DNA of 64,000 nucleotides, taken from positions 111,910,001 through 111,974,000 of the forward strand of contig OZ024742.1 of assembly GCA_964016885.1 (NCBI GenBank). The letters are read 5' to 3'. Shown here one piece after another: positions 1 to 64,000 of the stretch; the stretch's first letter is position 1; the number at the start of each line of letters is the position of its first letter. The DNA is from Eledone cirrhosa (taxonomy: Eukaryota). Made by a program: the position numbers and the translations under genes. The notes under the pieces were generated by a model, which did not search any database, was not told where the DNA came from, and saw only the letters and a list, made by a program, of their open reading frames with translations.

Positions 1-953
1 ATTTACAATATTGAAGAGTGATTGACCAATGGAAGTGATTCCCGCACAACAAATAATTACGTTAATAAACTAATTATAAATGTATTTCAGAGAATTAATA
101 TATCACTTACGTAATTCCTGGCAAGATGCTTCTGCCGCATACCTGCTGTTAATACTAAGAATACTACATACATTTATTTGGCAAAATATTTGTAAACAAA
201 CATGTTGTTTTTATTATCATTCTCTGACGTCATAATTTTTATGTGTTGGACTTGTTATTTCTAAAAGATGTAGTATGCACATTTACACTTGCATACATTA
301 CTGATACTATATATTCTCTGAATAACATTCAATAAGTATATATGGAAGAAATAGTAGTTTTCATAAAGTCTTTTAAATAGATGTGATCGTTTTAAATACA
401 AATACAGGCCTTAAACGCAAACATAGCCTCCAGCCTAGCAGAAAAATTCTATACACTACGTATAGACAACTATTCATTGAATTGCTTTGATTCAGAAGAA
501 ACATGTGAAATATAAAAATGGCATTTTTTTTCGAGTGACGCAGAAAAGAGATTTGAAAGACACGAAAAATCAAAGTAAATTCAAATATGTAAAGGAAAAT
601 GCAATGCATATCAGTTATGATACATTTAAAAGAACGTTTAGCAAGAGTTTCGGGCTATAGTCATTGAAAAATATGCCATTTGTATGTATTTTTTCCACTT
701 AAAAGAAATTACAAACATGACTTCAAAACTTCGCAATTAAATACATATAAATGTGTATTTACGAATATGTCCATGCATACACACACATACGCAAACACAT
801 TATACATACATTTATTCATACATATATACATATATAAACACACACATATATGTACATACGTACATATTATATATAATGTTAAAATCACGACAGTAAATGT
901 ATACGATTATCCTCATACGAATGAATATGTGTGTTTGAGCACATACCTTTGTG

Positions 954-1015
<62 letters not shown>

Positions 1016-2007
1016 CGTGTGTGTGTATGTGTGTGTGTGCTTATAATTTGCTGTCAAATATTTGTTAATCAATTTCTATATCATATGCAATACTTTGTAT
1101 TTATCATTTTTATATCTTTAAATGAAAAACATATGAGAGTGTGCAACATTGAATTAAAACTTTATTTATACGTTTTAGATACGTTAGTGATATTAACTTT
1201 GCTTTCAGTTAAAATATTTTGGCTATTAAACGTTTCACATACAAATTCTCAAACATTGATTAAGTTTGTGAGTTGTAGACTTTATCAAAGTCTTAGTTAA
1301 TTGTTGCTAGAGAATATATATCGTTGCATTGTGACAGAATGAATAATATGTATCCTATAAGAATCATGGAACGGCATAGATAATGATGGTTGCCGGCATG
1401 CGTACGAGTATTAACCAGCTCATATTCTACTTCTTCCAGGCGTTTATGATGTCGAGTCCAAAATGCCACCCACCAGACACTGAAAACAATTCAATGTAGG
1501 ATGCATAACATTAGCAAGCGAAGATTATCCTGAAGAGTGCATGAGGATGTACAATCTACTGCGAGTTTTCGGAAGGGAAATAATCAGTTCAACACATATG
1601 CAACTGTGTATGTGGCATTTGCTTCTCTCTCTGTACTACTGTCAAGTCTTAGCATATGTATACGACACTATAAGATAAATAAATAAATAAATACATTATT
1701 CAGACTAATTCTTTAACAAGTATGAACCGCAGCGACTAACCCACTTGGTAATTTAATACCTTAGCCTACTGATAATCCCCAGAATTTTAGTAACTTTAGT
1801 ACCTCACGCACTCCGGTTACGTACAGAAATACTCGTGTACATCATAAATACTTTTATAAATACTTTCATAAATACTGTAGCAAATGGTCATTATGCAATC
1901 ACTTTGATGTCTTCGAAATACGTACAAGATTAGACAATAACTAGAGGATTTACAGTTAAAACTGCCTGTCTTTTTAATTACACACACACACACACACACA
2001 TACACAC

Positions 2008-2075
<68 letters not shown>

Positions 2076-2262
2076 AGATAATATATCTTATTTCCCTTCT
2101 ACTCACACTACCATTAGAAAGAGAAATAGAAATTAAAGATTAATTTGGTTCTACTGACCCTTCTCACTGGAAGATAGAACTCATGTAGGTAATGAATTCT
2201 TAGTGCTCCCAGACAAGCATTCCCTATAGGGGGTGTCCTAATCTATATATAATAGACACAGG

Positions 2263-2610
2263 ATGAAACTGGGATTTTCCCGTGCTACAAATATGAAAGC
2301 CGACATCACCACCAACACCAAGAGCTCTTTTCCAGGCGAATGCTCTGCAGAAAACCAGAAGCATGCCCTCTGCAACAACAGTGGGAAAGAACTGCAGTCG
2401 TCTATGAGACCGAATTTACATCCACTCAGCCGAATCAACAGCAGGGCGTCAAAACATTTGTAGGTTTGTCAGAGGGCGGGTTTAACAAAAATCTTCCTAA
2501 ATCACCAGACGGGCTTTCGACAATCTGATAAGCGATCGTCCACAAACCTGATAAACCAAGTATTGTCTCTCAAGGATGGAGACGTGAATTCCTACATTAA
2601 TTAGGAACTT
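2263..2610 (+). mobile_element. Decayed 3' fragment (GIY-YIG region) of a YRDDG-type PLE
   Basis: Frameshifted translation (..CRKPEACPLQQQW..VVYETEFTS..TFVGLSEGGF..) parallels the PLE at 55035-55361 (RKPEACPLQQQC..VVSEAVVTS..YYVSMAEGRF). Confidence 0.8.
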
Positions 2611-2723
2611 CTCACCCTTTTGATGCGATAGGGAAATGATTGCCATTATATAAATGCGTATTACACCAAATTGCGTTATAACTTAAAACGATAAATATGA
2701 ATATCCAACATTCGTATTTTTTA

Positions 2724-2760
<37 letters not shown>

Positions 2761-3175
2761 TGTGTGTGTGTGTATATATATTCGTTCCATATACTGTACC
2801 GATTGTGTTGTTATTTCTGCTTACCTTTTACATACATATATATCAACACTTACGTGGATCTCTCAAATTCCGCATATTCAAATTGGATTTTCACCCTGAA
2901 ACTGGATATAACCCGGAGTTTAGCTGAACTTTCACCAGGAAATCTTTCGGATCACTAAAATTTTCTTTGCTTCTTGCATTTAAATACACCACGAATCTCT
3001 ATCATTTTTCCTCTACAATAATATTCTTACACCACCTTCTTCTTCTCACCCATCTATTTATCACTAAGATCCTCTACCTGCTATTTCAAAGGTTGACCGA
3101 ATATATTCCTTCCATATACTGTAACGATTAGGTTGTTACTTCTGTTTAACTTTTACATACATACACACACACACG

Positions 3176-3242
<67 letters not shown>

Positions 3243-3747
3243 GGAGAATAAGAACAAACTAGATAATGCTAATAGGATTTTTTCATAGTAAAACAGAAAA
3301 ATGAGAAGAAAAAAGTATATAGTACCGGTTTCAGTCGAAAAAAAATTCGATTTCACTGGAAGCAGTAATGGTGAGGAGGAGGGGAAGAAGTAGAAGAAGG
3401 TGTACGAGTAATGATAGCAGTATAGTAAAGGAGGAAGGAAAAGCAAAATAAGAAAACGAAGAAGGAGAAGAAGAAGGAGAAGAAAAAGGAGTCGACAGGT
3501 AGTTTTGGTAGTAATATTATTATTATTATTAGTAGCAGTTGAAACTGTCCCTGGGACTGACCTTAGAGGTAGAGTCACCTATCAATTGACCTGTCGCAGT
3601 AATTGGTGTAAATATATCTATTTTCTTAATATTTCCGTAGGAAATACTGTCGCACTTAATTTGCCCGTTGAAGTGATAGTTGGGAGCTAGTTGCAGTTTC
3701 GTCTCTGGAGGATGCATTTAAAGCGAATTCGTATTTTGTGATAATTA

Positions 3748-3920
3748 TTTCTACTTTAGGCACAAGGCCAGCAATTACCCAGTGCATTACTGGTACTTTA
3801 TTTTATCGACCCCGTAAGGATGAAAGGCAAAGTCAACCTCGGCGGGATTTGAACTCAGATCGTAAAGGGACGTAACTATGCTGGGAAGCATGGCGTCCGA
3901 CGCTCTACCGATACTGCCTT
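3748..3920 (-). mobile_element. tRNA-derived SINE
   Basis: Minus strand has A-box-like GGCAGTATCGG, B-box GAGTTCAAATCC and body GCCTTTCATCCTTACGGGGTCGATAAAATAAAGTACCAG, repeated many times in the window. Confidence 0.9.
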
Positions 3921-3990
3921 TGCCAACGCATTAGCTGTGGGTAGCGTTATATTTAAATTTACAGAAGGGAAACAGTCTGAAGTTGCGTAG

Positions 3991-7621
<3,631 letters not shown>

Positions 7622-7625
<4 letters not shown>

Positions 7626-7870
7626 ATTGAATAAAAATGAAGATGAACACTAATGTAACATACATGTGTTCGAATTGTAAGGACTAGGTTAGCTAGGATG
7701 AACAAATACTAACTACAGCAATATGGTTTGTCTGACTTAATTTTAAGTAGCAAATTAAACATAAATTAATTAAAATAACAGACTTATATTGGGCAAAAAG
7801 CCTGGTCCTTACGATTCGAACACATGTATGTTTATATTAGTGTTCATCTCCCTTGTTTATTCAATTATAT
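7622..7870. repeat. Fold-back (inverted repeat) element between (TA)n tracts
   Basis: 7622-7690 (ATATAATTGAATAAA..GATGAACACTAAT..CATACATGTGTTCGAATTGTAAGGACTAGG) is the reverse complement of ~7799-7870. Confidence 0.8.
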
Positions 7871-7910
7871 TACTCGGCTCGGAAAGGCCATATATATATA
7901 TAATGTATTC

Positions 7911-7941
<31 letters not shown>

Positions 7942-8013
7942 GATACATACATACATACATACCTACACATACACACACACACATACCCCCCCCACACACA
8001 CACACATACACAC

Positions 8014-8046
<33 letters not shown>

Positions 8047-8048
<2 letters not shown>

Positions 8049-8118
8049 GTAGAACACTGGAGAACCGCCTAAGGTGAAACAATTGTTCTCGGTATGGTGA
8101 ACTAACTGCTGTGTTACT

Positions 8119-8120
<2 letters not shown>
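8047..8120 (+). mobile_element. Solo pseudo-LTR scrap with 3' half of a minimal hammerhead
   Basis: TAAGGTGAAACAATTGTTCTCGGTATGGTGAACTAACTGCTGTG is identical to 55701-55744. Confidence 0.8.
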
Positions 8121-8199
<79 letters not shown>

Positions 8200-8204
<5 letters not shown>

Positions 8205-8378
8205 GATGGAAGTGTGGTAAGGAACCAGATGGACCATAACACACCAGAGTAGTCAATACTTAGGGTAGTAGAATGGGTAATAGGAGAATGTTTCACCTCG
8301 ACGGCAGAGCTCAAACTCTACTCTAGAAATAGCCGTTGAAACGGCTTGAGCTCTGCCGTCGGGTTCAAACATTTTCCT
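8200..8378. mobile_element. Inverted+direct pseudo-LTR remnant of the 21.6-24.6 kb PLE family
   Basis: 8200-8310 matches 21650-21750; 8325-8378 (AGAAATAGCCGTTGAAACGGCTTGAGCTCTGCCGTCGG) matches 24509-24546; flanked by (TA)n. Confidence 0.85.
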
Positions 8379-9588
8379 ATATATATATATATAATTTGTT
8401 TTACTGATTTCTGATTCAAGTAAACTGAATTTTTTGTACTCTCTCCTACAAGGAATATAATATTTCAAATATGTGGGTATAAAATGCAACCGTATCAGGC
8501 GCATTCTCTTTTAATTATTACATTACACCGAACATAACGTGATAAAAAATAACGCATATATTGAACCGTACACTATATACTTATATACAATACACATATA
8601 GTAATCTAGATGATGGTCTTTTCAGCAGTGATCACGTCATGGGTAATTCCACAATCCTGTAAGAATGATAACCTTTAGACCTTCGGGTTCATTATCCACC
8701 ATCAGTGAAGATTAGTCATTCGAAATTAATGCAGATAACCCAGTAGCTTATAAATATATTGTTTGCAAATAATGCATTTTATAAAATGTTTAACTGCATA
8801 CAGTAAGGTGTTATCGGGCTACTATTAATTAGAAGTAGCAGTCACAAAGCGTGTAAATTTGTATATAAACATTTCCTGAAAAAATCCTTTCATATTGTAC
8901 ATACATATGTCTCGCTGTAAGCCTTTTAATTATTCTAAGAATTCAATGTTTATCAGACAACAATAAAACACGTCTTACATATTATCGTAGTAATGTTATA
9001 TTTCACAGGAACATGTTCATATCTCACCTTATCGAGCTTTACATATCTTCAGGTTGAATATATCTGTCTCCGTAATGTATGAACCGTCATGAGTTCAGGA
9101 ATATAGAAACTGTTGCAATATCGACGTCATCCATTTCAATTGCTATATTGAAAATATAGCAATAATGGTTTTGAATATAGAATAATGATTTTGAATTTAT
9201 TTCCCCGGTGATGCACACAACTATATTTTTTAACGAGACGGATATCTGAAAAATGTGAACAATAAAGTAACATTGAATATGCCATAACACAGAGATTAAC
9301 TGTCATGCAGAAGCGCTTTTTTTGTTAAAAATCCATTACCTCAGTCTTCCATTTACTGGCTAACGTACACATTATTGTGTAATGGCAATGTGCAGCTTGT
9401 TACGAAAGTTTATTGCATATTACAACAGTTTCGATATCGATCTGCTAGATCCCAACTCTTAATCGACAGCTCCTCAGATATGCGAGTCTACTTAAGTTGT
9501 CTCATATGTGTATATACACACATACACACACACACCTATATATATATATATACATACACACACGCACAGACTAAAACATGACATCCAG

Positions 9589-9636
<48 letters not shown>

Positions 9637-10265
9637 CTCTGGGTGTCATGTTTTATTGGAAGCTTGACTCTCTCGAAATTAATATCGGTTTCACACCAAG
9701 AATCTTGTAAATCAAACTAAAATGGTGAAGCATATATTTAATTAATTTCTACACAGTTCTCATACAATTTATACCAGAAACAATGTCAGAGTTATGTAAT
9801 ATGTGACTTTTATAGACAAATATATCATATTTTATCTTTGATGCAGGCACATATTTTCAGCTTGTTAAGGGGCTGCAGAAATTAAAAACACATGTTGCAT
9901 TGGGCTAGGATTACCATTTAAGAATCAAATGGACGTTCGTAGTGTCATATTTTTTTTCGGAGATGAGTGTAGAATGCATTTGATGAACAGAATAGCCCAC
10001 TCATAACGTTAACAAGCAGGTGGCTTAGCATTCTACCGAGACGTGTACCCTTAACATGATTATATGGGAACTTCGTTATGACATTTTGTGTGGCAAGTCT
10101 TTGCTTTTGAATTGCATGTATAGTCCACTAGTCGATTTTCTATTTATGTCAATTCACAAGACGCGCAGTTATGACAGATGATATTGCCCATGATTCCATA
10201 TTGTGAGATCTTATAACTGAGAAGCAAACATATCAGACCCTGCTGTACCCAGATAGATTGATTAA

Positions 10266-10319
<54 letters not shown>

Positions 10320-10999
10320 CTTGTTTATTTGCTACTTAACCATATATGTTTTGCTGCATATAGGATATAGTTATACGGTGATAATAATTACTAAACAATA
10401 GTTATACCTTACAACCTTGATATTACGCAGAAGATTTTTCGGTAATCCGTTGATAACCAATTAGATGAAATGTGTTTGATAATGGTAGAGGAATTCGTAC
10501 AGAATATTAAGCGAATTATATTTGGTGATGCTCGGAATGGTAATTCTTTCAAATGTAAAGCTAAATTATATTATATCGTCTATCATATTTATATTCCAAA
10601 CATAGGCTAAAATAATGTATTATTCAAATTCACTGCACGAATCCGGCTATCGTTGCAATATGGAAATGGGCTTCATTTTGACACAATAGCTTTCAGGCTG
10701 TTGCTCAAACAGGTTTTCTTTTGTTTATTTTACAATTTATTTTATGGTGTCAAGAGATAGTATGTGAAAAGTAATTTTGTATAAAAGAGCGAGATCTATA
10801 TCAACATTCAATGTACAGGACTATGCAGAATATATTTAGTACCATAGCCGGAGTGGTGTATAAAAACTCTAGAGAAAAACTGTTAAATCGCAATGCATAA
10901 CTTATATACAATTATGCAAACGTAATACGAAATTAAGATCGATGAATTGGAGGAATCTCAGAAAATAAGATGTTTGGTAAAGGTTTGCAAATGAATATA

Positions 11000-13330
11000 T
11001 CTACAATGTTATTGGTCATAGATGAAAGAGAAACATACTAAAAGAAATAAAAGCTGAAGGAATAATCTTACAGTACACATTAAAACTATGGAAACAAAAC
11101 TTCGAAAATCCAGAGTCATTGAAACGATGGGTAAAGAGTGAAAAGTGCTTCCCAAAATATGAAGCAGAATTAAAGAAAATACATTACTCAGACAGCCCCT
11201 TAAAAAAGAAACTGAACAAAAAAGAATCTTTAAAGAAACAGCCAAATTTCCAAACTTACCTCATCCAAACCACAGACATAATGCTCCTCAACTCAGAATG
11301 AACGCATTTTAAAGCCAAGCAGAAGAAATAGACGCAATCACTGCAATATAGATAGTAACAAAAACTCTACCAAAAGACGAAACTCCAAGATATCAAATGA
11401 CACCCCATACCATAAGCCCAACAAATTTCAGAAGAAATCCATCCACGCTACGTGAAATACCAACAGATACTATAGCAGGTAACACCCACGAAACTAAATT
11501 AATAGAAAATCAACCCACAGCCGCACATCAAACAGACAATTTGAAAACGACAGCTGCTCTCCAAATAACAATCTTTTTTATCACACGGACAGAAATAACA
11601 AGCTACACGTGAAATTCAACATATGAGAAACCGAAGGTAATCAACCTTCAATTGACAAACGCCAAAATAGATATTTTAAGGGACTGAAATTTACACCCAC
11701 CCGACAAAAATCACGCTTTCCTGAAATGCAAAACTACATTACATAATTACATCAAAAGCCTAGATTAACTGATTTTTTTCTCCGAAAACAATGGCAATGC
11801 GAGGAAACACTAGTTTGAAATAAACGTGATTTCTGCTGAAATAAAAAAATAAAAATAAATGAACAATTCTCTAGTCGCCTACTGCGAACATATGAATTTT
11901 CCATTTGGAAAATTTGGAAATAGAAACAACAAATCACATTTTTCAGAACACAAATGGAAGAACCTAATTAATTTAGTAGGAAACTATTATGAAATCAGAA
12001 TTGAAGAAGCTGATAAAGGTAGCAATGCAGTCCTAATGAATACAGACAAATATAAAGATCTAGTACTGAAAATGTTAGAAGACAAGAGTTACCATGAAAC
12101 ACCAACCAAATATGAATAATCAAATACAATAGAATATATTTTAACTTTTCGAAATAAGTATTGCAAAAGCCTAAACGCGAATAAAATTGACATAAACCAA
12201 TTTAGATGGAAATACAATTTTGTGGCCAACCGAAAATACACAAATACGAACTGATAAATGGTGCTTGTAAAGCCACGACAACCAAATACACCCAGTTAAC
12301 AACTGCAGATGATTTACAGATTAAGCCAATTAAAGAAGAACCTGCATGTGAATCACACTTACCGAGTAATTTCCCGGACATCCTTTTAAAACCCAACTAA
12401 AGATATGTGCAGTGCTACATAGGATATGATGTGGACATGCTGAATAAGTTCCCCAAATCAGACATTTGTTTCGTGAGGCGATGTTAAATTATAAGTAAAC
12501 ATACCCCATGAGAGTGGAATAACTACAATTGGATAATGGCTAGACAAACTGATCCGAATTACCGACATACTTCAAAAATATATCAACCTGGAAGGATTTA
12601 GACTCATATTGCGAAACTATTAATGTTCAAATGATCTTGTACCGACAAATATCAGGAGCTGCAATGAGCACGGAAATAGACCATACACACGCCAATATAG
12701 TCAGAGGCTTCCATAACCAAAATATTTAGAGACAATCATTAATAATATTTTGAGACACATTTCCCACATAACTATGAAACAACTGGATAAGTTACGTGGG
12801 CGATTGCTTTATCTTATGGCAGGGAAATCTTCATACACTCTTCGTAAATCCCAAAATATAATACATACGCTTAGGGGCAACATCCATTTCACAATGGAGA
12901 TTTATACTAGGAAATTAGCTTTTTAGATAACACAAATTCAAAAACAGATCGAAGAAGAGAACAGATATTTTCCATAAACCCACAAAGTTTAAACAGTACT
13001 GTTTACATCAAGTCAACCCGAGAACATACAATTAGAAAAACTAAAAAACAATCTTACGATATCATAAAAAAGGTATTGAAAGGGATAAACCTATATATCC
13101 AAGAGCGAAGGACAACCTTCAAAACCCCTATATCGAAATGTTTAACCACCTCCACAAATTCATTCCTATTCTATATGAAAATGAAAAACAAATTCTAGAA
13201 CCACAAATAACATTAAGATTAAAAGACAACTCAAAACACTAAAGCATGGCATTACTGAGTCACCGAACCCTTAAAAAAAAATATGTTGAACCTCATTGTT
13301 ACAAAACGTGAAAGAACAAATTTGGTATCT
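11000..13330 (+). pseudogene. Heavily decayed Neptune-like Penelope element (RT remnants)
   Basis: Remnant motifs GLKFTPT, IEEADKGSNAVLMN..Y..L.D..Y, PKIHK, YRQISGAAM, IHFTME, with many stops and frameshifts; clade call from recalled motif similarity. Confidence 0.7.
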
Positions 13331-13920
13331 GCTTCAACATATTTTATTAAAGTCATTGTGCTTCACCTGGAACTTTAGAGTTATAATACACAGAAATATA
13401 CGATGAAATTGGAAAAAGCCAGCATACAACCTAATAAGAAGGTTACAGAAAAGAAGGGAAGAAAGAAAAAAACAAATACAAAAAGAAATTTGAAAAGAAT
13501 AGGGAGAAAAGATTTATTGAAATAATTATCGTACAAAGTGTCTTTGTTTCTAAGCGTGTTCGGCATTCTTTGTCCCAAGGTGGATCCGGCGATGATACTC
13601 TACTCTGTAAACCAAGTTCTCTATCTATCGATACAATTCTTTACCTATATAATTCTATCGAATTCTCTCTCTGTACATATATATATAGTTATACCTATAT
13701 GTACAGAATAGAAATAATCGAGTGTGTGTGTATGTGTTTGTGTGTGTGTGTGTGTATGTATGTGTGTGTGTGTGTGTATCCCGGGTTTAATCGGGCGTAA
13801 CCACAGTAAGTAAGGTTCTCAATACATAGCAGAGTATAAATGTTCAATATAGAAACGGCTTCTACAGGACTAGAACTGATTTATTCGAATGAAACATTAC
13901 TAGTCTTTACATATATGTGT

Positions 13921-14055
13921 AAGCAGCGATTCTTTGCTTAAACTTTAATCTGTTATTTTAATAAATACTTGCTCTAGGGTTCTTATATATTTGATATATA
14001 TTTATCCTTATCGAGCCCTCTTTGGATGTTAGTCTTCACATTTATTATTATTACT
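13921..14055 (+). mobile_element. Solo pseudo-LTR tail of the 19-20.8 kb PLE family
   Basis: Reverse complement of 18965-19098; 5' part matches 20729-20770. Confidence 0.8.
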
Positions 14056-14095
14056 ATATATCTATATATATATTAATATAAAAAATATTAATAAA

Positions 14096-14548
14096 TACCA
14101 GATTATAGTATGCTTTCTTCAGATAAAATACAATATTTGTTAAGATATCGACATACCCACAGCGTGATCCTACAACGAAAATAAAAAATGGTCTGTGAAA
14201 AAAATCTCAAAATTTCAAAGGATATAAATTAATAGCGATACATTAAAACAGAAAAAAAACCCGTTATTATAGACGCTTGAGGGATTTTGAAAAATAGCGT
14301 GTTTATATTGGTCGTGTGGTAGTAGTACGACCAATATAAACACGCTATTTTTCAAAATTTATCAAGCGTCTATAATAACGGTGTTTTTCTATGTTAGTGT
14401 ATCCCTATTAATTTATATCCTTTGAAATTTTGAGGTTTTCTCTTACTGCCCATTGTTGGTATCGTTGTAGGATCCCGCTCTGGGTATGTCGATATCTTAA
14501 CAACAAATATTGTATTTTATATGAAGAAAGCATACTATAATCTGGTAT
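14096..14548. repeat. ~450 bp palindrome (fold-back pseudo-LTR)
   Basis: Arms ATACCAGATTATAGTATGCTTTCTTC.. / ..GAAGAAAGCATACTATAATCTGGTAT; centre TATATTGGTCGT-gtggtagtagt-ACGACCAATATA. Confidence 0.92.
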
Positions 14549-14572
14549 CCTTGAAATATGTATAATGAAATA
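14513..14572 (+). ncRNA. Type I hammerhead ribozyme motif (core mutated to ATGAAGA; CTGAAGA in the inverted arm)
   Basis: TATTTTAT-ATGAAGA-AAGCATACTA/TGGTATCCTT-GAAA-TATGTA-TA-ATGAAATA: stems I, II and III pair by eye. Confidence 0.6.
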
Positions 14573-15199
14573 AATATGTTGTTATAAAGATATTTTCCAT
14601 TTATTAAAATGTTTAATATTAATATTATAATACTCCAGATAAATGTGCTTGTAGAGTGTTTCGTATCTGTTATAAATTTAACTTTCTTGAATATTTAACA
14701 ACAAAGCATATAACTCATCGTTCATATATATATATATCTACCGCTGTCTCGTTTTGTATGCATGATTCAACTAACATATGTTTAATCGAATATTTTCTGT
14801 TGATCGTATGTTTTTATTTTTATTTGTTTAGTATGAGTTTTTTTTAACGCAGACTATATTCATACATTTAATCAAATGATTTTTTTATTTTATCATTATC
14901 TCTTTTTCTGAAATAAAAGTAGATTCCATGAGCGTGTGCGTGTGTGTGTGTGTGTGTGCGATTTCTACTCGACCACAGTTATCAGTAAACGTTTTGTTAT
15001 TTCCATATAATAAACTCTCATAAGTTTCGCGCTGTAAACTGCAGCCTATATATGCTGTTACCTCTCAGATTGGTATATGTGTTACTGTGTCTCCGTCTAT
15101 TTTAAATATAATTTCATGTAAATAATACAGCACAGTGCTCAAACGTTTTAGATATACATCTAAATTTGTTGTTGGGAAAGGTTTTCACAATCAAAATAT

Positions 15200-16207
15200 A
15201 GTGATTATCCACTTCACCTCGGGTGCGTACTGGCAATTCTGTTCCTTAATTTCATGAACTGGATTGACATGCACAGACAGGATGGAAGTGGTATCACGAA
15301 TAGCGGGTGTTAAATCAATCGGCCAGGATTTGCAGACTACACGGTGTTACTAAACTCGACAGAATGTGATATTCGGTTTGCATTTCATAGGTTTGATGCT
15401 GAGTGCTGCATGGCTGGAATAAAAATCAGTGCTGTGAAAACTGAGACATTCGTCATCTCAAGGAAGCCCGTGCAGTGTACTTTACATGTGGATGGAGGTC
15501 CACTGAAGCAAGTAGAGACATACAAGTATCTCAGGGCTTTCTTCGGGAGTGACCGAAGGCAGAGAGGCAAATTATGTTCAAGATTTGCAGGAGGAGGTAG
15601 AGTAATGTGCGAGCTTCAGATTCAGTAATCAAAAGAAGTGAGATAGGTGTAAAAGCCAGTATCTCTCTCTTCAATTCGGTATTCGTGCCAACCCTTACTT
15701 CTGGTCATTAATCTTTGGTAATGGCAGACAAAATACGATGGCCAATACAAGAATTCAAAATGGGGTTTCCTATGAAGAGTCTTTGAAGTAACGTTACTTG
15801 ACAGAGTACGTAGCTCGGAGGTCAGATATTCACACCGTTTAGAGCAGCTATTACTCCGAATTGAGAGATCACATCTCCGAAATTACCGGCATGGCATTAG
15901 AATGTCTCAGGAAAGAATCGCTGGACAGATTCTACTTCACAGAATTGAAACATCACATCTTCGAAATTACGGGTATGGGGTTAGAATATCCCAGGAAAGA
16001 TTCGCTGGACAGATTCTACTGACAAAACCAACCGGCAGGAGACCCAGGGTTAGAGAATGAGCGAGATCATTGGATATCATCCATCAGCTTTGCTGGTCTC
16101 GCATGGGGAACCAGCCGTATATGTTGAAGACATTTGTTTCTGACATGGCCCGGTGGAAGTAGTGTTTGAGGACTCTGCGCCCACAACCCTCTCTGGAATA
16201 AGTTAGT

Positions 16208-16210
<3 letters not shown>
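15200..16210 (+). mobile_element. 5'-truncated RTE-clade LINE (RT C-terminus) with (GAA)n/(TAA)n tail
   Basis: FADYTVLL..FDAECCMAGIKISAVKTETFVISRK..LKQVETYKYL; ~85 bp internal tandem duplication at 15858-16020. Confidence 0.85.
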
Positions 16211-16347
<137 letters not shown>

Positions 16348-17419
16348 GGTTATCCAGTACATAACGGAATAGATGGTGAGCCTCGTATGTATTCTGTGTG
16401 TGGTCTGTCTGTTTTTAATTTCGTGGATCATAACAAATACTATATATAATGGTCACTGAAAAAAATGATGGTGATTCACGGCCATCGGTTCACCTTCTAA
16501 CTAAATTCTTCTCTCACGAATTCTGTAAGTAGAAATATTTCATTACTGAAAATATTTCTGCTCAAACCTAGCTCCTGAATATCCAGATAAGAATCAGAAA
16601 CCCACACATTCAAAGACACAAAAGCACACACGCGAGAGATAAAGAGTGAGATAGAAAAAGAAGGAAAAAAACTAATGAAGAACAGAAAAGAAGAACACAT
16701 ACAAGAGATGACTAGACAACATGTCTCCAAAATTAAAAAGAAAACTTGAATACAATATTTTTAATTCAGATATTGATCAGCCAGAATAGCAGGACCAACT
16801 AAAACAATAACCCCAGACACACAAGAACCAAACCAACAGCCCCTGTCTCAGTGTGACCAGATCAGCAATAAAACTGATCGTTCCTATTCCAGCATTTCAA
16901 ATGTTCTACTTTCCCACAAAACAACATCACTGTCAATATCTACTACTACTTCTACCTCTCCAATTACTGATTAAGAAATCATATCTCCCTACTCTCTCCA
17001 CTCCATCTCAAACAACCCCAACAAACCAACCATTATCACAGCTGCAATCCTATATTGGTAATACTACCATTCCAACCATTGATGAAGAAGTCCTTTCTCT
17101 CTCAAAGAGACAATCTATCATTCTTAAAAATAAAAATTAATTTTATCTCATTCACTATAAATGCCACGTTTTGTTTTAAATTTAGGCCCATACACACTCC
17201 TTGTTTTTCTCCCTTTTTGAAACCTATCCACTATTCTATAAACCTCCTTCTCTCACTGTCACTCACCACCCACCCTTCTCTGTCTATCTACTTCTCCCTC
17301 GGTATATCCCTCTGCAAATCTACCAATCTCCCCATACATTCTCTAATTACAACGACCCCCCCACCTCCAACACCCTAGTCAATCTAAGAGCCTCTCCCTA
17401 GCATTCCACCCCAGGGTGA

Positions 17420-17990
17420 TCGATCAGTCACACTCGTGCGCCATGCCCCACAGTCGCCCCAAATGCTACAGCTACTTGCACCATCAATGCGTTAAATTAA
17501 TTCAGTGTGCGTTGGAATCCCAGCAAATATGGCACTCCTCGCGATGTCCATCCACCACGACGCCACGGGTGCCCGGCACAATGGGGAGCCGAACCTGCTC
17601 GACTCGGACGAGACATTGTTCGTGATTTCCTGTCACAAAGATTCGCGCAGAATCATCACCAAGTATCCCAAAAGGTGTCCGAACACTCTTGGCTGAAGCG
17701 CTAGCGTCTTCTATCGATCGAGCACTTGACATGGGTAGCCAGCAAAACTAGACATATCTGTTCAGCTTCGCCACCGGAGGGATCGGGAACCCGACGGCGG
17801 GGAAGCCATTAGCAGTAGAGAGATCGCCGACTTCACTGAATTGGAAACTCAAAAGCAAAATCGGTTCTTTCAACGAACATTCGCCTGTTAGCATGTCGGC
17901 CCAAGGTTCTGCCCACAAATGCCGACACAACGCACACAGTCTACTTCCGACTGCACGAAAGGTTACAACAGACAATGAACAAATAAATTG
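17420..17990 (+). mobile_element. Probable N-terminal fragment of a CRE-like non-LTR element
   Basis: GC-rich island translating IPKGVRTLLAEALASSIDRAL..*TYLFSFA..SLNWKLKSKI, resembling the pre-RT region of CRE-like ORFs; upstream Cys/His-rich stretch. Confidence 0.5.
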
Positions 17991-18324
17991 TGGCAGCGTG
18001 AAAAGTTAGAAAAGAATAGTGTGGTAGTAGATTGAGAAATGGGAAGGATATGTGTAGTGCGCGGATTTGAAGAGGGCGTGGTGTCGGTTACGAAATGAAA
18101 GCATTTAATGTTGTAATATGTTAAAAAGTTAAATAGCGAGTAGTGATGAGAATTAGATGTTCATCCTTGTGATAGCGAGTCCTCGGGTAAAGAGGTTGCA
18201 GAGAGTGTGTGTAGATGATATCATGTGACGGACAATTTATTCAGTGGTTCAATGAAAAGATGTGCCAAAATCGGACAGGCTATACATACACACACTCACT
18301 CATATATATATATATGATTTATAG

Positions 18325-18500
18325 TATAGGCACAAGGCCAGTAATTTTGGGTCAGGGGAAAGTCGATTGAATCGACCCCAGAACGTTACTGGTACTTTAT
18401 TTTACCGACCCCGTAAGGATTAAAGGCTAAGTCTATATCGGCGGGATTTGAACTCAGACATGCTGCAAAGCATGGTATCCGACTCTCTACCGATACTGCT
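18325..18500 (-). mobile_element. tRNA-derived SINE
   Basis: Same family as 3748-3920. Confidence 0.85.
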
Positions 18501-18508
18501 GACCCACT

Positions 18509-18634
<126 letters not shown>

Positions 18635-18762
18635 AAAGTTTTATTTAAAATTGTTGGGTTACAACGAGTAAATATTTTATAAATGATATAAAAGCACTCA
18701 ACAGTTTCTGGAGTAGGTTTACGATATTAAACAAATGGAAACTATATTTATAAAACCACATT

Positions 18763-18828
18763 TATTTCGTTATATATATTTCTGGGATATCATATTAAAA
18801 ATATGGTATGCCTTCCTCAGACAAAATA
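18763..18828 (-). ncRNA. Type I hammerhead ribozyme motif in solo pseudo-LTR (18640-18845)
   Basis: Minus strand TATTTTGT-CTGAGGA-long stem II (CATATT/AATATG)-GAAA-TATATA-TA-ACGAAATA; homologous to 14513-14720. Confidence 0.7.
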
Positions 18829-18906
18829 CAATACATAAGCTGTTTTATAAATAATTTTGACATACCTTATAATAATGCAACTTCCATTTAAAAAGTTCAT
18901 TTGGTA

Positions 18907-18964
<58 letters not shown>

Positions 18965-18968
<4 letters not shown>

Positions 18969-20763
18969 ATAATAATAAATTTGAAGACTAAAATCCAAAG
19001 AGGGCTCGATAAGGATAAATATATATCAAATATATAAGAACCGTAGAGCAAATATTTATTAAAATAACAGATTAAAGTTTAATCAAAGAATCGCAGCTTT
19101 CACCCTTAACGGGATCTTCTGAAAACTATTAGCTAAGATCTTTATTTCCCTTATTACGAAGCATTTCCTCCCTACACATAAATATAGTAAAATTTTTAAT
19201 AGAAATACTATTAAAATGTCTTACTCTACGACTCCTAACCTTGCACATAACATAACAGCTTCAAATTTAGTTAAACTACCTAGCCGTAGGAACACGTGCA
19301 ACCCTGTAGTTAGTACTAACTGTAATTGTAGGAATCGGGTTGATTGCCCCCTATCCGGGAAATGCCTCTCTAGAAACATTGTCTACAAATGTAAAGTTGA
19401 AACACCCACGTCCCGTATGGCCTACATAGGGTTAACCGCCAATAGATTCAAGCAGCGTCTTTACATGCATACCCATTCTTTTCATTACCCTCTAAGAAGG
19501 AATATGACGTCACTTTCAGCTTATATCTGGATTCTAAAAGACAACCACCCCCAATTTAAGTTACACTGGGAGATCCTAGCTAGGGCTAGATCGTATAACG
19601 GAAATAAAAGACCATGTGACCTCTGCGCCGCTGAGGCCCTGGAAATACTCTACGCCACAGACAACATCTTAAACAAAAAAATCTGAGGCAATTTCGGCTT
19701 GTAAACATAAATTGCACAAAACTTTCCTTACAGCCCCTCAGTATACCCTAACGGATAGTACGATCTATACGTGGACATATTACGTCTTTATGTGGTAGCT
19801 AAGTATATGTTTAGTTTATACCATTACTTATTTGCATAGGTAAGTATATATTACCTGTATGTTTTGTGAAGGTACGTATACTTTCTGCTACGTATATTTG
19901 ATTGTTTATGTTATGGCGTAAACATTTGTTATATATTCTGGTACATATGGTTTGGTTTTGTGTATACGGGAGTTTTTTTGTCTGAGTGAGTATGCAGGTT
20001 CATACGTATGTAGGGTGTGTGTATATGTGTACTTCATGTTTTGGTTGACTTACGTCTCCTAACATTTGTGTATTTACATGTAGGTATGTGTGTGCGCTTG
20101 TTATATAGGTATTTATTTATTATTATACGTTTATATAATTATTTATTTATTTGTATACACGCACACACACACACACATATATTTATATGTACGTGGTTTT
20201 GTATACCTATGGCAAATGTTTTGCGTATGCTATTGTATGTACGTATTTGCATGCGTGTATGCATTTATTTAATTTCTATTACCTCGGTATTGTATTTATT
20301 TACTTTATTCTTAACTCTGAAGCGGAGATTCATTCGGTTTCCTAATTAGAATTTAGTCTACGACTTCAGCTATACCATTTACGTGGTTTTGTCTTTGCGT
20401 GCCATTGTTCTCCACGCTCCACATATGACGTATTATCTTCGTTTTTTCCGTTCATTGCCAGAGAACGTCTCTATGAACCACCTAAGAGAACATTAGTCTA
20501 CGACTTCTTTTATACCATTAACGTGGTTCTCTCTTTGCGCGTAATTGTTTTTCACCGCTCCTATTAATGACGTATTATATTCTTTTTTTCCCGTTCTTTG
20601 CCAGGGAAGGTTTCGACGAACCAAATTATCGTCTTCCTGTCTTCCTCCGGTTGCAACGTTTTTTGAAATATCCAGTTCTGCGTTTACAGATTGAATTTGT
20701 TAGTTTCAGAAGATCCCGTTAATGGTGAAAGCAGCGATTCTTTGCTTAAACTTTAATCTGTTA

Positions 20764-20770
<7 letters not shown>
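18965..20770 (+). mobile_element. 5'-truncated YRDDG-type (Hydra-clade-like) PLE: GIY-YIG plus 3' UTR, with inverted pseudo-LTR at 5' end
   Basis: ORF 19216-19686 has CNCRNRVDCPL, IVYKCKV..YIGLTANRFKQR, CDLC; 19058-19128 is an inverted repeat of 20701-20770; (TA)n on both sides. Confidence 0.9.
20350..20623 (+). repeat. Diverged ~140 bp tandem duplication in PLE 3' UTR
   Basis: TTAGTCTACGACTTC..TATACCATT.ACGTGGTT..ATGACGTATTAT..GAACCA occurs twice. Confidence 0.85.
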
Positions 20771-20840
<70 letters not shown>

Positions 20841-21333
20841 GAAAGACGTAAAATAAGAAAATTAAAAAAATTAAAAATTAACTTACTTACTAAAATGTTC
20901 ACTCCAACTAATTAGTTTCTGTAATGGGATGAAGATAGTTACGCAATGTAACTGTCGAGAATTCATTACGTCATCAGGGAGTCTATTCTCAGCTAAGTCT
21001 CCAGGCAATGCGCGGACACTAGGGACTCATATAAAAATAATAATAATTCGGTGGATGGAACAGCTAGCGGGGACTGAATTCCAAAGCACTGAAAAAGTTC
21101 ACTGTCTCTGGTCAAATGGCACATTCTAACGAATCAATCACGTGACACTGAGGCTAGTCGGAAGGAGTGGGGTAGTAAAATGACAAAAGTCTACTACCAC
21201 TACAATAAGTTAGTAGTGGATTTGGCAGGTTTGCTCAACAAATAAATAATTTGGAGATAAATATTGAGAATTAGTATATTTACCGACATATTTGTACAGA
21301 TGTACGCTAATGCTAGCAAATACATAAGTTATG

Positions 21334-21377
<44 letters not shown>

Positions 21378-21562
21378 TATATATAATTATAAACAGGAAA
21401 GGTCAGTAATTCATGACTACCTTATTACCAGTAAGAACAATAGGTCAATGTAAATACATCACATGTTTTACAGAGCATAATATAAATTACAGAATAATTA
21501 TAAGTATGTTCAAAACATTTTATCAGCAATAAAATGTTTTGAACATAGTTTTGATTATACTG

Positions 21563-21639
<77 letters not shown>

Positions 21640-21723
21640 ACAAACGAATTGTGGTAAGGAACCAGATGGACCATAACGCACCAGAGTACTCAATACTTAG
21701 GGTAGTAGAGTGTGAAATATGAA

Positions 21724-21832
21724 AAAGTATGACCCCGACGACAGAGATCAAGCCGTTTCGACCGCTATTTCTGGACTAAATTAGAATGTTTAGCCTGGTG
21801 AATAAATAGCCGAACTTGTCAAGGGGGTACGT
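21724..21832 (-). ncRNA. Hammerhead motif, U3-A8 variant (inverted pseudo-LTR copy)
   Basis: Reverse complement of the 24448-24558 motif; TTGTCAA at 21816-21822. Confidence 0.65.
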
Positions 21833-24447
21833 CCTTATATAGGAAGAATGTAGTTGTCAAGAGGATTGGTTAAAATTTGTTGTAAACACCGACACAACAG
21901 ATTCCTACAACAACTCCGTAGCAAAATAACAGAGCATGAAAACATCAAGGACATCATGGTGCACTCGGACAAAACTGTACACATCTACTTCGTCAAGCCT
22001 GACAGATACCACACACTGATTAGGAGCAGCCTAAACTCCACCTATAAAAAGGCTAACTATTCAATTATCGATGACATAACTCGACAACACATTACCTACA
22101 TGGACAACTCATTACCTCCAGCCTGGGGGTCGCCGACCGCACTGAACCCCTAGACCAACGGACGCCCTACTTCACACTGAAGGACCACAAATCCGACTTC
22201 GACCGCAAACCATCCATTAGGCTTATAAACCCAACGGGGTCGGACATAGTGAGAATCAGTAAAAATATCCTAGACCGAGTTATACCAAAAGTTAAGCAAA
22301 ACGTGAGACTTAGCCTATGGGTCAGCACCCAGGAAGTAATCCCATGGTTCAGGAATATGGAGGACAAACGAAACACAAAATTCATCCAGTTTGACATAGA
22401 GAGTTACTATGCATCTATTACCTTACCGCTCCATACGGCCGCCTAGGACTTTGCCGAAACACTCACACCCATCACTGACCAGTAAAGAAATATCATTCTC
22501 CAAGCCAGGAAGACAGTCCTACTTTTCGACAACTCCAAGTGGATAAAGAGAGCTCCCGACTCCCCCCTTCGACGTCAGTATGGCCGCGACGGATTCGGCC
22601 GACGTCACATATATTATAGGATTATTCCTACTATTGAAACTCATCGAAATGTTTCCTGCATTAGGCGGTGGTTTGTAACGAGATGATGGGCTCCTCACCT
22701 TCAAGGGGTACAACCCCAGTAGTACAGAGCGGGTCCGTAAACAACTAATCAACTTCTTCCGGGACTGCGGATTTAAAATCACCCTACAAACGTCAGTAAT
22801 CCGAGTCACTTTCCTGGACGTTATCCTTAACCTCGAAAATGATCTGTACTACCCATACAGGAAACCAAAAGACAACCTCCACTACATCCACCGCCGCTCT
22901 AACCATTCTAGAAACATCACCAATAACCTGGTTAAAAACATCTCCCTCCACGTATCTCGTTTGTCCGCTAACGAGCAGATATTCGACGGACACGCGCCTC
23001 ATTACAACCAGGGCTTCAAGCGGAGTGGCTTCCGGGAGGAAATATCCTTTTATCGAGCTTCCTTCAGCGGAACCAGCAGGCGACACCGCCGCTCACGCAA
23101 CGTAACGTGGTTCAATCCTCCCCATAATGCCGAGGTGGCAACACCTATTGGGAAATTAGACTCCTCGAAAAACACTTCCCATTACAAGACCGCTACCACA
23201 ACATAATCAACAAAAAACACCATCAAACTCTCCGACAGCACCAAACCTAACTTCGCACCGTCTTCTCAAACAACAAAAAAGTCAACCCCTATGGAAGACA
23301 TATTCTAGACATCAGTGGAGAGCCGACCAGGAGGTGTAACTGCCCTGATAGATCTACGTGCCCCCTCAACAACAAATGCGGAGAACGTAACGTGATCTAC
23401 CAGTGCAACGTGAGGACGGACACCTCCAACAAAGCTTATATAGGATTTTCCGCGTGTGACATCAAGACCCTGCTCTACCAACACGGATGAACTTTCCGAA
23501 ACCCGGTCCGGCAACATTCCACTACACTTTCGGGTCATATCTGGGACCTCAAAGATAATAATATAACCTACAATCTCACTTGGAGCTTAATGTCCAGAGC
23601 TAACTCTTGCACGGGAGGACGCCGTCCGTGTAACCTATGTTCGGAGGAAACATTACAAATGCTGTTTTCGAGGGACCAACTCCTAAACAAGAAAGACGAA
23701 CTGGCAACCGCGTGCAAACACAGATTGCGTAGGACTTACCTCGCCCTTAAACCCCATAACGACCCGGGTGGGTAGACAAGTGCTGATACCCCCACCCCAA
23801 CACTGGCCGAATAAGTTAGGGGAAAGCCCAGCTTACATAGGTAGATGTATATCTTTCATTTTCCTCTTTGTCTTCTTCTTCCCCCTGTCTCATCCTATCA
23901 CTTCCTTCCACCCACTATTTTCTTCCACGTCTGCTTTTCCTCTTTCGGCTACCCCGATGCAGCCCATCGGGCTTCTGTAGCATCAGTCCCCCAACCCTGT
24001 AATTTTAAGATAGAATTGGCCGAATACGTTTTACTAACTACTTATAGCAGATGTGTTAAACTCCTGTTTGTATCAGTTTTGTAAATTCTACAAGTTGTGT
24101 TCTATTCTCAACTTATTAACCTATAATTGTAAGATAGCATTGTGATTTTTTTTATTCATTTCTCACTTTCTAATTTTATGTATGTTTTTATTTCTTTCTA
24201 GTATCTTTTATTGTCTCCTACTCTCATTCGATTTACCTATTCTATAACCTCCCTCCTCCACTTCATACACTATCCTTAGAATCTGCTGTATACATATCAC
24301 TTTCAACGCTTGACCGATCCACTCACTCCCCTATTGTTCTACAGGTAAGTTCAGCCACCCCTACCTCCCACCAAATGCCATGATAGACATTTGTGTTTAC
24401 AACACATTTTAACCAATCCTCTTGACAACTACAATCTTCCCATATAA

Positions 24448-24557
24448 GGAAGTACCCCCTTGACAAGTTCGGCTATTTATTTACCAGGCTAAAAATTCTA
24501 ATTAGTCCAGAAATAGCCGTCGAAACGGCTTGAGCTCTGCCGTCGGTGTCATACTTT

Positions 24558-24558
<1 letters not shown>
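24448..24558 (+). ncRNA. Type I hammerhead ribozyme, U3-A8 core variant with long stem II
   Basis: CCCC-TTGACAA(24460-66)-G..CGGCTATTT/AAATAGCCG..C-GAAA(24522-25)-CGGC ttgagctct GCCG-TC-GG; GUC site at 24542-24544. Confidence 0.75.
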
Positions 24559-24588
<30 letters not shown>

Positions 24589-26035
24589 TATGTGTGTATG
24601 TATGCGTGTCTGTATATGTAGTCTGCAGCAGTTTAGAACTGTCTGTTCTTTTATTTCTAGTCAACATTTTGAATGTATTTATATCTCGATTTTATATTTG
24701 TTTTGACTAGTTATTTCCTCTCATACACCCCAGAAACAGATTTATTATTCTATATATGCCCCAAATGGTATTGCAAGTGCAATATCGCATTAATGTCTCA
24801 AACTGCCCTGCCAGCAAGATGGCTGACAGGGCAGGTAAGGTTGCAGGTGTCGTTTGTTTTCTGTAACTGTATACATTTCCTGCTAATATTGTATTTAAAT
24901 ATGTCCCCAACCTACTTCTATTTTGATGAAACTAAATTTGTTCATAGTTGCATGAGCCCATTTTATCCTATCCCTCCATCACTTTTTCTCCCCATCTCTG
25001 TTGCCTTTCCCCTCTCTTTCTCTCCGCCTTTCTCTCTCTCTGTTCAATATTGCTCGACGTCTTTTCCTTATTTTTCTCACTGATATTGTATTTATCTCTA
25101 TACACGCCAACACGCATCCAGTTTGAGAACACCACACACACACAACACATATACACACACACATACATATATACACACACACATCATATACATATAAATA
25201 TATATGCAAAAGTAAACGAAAAAAACCCAATAAAGCCAATTGATACAGTGCAATGAATATACATTTTAGTTTAACGCTTGATATAATAGAAAAACTGTTT
25301 TAACATTTTGGACGGAGATAGAATGAGAGATGCGAAAAAAGAAAAGAAAGTCAAGAGCAAAAAGAGGAGGAGACGAGACGGTATTTTACAAGAGTAAACG
25401 CACCTGTGCGGTTTGTCGGCCACCAGGCTGGCCAGGTTTGTTACATTATAGATTTTTAGTACTGTAAGTATGACACTTCCACCGGATCTATCATCATAGT
25501 AGCAAGAGTAGCAATTTTCATTCAACCCAAAACAAACTATAAACACATATTTTCCTCTCAAACATATACTCCCCGGCCTTAGGTAACTAATTGATGGTAA
25601 ACATTACTTTTAATATAGATCTGTTTTATCTGAGTAGCGCAGAGCTAAACAGAAACAACTTCAAGAATATTCTTATTAATATGGCTAATGACAAACAGAT
25701 ACTGGAATTAATTTGATGATAGGTTTGTGCTCTGCACTCACCTAGAGCTAGACAGAAGTAATAATAATCCAAATAAAGCCATAATTATTTATAACATGCA
25801 TATTGTTATTCCATGTGGAGTTCATCAATTATATCCACAGAAATATGTGCCTGATAATTACCTCAATGACTTGTCATGGGAAATTTAAACGCAGAACATG
25901 AAAATGTGTTACTAATAAAGAAATGTCATGTTACACCACAGTATAAAAATTGAATTATGTCAAGCGATTATACGTTATTTCCTCCACAATTTGCTTTCGT
26001 TTATATCGATTCACTGCAGTGTTGATTCAATATCA

Positions 26036-26275
26036 TGGCAGTATCGGTAGAGGGTCGGTCACTATGCTTTTACGTATAGATTTACGCCCCTTGCCATTCT
26101 GAGTTCAAATCCCGCTGAGGTTAACTTTGCTTTTCATCCATACGAGGTCGATAAAATAAAGTACCAGTAATGTACTGGGTATTTGCTGGACCTGTGCCTA
26201 AAGTAGAAGCAATTAATTGTTTCTACTTTAGGCACAAGGCCAGCAATTACCCAGTGCATTACTGGTACTTTATTT
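26036..26275 (+). mobile_element. tRNA-derived SINE followed by an inverted partial copy (tail-to-tail)
   Basis: A/B boxes at 26036-26112; 26218-26275 is the reverse complement of the SINE 3' end. Confidence 0.88.
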
Positions 26276-27327
26276 TAAGAAACAATTAACGTGACTAAAA
26301 CATACTCCAATAGATATATAATTTCATCAGTCATTGGAACATCACCATTGGACGCTGTTTGGGTATTAGTACTCCGTTCTGAGAGAAATATCAACAAATG
26401 AAAGATAAACGATCCCCAACACTACTGCTCTGAACAAGTAATCTATTTATAACACCGAGAGTAATAAACGAGTATTCGAAACTAACATCATTTAAATTGA
26501 GATGACCAGAAGTAATATGACACCACATTATAATTGGTGTGCGGAGTACCTCTATAACAGGCATAGAATATGGAAGAATGACATAGTGAACTCTACCACA
26601 TTAATAATTCTCGACAAATTCGCAACCTTGCACATCTTACTGAATGAATGCATACTAATATGTAATAATATGATGCACAGCAGCGTCTAAATAACTGTGA
26701 CATTGCAAACTGACTATTTTCTTTCCAGTGTGTGCGACAGCTTACAGTATTTTCCTTCAAATACATACGACCTCTTATAAGAAAACCTTATTTTCTTGGT
26801 GAATCACAAAAAAGCCGTGAGGATGTGTATGCTAAAGGAAGGAAGAGAAAAAACATATGAATGGCACAGGATATTCTAAATGAACATGATATGATTTACG
26901 TTTCTTTATGGTTGAATATGTGGATGCGTATGAGTGTGTGATTTAGAAAGTGTATTCAGTATTTCAAGAAAATATAAAGATACTAATTAGTAATTCCTCA
27001 TTGCAATGGTATAAAAAAATCGTTCATTATTGGCAAGTAGCAAACCGATTGTTTATTTCCCATGTAACCCGAGAAACACGAATATTTTTTGGAAAAAGAT
27101 TAAGTTATGTTATTTGACTTAATCAAGATATTTCTATATTTAACAAACAGATCATTTGTTGAAATAAATGCACATCTTTTTGTGGGATTTCATTTCAGTG
27201 TCTATCATTTATCTACAAAGAAAACCTTAGTCGAACTACCAAATTGTTTATTATGTATGCATGTATACATGCATACATAAATAGATACAGACACACACCC
27301 ACACACACCCACACACACACACACACC

Positions 27328-27369
<42 letters not shown>

Positions 27370-27717
27370 TTTCTCCTTGCTTTTTTCTTCCTTGTTTCAC
27401 TCATGTTTCATATGCGATAAGAGGTACCAAAAATTTACCCTAACGTGAAACCAAATTCATGTGTTTTGTAGATTATCGGCAAACAGCGTTTGTATTATGT
27501 CAAACGCTGTGACCACGGATGTACCATCAATACTGTTTATAGGGGTCGAAACTGCCAACGTCCATCTAATTTCCAAGACCATGGAGTTCTGTATTCTTCG
27601 TTTGTATAATTCTTTTTTAAAAGTTAATTTTTTAAAGTCTCATTTCCGTTCGTTGCCTTGTCTCTTCTTTTATAATTTTTTAAAGTTTATGCATACATAC
27701 ATACATACATACATATT

Positions 27718-27780
<63 letters not shown>

Positions 27781-27936
27781 ATATGTATGTGTGTGTGAAT
27801 ATATGTATATATACACACACATACATATAGGTAAAAATGAAAAAGGGAAAAAGCACAAGGCTATATGTAAAAATATTTTCTTTATATACATGTGTATATA
27901 TATGTACACAGACACACACATACACACACACGCACA

Positions 27937-27997
<61 letters not shown>

Positions 27998-29559
27998 GTG
28001 TACGTACATATGTTTATAAATCTGAGTGTGTGTTACTAATGGAAAAGCTCTGTTCTTTTGGGGGATCTTGTTCGTTTGGAAATATTCCGTTTCGATAATC
28101 TTCAGAAATATATATTTTCCGATGGAACATGTGCTGAAATATTTTATCATCCATATATAATATGCTTTTTACATCAGGAGATGTGTTTCTTGGATGAAAT
28201 TATGATGATCTTTCCTTCAGATTAATGCATTTGCTGATTTGCTACTTTCAGTTTATCTATTTGGTGTCTAGGCGAGAATAATTGACACACTGTTAATAAC
28301 TATGGAGATATTGGCACTCATAACTATAGAAAAAATAAATGAAAAATCACAAAACTTAGTCTCTGATTCGCTCTTGGTTTTGGCGGTAAGAAAGAGTAAT
28401 ATATCTATTTTCTTTTCATTCATTAGTGATTCCGAACATTGTGTTTGTTTTGTCGTGCTATTTCCGTTTATTTTCGTCTAATCGAATCCAAATCTGACTT
28501 GCTACGTTATTCTTCATGGCTAATATATTTAACAGGTTATTTTGAAAATTGGACACCTAGAAGAATACCATAGGATATTTAGCTAACAAACCTGGTGATG
28601 TTGCTGCGATATTCATGTTTGTGTTATAAAATACTATTGCAACAACTGTTTGTATAGCGGCAATTACAAAATGTATTAAATAGAGCCTTCTTATTTCATG
28701 TGTCAAATCAAAGTTTTCTAAATGACACGTGATCTTCGTGATTTATCTTTCTCCAGTAATTTTGGTCTTTTCTATTTTTTCACCAATTCTCCAATCTTTA
28801 ACTGCAGCATGCATCATTGATGACGTTAAGGCACCTCACAATTCTTTCAAATGTGTATAACGCTTTCCATTAAAATAATTTAGTGTTTTATTCAAATATA
28901 CTGACCAAGAGGATCCCAAGGACGGAATAACAACATATGCAAGAAATGATGTTAAAAAGTGCATTAAATTCTACCATGGAGTTTACTTATCATATGTGAC
29001 TTCAGCAATATTCTCATTTTATTATAGCAAAATAAAGAGCAGAGTCTTTTTCGAACAACCAATTAGTAATTTTGTTCAATTACTAGGGTTAAGAAACAAA
29101 ACAAACTTATAACTACAACGGCAACAACAGTTTAAGTATCAATTCAATGCAAATAAAAAAGGGAGGGTGGGGGGAATCGATGAGTAACTAATTTTTAATA
29201 TTTGAATTAGATTCACATTTACTTTAGAACATTTTCATAACAACTTAAGATTTGATATTTTGTAGTAGATAAAAAAACATCGAGCAATCCCCAAGATTAC
29301 ATACGGTAACATTTTTATTACTGTATACTGTTTTCAAAATGATATGATACATATAGTATATATTCAAATATATTTTTTGGATATATAATGGAAGATCCGA
29401 TTAAATAGAGATTTAGAATATCGCTGCGTGATTCTTATGACAAGAGAGGGGAGATTTAGACGCATATGATACGATAGACAATTGCTAATACATACGAGAC
29501 AAACTACTAAAGACTAACGGCGCCTTTTGTGACAGGAGCAAAGCGCTAGTTAGACGGAG

Positions 29560-30110
29560 GTTGACCTGTGAAAAAAACCGTCGAGAAAGCTGCTAAAGAA
29601 AAGAGGCATGCATGGAAAAATGGTGCTGATAAAAATCAGTACCAGATTACTAAATGAGAAGCAAGGCAGCAGGTATAGGCAGGGGAGCCGAACGCAGGTG
29701 GTCTTGCAACGGGAGAGTATGTCCCAAATGAGGTTGATGCACTTAACATGGTTGATGTCGAAAGGATGTATGGAATTACCATTCTGAGACTTCAATGGAG
29801 GTAGAATATGAGTAGGAGAAAGGGAGATCACCTGATGTCCTAAAAGAATGACCAGCATTCAAAATTGACAGTTATTGGGTCAAATAGGCAATGGAGGAGA
29901 TGAAAGATAGTAAAACTGCTGGTCACTCGGAGATAGTCACGGAGAAGCTGAAATCCTGTGGGGAATTAGGAGTCGTATTTGTCACCTGCATAATCAATCA
30001 GGTAACACATGACGGTGCTATGCCCAAGAGAAATATGATGCACTAGAATGGAGCAATTACATGGGTACGAAATTAAGGACCAAGTTCTGAAATTAACAAA
30101 AATTGTTTTG
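29560..30110 (+). mobile_element. Decayed RTE-like LINE fragment
   Basis: KTAGHSEIVTEKLKSCGELG and DALEWSNYMGTKL resemble the K.PG...I..EMLK and NYRGI.L motifs at the RT start. Confidence 0.6.
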
Positions 30111-31895
30111 GACACTACCTCATCTAATAATTGTTTCTACTTTAGGCACAAGGCCAGCAATTACCCAGTGCATTACTGAATAATGCCCAAACCTCTGGTT
30201 TTCTTTTGAACCTACACACGATCAGAATATGCGTAACTCTAAAATATCTCTAAACACTCAATTTCAATTACATATCTAGTTTGAAACATTATGCTTGCGA
30301 GTTAGCTTCTTAGTAATTATAGTTTATGATGATCTTTCACTTCCAATGGATATTACCAAACCTTTTCAAATATTGTCTAGTTTATACTTGTCTAACATGC
30401 CTGTGTACATTATGAGTATTGACTGCCATAAAGTCACTCAAACTAATTACTTCACTTCGAGAGCAACAATAAGTATTCTTACCTGCGAGATAAAGTTCGC
30501 ACTGCAGTTAATATATATTTATTGGAGGAATCGTATATGTGTTTGAATGTTAAAGCATTTTGAATATAAATTTAGCGTCATTGTACAAACCTCTGTTTGA
30601 GTTCTGAATACCATTCACCATTTCTCTATTTCCACCGGGACAATCATGGACAACAATATACATCCAAGATACAATAGGATTAGTCCGGATTGTTTCTGTA
30701 ATTATGACATTTAAAGTCCCTAATAGCTGAGGTCTGAGTTCCCGCCAGATACTCTGTGGCAAACATGAAATTGAATCTTCATTTACTATTAAGGAGCATG
30801 CAGCGGCCGAACATATGTAATCGCTCGATTTTCTAATTTCTGAAGACACCGGTGTGTACAAACACATTGAAGGTACGGTAATGTTTTTATGTGTCACAGA
30901 AAGAATGAGAACAAAACCAAACTCGATGGCATTTGAAATTAGAATTTGGAAATTGGTACTTGTTTTTCACAAGGTATTTATTCAGACGGTCTAAAGATTC
31001 TGCCTAACAAACAAAAAAAGAAAATGTATTTGTTCGTGGCTATTGTTATTGAGTTGTCATTGAACACATATAAAGCAATAATAAAAATAAAAATATTCAA
31101 TGAAATTGCAAACGAAATGTATAATGGAAATACAAATGTTCTGTGGTAGACATCAATAATAATATCAAGCAATTGAATATTACTTCGTATCAATTTTATG
31201 GATGTGTTCAGTTGCCTGGTAAATTCAGAAATCGATTTAAGGAAACGAGTATTATAACTAACATTAATATAATGTTGTATACACTTGTCAATCGCATACG
31301 TGTACTTTTCTATTGACAATATATTTCTGTAACAATGAGTAAGTTACTACATGCAATATTTTGCAATGAATGATGTAATTATCCTGACAGATTCGGCTAT
31401 TTTCATAATACTTATGTTATTGCTCTTTATAGTGCAATTACCTGAATCATACAATGCTGATGCAATTACGATACTATCTACAACAGACATTCACTAAATA
31501 TTTTTATTTGATAAAAGTAATATCATCATTGTATCAAATAGATTACATTTTCAGCCAATAGCCTTCCTGTACAACGTATTGTTGATGCAGTAGTTAACCA
31601 TAAAATGCTATGAACTGTACGTTCTGTAGATTATGTTGATTTGGAAAAAGACTTTCTCTTATACACACACACATATATATATATATGTTTCCGTATGTAA
31701 ATAGGAAGAGAAAATTTGTCGAAAACATTCTGATTTCTTCCAGGCATAATGACATTCGTTTTCTAAGTGAAGTTATATATTTATATGTATAAGCTTATAT
31801 TTGTATTCGTTCAAATACAAGGGTAAGTTTATACACACACACACACACACACACATACACACACACGCACATACACACACACATGCACACACACA

Positions 31896-31941
<46 letters not shown>

Positions 31942-31952
31942 CACACACACAG

Positions 31953-31974
<22 letters not shown>

Positions 31975-31983
<9 letters not shown>

Positions 31984-32083
31984 AGAAAAACAGATCCTTA
32001 AATATATTTTCGGTGGTATTTCCAATTCCACTTTTCTCTCCTCTCTTTATCTCTATCTTTCTCTCCCTCTCTCTCTCTATTTA

Positions 32084-32129
<46 letters not shown>

Positions 32130-32130
32130 A

Positions 32131-32214
<84 letters not shown>

Positions 32215-32280
32215 GTGGAAATGGAAATACCACCGAAAATATATTTGTGGATCTGCTTTTCTTTTTTTCTTTTATTCATT
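31975..32280. repeat. Fold-back element centred on (TA)n, with (CT)n/(GA)n inner arms
   Basis: CAGATCC..AAATATATTTTCGGTGGTATTTCCA.TTCCAC vs GTGGAAATGGAAATACCACCGAAAATATATTT..GGATCTG. Confidence 0.88.
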
Positions 32281-33384
32281 GATTCGTCAGTGACATTATT
32301 GAAAAAAATGAGAGGGATAATTCTTTTAAAAAAAAAGTTTTATAGTGTATATAAAATATATAAAATATAAACGGTTTCGATGTATCAGGGAAATCCATCT
32401 CATCAAATGCTGAGCATTACAATAAAAAAAAAAAGAATTAAAAATTAAAGATTTAAAATTAAGTGTTGAGGCAGGTTTGTTCATCTTTCTTGTGGTATAT
32501 ATATATATATATTTAGAATTGTTGTCTACTGTATATATTCTCATGTCAATTTGCATATTTATGAGAGTTTAAGATTGGTGTAATGAGAATAATCACAAAT
32601 CAGGGGTATGATAATAATGCACTTTCCGATTTCAAACAGCACATTGAGCGCATGATGTGTGTTTATGAAAAATAATACTATATCATAAACCAACTATCTT
32701 TTCCCAAAACATTTCAAATACAAAATCGACTGTGTCCTGTTCAAAGCTCCACTTCTCACTGTTTTATATTGTCTCTACTCATATATCTTTGACACTGAGA
32801 TCAAAACGAAACAGGACAGAAAATGATTTGGTGTATTAATAGTATTATTGTAAAGGAAAACATGGTGAAAACACATCCACTGGAAGGAAATCATCTTGTT
32901 TACACAGAAATGTTCGTGGTTATAAAATTGCATTCAAACGCTAAAATAACCAGCAGACTTTCCAACTTTACAGCCGAATCTATTAAGAAATCGAAACGTC
33001 AAGATATATGGTTCTTAATTAAAAATGCAAGAACTTATTGATATTTTAGTCCTGTAAATTATGCGAGAAAGGTATTGAATGATCTGCTCCATTCATGCTG
33101 ACTTGGCAACTGATAAGAAAATGGAACAGCTATAGTAAACATATATTAAATTAATATAGCCTAAATACCAAACACCTATATTCTAATAAATTAAAACAGA
33201 AAATAAATTCTTTATAGCTTTTGTTTCATACAGAGATGCGTAGAATTAAGTTAAACTGAACGTTACCTGAAACATACCCAAAATAAATTTTACGAGATAT
33301 AGATTCAAATATAATTGATAATGAGAGCAATAATTATTTAAAACTGAGAGAGTGCTTGATAGCAGTTATTATGTATAATACAAA

Positions 33385-33560
33385 TATTGTTTCTACTTGT
33401 TGGCACAAGGCCAGCAATTATCCCAGTGCATTACTGGTAGTTTATTTTATCGACGCTGTAAGGATGAAAGGCAAAATTAACCTCGGCAGGATTTGAAATC
33501 AGATCGCAAAGGACGGAACTCTACGCTGCAAAGCATGGCGTCCGACCCACTACTGCCATA
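33385..33560 (-). mobile_element. tRNA-derived SINE
   Basis: Same family as 3748-3920. Confidence 0.87.
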
Positions 33561-33631
33561 TTGAATGTAGATATATTAATTTGTCTATAACATGTCTATA
33601 AGCCATAATTTTCGGTGATCAATTTGAATTT

Positions 33632-33692
<61 letters not shown>

Positions 33693-33697
<5 letters not shown>

Positions 33698-34033
33698 AAA
33701 CGAAAAATGAGTGATGCATCTGAATTCAATTTATTGTGTGTTACAATTGTTTCACCGGCGGGCAGCTCGAGACGCGATCATTGTGTCGATCTGGCTGATT
33801 CTGGATCCGCAGGTTCGACGGACACGTCTAATGATTTCGGGGCAAATTCTTTTACTGAAAGAATTTGTGAAAGAATTTTCTCCGAAATCATTAGACGTGT
33901 CCATCGAAACTGCGGATCCAGAATCAAACAGATCCACACAATGATCGTGTCTCGAGCTGTCCGCCGGCGAAACAATTGTAACAGACAATAAATTGAATTC
34001 AGATGCATCAATGATTTTTCGTTTTATATTATA
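33693..34033. repeat. ~340 bp near-perfect palindrome next to (TA)n
   Basis: Arms pair over ~160 bp (GATGCATCTGAATTCAATTTATTG..GGACACGTCTAATGATTTCGG / CCGAAATCATTAGACGTGTCC..CAATAAATTGAATTCAGATGCATC). Confidence 0.95.
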
Positions 34034-34112
34034 TCATACTCTGCTCTGTAAGAGCATATAGTGCTCAACTGGCATACCGCCTATGGAAGCATCTTAGCTA
34101 CCATCAGACACA

Positions 34113-34255
<143 letters not shown>

Positions 34256-35141
34256 TTCATAAAAAAAGCTGAAAACTCGAACGCGAGGAACAGTTGTTAA
34301 AATAACCGATTGCCGTCGATGATAACACCAGAGAAATCTGGTAAAAAAAAAGAAACCTTATGGATAGAAAACAGATATTAGTGGTTGCTACGGAGAGCCG
34401 GAGTGTGTTGAGGTTAGGGAAATTCATAGATGTATACGAGGAGAAATAAGGAAAGAAGAAAATGGAAAACAAGGGGGTAGTTTCAGGTTAACAAAACTTA
34501 CACGTCATAAACAAAACACAGACGCCCCAAACATCATCAGATCTCATTTGGCTATGCAAGTTCGCACGAATACTGAAAAGACTATAATTTTCAAGTTAGC
34601 TCGTGCAGAGAAAATGAGTGAATATTTCTGCGGGTATGATGCTTGTTGGATGGCAACACAAACAACAGACGGTCAAACAGGCCAACCGAGGCGTGAAAAA
34701 AATGCATCTGGTTAGTATTGGTTCGATAGCTAAAAGGACAACAGCTGTTTGCACTGACCAATCCAGTTTCTTATTATTTTTCTCATTTGCTATATTATCC
34801 TTTATTTAACATTTTTATTTATTCTGTTTCATTTTTTTTTATTTGTTCTGTTTTATTCTTTTATTTGTACTTTTTTCAATATTGATTTTTTATCTTTTAT
34901 ATCTATTCTTTGTCTCCATATCAAATTAATGCATTTCTACCTCTCTATATATTTTCAAAATAAGAATTCTCGTACATTGATTCTAACGAACACTGTGAAA
35001 TAGATCTATATTATCAAAACTAATATTAAGGAGTTGTATACATGTTATCGATTAGACACCACATTGGCTTAGCTTGATCAATCAACTTTTTGAATCGATC
35101 GTAAAGCAATGAAGTAATTTAAGCATTTAACATCTCTTGTC

Positions 35142-35184
<43 letters not shown>

Positions 35185-35567
35185 GAAAGGTATAGAAAAC
35201 ATTAGAAATACCTGTGTGTGATGTTAGCAAAATGACTCTTTGCGTGTTTGCCAAAGTATATTATATACATATGTACAATTATCATTTTTGTATACGTATT
35301 ATTCTGTTCGCTCCTCCTTATTGACGCTCATCATAAAATATACATTACTTCTGCTCAGGAAACTAATTATCGATTTATGAAACAGTACGATAAGATATGA
35401 AGAGTAAAACATACTGCTTGAATAGATAACATTAGAAGAAATGCACCTACTCCAGGCAGATTTTAATATATTTTGTCATTTCATTTGTTTTTGTCATTGC
35501 TGTTTCAATATTGTTTATCGAAATTTCCGTTCACAATTATGAATCTAATACATATACACACACACAT

Positions 35568-35638
<71 letters not shown>

Positions 35639-35749
35639 TTTCACTGTATCATATATAGTTTCTATGCGAAATCGCTATTATCAAAAGGTATAAATAATAA
35701 AAAAAGAAAATAGTTATCAAACGAACTAATACAATAATTACAATAATAA

Positions 35750-36290
35750 TGCATTCTTTATTGGCCCTCATATAGGTGACAATACACTAGACGAGGGCAG
35801 TAGGGGTTTTACAAAGAACATTGAGTAAAAATATATATAAAATCAATAACAATTAACAAACGAAAATTACCCAAAACGGGGGATAACATACAAGGGGCGA
35901 CACAGGTACTACCAATATTGAACCACACGACGCTTCGTGAGCACCAGAGAGTGCATGTTAAGAATAGGTCCATTCGCAAGGGCTATACTAGCAAGATTCC
36001 CCCACGTTTTATAAAATTCACGGACACTGAACGAGTGTGTGCAGTACCGTTTTGTCATTCTGCACACATCCCGAGTTGGTCCATCTGACCGCACACCAGT
36101 GCCGGTATATATCTCGATAAGGCAGTACCCCCGCTAGCACTGCCAAGCCAGGGATTTCTGGAAATTATCCAAAATCCATGACTTGGAAGTTTTCTAAAAG
36201 AGCCAGATCAGTTTGATGTTGTCGAGGCCCCATGCCTCACCAATGGAACATGCCACTTCCACAAAAGGTGGAAGAGCAGACATCATGCTT
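35750..36290 (-). mobile_element. Internally deleted 3' fragment of a Tx1/L1-like LINE
   Basis: 3' UTR similar to 58890-59050; GATTTCTGGAA.TTATC block shared with 59610. Confidence 0.6.
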
Positions 36291-36299
36291 CGTGACATA

Positions 36300-36685
36300 G
36301 AGTTACTACTCTTTACGTACTGATTTCAAATCCCAACGAAATTTAGCTTTACATTTCATTCTTATAGGCTTATAAAGTACCAATAATGAGCTGTGGTCGA
36401 TTTCATTGATTTCCCCCACCCCTAAATTGTTGACCTCGCTCCTAAATCAGAATCCACTATCATAGTCTGAAAAAGGGTGGTGAATTGGAAGTATCGGTAG
36501 AGTGTCGGACACCCTCCTTCGTAGTAGAAGGCCATTTACATTCTAATTCACATCCAGCCAACGTACACTTTACCTTTCATCGGCGTCGATAAAGTAAAGT
36601 ACCAGTAATGAACTGGAGTCGATTTAATCGACTTTCCTCTCCTCTTCAGATTGCTGACCTTATGCCTAAAATAGAAGCAATCTTT
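36300..36685 (+). mobile_element. Two degenerate tandem SINE copies
   Basis: B-box and body remnants at 36320-36460 and 36475-36685. Confidence 0.7.
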
Positions 36686-37869
36686 ATAGTTAGAAAAATA
36701 CTGAACATAGAGATATACGTTAAATGGTCTAACAAATATATACACACTCGCAGTACCCCCCCCCCCCGTAAAAGAAAAAAAAACATTACGAAAGCTTATA
36801 GATTATCCGACCCTGATAAAGCATGATCGGATTTCGTCATGTACATATCAAAGCATGGACGTAGTTATTCGGAATGTTTTGCCATTAACCTCCAATTCCA
36901 TGAATTAAATTTCCATTAATGTTACCATGACCACATATGACACACATGCATACCTTGGCCGATGCATAAATACACGCGCGCTTGCGCACACTCGTATGGG
37001 TTAAATATATATTATATATGTATCAGTATATATATATATGGACATATGAATTCGTATCTGTATATGCATATTTGTATGAGTGTATGCTAGTATTACAAAG
37101 ATTTGCATATTTCCTGGAAACGCCAGGTTATACCGAATTTTCTTTCTATCCTGTCACATATTTGTTTTTCATGCGTTATAGCCCTGGTAGTAAACACACT
37201 CCTACGCACGCGCACATAAACAAGCACACACACACTTACAAACAAACACACTCAGAGACTTGATATATCCTGTATTTCAATTTCTATAATTAATCTTTAT
37301 ATTATATAATAGTTTCGTGTTTGTAACCACAATCCAAATTAATAATTGTTATATATATCATTGTTTGATGTTCATTTAAAGATTGTTTGATAATTTTTAA
37401 AGATTCTTTATTTTATGAAATCGAATCACACGATCGAATGAAAAGTTAATGGTCCCTAGAATAATGACATAACATTTTGTGCAAGTGGACTAACGTCATT
37501 ATTCGTAACAATTCATGTTATATATGTGAGGTAAGTTTGAAAATGCTTTTGGTTATGTCAAGGTATTTTGGTTATGTTCAATTTCATTTTATTTATATTT
37601 TACGCATTGGAGCATAATAATATAGTTATCAAGAATATGTCACTAACAGGTAATCATCCAACCTTGTGGCTGCAAATCCATTGACGTCATGGCATATAAC
37701 TAAAAAGGAAAAGATCCCCTTATATATCTTAGCATACTGTGAACGTATGTTTCACCTGAATGAATAACTGAGATATTTTAATAATTGTTTCTACTTTTGG
37801 CACAAGGCCAGTGTATTACTGGTACTACTGGTACCCCGTATATATATATATATATATATAATACAATAT

Positions 37870-38388
37870 ATGTAATCTGAGGTTTTCGAATATCAGTAAA
37901 AACATTCGATTCGTTTGCATGTATGCAAACAAGACTCATTTTTAAAGCAATATCAGTATAGTTTTGTTTTTGTCTGCAGTTCTGTTTACACAAGAGCAAG
38001 AATGAAGGGTTCATTCTACTGACATCGCTTTAAAAATGAGGCTTGTTTGCATAATTGAAAACGAATGGAATGTTAGTATTAATATTTGAAAAACGCAGAT
38101 TACATTTATTGTATTCAGACATGTGGAGTGAAATTTTGTTTAAATTTTTATTTGAATATGGCAATACAGTGAGCTGTACTGATGAAGGGTGATACCCAGA
38201 AGCAGTAGTGTCTGCATTTCTGTTTACATGCCAATACAAGAGCAAGAATGAAGTGTTCATTGTACTGACATGGCTTTAAAAATGAGGTTTGTTTGCATAA
38301 TTGCAAACGAATCGAATGTTCTGATTAATATTCGAAAAAACTCAGATTACATTTAATGTATTCAGCTATGTAGAACGAACATATTATA
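37870..38388 (+). mobile_element. Non-coding HHR-bearing tandem repeat (238 nt unit) with inverted 5' piece
   Basis: Unit GTCTGCA.TTCTGTTTACA.. at 37972 and 38210; 37870-37945 is an inverted copy of the unit 3' part; (TA)n flanks. Confidence 0.85.
38171..38220 (+). ncRNA. Type I hammerhead motif (GAAA mutated to GAAG)
   Basis: GAGCTGTA-CTGATGA-AGGGTGATACCCA-GAAG-CAGTAGTG-TC-TGCATTTC. Confidence 0.75.
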
Positions 38389-39324
38389 TATATATATATA
38401 TATATATATGAATCACGGCATCCTGTACACTTCGTCAGGTTTTGACATCCTAACCTGCTTTGCACGTTTGAAATACACCAAATGAGTTTGGTATCAATGA
38501 TTTGTTGTCTTGTTATCTGTCTTGTTATCTGTAATGCTATTTTGGTTATGTTCTTCATATGCTCGCCATGTTGACAGTTATGTTATAAGAAATCTGAAGA
38601 TCTACCTGAAAAACCTATTTGCTGATCTGAAATCAGATTCCAGCTTAAACTCAAAGTCCTGCCATTTTTAAACTTCAGGCGAATATCCTGTCGCTGCTAC
38701 GACATCAAGCGTTTTCTTTTTTTGTTTGTAATTGCAAAAAGGTCTTGTGGAATGTTCTGCAGAAGTATATGATTGATATACAGCGTTTTCATTTTGTTTT
38801 GCAGCGATTTCTAAGTCGAAACCAATCAATGCGTGTGTATGACTCCGCGATTTATGTGTATTACCACACGTCCTATTCATAATCTTCATTGGCAGGATTG
38901 ACATGCGCAGCCAATTTGGAAGTGACATCAAGACTGTAAGATCAGTCAGCTGGAATCTGTAAACGGCATGGTATTACTTAACTTATCAGAGGATGATCTA
39001 CAAATTATTAAATTACATGTGTTGCGCATCTGTTACCATGTTTATCTATGCGAGACTAAGTCTGATTGCTGTATCTATGTGTGACTCAGAATGTGTGTTA
39101 TATTGAATATAATATGTTTGCGTACAAATTGGGTTGGATGTTTATTATCGTGTCCATAGTAATATTATACGTTCTGGGATATATCTGTCATATATTATAC
39201 ATTTCTTTCATGTGGTTTCATGTATTTAATTTGTACATGGAGGAATCATACGTTCTAATTATGTAAACGGGTCAATTGGAATCTGTGAGACACATACCTT
39301 TTTGCTATTATTATTGCATTGATA

Positions 39325-39470
39325 GAGTTCAAATCCCGCCGAACTTAACTTTGCCTTTCATTCTAACCTGGTCGATAAAATACAGTACCAGTCACGCACT
39401 GGGGTCGATTTAATCATGCCCCCCCCCCAAAAAAAAAAGAATTGCTGGTCTTGTGCCTATATAAGAAACC
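39325..39470 (+). mobile_element. 5'-truncated SINE
   Basis: GAGTTCAAATCCCGCCG..GCCTTTCAT..GTCGATAAAATA.AGTACCAG. Confidence 0.85.
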
Positions 39471-40389
39471 ATTATCATTGCATTGATACAATTTCATCAC
39501 TGTGGATGATGAACAGTACGGGGTCCGTCTACGATATTGAAAACGATTCACTCTGATGTTTGATTATAGTAATTCCTTCCTCTGACCATTCAATCAATTT
39601 TTTTTAATGAAGCAATCAATTCATTCCATATAATTTCCCTCCCTTGACTGAAAATTATCTATAGCATATAAAGGTAGCTTTTACTTTGGTTTCAAAATCA
39701 GTAGACAGAATATTACAAGCCAGTAAAACTGTTACACACACAAGCTATCCTCGTTTATGAGTATCAATTAACAGAGAGACAGAAAAACGATCACAAAATC
39801 AATTTCACTTATATTTTGATCTTTTGTCTCCGTGAAGCTAAATTACATCAGCCCAAATTATGTTCCCGTATCGAGTGACATTTCTCTAGAGAACATTAAA
39901 TTAAATTAGTTTAATATTTTATGCTGTCCAACTGTTACAGCATTCAGCGATGTAATTTGTCGTGGTAGGTAATAAAATTACTTAGAATCGTAATATTTGT
40001 ACTTAAACATTGGTGGAAATAGACGAAAACTCTCTGCCGGAAGTCCTAGAAAACGTGTAAATCAATCATGGATATGAAATACGTTTTGAAGTATATTGCC
40101 ATTATTGGTATCGCCCTCACTCGCTCTCTCTTTTTATCACCCCCCTCTATATACATATATGTATATATGTGTGCGTGTGTGTATGTGTGTGTGTGTGCGT
40201 GTGTGTGTGTGTGTGTGGGGGTGTGTGGGTGTGGGTGTGTGTGTGTCTGTGTGTGTGTATATGTTTACATATATCTATACCCATATAAATATGTATTTTA
40301 TATACATATGTGAGTGACAATATGTTTGTGCTGCAGTAACCTTCTGTGGGGTAATTTAAACAAAATATATACAATATACAAGTCGAACC

Positions 40390-41035
40390 CGTTTCTTCTA
40401 CAACAACTACAACGGTAAGCGATGGGGCCCACCCACAGTCCCGGCGGACAGAATGGAGAAGGCGTTTCCACGGAGGACGGCGAGCGAGACGTGCTGGAAG
40501 AGCCACTCCAACTCGCGGGGCTAACACCTGCGGCTGGCCAGCTCAGCGCCTATGGTGGAGGGTAGGGAGTAAGCCCTGGGACCGAGGACACCAGAAGTCT
40601 CCACTGCCGGGGGCATGACCGCAAACCTGTCGGACAGCGACCGGTATTTGAGGAGTTTGGCCCCTCAGCCCGACGTGCAGCAGAAGCTGGGTAAGTCGCA
40701 GACTGTACCAGGTTGCGGCTGCAGAAAGTGTCGGTCCAAGTGGCATCCCAGACGTGGGGCTTGCCACTGTGGAACGGGAAGATGGTCATGCCATCTGGCC
40801 TTTTGCCGTCCCCTTGATCCAGCCCCACCGGCTCGAACTGGGAAGGGAAGCCCGCATGTCCAGGCCACGCTTAATGACGACGTTGAGGGCAGCATGGCGT
40901 GGAATGCGGCCGGCACTGTGGCGATAGGAAAGCGGGTGGAGGCCGAAAGAATTCACGGTGAAACCGCAGCGACATTGGTGTGGCTGGCAGATCCGGAGGC
41001 CGCGCCTCAGGGAAACGCCGAAACGCCGATGTGAG
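40390..41035 (-). mobile_element. 3' fragment of a CRE-like non-LTR element (zinc knuckle + restriction-like endonuclease)
   Basis: HQCRCG..FGLHPLS..AGRIPRHAALNVVIKRGL then GDGKRPDGMTIFPF..GKPHVWDAT..DT (PD..D REL motif), frameshifted; GC-rich. Confidence 0.85.
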
Positions 41036-41669
41036 TAAGTGTGTTTGTGTGTTTGTGTTTGTGTTACATGGTCGATAAAATCAACATATGCTTTCTTTGA
41101 ACCCATTCAGTTACTTTTTTCTTTTTTACAGTGGTATGTCTGCGACTTCATCTCCTTCTCCAGCATCATGTAATCTCCCTTTACTATCTTCGGATGATAG
41201 ATTAGCGCAGAAATTTAACTATTTACCCGAAATATCAAGCGGTAAACTATTGTTTCATGATTGTAAGATATAGTTTTCCCCTGCGGCTTTTCGTTCACGA
41301 CTGTTCTTATGCATGCACGCACATACATATCCGATGTGTACACACACACACATACACAGACACACACACACACACACACATACACACACACAGACACCAA
41401 TATATTATATATATATATAGGCTCACATTGTATGAAATTCTTATTATTTGCAAATTCTAATATATTGATTTAAATTAAATATGATGCTTTTGAAAAAAAC
41501 ACCTAAAATTTCCAGATATTCTTATATTGGATAAAAACCTTCGCAAATAAAATGCATTCATGTTGTTTTTTTGTTTCGTTCATTCATAATAAAAATGATT
41601 GCCACTAGTAAAGTAATGTTACAACCATGAAAATAAAACAACTTTATTCAGTTCAATGTATATATGTGT

Positions 41670-41870
41670 GGTTAGATTATCTCAGGAAAGAATCGCTAGA
41701 GAGATGTATCGTACAAAACCAGCAGGAGACCCCAGGGTAGAGACCGACGAAGATGGTTGGAAACATTAATATGCTTGGATTAGCTCGCTTAGGGATCCAG
41801 TTGGATCAATTGAAGGTGGTTGGTTCTGAGAGGAACCGCTGGAAGACGTGTTTAAGAACTCTGCCAGTAA
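41670..41870 (+). mobile_element. Short 3' fragment of the RTE LINE
   Basis: TCTCAGGAAAGAATCGCT..ACAAAACCA..CAGGAGACCC shared with 15905-16050. Confidence 0.7.
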
Positions 41871-43751
41871 GCTTCTCATATGAATAGGTGGACGTAGACG
41901 AATATATGTATTAATGTCAAACATATGACACCATATGAACTAGTACAAATAGAGCTTCTAAAATTAGTCAGTAATATTATAGATATTATAAAATAATTGT
42001 TTCTACTTTTAGCACAAGGCCAGCAATTATCCCAGTGCATTACTGGTACTTTAATAATAAATGATGTCATTATAAGTATTAATTCCAATAATTCTTTTAT
42101 ATTGAGAACATAAATAAATACCATAGTTTTAGTGAAGAAGAAGAAGAAGAAGAAGAAGAAGAAGAAGAAGAAGAAGAAGAAGAAGAAGAAGAAGAAGAAG
42201 AAGAAGAAGAAGAAGAAGAATATGTCTACTGCCAACTTACTAATGACCTGAAGCTCATTAAGAAGAAAATATATCACAAACAACAATTATGGATACTGTC
42301 TAAAATATGAAGTAATCTTGTCTCCTTATTGCATGTTTCAATCGATGACATTTCGTTGAAAGACCCCATGTGGAAACGATCTATATTAAATTCTTTATTT
42401 TCTATATCATTGAGAGTATCTGCTGCATTACACTGACCAAATGAAATTCTGCTTCACTGCTATATTAAACATCACGCCTACACTGCTCGTCCATTATTAG
42501 ATCATAGTCGATAATGAAATGTGATTAATTCAATATATGGATATGAATAGTTAATATTTAGAAAAGTTCAATGAATTTATTACGAATATTAACAAGCTTT
42601 ATATTCGTAACTGGCGCCAAACTCCAAGTGGCGTAAATGAATCCTTAGACAGTTTTGCTATAAATCCTGCTTGTGCAAAATCGTATTACTGTCATTGATA
42701 TCCGTTTTACGATTGAGTGATCAATATATTTATTTCGCAAGTTATCTCCAGAATATGAATATGAACTCGTAGTGTATTTCAATGGTTAATAATTATACAG
42801 TGATTTCCTCAGTAAGTCAGTCAGTTTTGCTAGAGGAAATTAACCATCACCGTTTTAATAATCTTAATTGAAATATGATTATATGTCATCTCAGACCACT
42901 TCAACCTTTCACTCGCGAAATAATCTTTACGGAATTTAGTTGTAAACTGAGATTAAATGTTATAATCACGGAGTATGTAGGGGGCAAAGATAGAGAGATA
43001 TTTACACATATTCAAGTAGGTACAATTCATTGACTTCTGAAAATATGAGGGAGAAATAACATATCGTACTTTTTTATGAAAAATGGTCAGACTTTGATGA
43101 GATACATGAGGTTGTCATCGGCCGATTATGATTGCTGAGGGAAACTATCGGTCGATCCGACTCACGGCGGGAGCGAGACGATTTCAGAACGAACATCGTT
43201 ATCTGAATCCGCCCTCTCCTGTCTGTCAAAATAATGTCCACATTGAACCACACTTTAGGTAAAATCAGCGGATATTATGTAATTATTTTACGGCGTGCTA
43301 TGTCAGCGGGTGGGAGCCTCGCACGAATGGAAATGTATGTTTAATAGTCTATTACCTGTCCAGTTATTTTCATGACAAAAGTAATTTCCCTAGATGTGTA
43401 GTGACACGTAACTTTTTCTCCACGAGAGGGTAAGCCAGAGAAATAGTGAGAGAGAAAAAAAGAAAGAGTGAGAGGGTGAGAGGGAGAGAGGGAGAGGAGA
43501 GAGAGTGAGAGATAGAGAGAGAGAACTTAATTCCTATACGTTATGCCTCCTTAATTGTCTCTTCTTGGTTATTTTTAATAAAGGGCCATAATTACAAGCA
43601 ATATGTATCTTACCAGTTTATTAGATGAAGCAATGCTTGTGTATTATTTACAAGAATGTTGACGAGGACAGAGCAACGACTAATTAAAAGCTTTACCACA
43701 TATTGTGTATTAAATACACGTTATATAAAGACCTAGGAGGAAGAGAGAGTG

Positions 43752-43782
43752 ATATATATACATATATATATATAATATATAT

Positions 43783-43833
<51 letters not shown>

Positions 43834-43966
43834 AATATATATATATATAATATATATTATATAATATATATATATATATATATATAATATATAATATATA
43901 TATATATATATATAATATAATATATATATATATATATAATATATAATATATATATATATATATATA

Positions 43967-44017
<51 letters not shown>

Positions 44018-44039
44018 ATATATATATAATATATATATA

Positions 44040-44088
<49 letters not shown>

Positions 44089-44902
44089 ATATATATATAA
44101 TATATATATAATATATAATATATATATATAATATATAATATATATATATAATATATAATATATATATATAATATATAATATATATATATAATATATAATA
44201 TATATATATAATATATATAATTTATATATATAATATATATAATATATATATATAATATATATAATTTATATATATAATATATATAATATATATATATAAT
44301 ATATAATATATATATATAATATATATAATTTATATATATAATATATATAATATATATATATAATATATATAATTTATATATATAATATATATAATATATA
44401 TATATAATATATAATATATATATATAATATATAATATATATATATAATATATATATATAATATATATAATATATATATATAATATATATAATTTATATAT
44501 ATAATATATATAATATATATATATAATATATAATATATATATATAATATATATAATTTATATATATAATATATATAATATATATATATATAATATATATA
44601 ATTTATATATATAATATATATAATATATATATATAATATATAATATATATATATAATATATAATATATATATATAATATATATAATTTATATATATAATA
44701 TATATAATATATATATATAATATATATAATTTATATATATAATATATATAATATATATATATAATATATAATATATATATATAATATATAATATATATAT
44801 ATAATATATATATATAATATATAATATATATATATAATATATATATATAATATATATATATAATATAAAATATATATATATAATATATAATATATATATA
44901 TA

Positions 44903-44941
<39 letters not shown>

Positions 44942-45052
44942 TATATATAATATATATATATATAATATATATATATATATAATATATATATATATATATA
45001 ATATATATATATATAATGTATATATATATAAAATATATATATATATATATAT

Positions 45053-45111
<59 letters not shown>

Positions 45112-45112
45112 G

Positions 45113-45156
<44 letters not shown>

Positions 45157-45241
45157 TATATATATAATATATATAATTTATATATATAATATATATAACT
45201 TATATATATAATATATATATATAAATATATAATATATATAT

Positions 45242-45286
<45 letters not shown>

Positions 45287-45299
45287 ATATATATATGTA

Positions 45300-45331
<32 letters not shown>

Positions 45332-45677
45332 TATAATATATATATATATATAATATAATGTATAATATATATATATATAATATAATATATAATATATATA
45401 TGTAATATATATATATATATATAATATATATATAATATATATATATATATAATATAATGTATAATATATATATATATAATATAATATATAATATATATAT
45501 ATATAACATAATATATATATATATATATATAACACATAATATATATTTATATATATATATATATTATATATATATATATGTAATATATATATGTATATTT
45601 ATATATATAATATATATATATATAATATATATATATGTATATATATATAATATATATATAATATATATATATATAAT

Positions 45678-45711
<34 letters not shown>

Positions 45712-45921
45712 ATATATATATATATATAATATATATATATATACTATAATATGTATATATAATATATATATATATGTATATATAATATAATATATATATA
45801 ATATATATATATATATATGTATATATAATATATATATATATATAATATATATATATATAATATATATATTTATAATATTTATAATATATATATATATATA
45901 TATAATATATATATATATATG

Positions 45922-45960
<39 letters not shown>

Positions 45961-45974
45961 TATATATAATATAC

Positions 45975-46025
<51 letters not shown>

Positions 46026-46029
46026 TATA

Positions 46030-46075
<46 letters not shown>

Positions 46076-46082
46076 ATTTATA

Positions 46083-46155
<73 letters not shown>

Positions 46156-46158
46156 TAT

Positions 46159-46190
<32 letters not shown>

Positions 46191-46210
46191 ATATATATAT
46201 ATATATATGT
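43752..46210. repeat. ~2.45 kb (TA)n/(TAA)-interrupted microsatellite
   Basis: Directly visible. Confidence 0.98.
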
Positions 46211-46213
46211 ATA

Positions 46214-47124
46214 CTAGCAGTAAGGGCCCGGCGTTGCTCGGGGTCGCTCAGTAGCTGTGTTAAAGTTACAATGTTAAGTTTCTTTTTTGGCTTAAAACAC
46301 TGTAGTGTCTACTGTGCAGACTTGCATGTGGTGTTTTTGATTAATATTCCCTCAACCAACAATATGCCTTATGAAGTTAAGAAAACATAACGATAACCCG
46401 AATGTTATAACAAAAGAGGATGCTGGGATAGAAACTGCACTGGTTATTTATTAACAAAGATCGAAAATGTAAACACTGCAACGCAGAGAAAAACATTAGC
46501 GTAACCAAATTATCAGTTATGTCTGTCTGCACGCATATATCACCTCTCTGCACGACTGTCTGTCTGCACGCCTATATCAGCTCTCTGCACAATTGTCTGT
46601 CTGCACGCGTATATCACCTCTCTGCACGACTGTCTGTCTGCACGACTGTCTGTCTGCACGCCTAACGACGAAATATTTGCTTGTTTTACGTAGTCTTTAA
46701 ATAGACTTGTTTTCAAGTAAAAATATTGTTTTAAAATGCTTTTAAATGGAAATGAAGCAAAACGGAAGCTTAGTGTTCGAACTGATGAATTTTGCAGGTC
46801 AATATTTTGCTGGCTCGACAACTGTTCGTGTATTGTGTTAATGTCATGTTAAACGCTGAGAAAGCCAGCGTAATTTTTTACGTAAGACGCTCTATGTAAA
46901 CAGAACAAAGGGAAATAACTGATAACTTGCGCTCAAAAATCGATACATTATATTCGATTTCGTCACATAGGGTGGGTCAATTTGAAATATTTTTTTCCGA
47001 TGTCTTCGCTAGGGCTCAATGTACAAGTATAGCAATTTCGGTGCAATTCCGTAAGAGATTCTAACAGGAGATGTGTGCCAAAAATCGATAGACAGACAGA
47101 CAACCACAGTTTTATATATATAGA
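46214..47124 (-). mobile_element. Non-autonomous Helitron
   Basis: Minus strand starts TC(TATATATATAAAAC) and ends with hairpin CCCG-agcaacgc-CGGG plus CTAG; inserted between A and T; internal ~37 bp CTGT-rich tandem at 46520-46662. Confidence 0.8.
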
Positions 47125-47432
47125 TAATATATAATATATATATGTAATATATATATATATATAATATATATATAATATATATATATATATAATATATAAT
47201 ATATATATATAATATAATATATAATATATATATATATAATATAATATATAATATATATATATAACATAATATATATATATATATATATATAAAATACGTA
47301 GTTAAGAAAGCCACAACAATGCAGAGGGAAATCTCGAGGTAGGAAGTGAATGATAGATAGGAGAAATAGGATAAAGTGAAAATTGAGAGAGACAACAAAA
47401 CAAAGGTAGTAGGGTTACCGTAGTGGAGATTT

Positions 47433-47471
47433 AATCCCAATATTTCGGGCTCACGCCCATCGACGGGGGAA
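47433..47471 (-). ncRNA. Degenerate or variant minimal hammerhead in PLE pseudo-LTR
   Basis: Minus strand TCCC-CCGTCGA-T-GGGC gtga GCCC-GAAA-TATT-GGGA; the core deviates from CTGANGA. Confidence 0.45.
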
Positions 47472-47689
47472 AGTTCCAAAAGGGGGGGAACAGGCTAAGC
47501 GGAGAAAGTTGTGATGTCGTTAAAACAGGAATGCCGTTATGGGGAGAAAAATTATTTAAAATTTAAATGAGGGAAAGAAAGCGCGTGCGTGTGATAGGCT
47601 GTGGCAAAAGCTACTGACCAAATGGGTTAAATCAAGAGGGTGCGCTAGCGTGTGAAAGCCGTAAAATATGTGTGTGTAAATATATATGT

Positions 47690-48005
47690 GTGTGTAACTG
47701 TGTGTGTATATGTGTAAGTGTGTATATGTGTGAGTGTGTGTGTGTGTGAAAGATAGTGGGCTGTAGAAGCTGGAAATCAAAGGGTGTGAAAGGTGGTAGG
47801 TTGTAAAACATGTGTGCGTGTATAAATATAGATGTGTGTGTGTAAGCGTATGGGTATACATGTGTGTGTAACTGTGTGTGTATATGTGTAAGTGCGTGTG
47901 TGTGTGAAAGATAGTGGGCTGTAGAAGCTGGAAATCAAAGGGTGTGAAAGGTGGTAGGTTGTAAAAACATGTGTGCGTGTATAAATATAGATGTGTGTGT
48001 GTATG
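47690..48005. repeat. 158 bp tandem duplication in PLE 3' UTR
   Basis: GAAAGATAGTGGGCTGTAGAAGCTGGAAATCAAAGGG.. at 47748 and 47906. Confidence 0.9.
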
Positions 48006-48064
48006 CATATACGTGCGTGTGTGTGAACATAGCAGGCCCTAAGGGCTGTGAATGGTCACTATGG

Positions 48065-49732
48065 TTAAGTTAGCCATGTCAGCTCATTTCTCTCAGCCCG
48101 GTTGTTAAGTGGGGGTCTGAGGTTCTTAATAACAAGTGCTTCCTTTATCCTTAAGGATCCGATGCTGCGTTCAGTCGCTAGGACTGTGACCAAGGGTCTA
48201 CCCTGTGGGTTTCCGCATTTAAGGATGTGTTTACGGAAGGAAGATGCGTTGGTGTTGATATGTTCCTTGATACGAACATGTAGGGGTCGGATGGTGCTAC
48301 CTATGTAAAACTTGTTACATTTATCGCATTGAATCTTATATACGACATAGGTGCGTAGGCAATCTGCCCCCCGTATCGGGCAGTTGCTGAGGGAACACGT
48401 CCCATCTGACTCGTCGGGTTTGTTGGAGAGGCATCTTCGCAGCGATGGTCCTGTGTGGGCCAAATGTATGTCAAGTCCCTCCGTCCGTATGGCCCTGCGG
48501 ATGGCGTTTGTGGTATATTCACTCAGGTGGGGGATTTTAAAGAAGCACCTGCTTTTATTTAAGTTTCTAGTGGGTGTCTGTCTATTGGGTCTGGGGTCTC
48601 TAATTCCGTTAATCAGTCGCTTGGGATATCCATTAGACCTGAGTAGATTACGGAATTGCGTGGTATGGGTGAGACCACCCATCGGGTCGCTGCATCTGTT
48701 AGTGATCCGTGTCAGTTCATTTAGGACATAGTTGGGGAGGGCTGAGTTGTAATGCACAAATAAGTCCTTGCACGCTGCTTTGCGGTAGAAGGTGGTGTTT
48801 ATGTCTCCTTCTTCCGAGATGTTGATACGGAAGTCGAGGAGGGCGAGTGACCCGTCTTCTCCTGTGTGTTCGATGGTGAAATCGACGTGATGGTCAGTAT
48901 CGTTGAAGATTTGGTGAATTTCATTCGCCATCTCCCGGGAAGAAGTAAGTATCAGGATGTCATCAACGTATCTGGAGTAGAAGGCGACGGCGTTGGGTTG
49001 GCAGGTATTGAACGCCTTGCGTTCCACGTGGTCCATGTACGAGATCGCAAGTATGCCGGACAGACTAGAGCCCATAGGTAGCCCAGAGATGTGTTTGTAC
49101 GTGTGGCCGAGGAAATTGAAGAGTGCATTATCCACAACGAAGGAGAGGAGTTGGTGGATGTCCGTGTGTGTGAGTCCGAAGCAGTGTAAGTTAGATGCTC
49201 GGACTCGTTCGGTCAACAGGTCGACGGCTGGGGATGCTGGTACGGAGGTATAAAGGGCGACCACATCAAGACTGAAGGCATAACCGTTGTCCTTTCTAGT
49301 GTTGGGCGCCAGATGGTGTTGTCGCTCCAAGACCACCTCCTTTGAGCTGCAGACGTGGGCTGGTAGTGTGTGTAGAATAGGTTTCAGTAGTGTGGAGAGC
49401 AGCCACGATATTTTGTAGAGTGGGCCCTCCACGCTAGAGACAATGGGCCTGATTTTCAAATCGGGTCCTTGTTTATGTGTTTTAACCAGGTGGTAGAAGG
49501 TGGGTAGTTTGCTGTTTCGAGTCATTATGTTGTTTTTTACCTTCTTTGGCAGTTTTCGTTGGACACAGATGTTAGTCCATGTGGTGTTAATGCCTTCCTC
49601 GATTAGAGTCGAGGAGGTCCCTGTGACTTTCGAGTAGAGGCTGTGGTCATTAAGATGTTGGAGAGCTAAGTTGTTGTAGGTTTCTCTCGAGATGACACAG
49701 AATTCTTTCCCCTTGTCAGAGGGAAGGTACAC
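48065..49732 (-). CDS. Penelope-like element RT + C-terminal GIY-YIG endonuclease (Nematis-like), 5'-truncated, 555 aa open
   Basis: SDKG, KTHK..IRPIV, SLDVVALYT, GLPMGS, RYVDD, LLDF, Cys linker CSLSNC, VVYKIQCDKC..FYIGST.R.L..R..EH, E...I...P.LN. Confidence 0.95.
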   Translation of the reverse strand: MYLPSDKGKEFCVISRETYNNLALQHLNDHSLYSKVTGTSSTLIEEGINTTWTNICVQRKLPKKVKNNIMTRNSKLPTFYHLVKTHKQGPDLKIRPIVSSVEGPLYKISWLLSTLLKPILHTLPAHVCSSKEVVLERQHHLAPNTRKDNGYAFSLDVVALYTSVPASPAVDLLTERVRASNLHCFGLTHTDIHQLLSFVVDNALFNFLGHTYKHISGLPMGSSLSGILAISYMDHVERKAFNTCQPNAVAFYSRYVDDILILTSSREMANEIHQIFNDTDHHVDFTIEHTGEDGSLALLDFRINISEEGDINTTFYRKAACKDLFVHYNSALPNYVLNELTRITNRCSDPMGGLTHTTQFRNLLRSNGYPKRLINGIRDPRPNRQTPTRNLNKSRCFFKIPHLSEYTTNAIRRAIRTEGLDIHLAHTGPSLRRCLSNKPDESDGTCSLSNCPIRGADCLRTYVVYKIQCDKCNKFYIGSTIRPLHVRIKEHINTNASSFRKHILKCGNPQGRPLVTVLATERSIGSLRIKEALVIKNLRPPLNNRAERNELTWLT

Positions 49733-50558
49733 AAGGTTCCTGGATCTTAGGTTTCGCTACGTAGACCAATACATCCTGCGTAGCGAAACCTTGGACTTAG
49801 AACCGGCAGGCTCGTCTGTCGCGAAAGCGTTCAACCCCTGAAACTAAAAGATCGAACGGACCACATCCGGCAACCACTGGCTATTAGATCCACAGGTACA
49901 TCTCCCAGAGAGTCCACGCAGATAATAGTGAACCCCAGGTGATCTATGAACGTTTAAACAAGACCAGCTGCGCCTGGAGCTATGCAGATGATTGCATACG
50001 CATAATGGATATCGTGCCTGGAGCTATGCAGGGGACTGCATAGGCAGAATGGATATCGCGCCCACACGGTCACCAGTACTGTTCATCCTGTTATATGTAT
50101 GTAAATATCAGTGCGCGGGATATCCCTGAGTACATTTTCCTGACCATCAATTCTTAATCAATTGTTTGTTATTTAGGCAAGAATGTACTATTGTGTCTGT
50201 GCTAATCCTATGTGTTGCTGTGCTGTGTGTGTGTAAAGTATCCGAGCGCGGGATATCCCTGAGCTAATTTTGCCTGACCGTTAATAGTGTTCTGATTACT
50301 TGTTGATGGGCAGGAATATATATTGTTGTCTTTGTTGATCCTGTATCAATAACTTTGTGATAATTTTGTAATAATTTTATGATAATTTTGTAATAATTTT
50401 GCGATAATTTTATGATAATTTGATAATTGTGTAATGATTTTGTGGTAATTTTGTGATGATTTGATAATTTTGTAATGATTTTGTGGTAATTTTGTAATAA
50501 TTTTGTATAATTTTAGAATGTTTTTTTTTGTGATAATACATGGTTAGATCACTGAAGC

Positions 50559-50758
50559 NNNNNNNNNNNNNNNNNNNNNNNNNNNNNNNNNNNNNNNNNN
50601 NNNNNNNNNNNNNNNNNNNNNNNNNNNNNNNNNNNNNNNNNNNNNNNNNNNNNNNNNNNNNNNNNNNNNNNNNNNNNNNNNNNNNNNNNNNNNNNNNNNN
50701 NNNNNNNNNNNNNNNNNNNNNNNNNNNNNNNNNNNNNNNNNNNNNNNNNNNNNNNNNN
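50559..50758. other. Assembly gap (200 N)
   Basis: N run. Confidence 1.
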
Positions 50759-50802
<44 letters not shown>

Positions 50803-50825
50803 TAGAGAGCGAGCGAGCGAGAGAG

Positions 50826-50905
<80 letters not shown>

Positions 50906-51584
50906 GAGGAGGAGGAACGTGTTGATGAAATTATGTGATTCCCATTATTTATATTAGTGATCTGGTATGTCGTATTGCTTGTTATGAATTATATATATGC
51001 GGCTACTTTGTTGGATTGAGTAATATACTTCCACAGAGAATTGCTAAGCACGATCTAGATTAGTGCAAATTAAAGTTTATTAAACGCCATTAGGATATAT
51101 TTCGAAAGACCGTATCATAAGGCTTATTTTAAGTTACTAATTCACGGAGGATGTGATTCCATACAAATTACAACATCGTATAATGTAGAAGATATGATTT
51201 TAAAGTTGTGATGATAAATTTGATTAACTTAAAATAACACTGAATGGAAATGTCCATTCATTATTAGAAGTCTGATAAGAATTAATAGAACAACATATTC
51301 AAGAATGAGAAACCAATACCAATTACTAGCAAATTGATATATAATTGTTCCTCCTTTTGGTACAGGGCCAGCAAATTACCAGTGTATTACTGATATAATA
51401 TGACACAAAGATATCATGTTACCGGGCACCAGAGTAGTATTGTACCTTGAGCGTTGGGTTGTAAATACAAAGGATATATTTAATCCATTGCCCACGCTAC
51501 AAATACCACCGGACACTCGTCTTTTCTCTTTGATTAAGCAGTAACTAAAGAATTAATACATATATATATATATATATATATGTA

Positions 51585-52370
51585 AATGTAATCTGAGTTT
51601 TTTGAATATTAATAATAACATTCAATTCGTTTTCAATTATACAAACAAGTCTCAATTTTATAGCAATGTCAGTAGAATGAACCCTTCATTATTGCTATTG
51701 TGTTGGAATATGAACAGAACTGCAGACACTAATGTTTCTGGGTATCACCCTTCATCAGTACAGCTTACTGTTCACCTGCCACAGTTAGAGCTAGTGAAAA
51801 TATATGCTATTTTCAAAAATACACAGTGACTGATCGGCCTGATTTGCATATTAGCAGACTGGTTGATCAGTCAGATCAGCATATTAGCGGATCCACTGAT
51901 CAGCCAGATTTGCATATCACCAGACTGGCCAGTCCGTTTCCTGTATCCGAGCGACAAATGGCCGGCTTTGCAAAAACAAATAAAAAAGAAATGTTCGCTC
52001 TACATGGCTGAATACAATAAATGTAATCTGAGTTTTTCGATTATTAATAATAACATTCGATTCGTTTGCAATTATGCAAACAAACCTCAATTTTATAGCC
52101 ATGTCAGTAGAATAAACCCTTCATTCTTGCTCTTGTGTTGGCATGTGAACAGAACTGCAGACACTAACGTTTCTGGGTATCACCCTTCATTAACTGTGAC
52201 AGTTTGGCAGGTGAACAGTGTGATGTATTGTTGAAGGGTGATACCCAGAAACATTACTGTCTGCAGTTCTGTTCACATGCCAACACAAGAGCAAGAATGA
52301 AAGGTTCATTCTACTGACATGGCTATAAAATCGAGGCTTGATTGCATAATTGCAAACGAATCGAATATTC
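51585..52370 (-). mobile_element. Non-coding HHR-bearing tandem repeat (435 nt unit) plus inverted copy; same family as 37870-38388
   Basis: Units start at 51587 and 52022; 52200-52370 is an inverted copy. Confidence 0.88.
51717..51766 (-). ncRNA. Canonical type I hammerhead ribozyme motif
   Basis: Minus strand AAGCTGTA-CTGATGA-AGGGTGATACCCA-GAAA-CATTAGTG-TC-TGCAGTTC; intact core, GUC site, near-palindromic stem III. Confidence 0.85.
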
Positions 52371-52389
52371 ATGTGCTAAAAAAGCGAAA

Positions 52390-52780
52390 GCCCGCATCAC
52401 CACGAAACCCTCAAGCATTTCCACACCCGGATGCTCTTGCAGAAGGCCAGAAGCATGCACTCTTTAGCAACAGTGTTACATTGCTGCAGTATTTCATGAG
52501 GTAGAAGTTACATCTTCTCGACCAAATCAATTGCAGGAGCTCACACTATGTGTTGGTATGTTGGAGGGCCGGTTAAAAGAACGCTTCCTTACTCGCCAGA
52601 CGACCTTTAGACAACCCGACAAGCGAATTTCGACGAAGCTGGCAAGCTACATAGAGTCACTCAAAGATGCAGATGTGAAGTACTCCATTCAATGGAAAGT
52701 TCCGATCAAACCAGGGCCTACGGAAATGGAGAAATCTTGTGTAAGCCATGTATTTATGAAAGGGTGAATATATTGCAAGT
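52390..52780 (+). mobile_element. Decayed GIY-YIG fragment of a YRDDG-type PLE
   Basis: VGMLEGRLKERFLTRQTTFRQPDKRISTKLASYIESLKDADVKYSIQWKV is homologous to 55200-55360. Confidence 0.85.
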
Positions 52781-53097
52781 ACTAGTACTTAACTCACCAG
52801 AAAATCAGAGATTCTTAATCGCTACATCATCGCTATGAAGTACCTGTTATATAACTTGATATACCCGGGATAATCATCAACTTTAACGCAATGAACTCAA
52901 TCAAAAATTGTCTCCTTCGCATCAGTGTAATTTGAGTTAACTCTCTTATCAACAAAATATTGCCATATATCACATAGAATCTTGCCAGCTTATATACACG
53001 ATTAAGTGAAACACGCTTGTTCAAGTATGGTTTGCTAATTTGTAGCGGATCTAACTATCTCTTCTCTCTCATTTCCCTATATATATATATATATATA

Positions 53098-53263
53098 GAA
53101 AAATGTTCAAGACGGCAGAGCACAAGCTGTTTCGACGGCTTTTTCAGTCCAGCTTGAGCTCTGCCGTCGGAGTCTTGAACATTTTCCTATTAACCACTCT
53201 ACTACCCAAAGTATTGAGTTATTGCGTTATGGTGCACCTGGTTCCTTAACACACTTCCTTCGT

Positions 53264-53265
<2 letters not shown>
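53098..53265 (+). mobile_element. Inverted+direct pseudo-LTR remnant (24.5 kb family)
   Basis: GACGGCAGAGC..TTTCGACGGCT / CTTGAGCTCTGCCGTCGG..; the tail is the reverse complement of 21645-21730. Confidence 0.8.
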
Positions 53266-53328
<63 letters not shown>

Positions 53329-53402
53329 ACACACACACAAACACACACACAGACTCACAAACAAATATATATATATGAGTGTGTGCATATATATAATATA
53401 TA

Positions 53403-55817
53403 GTCCAATGCTTTGTTTAACAGCGTCTCTGAGATCGCTGGGTAAAAATCAACAATGTCAAACTGTGAACTTCGCTTTTTGGGATTTGAAGGAGTTAAAC
53501 CACTTAATTACGGAGTCGCTGTTCTCCCACTGGGGCAGGTTGGACTTGGTCCTAATGGTCTTAACTATGTTTCTAAGTATGGCCTTACTGACTAGACCCA
53601 TATCAGTGCGTGCTGGGTTTATTAGTCTACATGTGGGTTTAGAAGTAAAGGCTACCTTGTGATCTTTCAGGGTGAGGTACGCCTCCCGCTTAGCTAGATA
53701 TTGTAGCTTCTTATCTACCTTAAGTGCGGCAGCAAGTTCTTTGGCTTCTGTATTAATGTCGTGGTAGGCCATAAGGTTAGCTTTCTTATATTTGGAAGTA
53801 ATAGCGTTATGGGCCAGGTGGCGGAAAGTGGCTTTGTCGACTTCGTAAATGTTATTAGTTTTGTCGGAAAGAACGAAAGTGTTATTAGAAGACCTAAATT
53901 TCTTGATATCATTTCTAAGTTTAGTTTGAAAGGTGTTAGGATGTTTGCTAAAGGAAATGTTAGCGACTAAGTCAAGAAGGTCCGCCTCGAAAGGAGCAAG
54001 TTCAGTTACCTTAGGAGGGTAGGTTCTCGATTTCAGGTTGAAGGTGTTATCGGTGCCTGTAATGTTGCCATTAGGACCAAGTCCAACCTGTCCCAGTGGG
54101 AGAACAGCGACTCAGTAATTAAGTGGTTTAACTCCTTTAAATCCCAAAAAGCGAAGTTCACACAGTTTGACAATGTTGATCTTTACCCGTCGAGATCAGA
54201 GATACTGTTAAACAAAGCATTGGACTTCGCTACCACTTACGCTACCTTCGATGGTTTAGACAGGTAAATCATCGCTCACTGCCGGAAATCCCTCCTCTTC
54301 AACGACGGAGTAGCCTGGGCAAAGAAGTCAACAACTTCAGACCTATTCGACGTCTCCATGGGTTCGTTTGACAGTGCTGACGTATTCGACATGGTTGGCC
54401 TATTTATTTTAGACATATTACGTGTTAGATTCCCGGACTTAAACACGGGAATATACTGCGATGATGGACTGACCTTATCGAGCCATAAAAGTGTTCACAA
54501 CATTGACAGGTTTAAAAAGGACTTAGCTTCTACCTTCAATGAGTTAGGACTTAGGATAACGGTAGCTACCAACCTGTCTAGCGTAGAATTCTTAGACATT
54601 AATTTAGACCTTCGCAAACACACCTACACACCCTTCCATAAGCTAAACGAAAAACTCAATTACATTCACAAGGACTCATGTCACCCTCCCATTGTCTTTA
54701 GAAACTTCGTAAATAATATCAGTACTAGAATCCCAAACCTCTCCCCTAATAAGGCTATCTTTGACAGGGCGGCACTTACTATAACACGGCGTTAGCTAAC
54801 AGCGGCTTCTCGCAACCTATCACTTACTCTCCCACTATCAACAATAGCAATAAGAAACGAAAGCGTAACAATAGACAAACTATCTGGTTCTCTCCTCCCT
54901 TCTCACTCAATGTTAAAACCAATGTAGGCAAACAATTTCTAGCCCTCTTAGATAGACATTTTCCCATAGGTCATAAATACCGCTCCATCTTTAACTGACA
55001 CAAAGTAAAAATAGGATACTCCTGCGCTAAGAACATGAAGGCCCACATCACCAACAGCCCTAAGACCAGCACCCCACCAGGGTGCTCTTTCCGTAAGCCT
55101 GAAGCTTGTCCCCTTCAACAGCAATGCAACACACCCGCTGTAGTTTCTGAAGCTGTAGTCACTTCCAACCGACGAAATCAACCACAGAAGGTCAAATATT
55201 ATGTGAGTATGGCGGAGGGCCGATTTAAGGAACGCTTCCTGAACCACCAGTCGACCTTTAGGTACCCGGACAGCCGTTCATCTACGAAACTCGCGAGCCA
55301 CGTATGGTCACTCAAGGACTCAAGTATAGACTACTCCATTCAATGGAAAGTCATCACTTAGTCCAGGCCATACGCAATGGGAAATCCCTCGTGTGGACTA
55401 TGTGTTGATGAACAAATAAATATTCTAAAGAGATTGTGCAATAGCGATTGCCTAAACACGAGAAATGAATTATTCACACGTTGTCCACACGTCTCGAAAG
55501 CCTCTTACGTAACTAAAAAGCTCCGGATTGAATTACAACAACATCCTAATTTTCTTATCAACTAGAACTTTTCTGACTTTCGCAGTTTTGTCGCTTACAC
55601 CTCTCGCACGCATTTTAGTATTGCCTTGTGAAGTGATCGTGTCTGTGCATGCGCGTTCGTACGGTCGTACATACTGTTCCATTACGAGCTGAGGATCCGC
55701 TAAGGTGAAACAATTGTTCTCGGTATGGTGAACTAACTGCTGTGTAACCACTTCTACCTAACTCTTCCCATAGACTGAGTGCTCTACCACTACGGTTATT
55801 ACCTTCCAGTGTTCTAC

Positions 55818-55820
<3 letters not shown>
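53403..55820 (+). mobile_element. YRDDG-type (Hydra-clade-like) PLE with inverted 5' segment; disrupted RT+GIY-YIG
   Basis: 53403-54065 minus-strand N-terminal part (YLTLKDHK..CRLINP); 54068-55565 plus strand MGSFDSAD..GIYCDDGL..FLDINLDL..IWFSPP..CGLC..LNTRNE..CPH. Confidence 0.92.
55683..55725 (+). ncRNA. Minimal hammerhead ribozyme in PLE pseudo-LTR
   Basis: CGAG-CTGAGGA-TCC gctaa GGT-GAAA-CAATTG-TT-CTCG; palindromic stem III ACAATTGT. Confidence 0.85.
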
Positions 55821-55879
<59 letters not shown>

Positions 55880-56002
55880 TCTTAGTACGGCACTTACTTA
55901 AATGTAAGTAGGTATGTATACGTACATACATATATGTATACATACGTACAATAGTATGTATATATATACATACATGCACACATATATATATATGCACGTA
56001 TC

Positions 56003-56055
<53 letters not shown>

Positions 56056-56117
56056 GTCTGTATACATATATGTATGTACGTATACATACATACCTACTTA
56101 CATTTATATATATAGTC

Positions 56118-57187
56118 TGACTTACTTTACATTTTCAGCAAAAAGGGGAGATAAAGCTGACAGAGCTGTTTCGTACTGATTGGTACTTATCAAAGCCAAG
56201 TACACCCCTTGATTGCTGTAAATCATTAATGTTTGATTCTTATAGAATTTCTAGTAATAATCAGGAACTGATTATACAGAGCGGTTGCCGGTCAAGCAGA
56301 AATTGAAAATTAGAATTGGTGCTCTGAGATAGCGATATATATATGAATGTATATATATAGTGTATTTTGCAATACATGCTTAATTAAAAGCATTTCGAAA
56401 AGCTTTGATAAGTATCAATCAGTTCGAAACATAGCTCTGTCAGCTTTATCTCCCCTGTTTGCTGAAAACTTAAAATAAGTGAGACTGTCACTACTCTAAA
56501 ACAATAGCATACGGTCTTAGAAATGCTTTTAATTAAGCATACAGTGTATTGCAAAATACACTATATATACATTCATATATATATATCGCTATATCAGAGC
56601 ACCAATTCTAATATCAATTTCTGCTTGACCGGCAACGGCTCTGTATAATCAGTTCCTGATTATTACTAGAAATTCTATAAGAATCAAACATTCATGATTT
56701 TCAGCAAACAGGTGGAGTACTTGGCTTTGATAAGTACCAATCAGTACGAAACATAGCTCTGTCAGCTTTATCTCCCCTGTTTGCTGAAATTTTAAAGTAA
56801 GTGAGACTGTCACTACTCTAAAACAATAGCATAAGGTCTTCGAATTGCTTTTAATTAAGCATACAGTGTATTGCAAAATACACTATATATACATTCATAT
56901 ATATATCGCTATTTCAGAGCCCCAATTCTAATTTCAATTCCTGCTTGACCGGCAACCGCTCTGTATAATCAGTTCCTGATTATTACTAGAAATTCTATAA
57001 GAATCAAACATTCATGATTTTCAGCAAACAGGTGGAGTACTTGGCTTTGATAAGTACCAATCAGTACGAAACATATCTCTGTCAGCTAAAATTTAAAGTA
57101 AGTGAGACTGTCACTACTCTAAAACAATAGCGTAAGGTCTTCGAATTGCTTTTAATTAAGCATATAGTGTATTGCAAAATACACTAT

Positions 57188-57188
<1 letters not shown>
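56118..57188 (+). mobile_element. Retrozyme-like array: ~320 nt non-coding units with U3-A8 hammerheads (3 direct + 1 inverted)
   Basis: TTGATAA cores at 56405, 56727 and 57047; 56118-56396 is inverted; no credible ORF. Confidence 0.88.
56699..56789 (+). ncRNA. Extended type I hammerhead, U3-A8 variant
   Basis: TTTCAGCAAACAGG..GGAG..GGCT-TTGATAA-GTAC caatca GTAC-GAAA-CATAGCTCTG-TC-AGCT..CTCC-CCTGTTTGCTGAAA. Confidence 0.85.
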
Positions 57189-57219
<31 letters not shown>

Positions 57220-57819
57220 CGCATAATACTGAATTTGAAATGAATTTCTCCAAAAATAGATAACATATACGTATAGAGTTGGTCTGCTATAAATGGTAAT
57301 ATGAAAAGTAAAATGAAAATAAACATTAACGTCATCAGGTTATTTTTATATATATAAAAAAATAACCGTTAGATCATAATCACTATTGCCATAAACATAA
57401 TCGCCACAACCATCAGCATCATGAACATTATCATCATTGACATTATTTTTTGCCATTACCCTTTCAATTATTTGCATCGATCTCAACACCCCATCATCAT
57501 GAATATGAGAGTTTGTGACATGTGACTTCGTAATTTTATACAGTTCTGTTCATATTTTTTTAATCTTTCATTTTATAAAACATAATTACCATCTTTGGTA
57601 CAGATATTACGGTTGAAATTATCTCTGTAATCAATATTATCTCCATCTTCATCATAGTAGACGTTATCAGGATCATCATCATGTACATCAAGAATAATAG
57701 AAGGAGCAAGATTGTCATCATCATTAACAATCATCTTCATCACAATTATCAATATTATAATCACGAGGTTGACACCAGCGCCATCACCATCAATTTTTTA
57801 TCCTTATAATTATCATGTG

Positions 57820-58215
57820 GATTGGCAGTATCTGTAGAGGGCGGGCGCCATGCTTTGAAGCATAGAGTTAACACCCTTTATGATCTGGGTTCAAATCCCG
57901 CCGAGGTTAACGTTGCCTTTCATCCTTACGGGGTCGATAAAATAAAGTACCAGTAATGTACTGGGATTATTGCTGGCCTTGTGCCAAACGTAGAAACAAT
58001 TATAATTATCATCCAAAAGTAGGGCGGTGAATTGGCAGTATCAGTAGAGGGTCGGACATACTTTCCAGCATAGTTACGTTCCTTTACGATCTGAGTTCAA
58101 ATCCCGCCGAGGTTAACTTTGCCTTTCATCTTTACGGGGTCGATAAAATAAAGTACCAGTAATGTACTGGGATAATTGCTGGCCTTGTGCCAAACATAGA
58201 AACAATTATAATTAT
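57820..58215 (+). mobile_element. Head-to-tail SINE dimer
   Basis: Two full copies, 57820-58010 and 58022-58215, each with A/B boxes. Confidence 0.92.
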
Positions 58216-58299
58216 CATCTAAAAGATCGTCAACAATAATCCTCATGACAACCATCTCCAGTTTCATCCTAGGTCTCTTCTTCCTTATCATCTCCCTCC

Positions 58300-58490
58300 T
58301 CCTCCTCCTCATCATCATAGTCATCATCATCACCATCATCATCATCGTCGTTATCATGACCATAATCATCATCATCATCATCGCTATTGTCAACATTATC
58401 ATCATCATTATTATCATCATCATCATCATCGCCATCATCATCATCATCACCATCATCATCTTCATCATTGCTATCATCAACAACTACAAC
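58300..58490. repeat. (ATC)n degenerate microsatellite
   Basis: Directly visible; source of poly-M and poly-I ORFs. Confidence 0.95.
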
Positions 58491-58884
58491 AGCACCAAGT
58501 TGGTCCTGATCACCAGTAAAAGGTACTATAATCTAATCATTACGATAATCGTCCTAAACCTAACCAATATCACCAACATTTTAATACCTAGAATCTCTAT
58601 TGTCAGGAACATTCTATAGTCTAACTACTACCGCAATCCACGAAAAGGAAAATATAAATCGATTCATATTTTTTATCGACTTTTAATAAAGTATAAACAC
58701 GTGTATGTTCCAGGCTTACTATAGTAATGTATAATTAAATATAATTTCGTATAATTATCATACATTCGTTCGAAGATGAGCGAAAAATAGCATTCTACGG
58801 AGAATTGTTAACAACGATGATTTTAATTGTATATCAACACAATAATGGTAATCAATAGTTTCCTAATAAAATTTAAAAAATGGT

Positions 58885-61100
58885 TCATTTATTGGGCAGA
58901 AGGGCCGATATATAGGGGACAATACAAAGACAAAGACAGTGGGGGTTTACAATAACATCGAGGAATTATACACAATAACAAAAACAATTAATATTAGAAA
59001 TAAAACAAAATACATTACCCAATAGGGGGTGAGATAAAACACACAGGTGCGACTAAAGTACACCTCCAAACTTCACGTGCAGTAGGGAAGGGCACCCCTC
59101 TCCTTCCCAAATTAATTAGCCTACAGGTGCATGCTCAAAGTAGGCTCATTCCACGGGACATTCTCAGCACATTCACTCCAATATTAGCAAATCTACTGGG
59201 CAGCACTTCTTTCTCCACCTCACCTTTCTTCCAAGTGAAACTTGACAAGGCTGATGAATCATTGGCCGAAGAGAAACGTATCTGTCTTCAGTACTTTCAG
59301 CCTGATCCACCACACACACATTTTCGTTAGCGCCACCAGACAGAGGTAAACTACTTGCACTTCCCCATGAAAAGAATGCAGCGGGGCGATCTTCCATATA
59401 GACTCTATCGATAGCCAGAACCGCCCTACACGCCGCAACAGCTGTTCAAGATAACTAAACAAGTCAGTAATGCACGGACACGGGACATATGTGTGCACAA
59501 CTGTTTCGTCGCACTGTGCGCATCTCGGGCAGGTCCATCTTCCAGCACTTCCGTGTCTGTAGGGTTTATTTCTAATCGGCGGTGCCTCCGGTAGGAATGC
59601 CAAATGAAGGATTTCTGGAAGTTATCAATAGTCCCCGGCTCGACAGTTCTTCGGAACTGAGTGGTCAGTTCATTATCGTTAAAGCCTAGAACCTCTCCGA
59701 TTGCGTCGTCGCACATGCCTTCCACTAATCCTGTATAGAACTCGACCGTGCAAGTTCCACTGACCGCATTGCCCGTCTGTTAGAGGGCAGTGAGTGTCTG
59801 ACATTATCCGAAGTACCAGGTGCCTAGTCTCGGTCTCTTCCTGACCCCAAACTGCAGCTGAGTCAAAGAGACGAGTTGCAGAAAGGCCTCTCTCACATAA
59901 AGCGACCACATCTGTTCACCGTTTACGCAGAATATCTGGAGATGCCACAACCTCAGCGCATGATTACACATCATTAGCCACGTCATGCCGGCACTCCTCG
60001 TAAATGTGTACTGGCTGCAGATGGATTGCCTCACCAACGGAAGTTATCCCATCCACAAACATTTGAAGAGGAGTTGTGCCAATTTGGCGAGGCACGAACG
60101 GAGGTGAGGCATGACGGTCAGACGTTAGAAGATGACGCGATTTAAGCGTTCGCCTCCTAAAACCAGACTTTTCAGGGAAAGTGTTCCTCCGGCCAATTTC
60201 GTGGTGAGAATGCCTATCTTGCTTGTAACTTCATTCCGATCTTTATCCACCTAGAGCAACGTTACCATTCCATCTTTCCAGCGCCCGATGCCATGGACTA
60301 TCCTCTCCCGATACCGAGGTATCGGGAGAGGATAGTCCATGACAATATTCCAGGTTTAGTGTTGCTACCGTCAATGTTTCATATTCATCCAGGAAGGTGC
60401 CAATCACCTCGATATCCGAAGTGGTCGACACCATCACAGTGATGTCTTCTGCATATGCCGACAGGGTCTTTCCGCATCGAGTCTTTTCGGTTCGAGCGGA
60501 TGCCCTAGAAAAGCGCCAGCTTCCTCAGTAAAGGCTCGAGAGTCAATACGTACAGAAGGGAGGAGAGAGTGAACCCTTGAAGGACCAATCGAGAGATCTG
60601 AAATGTTTCCGAACCATGGCCCTTAACTATATACAGCGGCTTGAGAATAGCTACCAGGTATGGATGGTCGACTCTATGGAAAGCTTTCGATTTATCTAAA
60701 TTGATCAGAGCCCCACTGAAGCCAGGTCTAAATCCTTCCCTCCTTCTGTTGTAACACGTAAGCTGGAGGTTGTTGTGTATGGGCCTGGCCGGCATAGAGC
60801 ACCTTTATGACACTTCTACCAAATCCTCGATGAGAAGCGCCAACCTCGTCGCTAACACCTTGCAGAACATCTTAAATTCTGTTTTAGCAAAGTAATGGTT
60901 CTGAAGTTGTCTAATGTATCCCTCTTATTCTCGCCTTTTCTTATCAGTATCACTTCGCTCCGGCTCACAGAACTAGGAATATTCCTGTTCTGCTGTTAGT
61001 TGCAATAGAGCGCTATGGGGAGATAGGAGAACCCGTATGTCATATCTAAGTAAAGCTCGAAGTGCAGACCTTCTAAATTCGGTGACTTTGTCTGCACTAC
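58885..61100 (-). mobile_element. Decayed Tx1/L1-clade LINE (RT + C-terminal zinc knuckle + 3' UTR)
   Basis: NFRTITL, LINLDKSKAFHRVDH, QG..LSSLLYVLTLEPL, SAYAEDITV, CPRC...ETVVH....C. Confidence 0.88.
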
Positions 61101-61199
61101 GCGCTATAAGTAGACATAACAGACTTATTCTCCTATCTCCTCGAAGCACTCTGCTGCGACTGACAGCAGAATGGGAGTATTCCCAGTTGTCTGAGCCGA

Positions 61200-62430
61200 C
61201 ATAAACAACCTATTACCGGAGTAACAGAATGGAGGCCCGTACAAAATACGACTTTCTTAATGACAATATGATAATAGGGAAATGGAAGAGGAGACATAGT
61301 GGTTTTGCCATGAGATGAATGAATTACATGAAAGCATTCGAAGTGGTTCCCAGTTTTGGATAACCAAGTGTCTGGAAGTCTTCATGGTGGCGAACAACAT
61401 CAGATTGCTATTAAGTAGTAGCATGAAGACCGGTTAGACAGAGCTAACATCGGGAGGTGAATCCTCGGGAAGAGTAAAAATCGGGAGAAGTATTTTACAA
61501 GGAAGTAGTCTTTCCCATTTATTGTTTGTCTTTACCATCATACATTTGTCCCACGAATTGCAAAGAGCGACAAGATACTAACTGGGAAGAGGTGAGATTA
61601 ACATCAACCTCGTCCTTTTCGTGGAAGACCTAACATTCTTCTGGAAGTGCGAGAAGGAGTCTGATATACTTATTGACAATGTCACTATTTTCAGCAATTA
61701 TATATGTATGGAATTTGGTGTTAATAAGTTTGACGTTCTAGTGATGAGGAGAGATAAATTAAAGAGAATAAAACAAATTTGAGGTACCATTGGTTGAGTT
61801 GATAAAGGAGATCGACGCCGAAGAAGGATTTTTGCCATTTGTGTGCTCTGGAAGATGATAAATTCAAGGACAAAAGAATGAAGGAGGCGATGAAATCTGA
61901 ATACGTAAGAAGAGTATGAAACATACTAAAATCCCAGCTGAAGAGTAGAAATGCCATAAGAGCAGTAAAGTGGCAACTGAAAAGATTTTGGAATTGTCAT
62001 GAAATCAAGGTCGTCCCTAATTTTCACAGGAAGAAGAGCGTCCAAGGCTCATTAAAGAACAATATCCCAGACACCATTTTTGGAGCACCCCAGAAGGCAT
62101 GCCTACTGGGAAAACATGTACTTTCCGATATATGTGAATATCTGAGGGTGCATGTAGCCGTTTGATGTTTTTAATGAAAATTTTCCGGTTAAAATAACAG
62201 CAATCACTTTGATATCAAAATATAACTTGGTGTAACAGGTACTGAAAGGAGATGTTTGTTGATCCGTGTAGCTTGACTACGGGGCATTAAATCAATGTTA
62301 AACAATACGAGAAAATTGTAAGATTTGCAGGCTTAGGAATAGATGTCAAGAGAATGTGTAATTTGAAAGCAAGTGTGGGTGACACTCAGAAGACCCCCAG
62401 AAAAACCTTGATAGAATCTTTATCAGTCTA
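61200..62430 (+). mobile_element. Decayed R4/Dong-like LINE fragments
   Basis: SILQGSSLSHLLFV, INLVLFVEDL, MEFGVNK and C-terminal QKACLLG remnants. Confidence 0.65.
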
Positions 62431-64000
62431 GAATATCATGCAGACGTTCAATCGTATAGAAATTGTCCTGTAAGCTGGTGAGCGTGAGCATATTGGAATA
62501 AATGATTGAAAATAAAGAAACAACGAAAGAAGGGAGAAAGAAAAAGACAGATGGTTTGGTGAAATACGCACCACCGTAGTCTTACCGGAAATTTCAATGG
62601 CCAGCAATACACACATGTAGACTCCAGCCCTGGACACTAACGAAAACCGAGCGGACGCTTACTGTTACTTTATTAACGACTTCGAGATTAAATAGATAAA
62701 ATGTTGCGAGAAGACCAGCCAAACTGTCGCTATGTGAATTCATATTTTCCCTGGTGCTGATACGTCTGTAAACAATTTAAATCTTCCAAAATAAATACAT
62801 AAATAAATAAATAAATAAGATTTAATGCCACATAGTGCTTAGCCATACGCTTTCTAGCCACATACAGGACATGACTCCTAACTCTCATTTAATCCCAATG
62901 CTACGACGAAAATGGCGTATCAGAAATTGCTTTCTTGTAAACTTGTTTAGGAGTTACAAAATGTTTGGCATGCATTGCTAAACATTTTGTAACTCCTTTC
63001 GGAAAAACATTTATCCGGCTAATTATTCTACCGTATCGTACACTTTGACTGGAAACAACGCTGTATTCCTTCAAGGGTATACAGATTGGTGTGAAGTGCA
63101 TACCTTAATACTAAAGTTAGTATTATTGTCAACTTTTGTCAATATCGACTCATGGATTTTCTCAATATTCATGTGTAAATAGTTGATTCTGTTGACGTTG
63201 CAACAATTCCACTTAACCTGTAAACGCGCATAAATATATGGTGGAATGTTTGGGTAAAAATTATTATATTTCATTCTGATAAAAACAGAATAATATAAAT
63301 CACTTTATACCAATATATAATTATGTACGAGCCGCTGAAGTTACATCCTACTTAAAATGTAAAAAACAATTACAAAATTCGTTCTATCACTACTGATATA
63401 AGGGTGGAAATCCTGCAACTAATAACTGACCAGCATTCAAACCACTTAAGGAAAAAACATGGAAAAAAACATAATTGACTTAAACAAAAATAAAAGTGAA
63501 TAAATAGGGAAATCACATCACAACCAAATTTCACTTATTTAAACGAAATCTAACCAAATTAATCCGAAACATCATATTATCATCACCCAGCCAGAAAAGA
63601 ATAGAGAAACAAACAGTTAGTCTATAACATAGAACACAAGCTGAATATTAAGCAGACCACTAACTTAAAAATAATACACATCAGTCTTGAACCAAGAAAA
63701 GCCGGTAAAATGTTGAAGTATTTAGTATAATTTCAAACAAAAGAAAGTGAAAATATATTTATATTATTCATAAAATGTATTAAAATGATAGCCTCTTTTA
63801 GAAAAGAGTTTCCATTTTCGGTGTAGAAGCGATAGCCACCCCGTTTACATTTGTGGAGATATTTGCGGCTTGATTAACGAGCCACTACTACACAAAAGCT
63901 TCTCTAGCCAGTAACCTGAATTGCCCCTTGACATTATAAGATGTAGGGTGATTTTCTGGGACAATTTCTTGAGAACAAAGTGCGTCTAATGCCATGAAAT

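Follow-up and report, generated by a model that had tools for sequence, protein, structure and literature searches.

A hammerhead motif at 24448-24558 of the window (the whole 64,000-nucleotide stretch of DNA analysed) combines a U3-A8 core with a stem II arm of 55 nt; the terminal repeat that holds it belongs to a dead Hydra-clade Penelope-like element (PLE). The reading favoured here, to which we give a probability of roughly 0.68, is that this hammerhead likely cuts its RNA, slowly, after position 24544. Judged by its sequence, the motif is a genuine type I hammerhead and is predicted to be self-cutting; its long arm leaves both the ribozyme class and the element class unchanged. The role of hammerheads in Penelope-like elements is described in the published accounts as an open question, and this family offers a natural test of it, with a 32-nt arm that can be removed and a helix III capable of folding either by itself or in a dimer.

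Architecture of the hammerhead

Inspection of the window sequence placed every element named in an earlier note on this DNA where that note had put it. On the + strand, the 5' strand of stem I (four C, 24456-24459) faces its partner at 24545-24548, the third pair being broken in this copy by damage at T24547. The first part of the catalytic core, TTGACAA in its U3-A8 variant (24460-24466, with N7 at 24464), is separated from GAAA by the 55 nt of extended stem II (24467-24521). This arm is built of the G10.1-C11.1 pair (24467 with 24521), a 2x1 loop, a 9-bp helix (24470-24478/24511-24519) enclosing 32 nt, an 8x3 internal loop and an inner hairpin of 6-7 bp, the 6-bp form of which pairs 24487-24492 with 24502-24507. 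Predicted pair probabilities are high for the inner hairpin (0.78-0.99) and the outer 9-bp helix (0.68-0.82) and low for G10.1-C11.1 (0.02). The remainder of the core region occupies 24522-24544 and comprises GAAA (24522-24525), stem III (24526-24529/24539-24542) with the GAGCTC palindrome inside its loop, U16.1 (24543) and C17 (24544), so that the GUC site lies at 24542-24544 and cleavage is predicted after 24544. The 3' strand of stem I and a short end (24545-24561) precede the (TA)n tract. The earlier description of a TTGACAA core, a GUC site, a 9-bp stem II around some 30 extra nt and a CGGC/GCCG stem III with GAGCTC in its loop is thus borne out in each part. A second TTGACAA, at 24422-24428, stands 38 nt upstream of the core and is also present in the inverted copy.

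The core has the N3-UGAN-N8-A arrangement of a type I hammerhead with its 3-8 pair, the GAAA and an NUH site. Constrained folding forms all three helices, stem I being complete in the family, and yields a hammerhead fold 3.3 kcal/mol above the minimum-energy fold for the window copy (3.3 and 5.5 kcal/mol for two copies). Folding stability is ordinary (z of -1.16, with 29 of 200 shuffles equally stable). Helix III has a computed energy of -6.5 kcal/mol as a lone hairpin and of -26.9 kcal/mol as a dimer.

A descriptor that allows 30-90 nt between the two parts of the hammerhead core, run on the masked window, returned three motifs against a mean of 0.04 across 300 block shuffles, a control that favours the window copy because the stem I rule had been relaxed so that this copy passes. 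No block shuffle of the 300 combined a stem II of at least 9 with a stem III of at least 4. General models behaved differently. A search of Rfam with 24380-24565 at E up to 10 gave two matches, neither of them a hammerhead, and window-wide no hammerhead appeared among 150 of the 307 matches, which were microsatellite-driven only. A covariance model trained on the hammerheads of 24 relatives missed the motif at E up to 10 and ranked a short hammerhead at 55683 first (E 0.031); this model is a weak test, its alignment being out of register for rows with a 6- or 8-nt helix III.

The host element

The motif closes a 2.9-kb insertion (21640-24561) that consists of an inverted terminal-repeat arm and a 5'-truncated Hydra-clade PLE, set in (TA)n with TA arrays at 21565-21639 and 24562-24591. 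The inverted repeat aligns 21722-21889 with 24393-24559 at 93% identity over 168 nt. The inverted arm itself (21640-21889, - strand) holds a second hammerhead, with its core at 21822-21816 and C17 at 21737, together with a tail of about 85 nt that is missing at the + end of the element. The earlier statement that the motif is kept in this inverted copy (21724-21832) stands for the core and the motif as a whole, though not in every detail: one stem II pair is broken and loop III is changed.

Joined directly to the inverted arm is a decayed ORF (21890-23775, + strand) for a reverse transcriptase, a CxCx5C linker and a GIY-YIG nuclease at the C-terminus, with stops and frameshifts and with its N-terminus missing. 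Its landmarks are HSDKT (21962-21976, of which DKT is 21968-21976), the CxCx5C linker (23335-23361) and YIG (23437-23445), and the translation shows CNCPDRSTC (CxCx5C), CNLC (CxxC) and CKH (CxH) near the C-terminus. A tblastn search with a 740-aa relative spans 22165-23742 of the element. One relative, P0005, has weak Pfam matches to RVT_1 and GIY-YIG; Pfam applied to three window fragments of the element's own ORF gave neither a reverse transcriptase nor a nuclease match. The ORF is followed by a 3' untranslated region or upstream part of the terminal repeat (23776-24455, + strand) that is longer than in most relatives and is repeated in reads from 24200 on, the read comparison having covered 24200-24562.

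The published account of the Hydra clade gives as diagnostics DKT, a CxCx5C linker, CxxC and CxH motifs, and a TA target. The element has the C-terminal GIY-YIG domain, DKT rather than DKG, CxCx5C, and an insertion into (TA)n with a tail at one end and an inverted 5' arm. Among 64 long relatives, DK[T/S] is found in 63, CxCx5C in 56, RW[K/R] in 59 and DKG in none; the window copy lacks the N-terminus, where the RWK motif belongs. A FastTree phylogeny of 32 of the 63 full-length relatives, built without named reference elements, takes up the earlier suggestion of a reverse transcriptase tree: the window's three Hydra-like elements cluster (support 94) inside the relatives, far from the window's other PLE. 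An assignment to Naiad was dropped, the nuclease sitting C-terminally. The claim of a PLE terminal-repeat hammerhead with a U3-A8 core is upheld by the inverted repeat, the RT/GIY-YIG ORF and the core, the link of this ORF to the terminal repeat being known from one locus. As read from its sequence, the host is a dead Hydra-clade PLE, and this copy, 5'-truncated and with stops and frameshifts, is not autonomous. The family pattern had no match in viral or metagenome contigs, and the element's protein had none in viral contigs.

The tail of the inverted arm carries a hairpin motif (21685-21711, - strand) common to Hydra-like relatives. It occurs in 13 of 24 non-redundant related loci (L004, L008, L013, L015, L029, L038, L039, L041, L043, L049, L061, L079 and L080) against 0.5% in shuffles, the motif having been defined after the tails were viewed. 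In Hydra-like elements it lies 20-75 nt past the hammerhead cut site, and the window's two other Hydra-like elements also have it. Since the hairpin is shared with relatives, it ties the terminal repeat to the Hydra clade independently of the ORF. It is likely a recognition site for the element's protein. The hairpin was also seen by eye in two published Hydra consensus sequences. A pairing between the internal loop and the tail, spotted by eye, was discarded as chance-level.

Relatives and published precedents

Eighty metagenome loci of related elements, 51 of which offer at least 350 nt of room, yielded a hammerhead within 1.3 kb downstream in 38 cases. Their spacers measure 10-30 nt; 34 have a C3-G8 core and four U3-A8, of which one alone (L032) is credible. 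The other three (L035, L045 and L076) were judged spurious, as members of one family with poor stems. The L032 motif (L032:1932-1979) is an independent U3-A8 hammerhead downstream of a Hydra-like ORF on a metagenome contig. A relaxed pass on 25 loci added one more hammerhead, with a 36-nt stem II (L006, about 1410-1480) past a Hydra-like ORF; spacings of 58, 68 and 96 nt from the same pass were dropped by eye, where a better motif or a shorter one was evident or a closing helix was absent.

Published tables agree with this range. All 26 Hydra rows of one supplement are C3 with a spacer of at most about 26 nt (PMC8557442, File S2), and the 56 metazoan rows of another (Fig. S3) have spacers of at most about 23 nt and include two U3-A8 cases (PMC4209133). 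The 55-nt arm, about double the length that is usual, is an outlier against the 10-36 nt of the relatives and stands at the end of the clade's trend towards a long stem II. Part of this rarity may be search bias, because published searches limited the spacer, the core search of Craig et al. (2021) having used 7-17 nt (PMC8557442), and because two more motifs of the window, both C3-G8, have long arms (51 and 38 nt). That a single window holds three such motifs suggests under-counting, and some elements listed as lacking hammerheads deserve a second look.

Each of the two oddities, the U3-A8 pair and an arm of about 54 nt, already has a published precedent. The earlier note had proposed comparison with published PLE variants; the arm stands out there as supposed, but U3-A8 is in print and the published listing of PLE-X1_sMoe has a 35-nt loop on a 9-bp stem II. 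U3-A8 occurs in other natural hammerheads and is reported active in vitro, and about 1,300 U3-A8 matches are recorded for the PLE hammerheads of Schistosoma mansoni (PMC4209133). The Cercyon PLEs of S. mansoni share with the window motif the U3-A8 covariation in a terminal repeat, G10.1-C11.1 and a short stem I, but they belong to another clade, have a near-absent helix III and show a spacer of 13-22 nt in the two U3-A8 rows; Cercyon hammerheads also usually have an extra base after A9, which the window motif lacks (PMC4209133). The closest arm is that of PLE-X1_sMoe from Selaginella moellendorffii, marked as deviating in its source, with a 9-bp stem II and a 35-nt loop, 54 nt in total (PMC8557442); an inner hairpin seen by eye makes its build near-identical to that of the window motif. 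Its core, however, is C3-G8, and the element is nuclease-less, targets 28S rDNA and comes from another clade and from a plant, so that the long arm most likely arose separately. Hydra-clade PLE hammerheads, including Hydra-1_Obim of Octopus bimaculoides, share with the window element a type I motif in the 3' repeat, the C-terminal GIY-YIG domain, DKT, CxCx5C, the (TA)n target, a palindromic helix III and, in Penelope-13_HM, an inverted 5' arm (PMC8557442). Against those rows the window motif differs in U3-A8, in its 55 nt and in a longer helix III and 3' region. In the literature searched on hammerheads of octopuses and other cephalopods, on a long stem II, on U3-A8 and on C3U/G8A, the family is undescribed; Lunse et al. 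(2017), on PLE variants, could contain such forms.

Variation within the family

The 24200-24562 interval was compared with four of 15 listed runs, giving 10,414 matching contigs in X1, 5 in X4 and 18 in X5, and 15,038 matching reads in X13, a RAD run. No RNA run was among those listed for the family, which carries no information on its expression. The family is high-copy in reads of three organism labels (A, B and C), and contigs from all three labels span stem II and cover the entire motif, insert included; an insert-less form is absent from the 10 listed joints. The long stem II is a stable trait of the whole repeat family, and the earlier claim of an unusually long, inserted stem II thus extends from the window copy to the reads and to its outlying position among relatives.

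At a threshold of 4% or more and among the variant rows listed, core polymorphism in X1 is confined to N7 (C>A 42%, C>G 12%). N7 is the sole unconstrained base of the hammerhead core, and a polymorphism that spares all other core bases matches the prediction of selection on catalysis. The remaining X1 variants at that threshold fall in loops (24482, 24500, 24501 and 24538, the last being T>A at 31-78% depending on the run) or preserve pairs (G24488>A, from G.U to A-U; C24541>T, from G-C to G.U). T24547>G, present in 96% of X1 depth and 93% of X13 reads, restores four C-G pairs to stem I. A T inserted after 24501, at 46% in X1 and throughout X4 and X5, gives the inner hairpin one more pair; its scarcity in X13 (16 of 458 reads) is due to reads ending at AATT sites (24408 and 24497). 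Core and helices are conserved across the family. The 9-bp helix is invariant among the variant rows listed (35 more exist beyond these), and helix covariation is limited to one-sided, pair-preserving changes, no two-sided change appearing among those rows. Disruptive changes do occur: A24466>T (A9), G24467>T (G10.1) and C24489>G reach about 15% of X13 reads, though with just 3-5 read starts behind them, and in one X4 contig an inner-hairpin pair is broken.

Fold-back stubs and the depth step

The 3' half of the motif had been reported to recur at 8325-8378 and 53110-53175. Both recurrences are present, and each proves to be a fold-back insertion with two short arms. The stub at 8202-8380 has two arms and the hammerhead 3' half only; in that at 53100-53264 the junction joins family positions 24510 and 24504, and this same junction is the deepest joint in run X1. 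The arms in the window begin at 24503-24504 and 24510, within a zone (24502-24514, + strand) where a depth step, loose ends, joints and window arms together mark apparent copy starts and a cluster of inverted junctions. Of the 10 listed joints, six switch strand at 24503-24513.

The depth step at about 24503 is seen in all four runs, and in three of them the downstream side is 14-25-fold deeper. Depth rises from 0.11-0.19 to 3-4 million in X1, as summed contig depth and not copy number, from 25 to 350-550 in X5, from 3-5 to 16-18 in X4, and from about 700 to 10,000-12,000 in X13, where AATT read ends may bias the ratio. Agreement among the loose ends at the step is 0.38-0.48 in X1 and X13. A restriction-site artefact of the X13 RAD reads was rejected as the cause, the same step appearing in the three contig runs. 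Most family copies are probably short stubs that begin in the insert, the core's first half being absent from them, and diverged subfamilies sharing the 3' half alone could account for part of the step. With thousands of family copies, the 5' ends appear to mark copying stops. In three other families of the window, too, short arms begin in or just upstream of the hammerhead, about 23-47 nt before its cut site, and a stop at this distance may be general for PLEs.

Mechanism and alternative readings

Under the favoured reading, the arm would be a peripheral extension that the ribozyme tolerates, lying far from the active site. The cut would probably be made slowly, with help from the element's protein or from RNA dimers formed through the palindromic helix III, and would serve to trim tandem precursor transcripts. 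The 2x1 loop at positions 10.2-10.3, beside the core, could slow the reaction. Dimer cleavage and low activity have been reported for other PLE hammerheads, and in Xenopus 8 of 9 predicted retrozyme dimers failed to cleave (Li, Clavereau and Pollet 2026, bioRxiv 10.64898/2026.07.22.740005). Reverse transcription would begin in the downstream tail and copy uncut RNA back through the motif; in a lizard PLE, according to the published work, the protein assists cleavage, initiation is internal and lies downstream of the hammerhead, and uncut RNA is used. Copying would usually stop, fold back or self-prime 30-42 nt upstream of the cut site, a point that in the long-armed family would fall inside the insert and leave short stubs in which the core's first half is missing.

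The same lizard account also contains material for a rather unlikely alternative, in which the motif is a dead or near-dead hammerhead, kept as a handle for the protein or carried as a passenger by a family that amplified recently: insertion in vitro could do without cleavage, and RNA ends at the cut site were absent from the data it describes. Most Naiad PLEs are likewise reported to thrive without a canonical hammerhead, the window's sister element has U4 changed to A in both copies, and most copies of the long-armed family lack half the core. Against this reading stand the polymorphism that spares every core base except N7, as selection on catalysis predicts, and the replacement of C3-G8 as a pair. 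The stubs can also be read as run-off copies to a transcription start, with the insert acting as a core promoter, RNA starting in stem II with the hammerhead 3' half, and the 9-bp helix pairing that RNA with the missing half in the same or another molecule. A TATA-like hexamer (24474-24479) does lie 30 nt ahead of the A of an initiator-like TTAGTC (24502-24507), a combination found at 11 of 105,636 window positions, and the deepest inverted joint has A24504 on one side, a position at which a window arm starts too; PLE terminal repeats are reported to have internal promoters, with TATA plus Inr-like motifs in rotifer PLEs. Yet these motifs were picked post hoc, the arms of insert-free families begin at similar distances from their cut sites, and the other long inserts (20977 and 9477) show no such TATA/initiator pair by eye. 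The published start site of Drosophila Penelope, moreover, is upstream of the intron, and therefore also of its hammerhead. We consider this promoter reading improbable, and hold out as little hope for its fuller form, a natural split hammerhead with its start in the insert, belonging to a wider set of long-armed PLE motifs (three unrelated ones in 64 kb) invisible to short-loop searches.

The tandem array at 56-57 kb

A retrozyme-like array at 56114-57188 comprises 2.5 units of 320 bp and an inverted arm, with minimal U3-A8 hammerheads whose cores lie at 56405 (decayed), 56727 and 57047, and at 56193 on the minus strand. Units 2 and 3 satisfy the descriptor; stem II of unit 1 is decayed. As a set of non-coding tandem units with a type I hammerhead in each, the array qualifies as a non-LTR retrozyme, and it resembles the animal retrozymes described in print, which have non-coding tandem units of about 320 bp with one type I hammerhead each (PMC7229834; bioRxiv 10.64898/2026.07.22.740005). 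A PLE origin of animal retrozymes has already been proposed there, the frog cases being homologous to PLE repeats; the array differs from the cases described in its U3-A8 core.

The earlier note had joined array and element into an autonomous/non-autonomous pair, a proposal that the evidence does not support. Alignments of the array unit with the element's 3' region, tail and body scored 20, 20 and 21, values reached in 93%, 49% and 98% of 200 shuffles; the tail hairpin is absent from the array; and the element copy is itself non-autonomous. The two proposed links are weak: U3-A8 recurs independently (in L032 and in published PLEs), and the AGCTCTG match in stem III is not fixed in the family, 24538 varying as given above. 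The pair, read as descent of the 320-bp array from the long-armed family's terminal repeat and its mobilisation by that family's protein, we regard as very improbable. It draws on the weak hint given by two shared traits, U3-A8, which is rare in Hydra-like elements (0 of 26 published rows and one credible case of 38 matches), and an AGCT-centred helix III palindrome, on the PLE-like inverted 5' arm and microsatellite ends of the array, and on the reported derivation of frog retrozymes from PLE terminal repeats (bioRxiv 10.64898/2026.07.22.740005). Besides the alignments at shuffle level and the missing tail hairpin, it is opposed by differences in stems I, II and III, by the presence in the window of alternative helpers, which number at least three families of Hydra-like elements plus another PLE, and by a rotifer, in which cross-mobilisation between PLE families is reported not to have been seen. 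The array is a separate retrozyme-like element that was probably moved by some PLE, because its inverted 5' arm and microsatellite ends resemble those of a PLE insertion.

Other features of the window

Two further hammerhead-like motifs with long arms lie on the minus strand, each as a single window copy. That at 20900-20983 is C3-G8 with a 51-nt stem II arm containing an inner hairpin; it sits within an element of about 500 bp between TA arrays, and its first tail bases resemble those of the long-armed family. That at 9415-9483 is C3-G8 with a 6-bp stem I and a 38-nt stem II arm.

The microsatellite load and the repeats of the window suggest an octopus host. In the second Hydra-like element (53400-55820) there is a large inversion at the 5' side, and the hammerhead, at about 55683-55724, is of the canonical short C3-G8 form. 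The repeat of this element recurs as a fold-back stub at 8069-8122, and decayed nuclease-region fragments akin to the element are found at 2158-2611 and 52359-52760. The third Hydra-like element (18966-20768), sister in the tree to the long-armed one, carries in its terminal repeat a short-stem hammerhead-like motif, both copies of which have A in place of U4. On the - strand, an open frame of 563 aa (48065-49756) that matches reverse transcriptase and GIY-YIG represents a PLE of another clade. There are in addition a non-coding hammerhead repeat family, tandem and inverted, at 51583-52370 and 37861-38382 (core at 51758, minus strand), and a dispersed SINE-like repeat, about 180 bp long and with an inverted end inside it, present in at least 10 copies (3741-3918, 26036-26277, 33386-33553, 57817-58225 and others).

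What the first reader, a model, noticed from the sequence alone, without database searches (positions are those of the whole stretch)
56118..57188. Coding-free ~320-nt tandem array of hammerheads with a compensatory U3-A8 core: candidate retrozyme/circRNA family
Seen: three direct motifs (GUC sites ending at 56441, 56763 and 57083, giving 322 and 320 nt units) plus one inverted copy, all reading TTGATAA..GAAA rather than CTGANGA..GAAA. The middle copy has stem II GTAC/GTAC, a near-palindromic stem III, and a stem I extended by a perfect 14-bp helix beyond an internal loop. That loop region (TTGG) could contact CCAA at stem/loop II. Known: C3-G8 is a tertiary Watson-Crick pair, U3-A8 swaps can retain activity, and tandem 150-400 nt type I HHR units are the layout of animal non-LTR retrozymes that yield circRNAs. 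Inference: a family that canonical CUGANGA motif searches would miss, mobilised in trans by PLE enzymes. It lies ~300 bp downstream of a PLE.
Basis: partly seen in the sequence, partly recalled or inferred. Interest (0 to 1): 0.85.

Follow-up and report, generated by a model that had tools for sequence, protein, structure and literature searches.

The report
Hammerhead retrozyme bearing Penelope insertion footprints
This is one of thousands of genomic copies of a 320-base, non-coding repeat that carries a predicted self-cutting RNA (hammerhead ribozyme) with a rare swapped core pair, and its insertion ends bear the marks of Penelope-type retrotransposons, which likely copy it around the genome, possibly through a small RNA circle.

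Summary
In detail: three direct and one inverted type I hammerhead motifs with a U3-A8 core, 322/320 nt apart, with no ORF. The array is one insertion of a dispersed family (3,720 exact matches of an 18-mer). Covariation supports the fold. A sister subfamily has C3-G8 at the same columns, and stems I and II show compensatory changes. No copy is a shared pseudo-LTR of a coding element (174 loci), and the upstream Hydra-type PLE is an unrelated neighbour. The new result is a full PLE insertion footprint on a retrozyme: (TA)n targets, 5' truncation, head-to-head inversion (107 of 183 blocks) and two 3' end sites about 27 nt apart. The two arms of an inversion use different sites in 66 of 80 cases (p about 1e-9), matching the PLE 'tail'. 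Both arms derive from one template variant, and most copies run through the cleavage site. A circular template fits this, but so does an uncleaved multimer. U3-A8 hammerheads and non-LTR retrozymes are both published. Cleavage, transcription and circles are untested, as no RNA run was available. Verdict: new variant of a known kind.

The parts
56114..56399 (-). Inverted arm of the insertion (unit positions 76-322 then 1-45); its outer end is shortened and abuts a TA-rich microsatellite
   Evidence: BLAST of unit 1 against the window; inverted repeats I2, I3, I11
56132..56223 (-). Hammerhead of the inverted arm: U3 at 56193, C17 at 56159; stem III 2 nt shorter; distal stem I with mismatches
   Evidence: Rfam HH9 20.8 bits
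56402..57188 (+). Direct arm: 40-nt truncated start, two full units and a partial unit ending in the TA tract (site A region), followed by (GA)n
56400..56447 (+). Hammerhead copy 1 (U3 56405, C17 56441), truncated at the inversion junction, stem II broken; likely inactive
56442..56763 (+). Unit 1, cleavage site to cleavage site, 322 nt, 34% GC; predicted monomer/circle
   Evidence: circular MFE -78.1 kcal/mol, z=-6.1 (40 shuffles)
56543..56562 (+). 8-bp hairpin with GCAA tetraloop just upstream of 3'-end site A (present in each unit)
   Evidence: present in 5 of 5 circular folds printed (6 bp in one)
56561..56612 (+). 3'-end sites of family copies mapped on unit 1: site A (TA tract 56561-56586), about 27-nt tail, site B ending 56612 (unit 2: 56883-56906 and 56932)
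56699..56789 (+). Hammerhead copy 2, the complete one: distal stem I, internal loop, 4-bp stem I, U3-A8 core (56727-56733), stem II GTAC/GTAC, 3-bp stem III, GUC at 56761-56763
56764..57083 (+). Unit 2, 320 nt, 96% identical to unit 1
57019..57087 (+). Hammerhead copy 3 (U3 57047, C17 57083); 19-nt deletion removes the 3' strand of distal stem I
   Evidence: Rfam HH9 26.1 bits
55821..56113 (.). TA-rich microsatellite between the Hydra-type PLE 3' end and the inverted arm: the inferred shared target

Best explanation
The array is one insertion of a protein-free, multi-copy 320-nt repeat with a type I hammerhead fold (a non-LTR retrozyme) that is likely transcribed, predicted to cut itself into unit-length RNA and close into a circle, and likely copied into (TA)n microsatellites by the reverse transcriptase/GIY-YIG protein of a Penelope-like element acting in trans. 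Steps: (1) Read-through transcription of a tandem array (inferred). (2) Cleavage after GUC by a hammerhead whose 3-8 tertiary pair is U-A (fold supported by covariation; activity untested); the palindromic stem III could also pair between neighbouring units (predicted). (3) The long distal stem I holds the 5' and 3' ends of the cut monomer together, favouring ligation (predicted). (4) The PLE protein nicks both strands at (TA)n and starts reverse transcription at two internal sites about 145 and 172 nt past the cut site, one per strand (two end sites and their alternation are shown; the enzyme is inferred). (5) cDNA runs back across the ribozyme junction for a fraction of a unit up to many units, and the two cDNAs join head to head, giving tandem arms plus an inversion (structure shown; route inferred). 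A Neptune-type family is the best candidate donor, on weak evidence.
For: Family size: 459, 1,555, 304, 1,272 and 3,720 exact pattern matches, controls 0-1. Fold: 95.6% of 2,140 cells paired in 80 copies; pair 3-8 UA 59/CG 18; stem II UA 58/CG 20 and CG 68/UA 6; two distal stem I pairs GC to AU; slid controls 31-46%. The core is kept in relatives about 70% identical, with different stems. No shared 5' flank or common pLTR-ORF junction among 99 open 5' ends in 174 loci, nor seen in 20 more loci. PLE footprint: 107 inverted, 75 single-orientation, 1 other block; the arms use different end sites in 66 of 80 (expected 49.5%, p=9e-10); site B ends abut (TA)n in 106 of 115. The same alternation occurs in a related 310-nt family (16 of 16) and in a coding Neptune-like family (10 of 11). 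It matches the two RT start sites, tail and both-strand nicking of a PLE protein (PMC11167929) and the inversion and one-ended tail in PMC8557442. One template per insertion: subfamily-diagnostic sites are discordant at 7.7% in tandem pairs and 5.9% in inverted pairs, against 40.2% in random pairs. In the young family, 16 units in both arms of L343 share one locus-specific variant with one private change. 111 of 169 segments cross a cleavage site intact. Neptune-like hints: one sense ORF-to-element junction (L054), a U3-A8 minimal hammerhead, and a site B ending in the same 7 letters.
Against: No expression, cleavage or circle was observed. A purified PLE protein used unprocessed RNA as its main substrate (PMC11167929), so crossing the junction needs no circle. 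In L344, 3 of 8 units share two variants that the others lack, and L361 shows nested variants, so some arrays are mixed or locally expanded. The compensatory changes amount to about five inherited events, not 78 independent ones. The hammerhead fold is 2-3 kcal/mol above the MFE in U3-A8 copies because AGCU of stem III competes for stem I. Only 1 of 9 predicted Xenopus retrozyme dimers cleaved in vitro (10.64898/2026.07.22.740005). No PLE with a homologous pLTR was found, so the donor is unidentified. Loci come mostly from contigs C1-C3.
Confidence: 0.6

Rival explanations
1. Same non-autonomous PLE-driven element, but the template is an uncleaved linear multimer from a homogeneous donor array; ribozyme cleavage is slow or serves another step, and no circle is used.
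For: Hammerhead mutants did not affect insertion by a PLE protein in vitro, and unprocessed RNA dominated. Mixed units in L344. The family C ribozyme is a minimal, dimer-type motif. All end and concordance data fit equally.
Against: Arms of 4 and 12 full units with one shared variant (L343) need a long, uniform donor transcript surviving many ribozymes. The window family has a 4-bp stem III in most copies, which suits monomer cleavage. Related animal retrozymes make abundant circles (PMC7229834, passages).
Confidence: 0.28
2. The unit is only the pseudo-LTR of a coding PLE whose body was not sampled; the arrays are truncation debris.
For: Truncation, inversion, tail and (TA)n targeting are pLTR features. 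Retrozymes are proposed to derive from pLTRs. One ORF junction exists (L054).
Against: Upstream of the ribozyme, copies continue into the unit itself, closing on their own start; 20 of 169 segments cross two or more cut sites. No shared non-unit 5' flank among 99 open ends. The L054 ORF family has its own, unrelated pLTR in 29 other loci. A profile search of 1.46 Mb of held DNA found only unit relatives among the low-scoring hits printed.
Confidence: 0.06
3. A satellite or minisatellite that spreads by DNA-level duplication, with a vestigial ribozyme.
For: Two long arrays (13 and 15 units in view, 12-13% internal divergence) and nested variants in L361 show that local expansion happens.
Against: 85 of 110 blocks have one ribozyme per strand; ends fall at two fixed sites next to (TA)n; head-to-head inversions alternate sites; compensatory changes are present.
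Confidence: 0.03
4. A SINE-like element mobilised by a LINE rather than a PLE.
For: 5' truncation, inversion and microsatellite 3' ends also occur with LINEs (own knowledge). One LINE-like RT frame ends 234 nt upstream of a copy (L076).
Against: The 3' ends lie inside the ribozyme-defined unit at two alternating sites, the tail described as unique to PLEs; no B box, and T4 runs occur in the unit.
Confidence: 0.03

Closest known systems
Metazoan non-LTR retrozymes (Cervera and de la Pena 2020, PMC7229834; Li et al. 2026, 10.64898/2026.07.22.740005)
   Same: Tandem units in the 150-450 nt range, GC 34%, no ORF, one type I hammerhead per unit, dispersed monomers to multimers, PLEs in the same genome
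   Different: U3-A8 core fixed in the main subfamilies, with at least two switches among relatives; an 18-bp distal stem I; mapped PLE tail, inversion and (TA)n target, which I did not see in the text read; RNA not shown here
PLE pseudo-LTR hammerheads, including the U3-A8 variant of Schistosoma Cercyon (PMC4209133)
   Same: U3-A8 covariation; palindromic stem III; opposite-strand pairs 100-700 bp apart
   Different: Those are minimal motifs tied to coding PLEs. This one has a 4-bp stem III, a 6-nt loop II and an internal loop aligning to Rfam HH9, in a unit that closes on itself without an ORF
Poseidon PAc of Anolis (PMC11167929) and PLE insertion structure (PMC8557442)
   Same: Two internal start sites downstream of the ribozyme, tail at one end, both strands used, AT-rich target, inverted 5'-truncated copy
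   Different: No protein; tail about 27 nt (published 30-40); start sites in and after a TA tract rather than an AC-rich stem-loop
Non-autonomous Chlamys PLEs such as MRC1 (PMC8557442, passage)
   Same: Protein-free, multicopy head-to-tail PLE-type insertions
   Different: Those resemble an autonomous family at the 3' end, and most Chlamys lack canonical hammerheads; no such partner was found here

Membership tests
Type I hammerhead ribozyme | Core N3-UGA-N-N8-A / GAAA / UH with a Watson-Crick 3-8 pair | tested here: met
   280 of 291 aligned copies U3-A8, 28 of 29 sister copies C3-G8
Type I hammerhead ribozyme | Stems I, II, III around the core, open at stem I, with covariation | tested here: met
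   stem III shows little two-sided change (1 cell), and its fourth pair is broken in 15 of 79
Type I hammerhead ribozyme | Loop 1 to loop 2 tertiary contact | tested here: inconclusive
Type I hammerhead ribozyme | Site-specific self-cleavage | not testable with these tools
   needs an in vitro assay
Non-LTR retrozyme | Tandem units of 150-450 bp, each with a type I hammerhead, GC under 50% | tested here: met
   27 full monomers of 317-327 nt; GC 34-35%
Non-LTR retrozyme | No coding capacity; not flanking an ORF | tested here: met
Non-LTR retrozyme | Dispersed, multi-copy in the genome | tested here: met
Non-LTR retrozyme | Absence of PBS/PPT; TSDs longer than 4 bp when present | not tested
   not searched; microsatellite flanks obscure TSDs
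Non-LTR retrozyme | Expressed as unit-length linear and circular RNA | not testable with these tools
   no RNA holder listed
Autonomous PLE (pseudo-LTR) | Repeat flanks an RT + GIY-YIG ORF in recurrent copies | tested here: not met
   1 unique ORF junction in 99 open 5' ends; that ORF family has a different pLTR
PLE-mobilised insertion (works like) | 5' truncation, adjacent inverted copy, tail at one end, microsatellite target | tested here: met
PLE-mobilised insertion (works like) | 3' similarity to an identified autonomous partner | tested here: inconclusive
   none to the Hydra-type neighbour; only a 7-letter end match to a Neptune-like family

The most novel reading that the evidence does not exclude
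A superfamily of ~310-322 nt RNA circles in this genome is reverse-transcribed rolling-circle fashion by a dimeric Neptune-type PLE protein that primes both nicked strands on one circle at two offset sites. The genome thus records the retrozyme life cycle base by base, while the ribozyme core has flipped between C3-G8 and U3-A8 at least twice to tune cleavage against circle survival.
Probability: 0.25. Interest if true: 0.75.

Novelty: new variant of a known kind. Interest (0 to 1): 0.52.

Why it matters
Which enzyme moves animal retrozymes, and from what template, is open. A 2020 review says their repeats show no motif pointing to the donor (PMC7761336, passage), and a 2026 preprint argues from homology and co-occurrence while leaving the mechanism unresolved. 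This family carries the PLE tail, inversion and target signature in hundreds of countable insertions. It gives exact predicted priming sites for an in vitro test of circular against linear templates. It also offers natural C3-G8 and U3-A8 versions of the same ribozyme for comparing cleavage rates. The ribozyme variant and the element class themselves are not new.

Tried and rejected
RNA evidence: no RNA holder listed. The three runs laid were genome-like contigs of one sample and say nothing on expression. First test for C3-G8 relatives: 0 matches, because the loop was fixed too tightly; found with a looser pattern. TTGG-CCAA contact: rejected. Link to the adjacent PLE: rejected, as there is no homology; its 3' ends lie within 600 nt of 7 of 174 loci and Neptune-like ends of 9 of 174, which shared targets explain. 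Footprint of in vivo cleavage at 5' ends: 17 ends in positions 1-20 against 23 in the 57 flanking positions (p=0.017, bins chosen after looking), 6 within positions 0-2; stalling at distal stem I explains it equally, so it is only a hint. Rfam miRNA hits are microsatellite noise. Rfam gathering thresholds were not reached, even by a C3-G8 copy (Hammerhead_1, 15.4 bits). Pol III boxes (recalled consensus): no strict A or B box. Core columns vary only slightly less than the rest of the unit (3.3% against 4.8%), which is weak. A protein search with the neighbour's RT gave two unnamed 702-703 aa relatives. Lunse et al. (PMC5785218) is not held and was not read. Earlier scan findings: none. No covariance model was built.

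Full report
Observation. The direct arm spans 56402-57188 and the inverted arm 56114-56399. Units are 322 and 320 nt, 34% GC, with no frame over 77 aa. Copy 2 is complete (z=-5.4) and the inverted copy nearly so. Copy 1 is cut by the inversion junction with stem II broken, and copy 3 lacks 19 nt of the stem I 3' strand. Rfam HH9 aligns below threshold.

Family. The genome is 3.0 Gb. Its host is probably a cephalopod, a guess from a recalled repeat resemblance that no call names. Exact pattern counts: 459 for the window's core, 1,555 for a looser core (control 1), 304 for a stem II variant, 1,272 for a 33-mer and 3,720 for an 18-mer at the 3' end. I mapped 174 loci (duplicates removed by hand; mostly contigs C1-C3; seeded by BLAST, by the core and by a non-core 33-mer) plus 20 seeded by the 18-mer. 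Most insertions are short: 85 of 110 blocks in the first 107 loci have one ribozyme per strand. Two are long arrays, with 13 and 15 units in view.

Ribozyme. A sister subfamily (318-nt unit, about 85% identical) has C3-G8. The G8 pattern gave 123 matches. Of 30 G8 contexts read, 26 had C3 although position 3 was not in the pattern, and 4 were U3-G8 single changes in the main family. Over aligned copies, 280 of 291 main-family copies are U3-A8 and 28 of 29 sister copies C3-G8. In 80 copies (window copy 2, the 60 main-family and 19 of the 23 sister stretches listed), 95.6% of cells pair. Two-sided changes occur at 3-8 (59 UA/18 CG), in stem II (58 UA/20 CG; 68 CG/6 UA) and at two distal stem I pairs; slid controls pair at 31-46%. 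The inner 4 bp of distal stem I were left out because the subfamilies align one column apart. These are a handful of inherited events, not independent cells. More distant relatives exist: family D (U3-A8, about 70% identical, other stems; 23 U3-A8 motifs printed from 25 loci; 2,864 first-look candidates) and family C (310 nt, C3-G8, minimal stem III, GUA site; 1,018 exact matches). A 32-row tree needs 3 changes between C-G and U-A, 2 forced by well-supported branches. Some rows include junction sequence and the root is arbitrary, so polarity is unknown. Stem III is a perfect palindrome in 32 of 80 copies (12-bp homoduplex -20.1 kcal/mol), so monomer and dimer folds are both open. In U3-A8 copies the active fold is 2-3 kcal/mol above the MFE. 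Circular monomers fold at z -5.4 to -7.0 (5 folded, 40 shuffles each).

Not a pseudo-LTR. Upstream of each ribozyme the sequence continues into the unit itself. In loci not chosen for the core, 111 of 169 segments cross a cut site and 20 cross two or more. Among 99 open 5' ends no non-unit flank recurs at a common breakpoint; five chance pairs lie at different positions. The neighbouring PLE (53402-55822) has the DKT motif and a CxC-type linker described for Hydra (the linker is degenerate in this copy), its own C3-G8 hammerhead at 55689 and no similarity to the unit. One locus, L054, joins about 2.5 kb of a Neptune-like ORF in sense, broken in the linker, to the element's 5' end; no endonuclease part lies on the far side. 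That family has CX4CX2C and CCHH-type motifs and a different pLTR with a minimal U3-A8 hammerhead. Template switching or later deletion both explain the junction.

Insertion footprint. In 172 loci (two long arrays left out), 107 blocks are head-to-head inversions, 75 single-orientation and 1 other. The 3' ends fall at site A (an internal TA tract, unit positions 125-156) or site B (163-182), about 27 nt further on. Site B ends abut (TA)n in 106 of 115 cases, site A ends in 105 of 153. Of 107 inversions, 80 have two canonical ends, and 66 of these pair A with B (11 AA, 3 BB; expected 49.5%; p=9e-10). Family C does so in 16 of 16 inversions among 20 loci picked for multiple copies (read; 6 of 6 by strict pattern), and the coding Neptune-like family in 10 of 11. 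Frangieh et al. (PMC11167929; abstract, main text and part of the methods read) show a PLE protein nicking both strands of AT-rich DNA and starting at two internal RNA sites that bound the genomic tail. Craig et al. (PMC8557442; passages and section 11) describe the inverted copy, one-ended tail and (TA)n targets. The window fits partly: its direct arm ends in the site A region and its inverted arm is shortened.

Template. Tandem units and inverted partners agree at 8 subfamily-diagnostic sites (26 of 337 and 21 of 354 comparisons discordant, against 1,761 of 4,377 for random pairs) while differing by 4.2-4.6% elsewhere (random 5.7%). The window's three pairs have 0 discordant sites of 15. In young family C (81 units, 24 loci), differences per unit are 0.38 between opposite arms, 1.81 within an arm and 5.19 between loci; L343 has 16 units sharing one locus-specific variant. 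Each insertion thus derives from one template variant, as a circle would give. Against a strict monomeric circle: L344 mixes two unit types, L361 shows local expansion, and the PLE protein used unprocessed RNA in vitro. The slight excess of 5' ends just inside the cut site is ambiguous.

Comparison with what is known. Non-LTR retrozymes are described with circles in coral, mussel and axolotl (PMC7229834, passages). They are proposed to be non-autonomous PLE derivatives (10.64898/2026.07.22.740005, parts 1-3 of 5, introduction to discussion; supplements closed). U3-A8 is a known natural, active covariation (PMC3088659, passages) and occurs in about 1,300 Schistosoma PLE motifs (PMC4209133, parts 1-2 of 4). 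Searches for hammerhead + U3-A8, octopus + hammerhead ribozyme, retrozyme + cephalopod and retrozyme/inverted/Penelope/target-primed listed no description of this family or of a PLE tail on retrozymes. The library is incomplete, Lunse et al. was not available, and supplements and Repbase were not seen, so the family may already be catalogued as a repeat.

Verdict. The feature is real. It meets every genomic criterion tested for a non-LTR retrozyme and fails the test for a coding PLE's pLTR; the RNA criteria are untested. It works like a PLE-mobilised element. Element class about 0.88; circular template about 0.6 overall; Neptune-type donor perhaps 0.4. What adds value is the countable PLE footprint.

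Noticed in passing
window 53402-55822: Broken Hydra-type PLE with a 5' inversion (53402-54111 on -), its own C3-G8 hammerhead at 55689, and two family 3' ends (55756 and 55822), a 66-nt tail.
   Followed up: partly
window 48065-49756 (-): 563-aa stop-free PLE frame with RVT_1 (E 4e-10) and GIY-YIG (below cut-off); clade not determined.
   Followed up: partly
window 2257-2616, 19210-19578, 21896-23595, 52357-52701, 11991-12840: Further Hydra-like and Neptune-like PLE fragments; the 64-kb window holds at least six PLE remnants.
   Followed up: no
L237:4800-5900, L343-L362: Family C: a very young 310-nt relative with a minimal C3-G8 hammerhead, 1,018 exact matches and head-to-head arrays of up to 16 full units; the best material for testing the circle model.
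   Followed up: yes
L318-L342, L330, L279: Family D and further U3-A8 relatives with unpaired A flanking stem II and different stem I; older lineages of the same unit.
   Followed up: partly
L249-L277: Abundant young Neptune-like PLE family (2,179 first-look candidates, 96-98% identical) whose pLTR has a minimal U3-A8 hammerhead and alternating 3' ends about 65 nt apart.
   Followed up: partly
L033:3258-3540; window 8146-8393, 21583-21784, 24498-24580, 53079-53267: TA-flanked ~250-nt repeat with a long near-perfect palindrome, found in 94 of 362 held loci (some overlapping); nature not determined.
   Followed up: no
L292:2713-3340: Tandem array of a 165-nt deletion derivative of the unit that lacks the ribozyme.
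   Followed up: no
window 57866-58225: Two 154-nt copies, 206 nt apart, of a SINE-like repeat (the SINE label is recalled).
   Followed up: no
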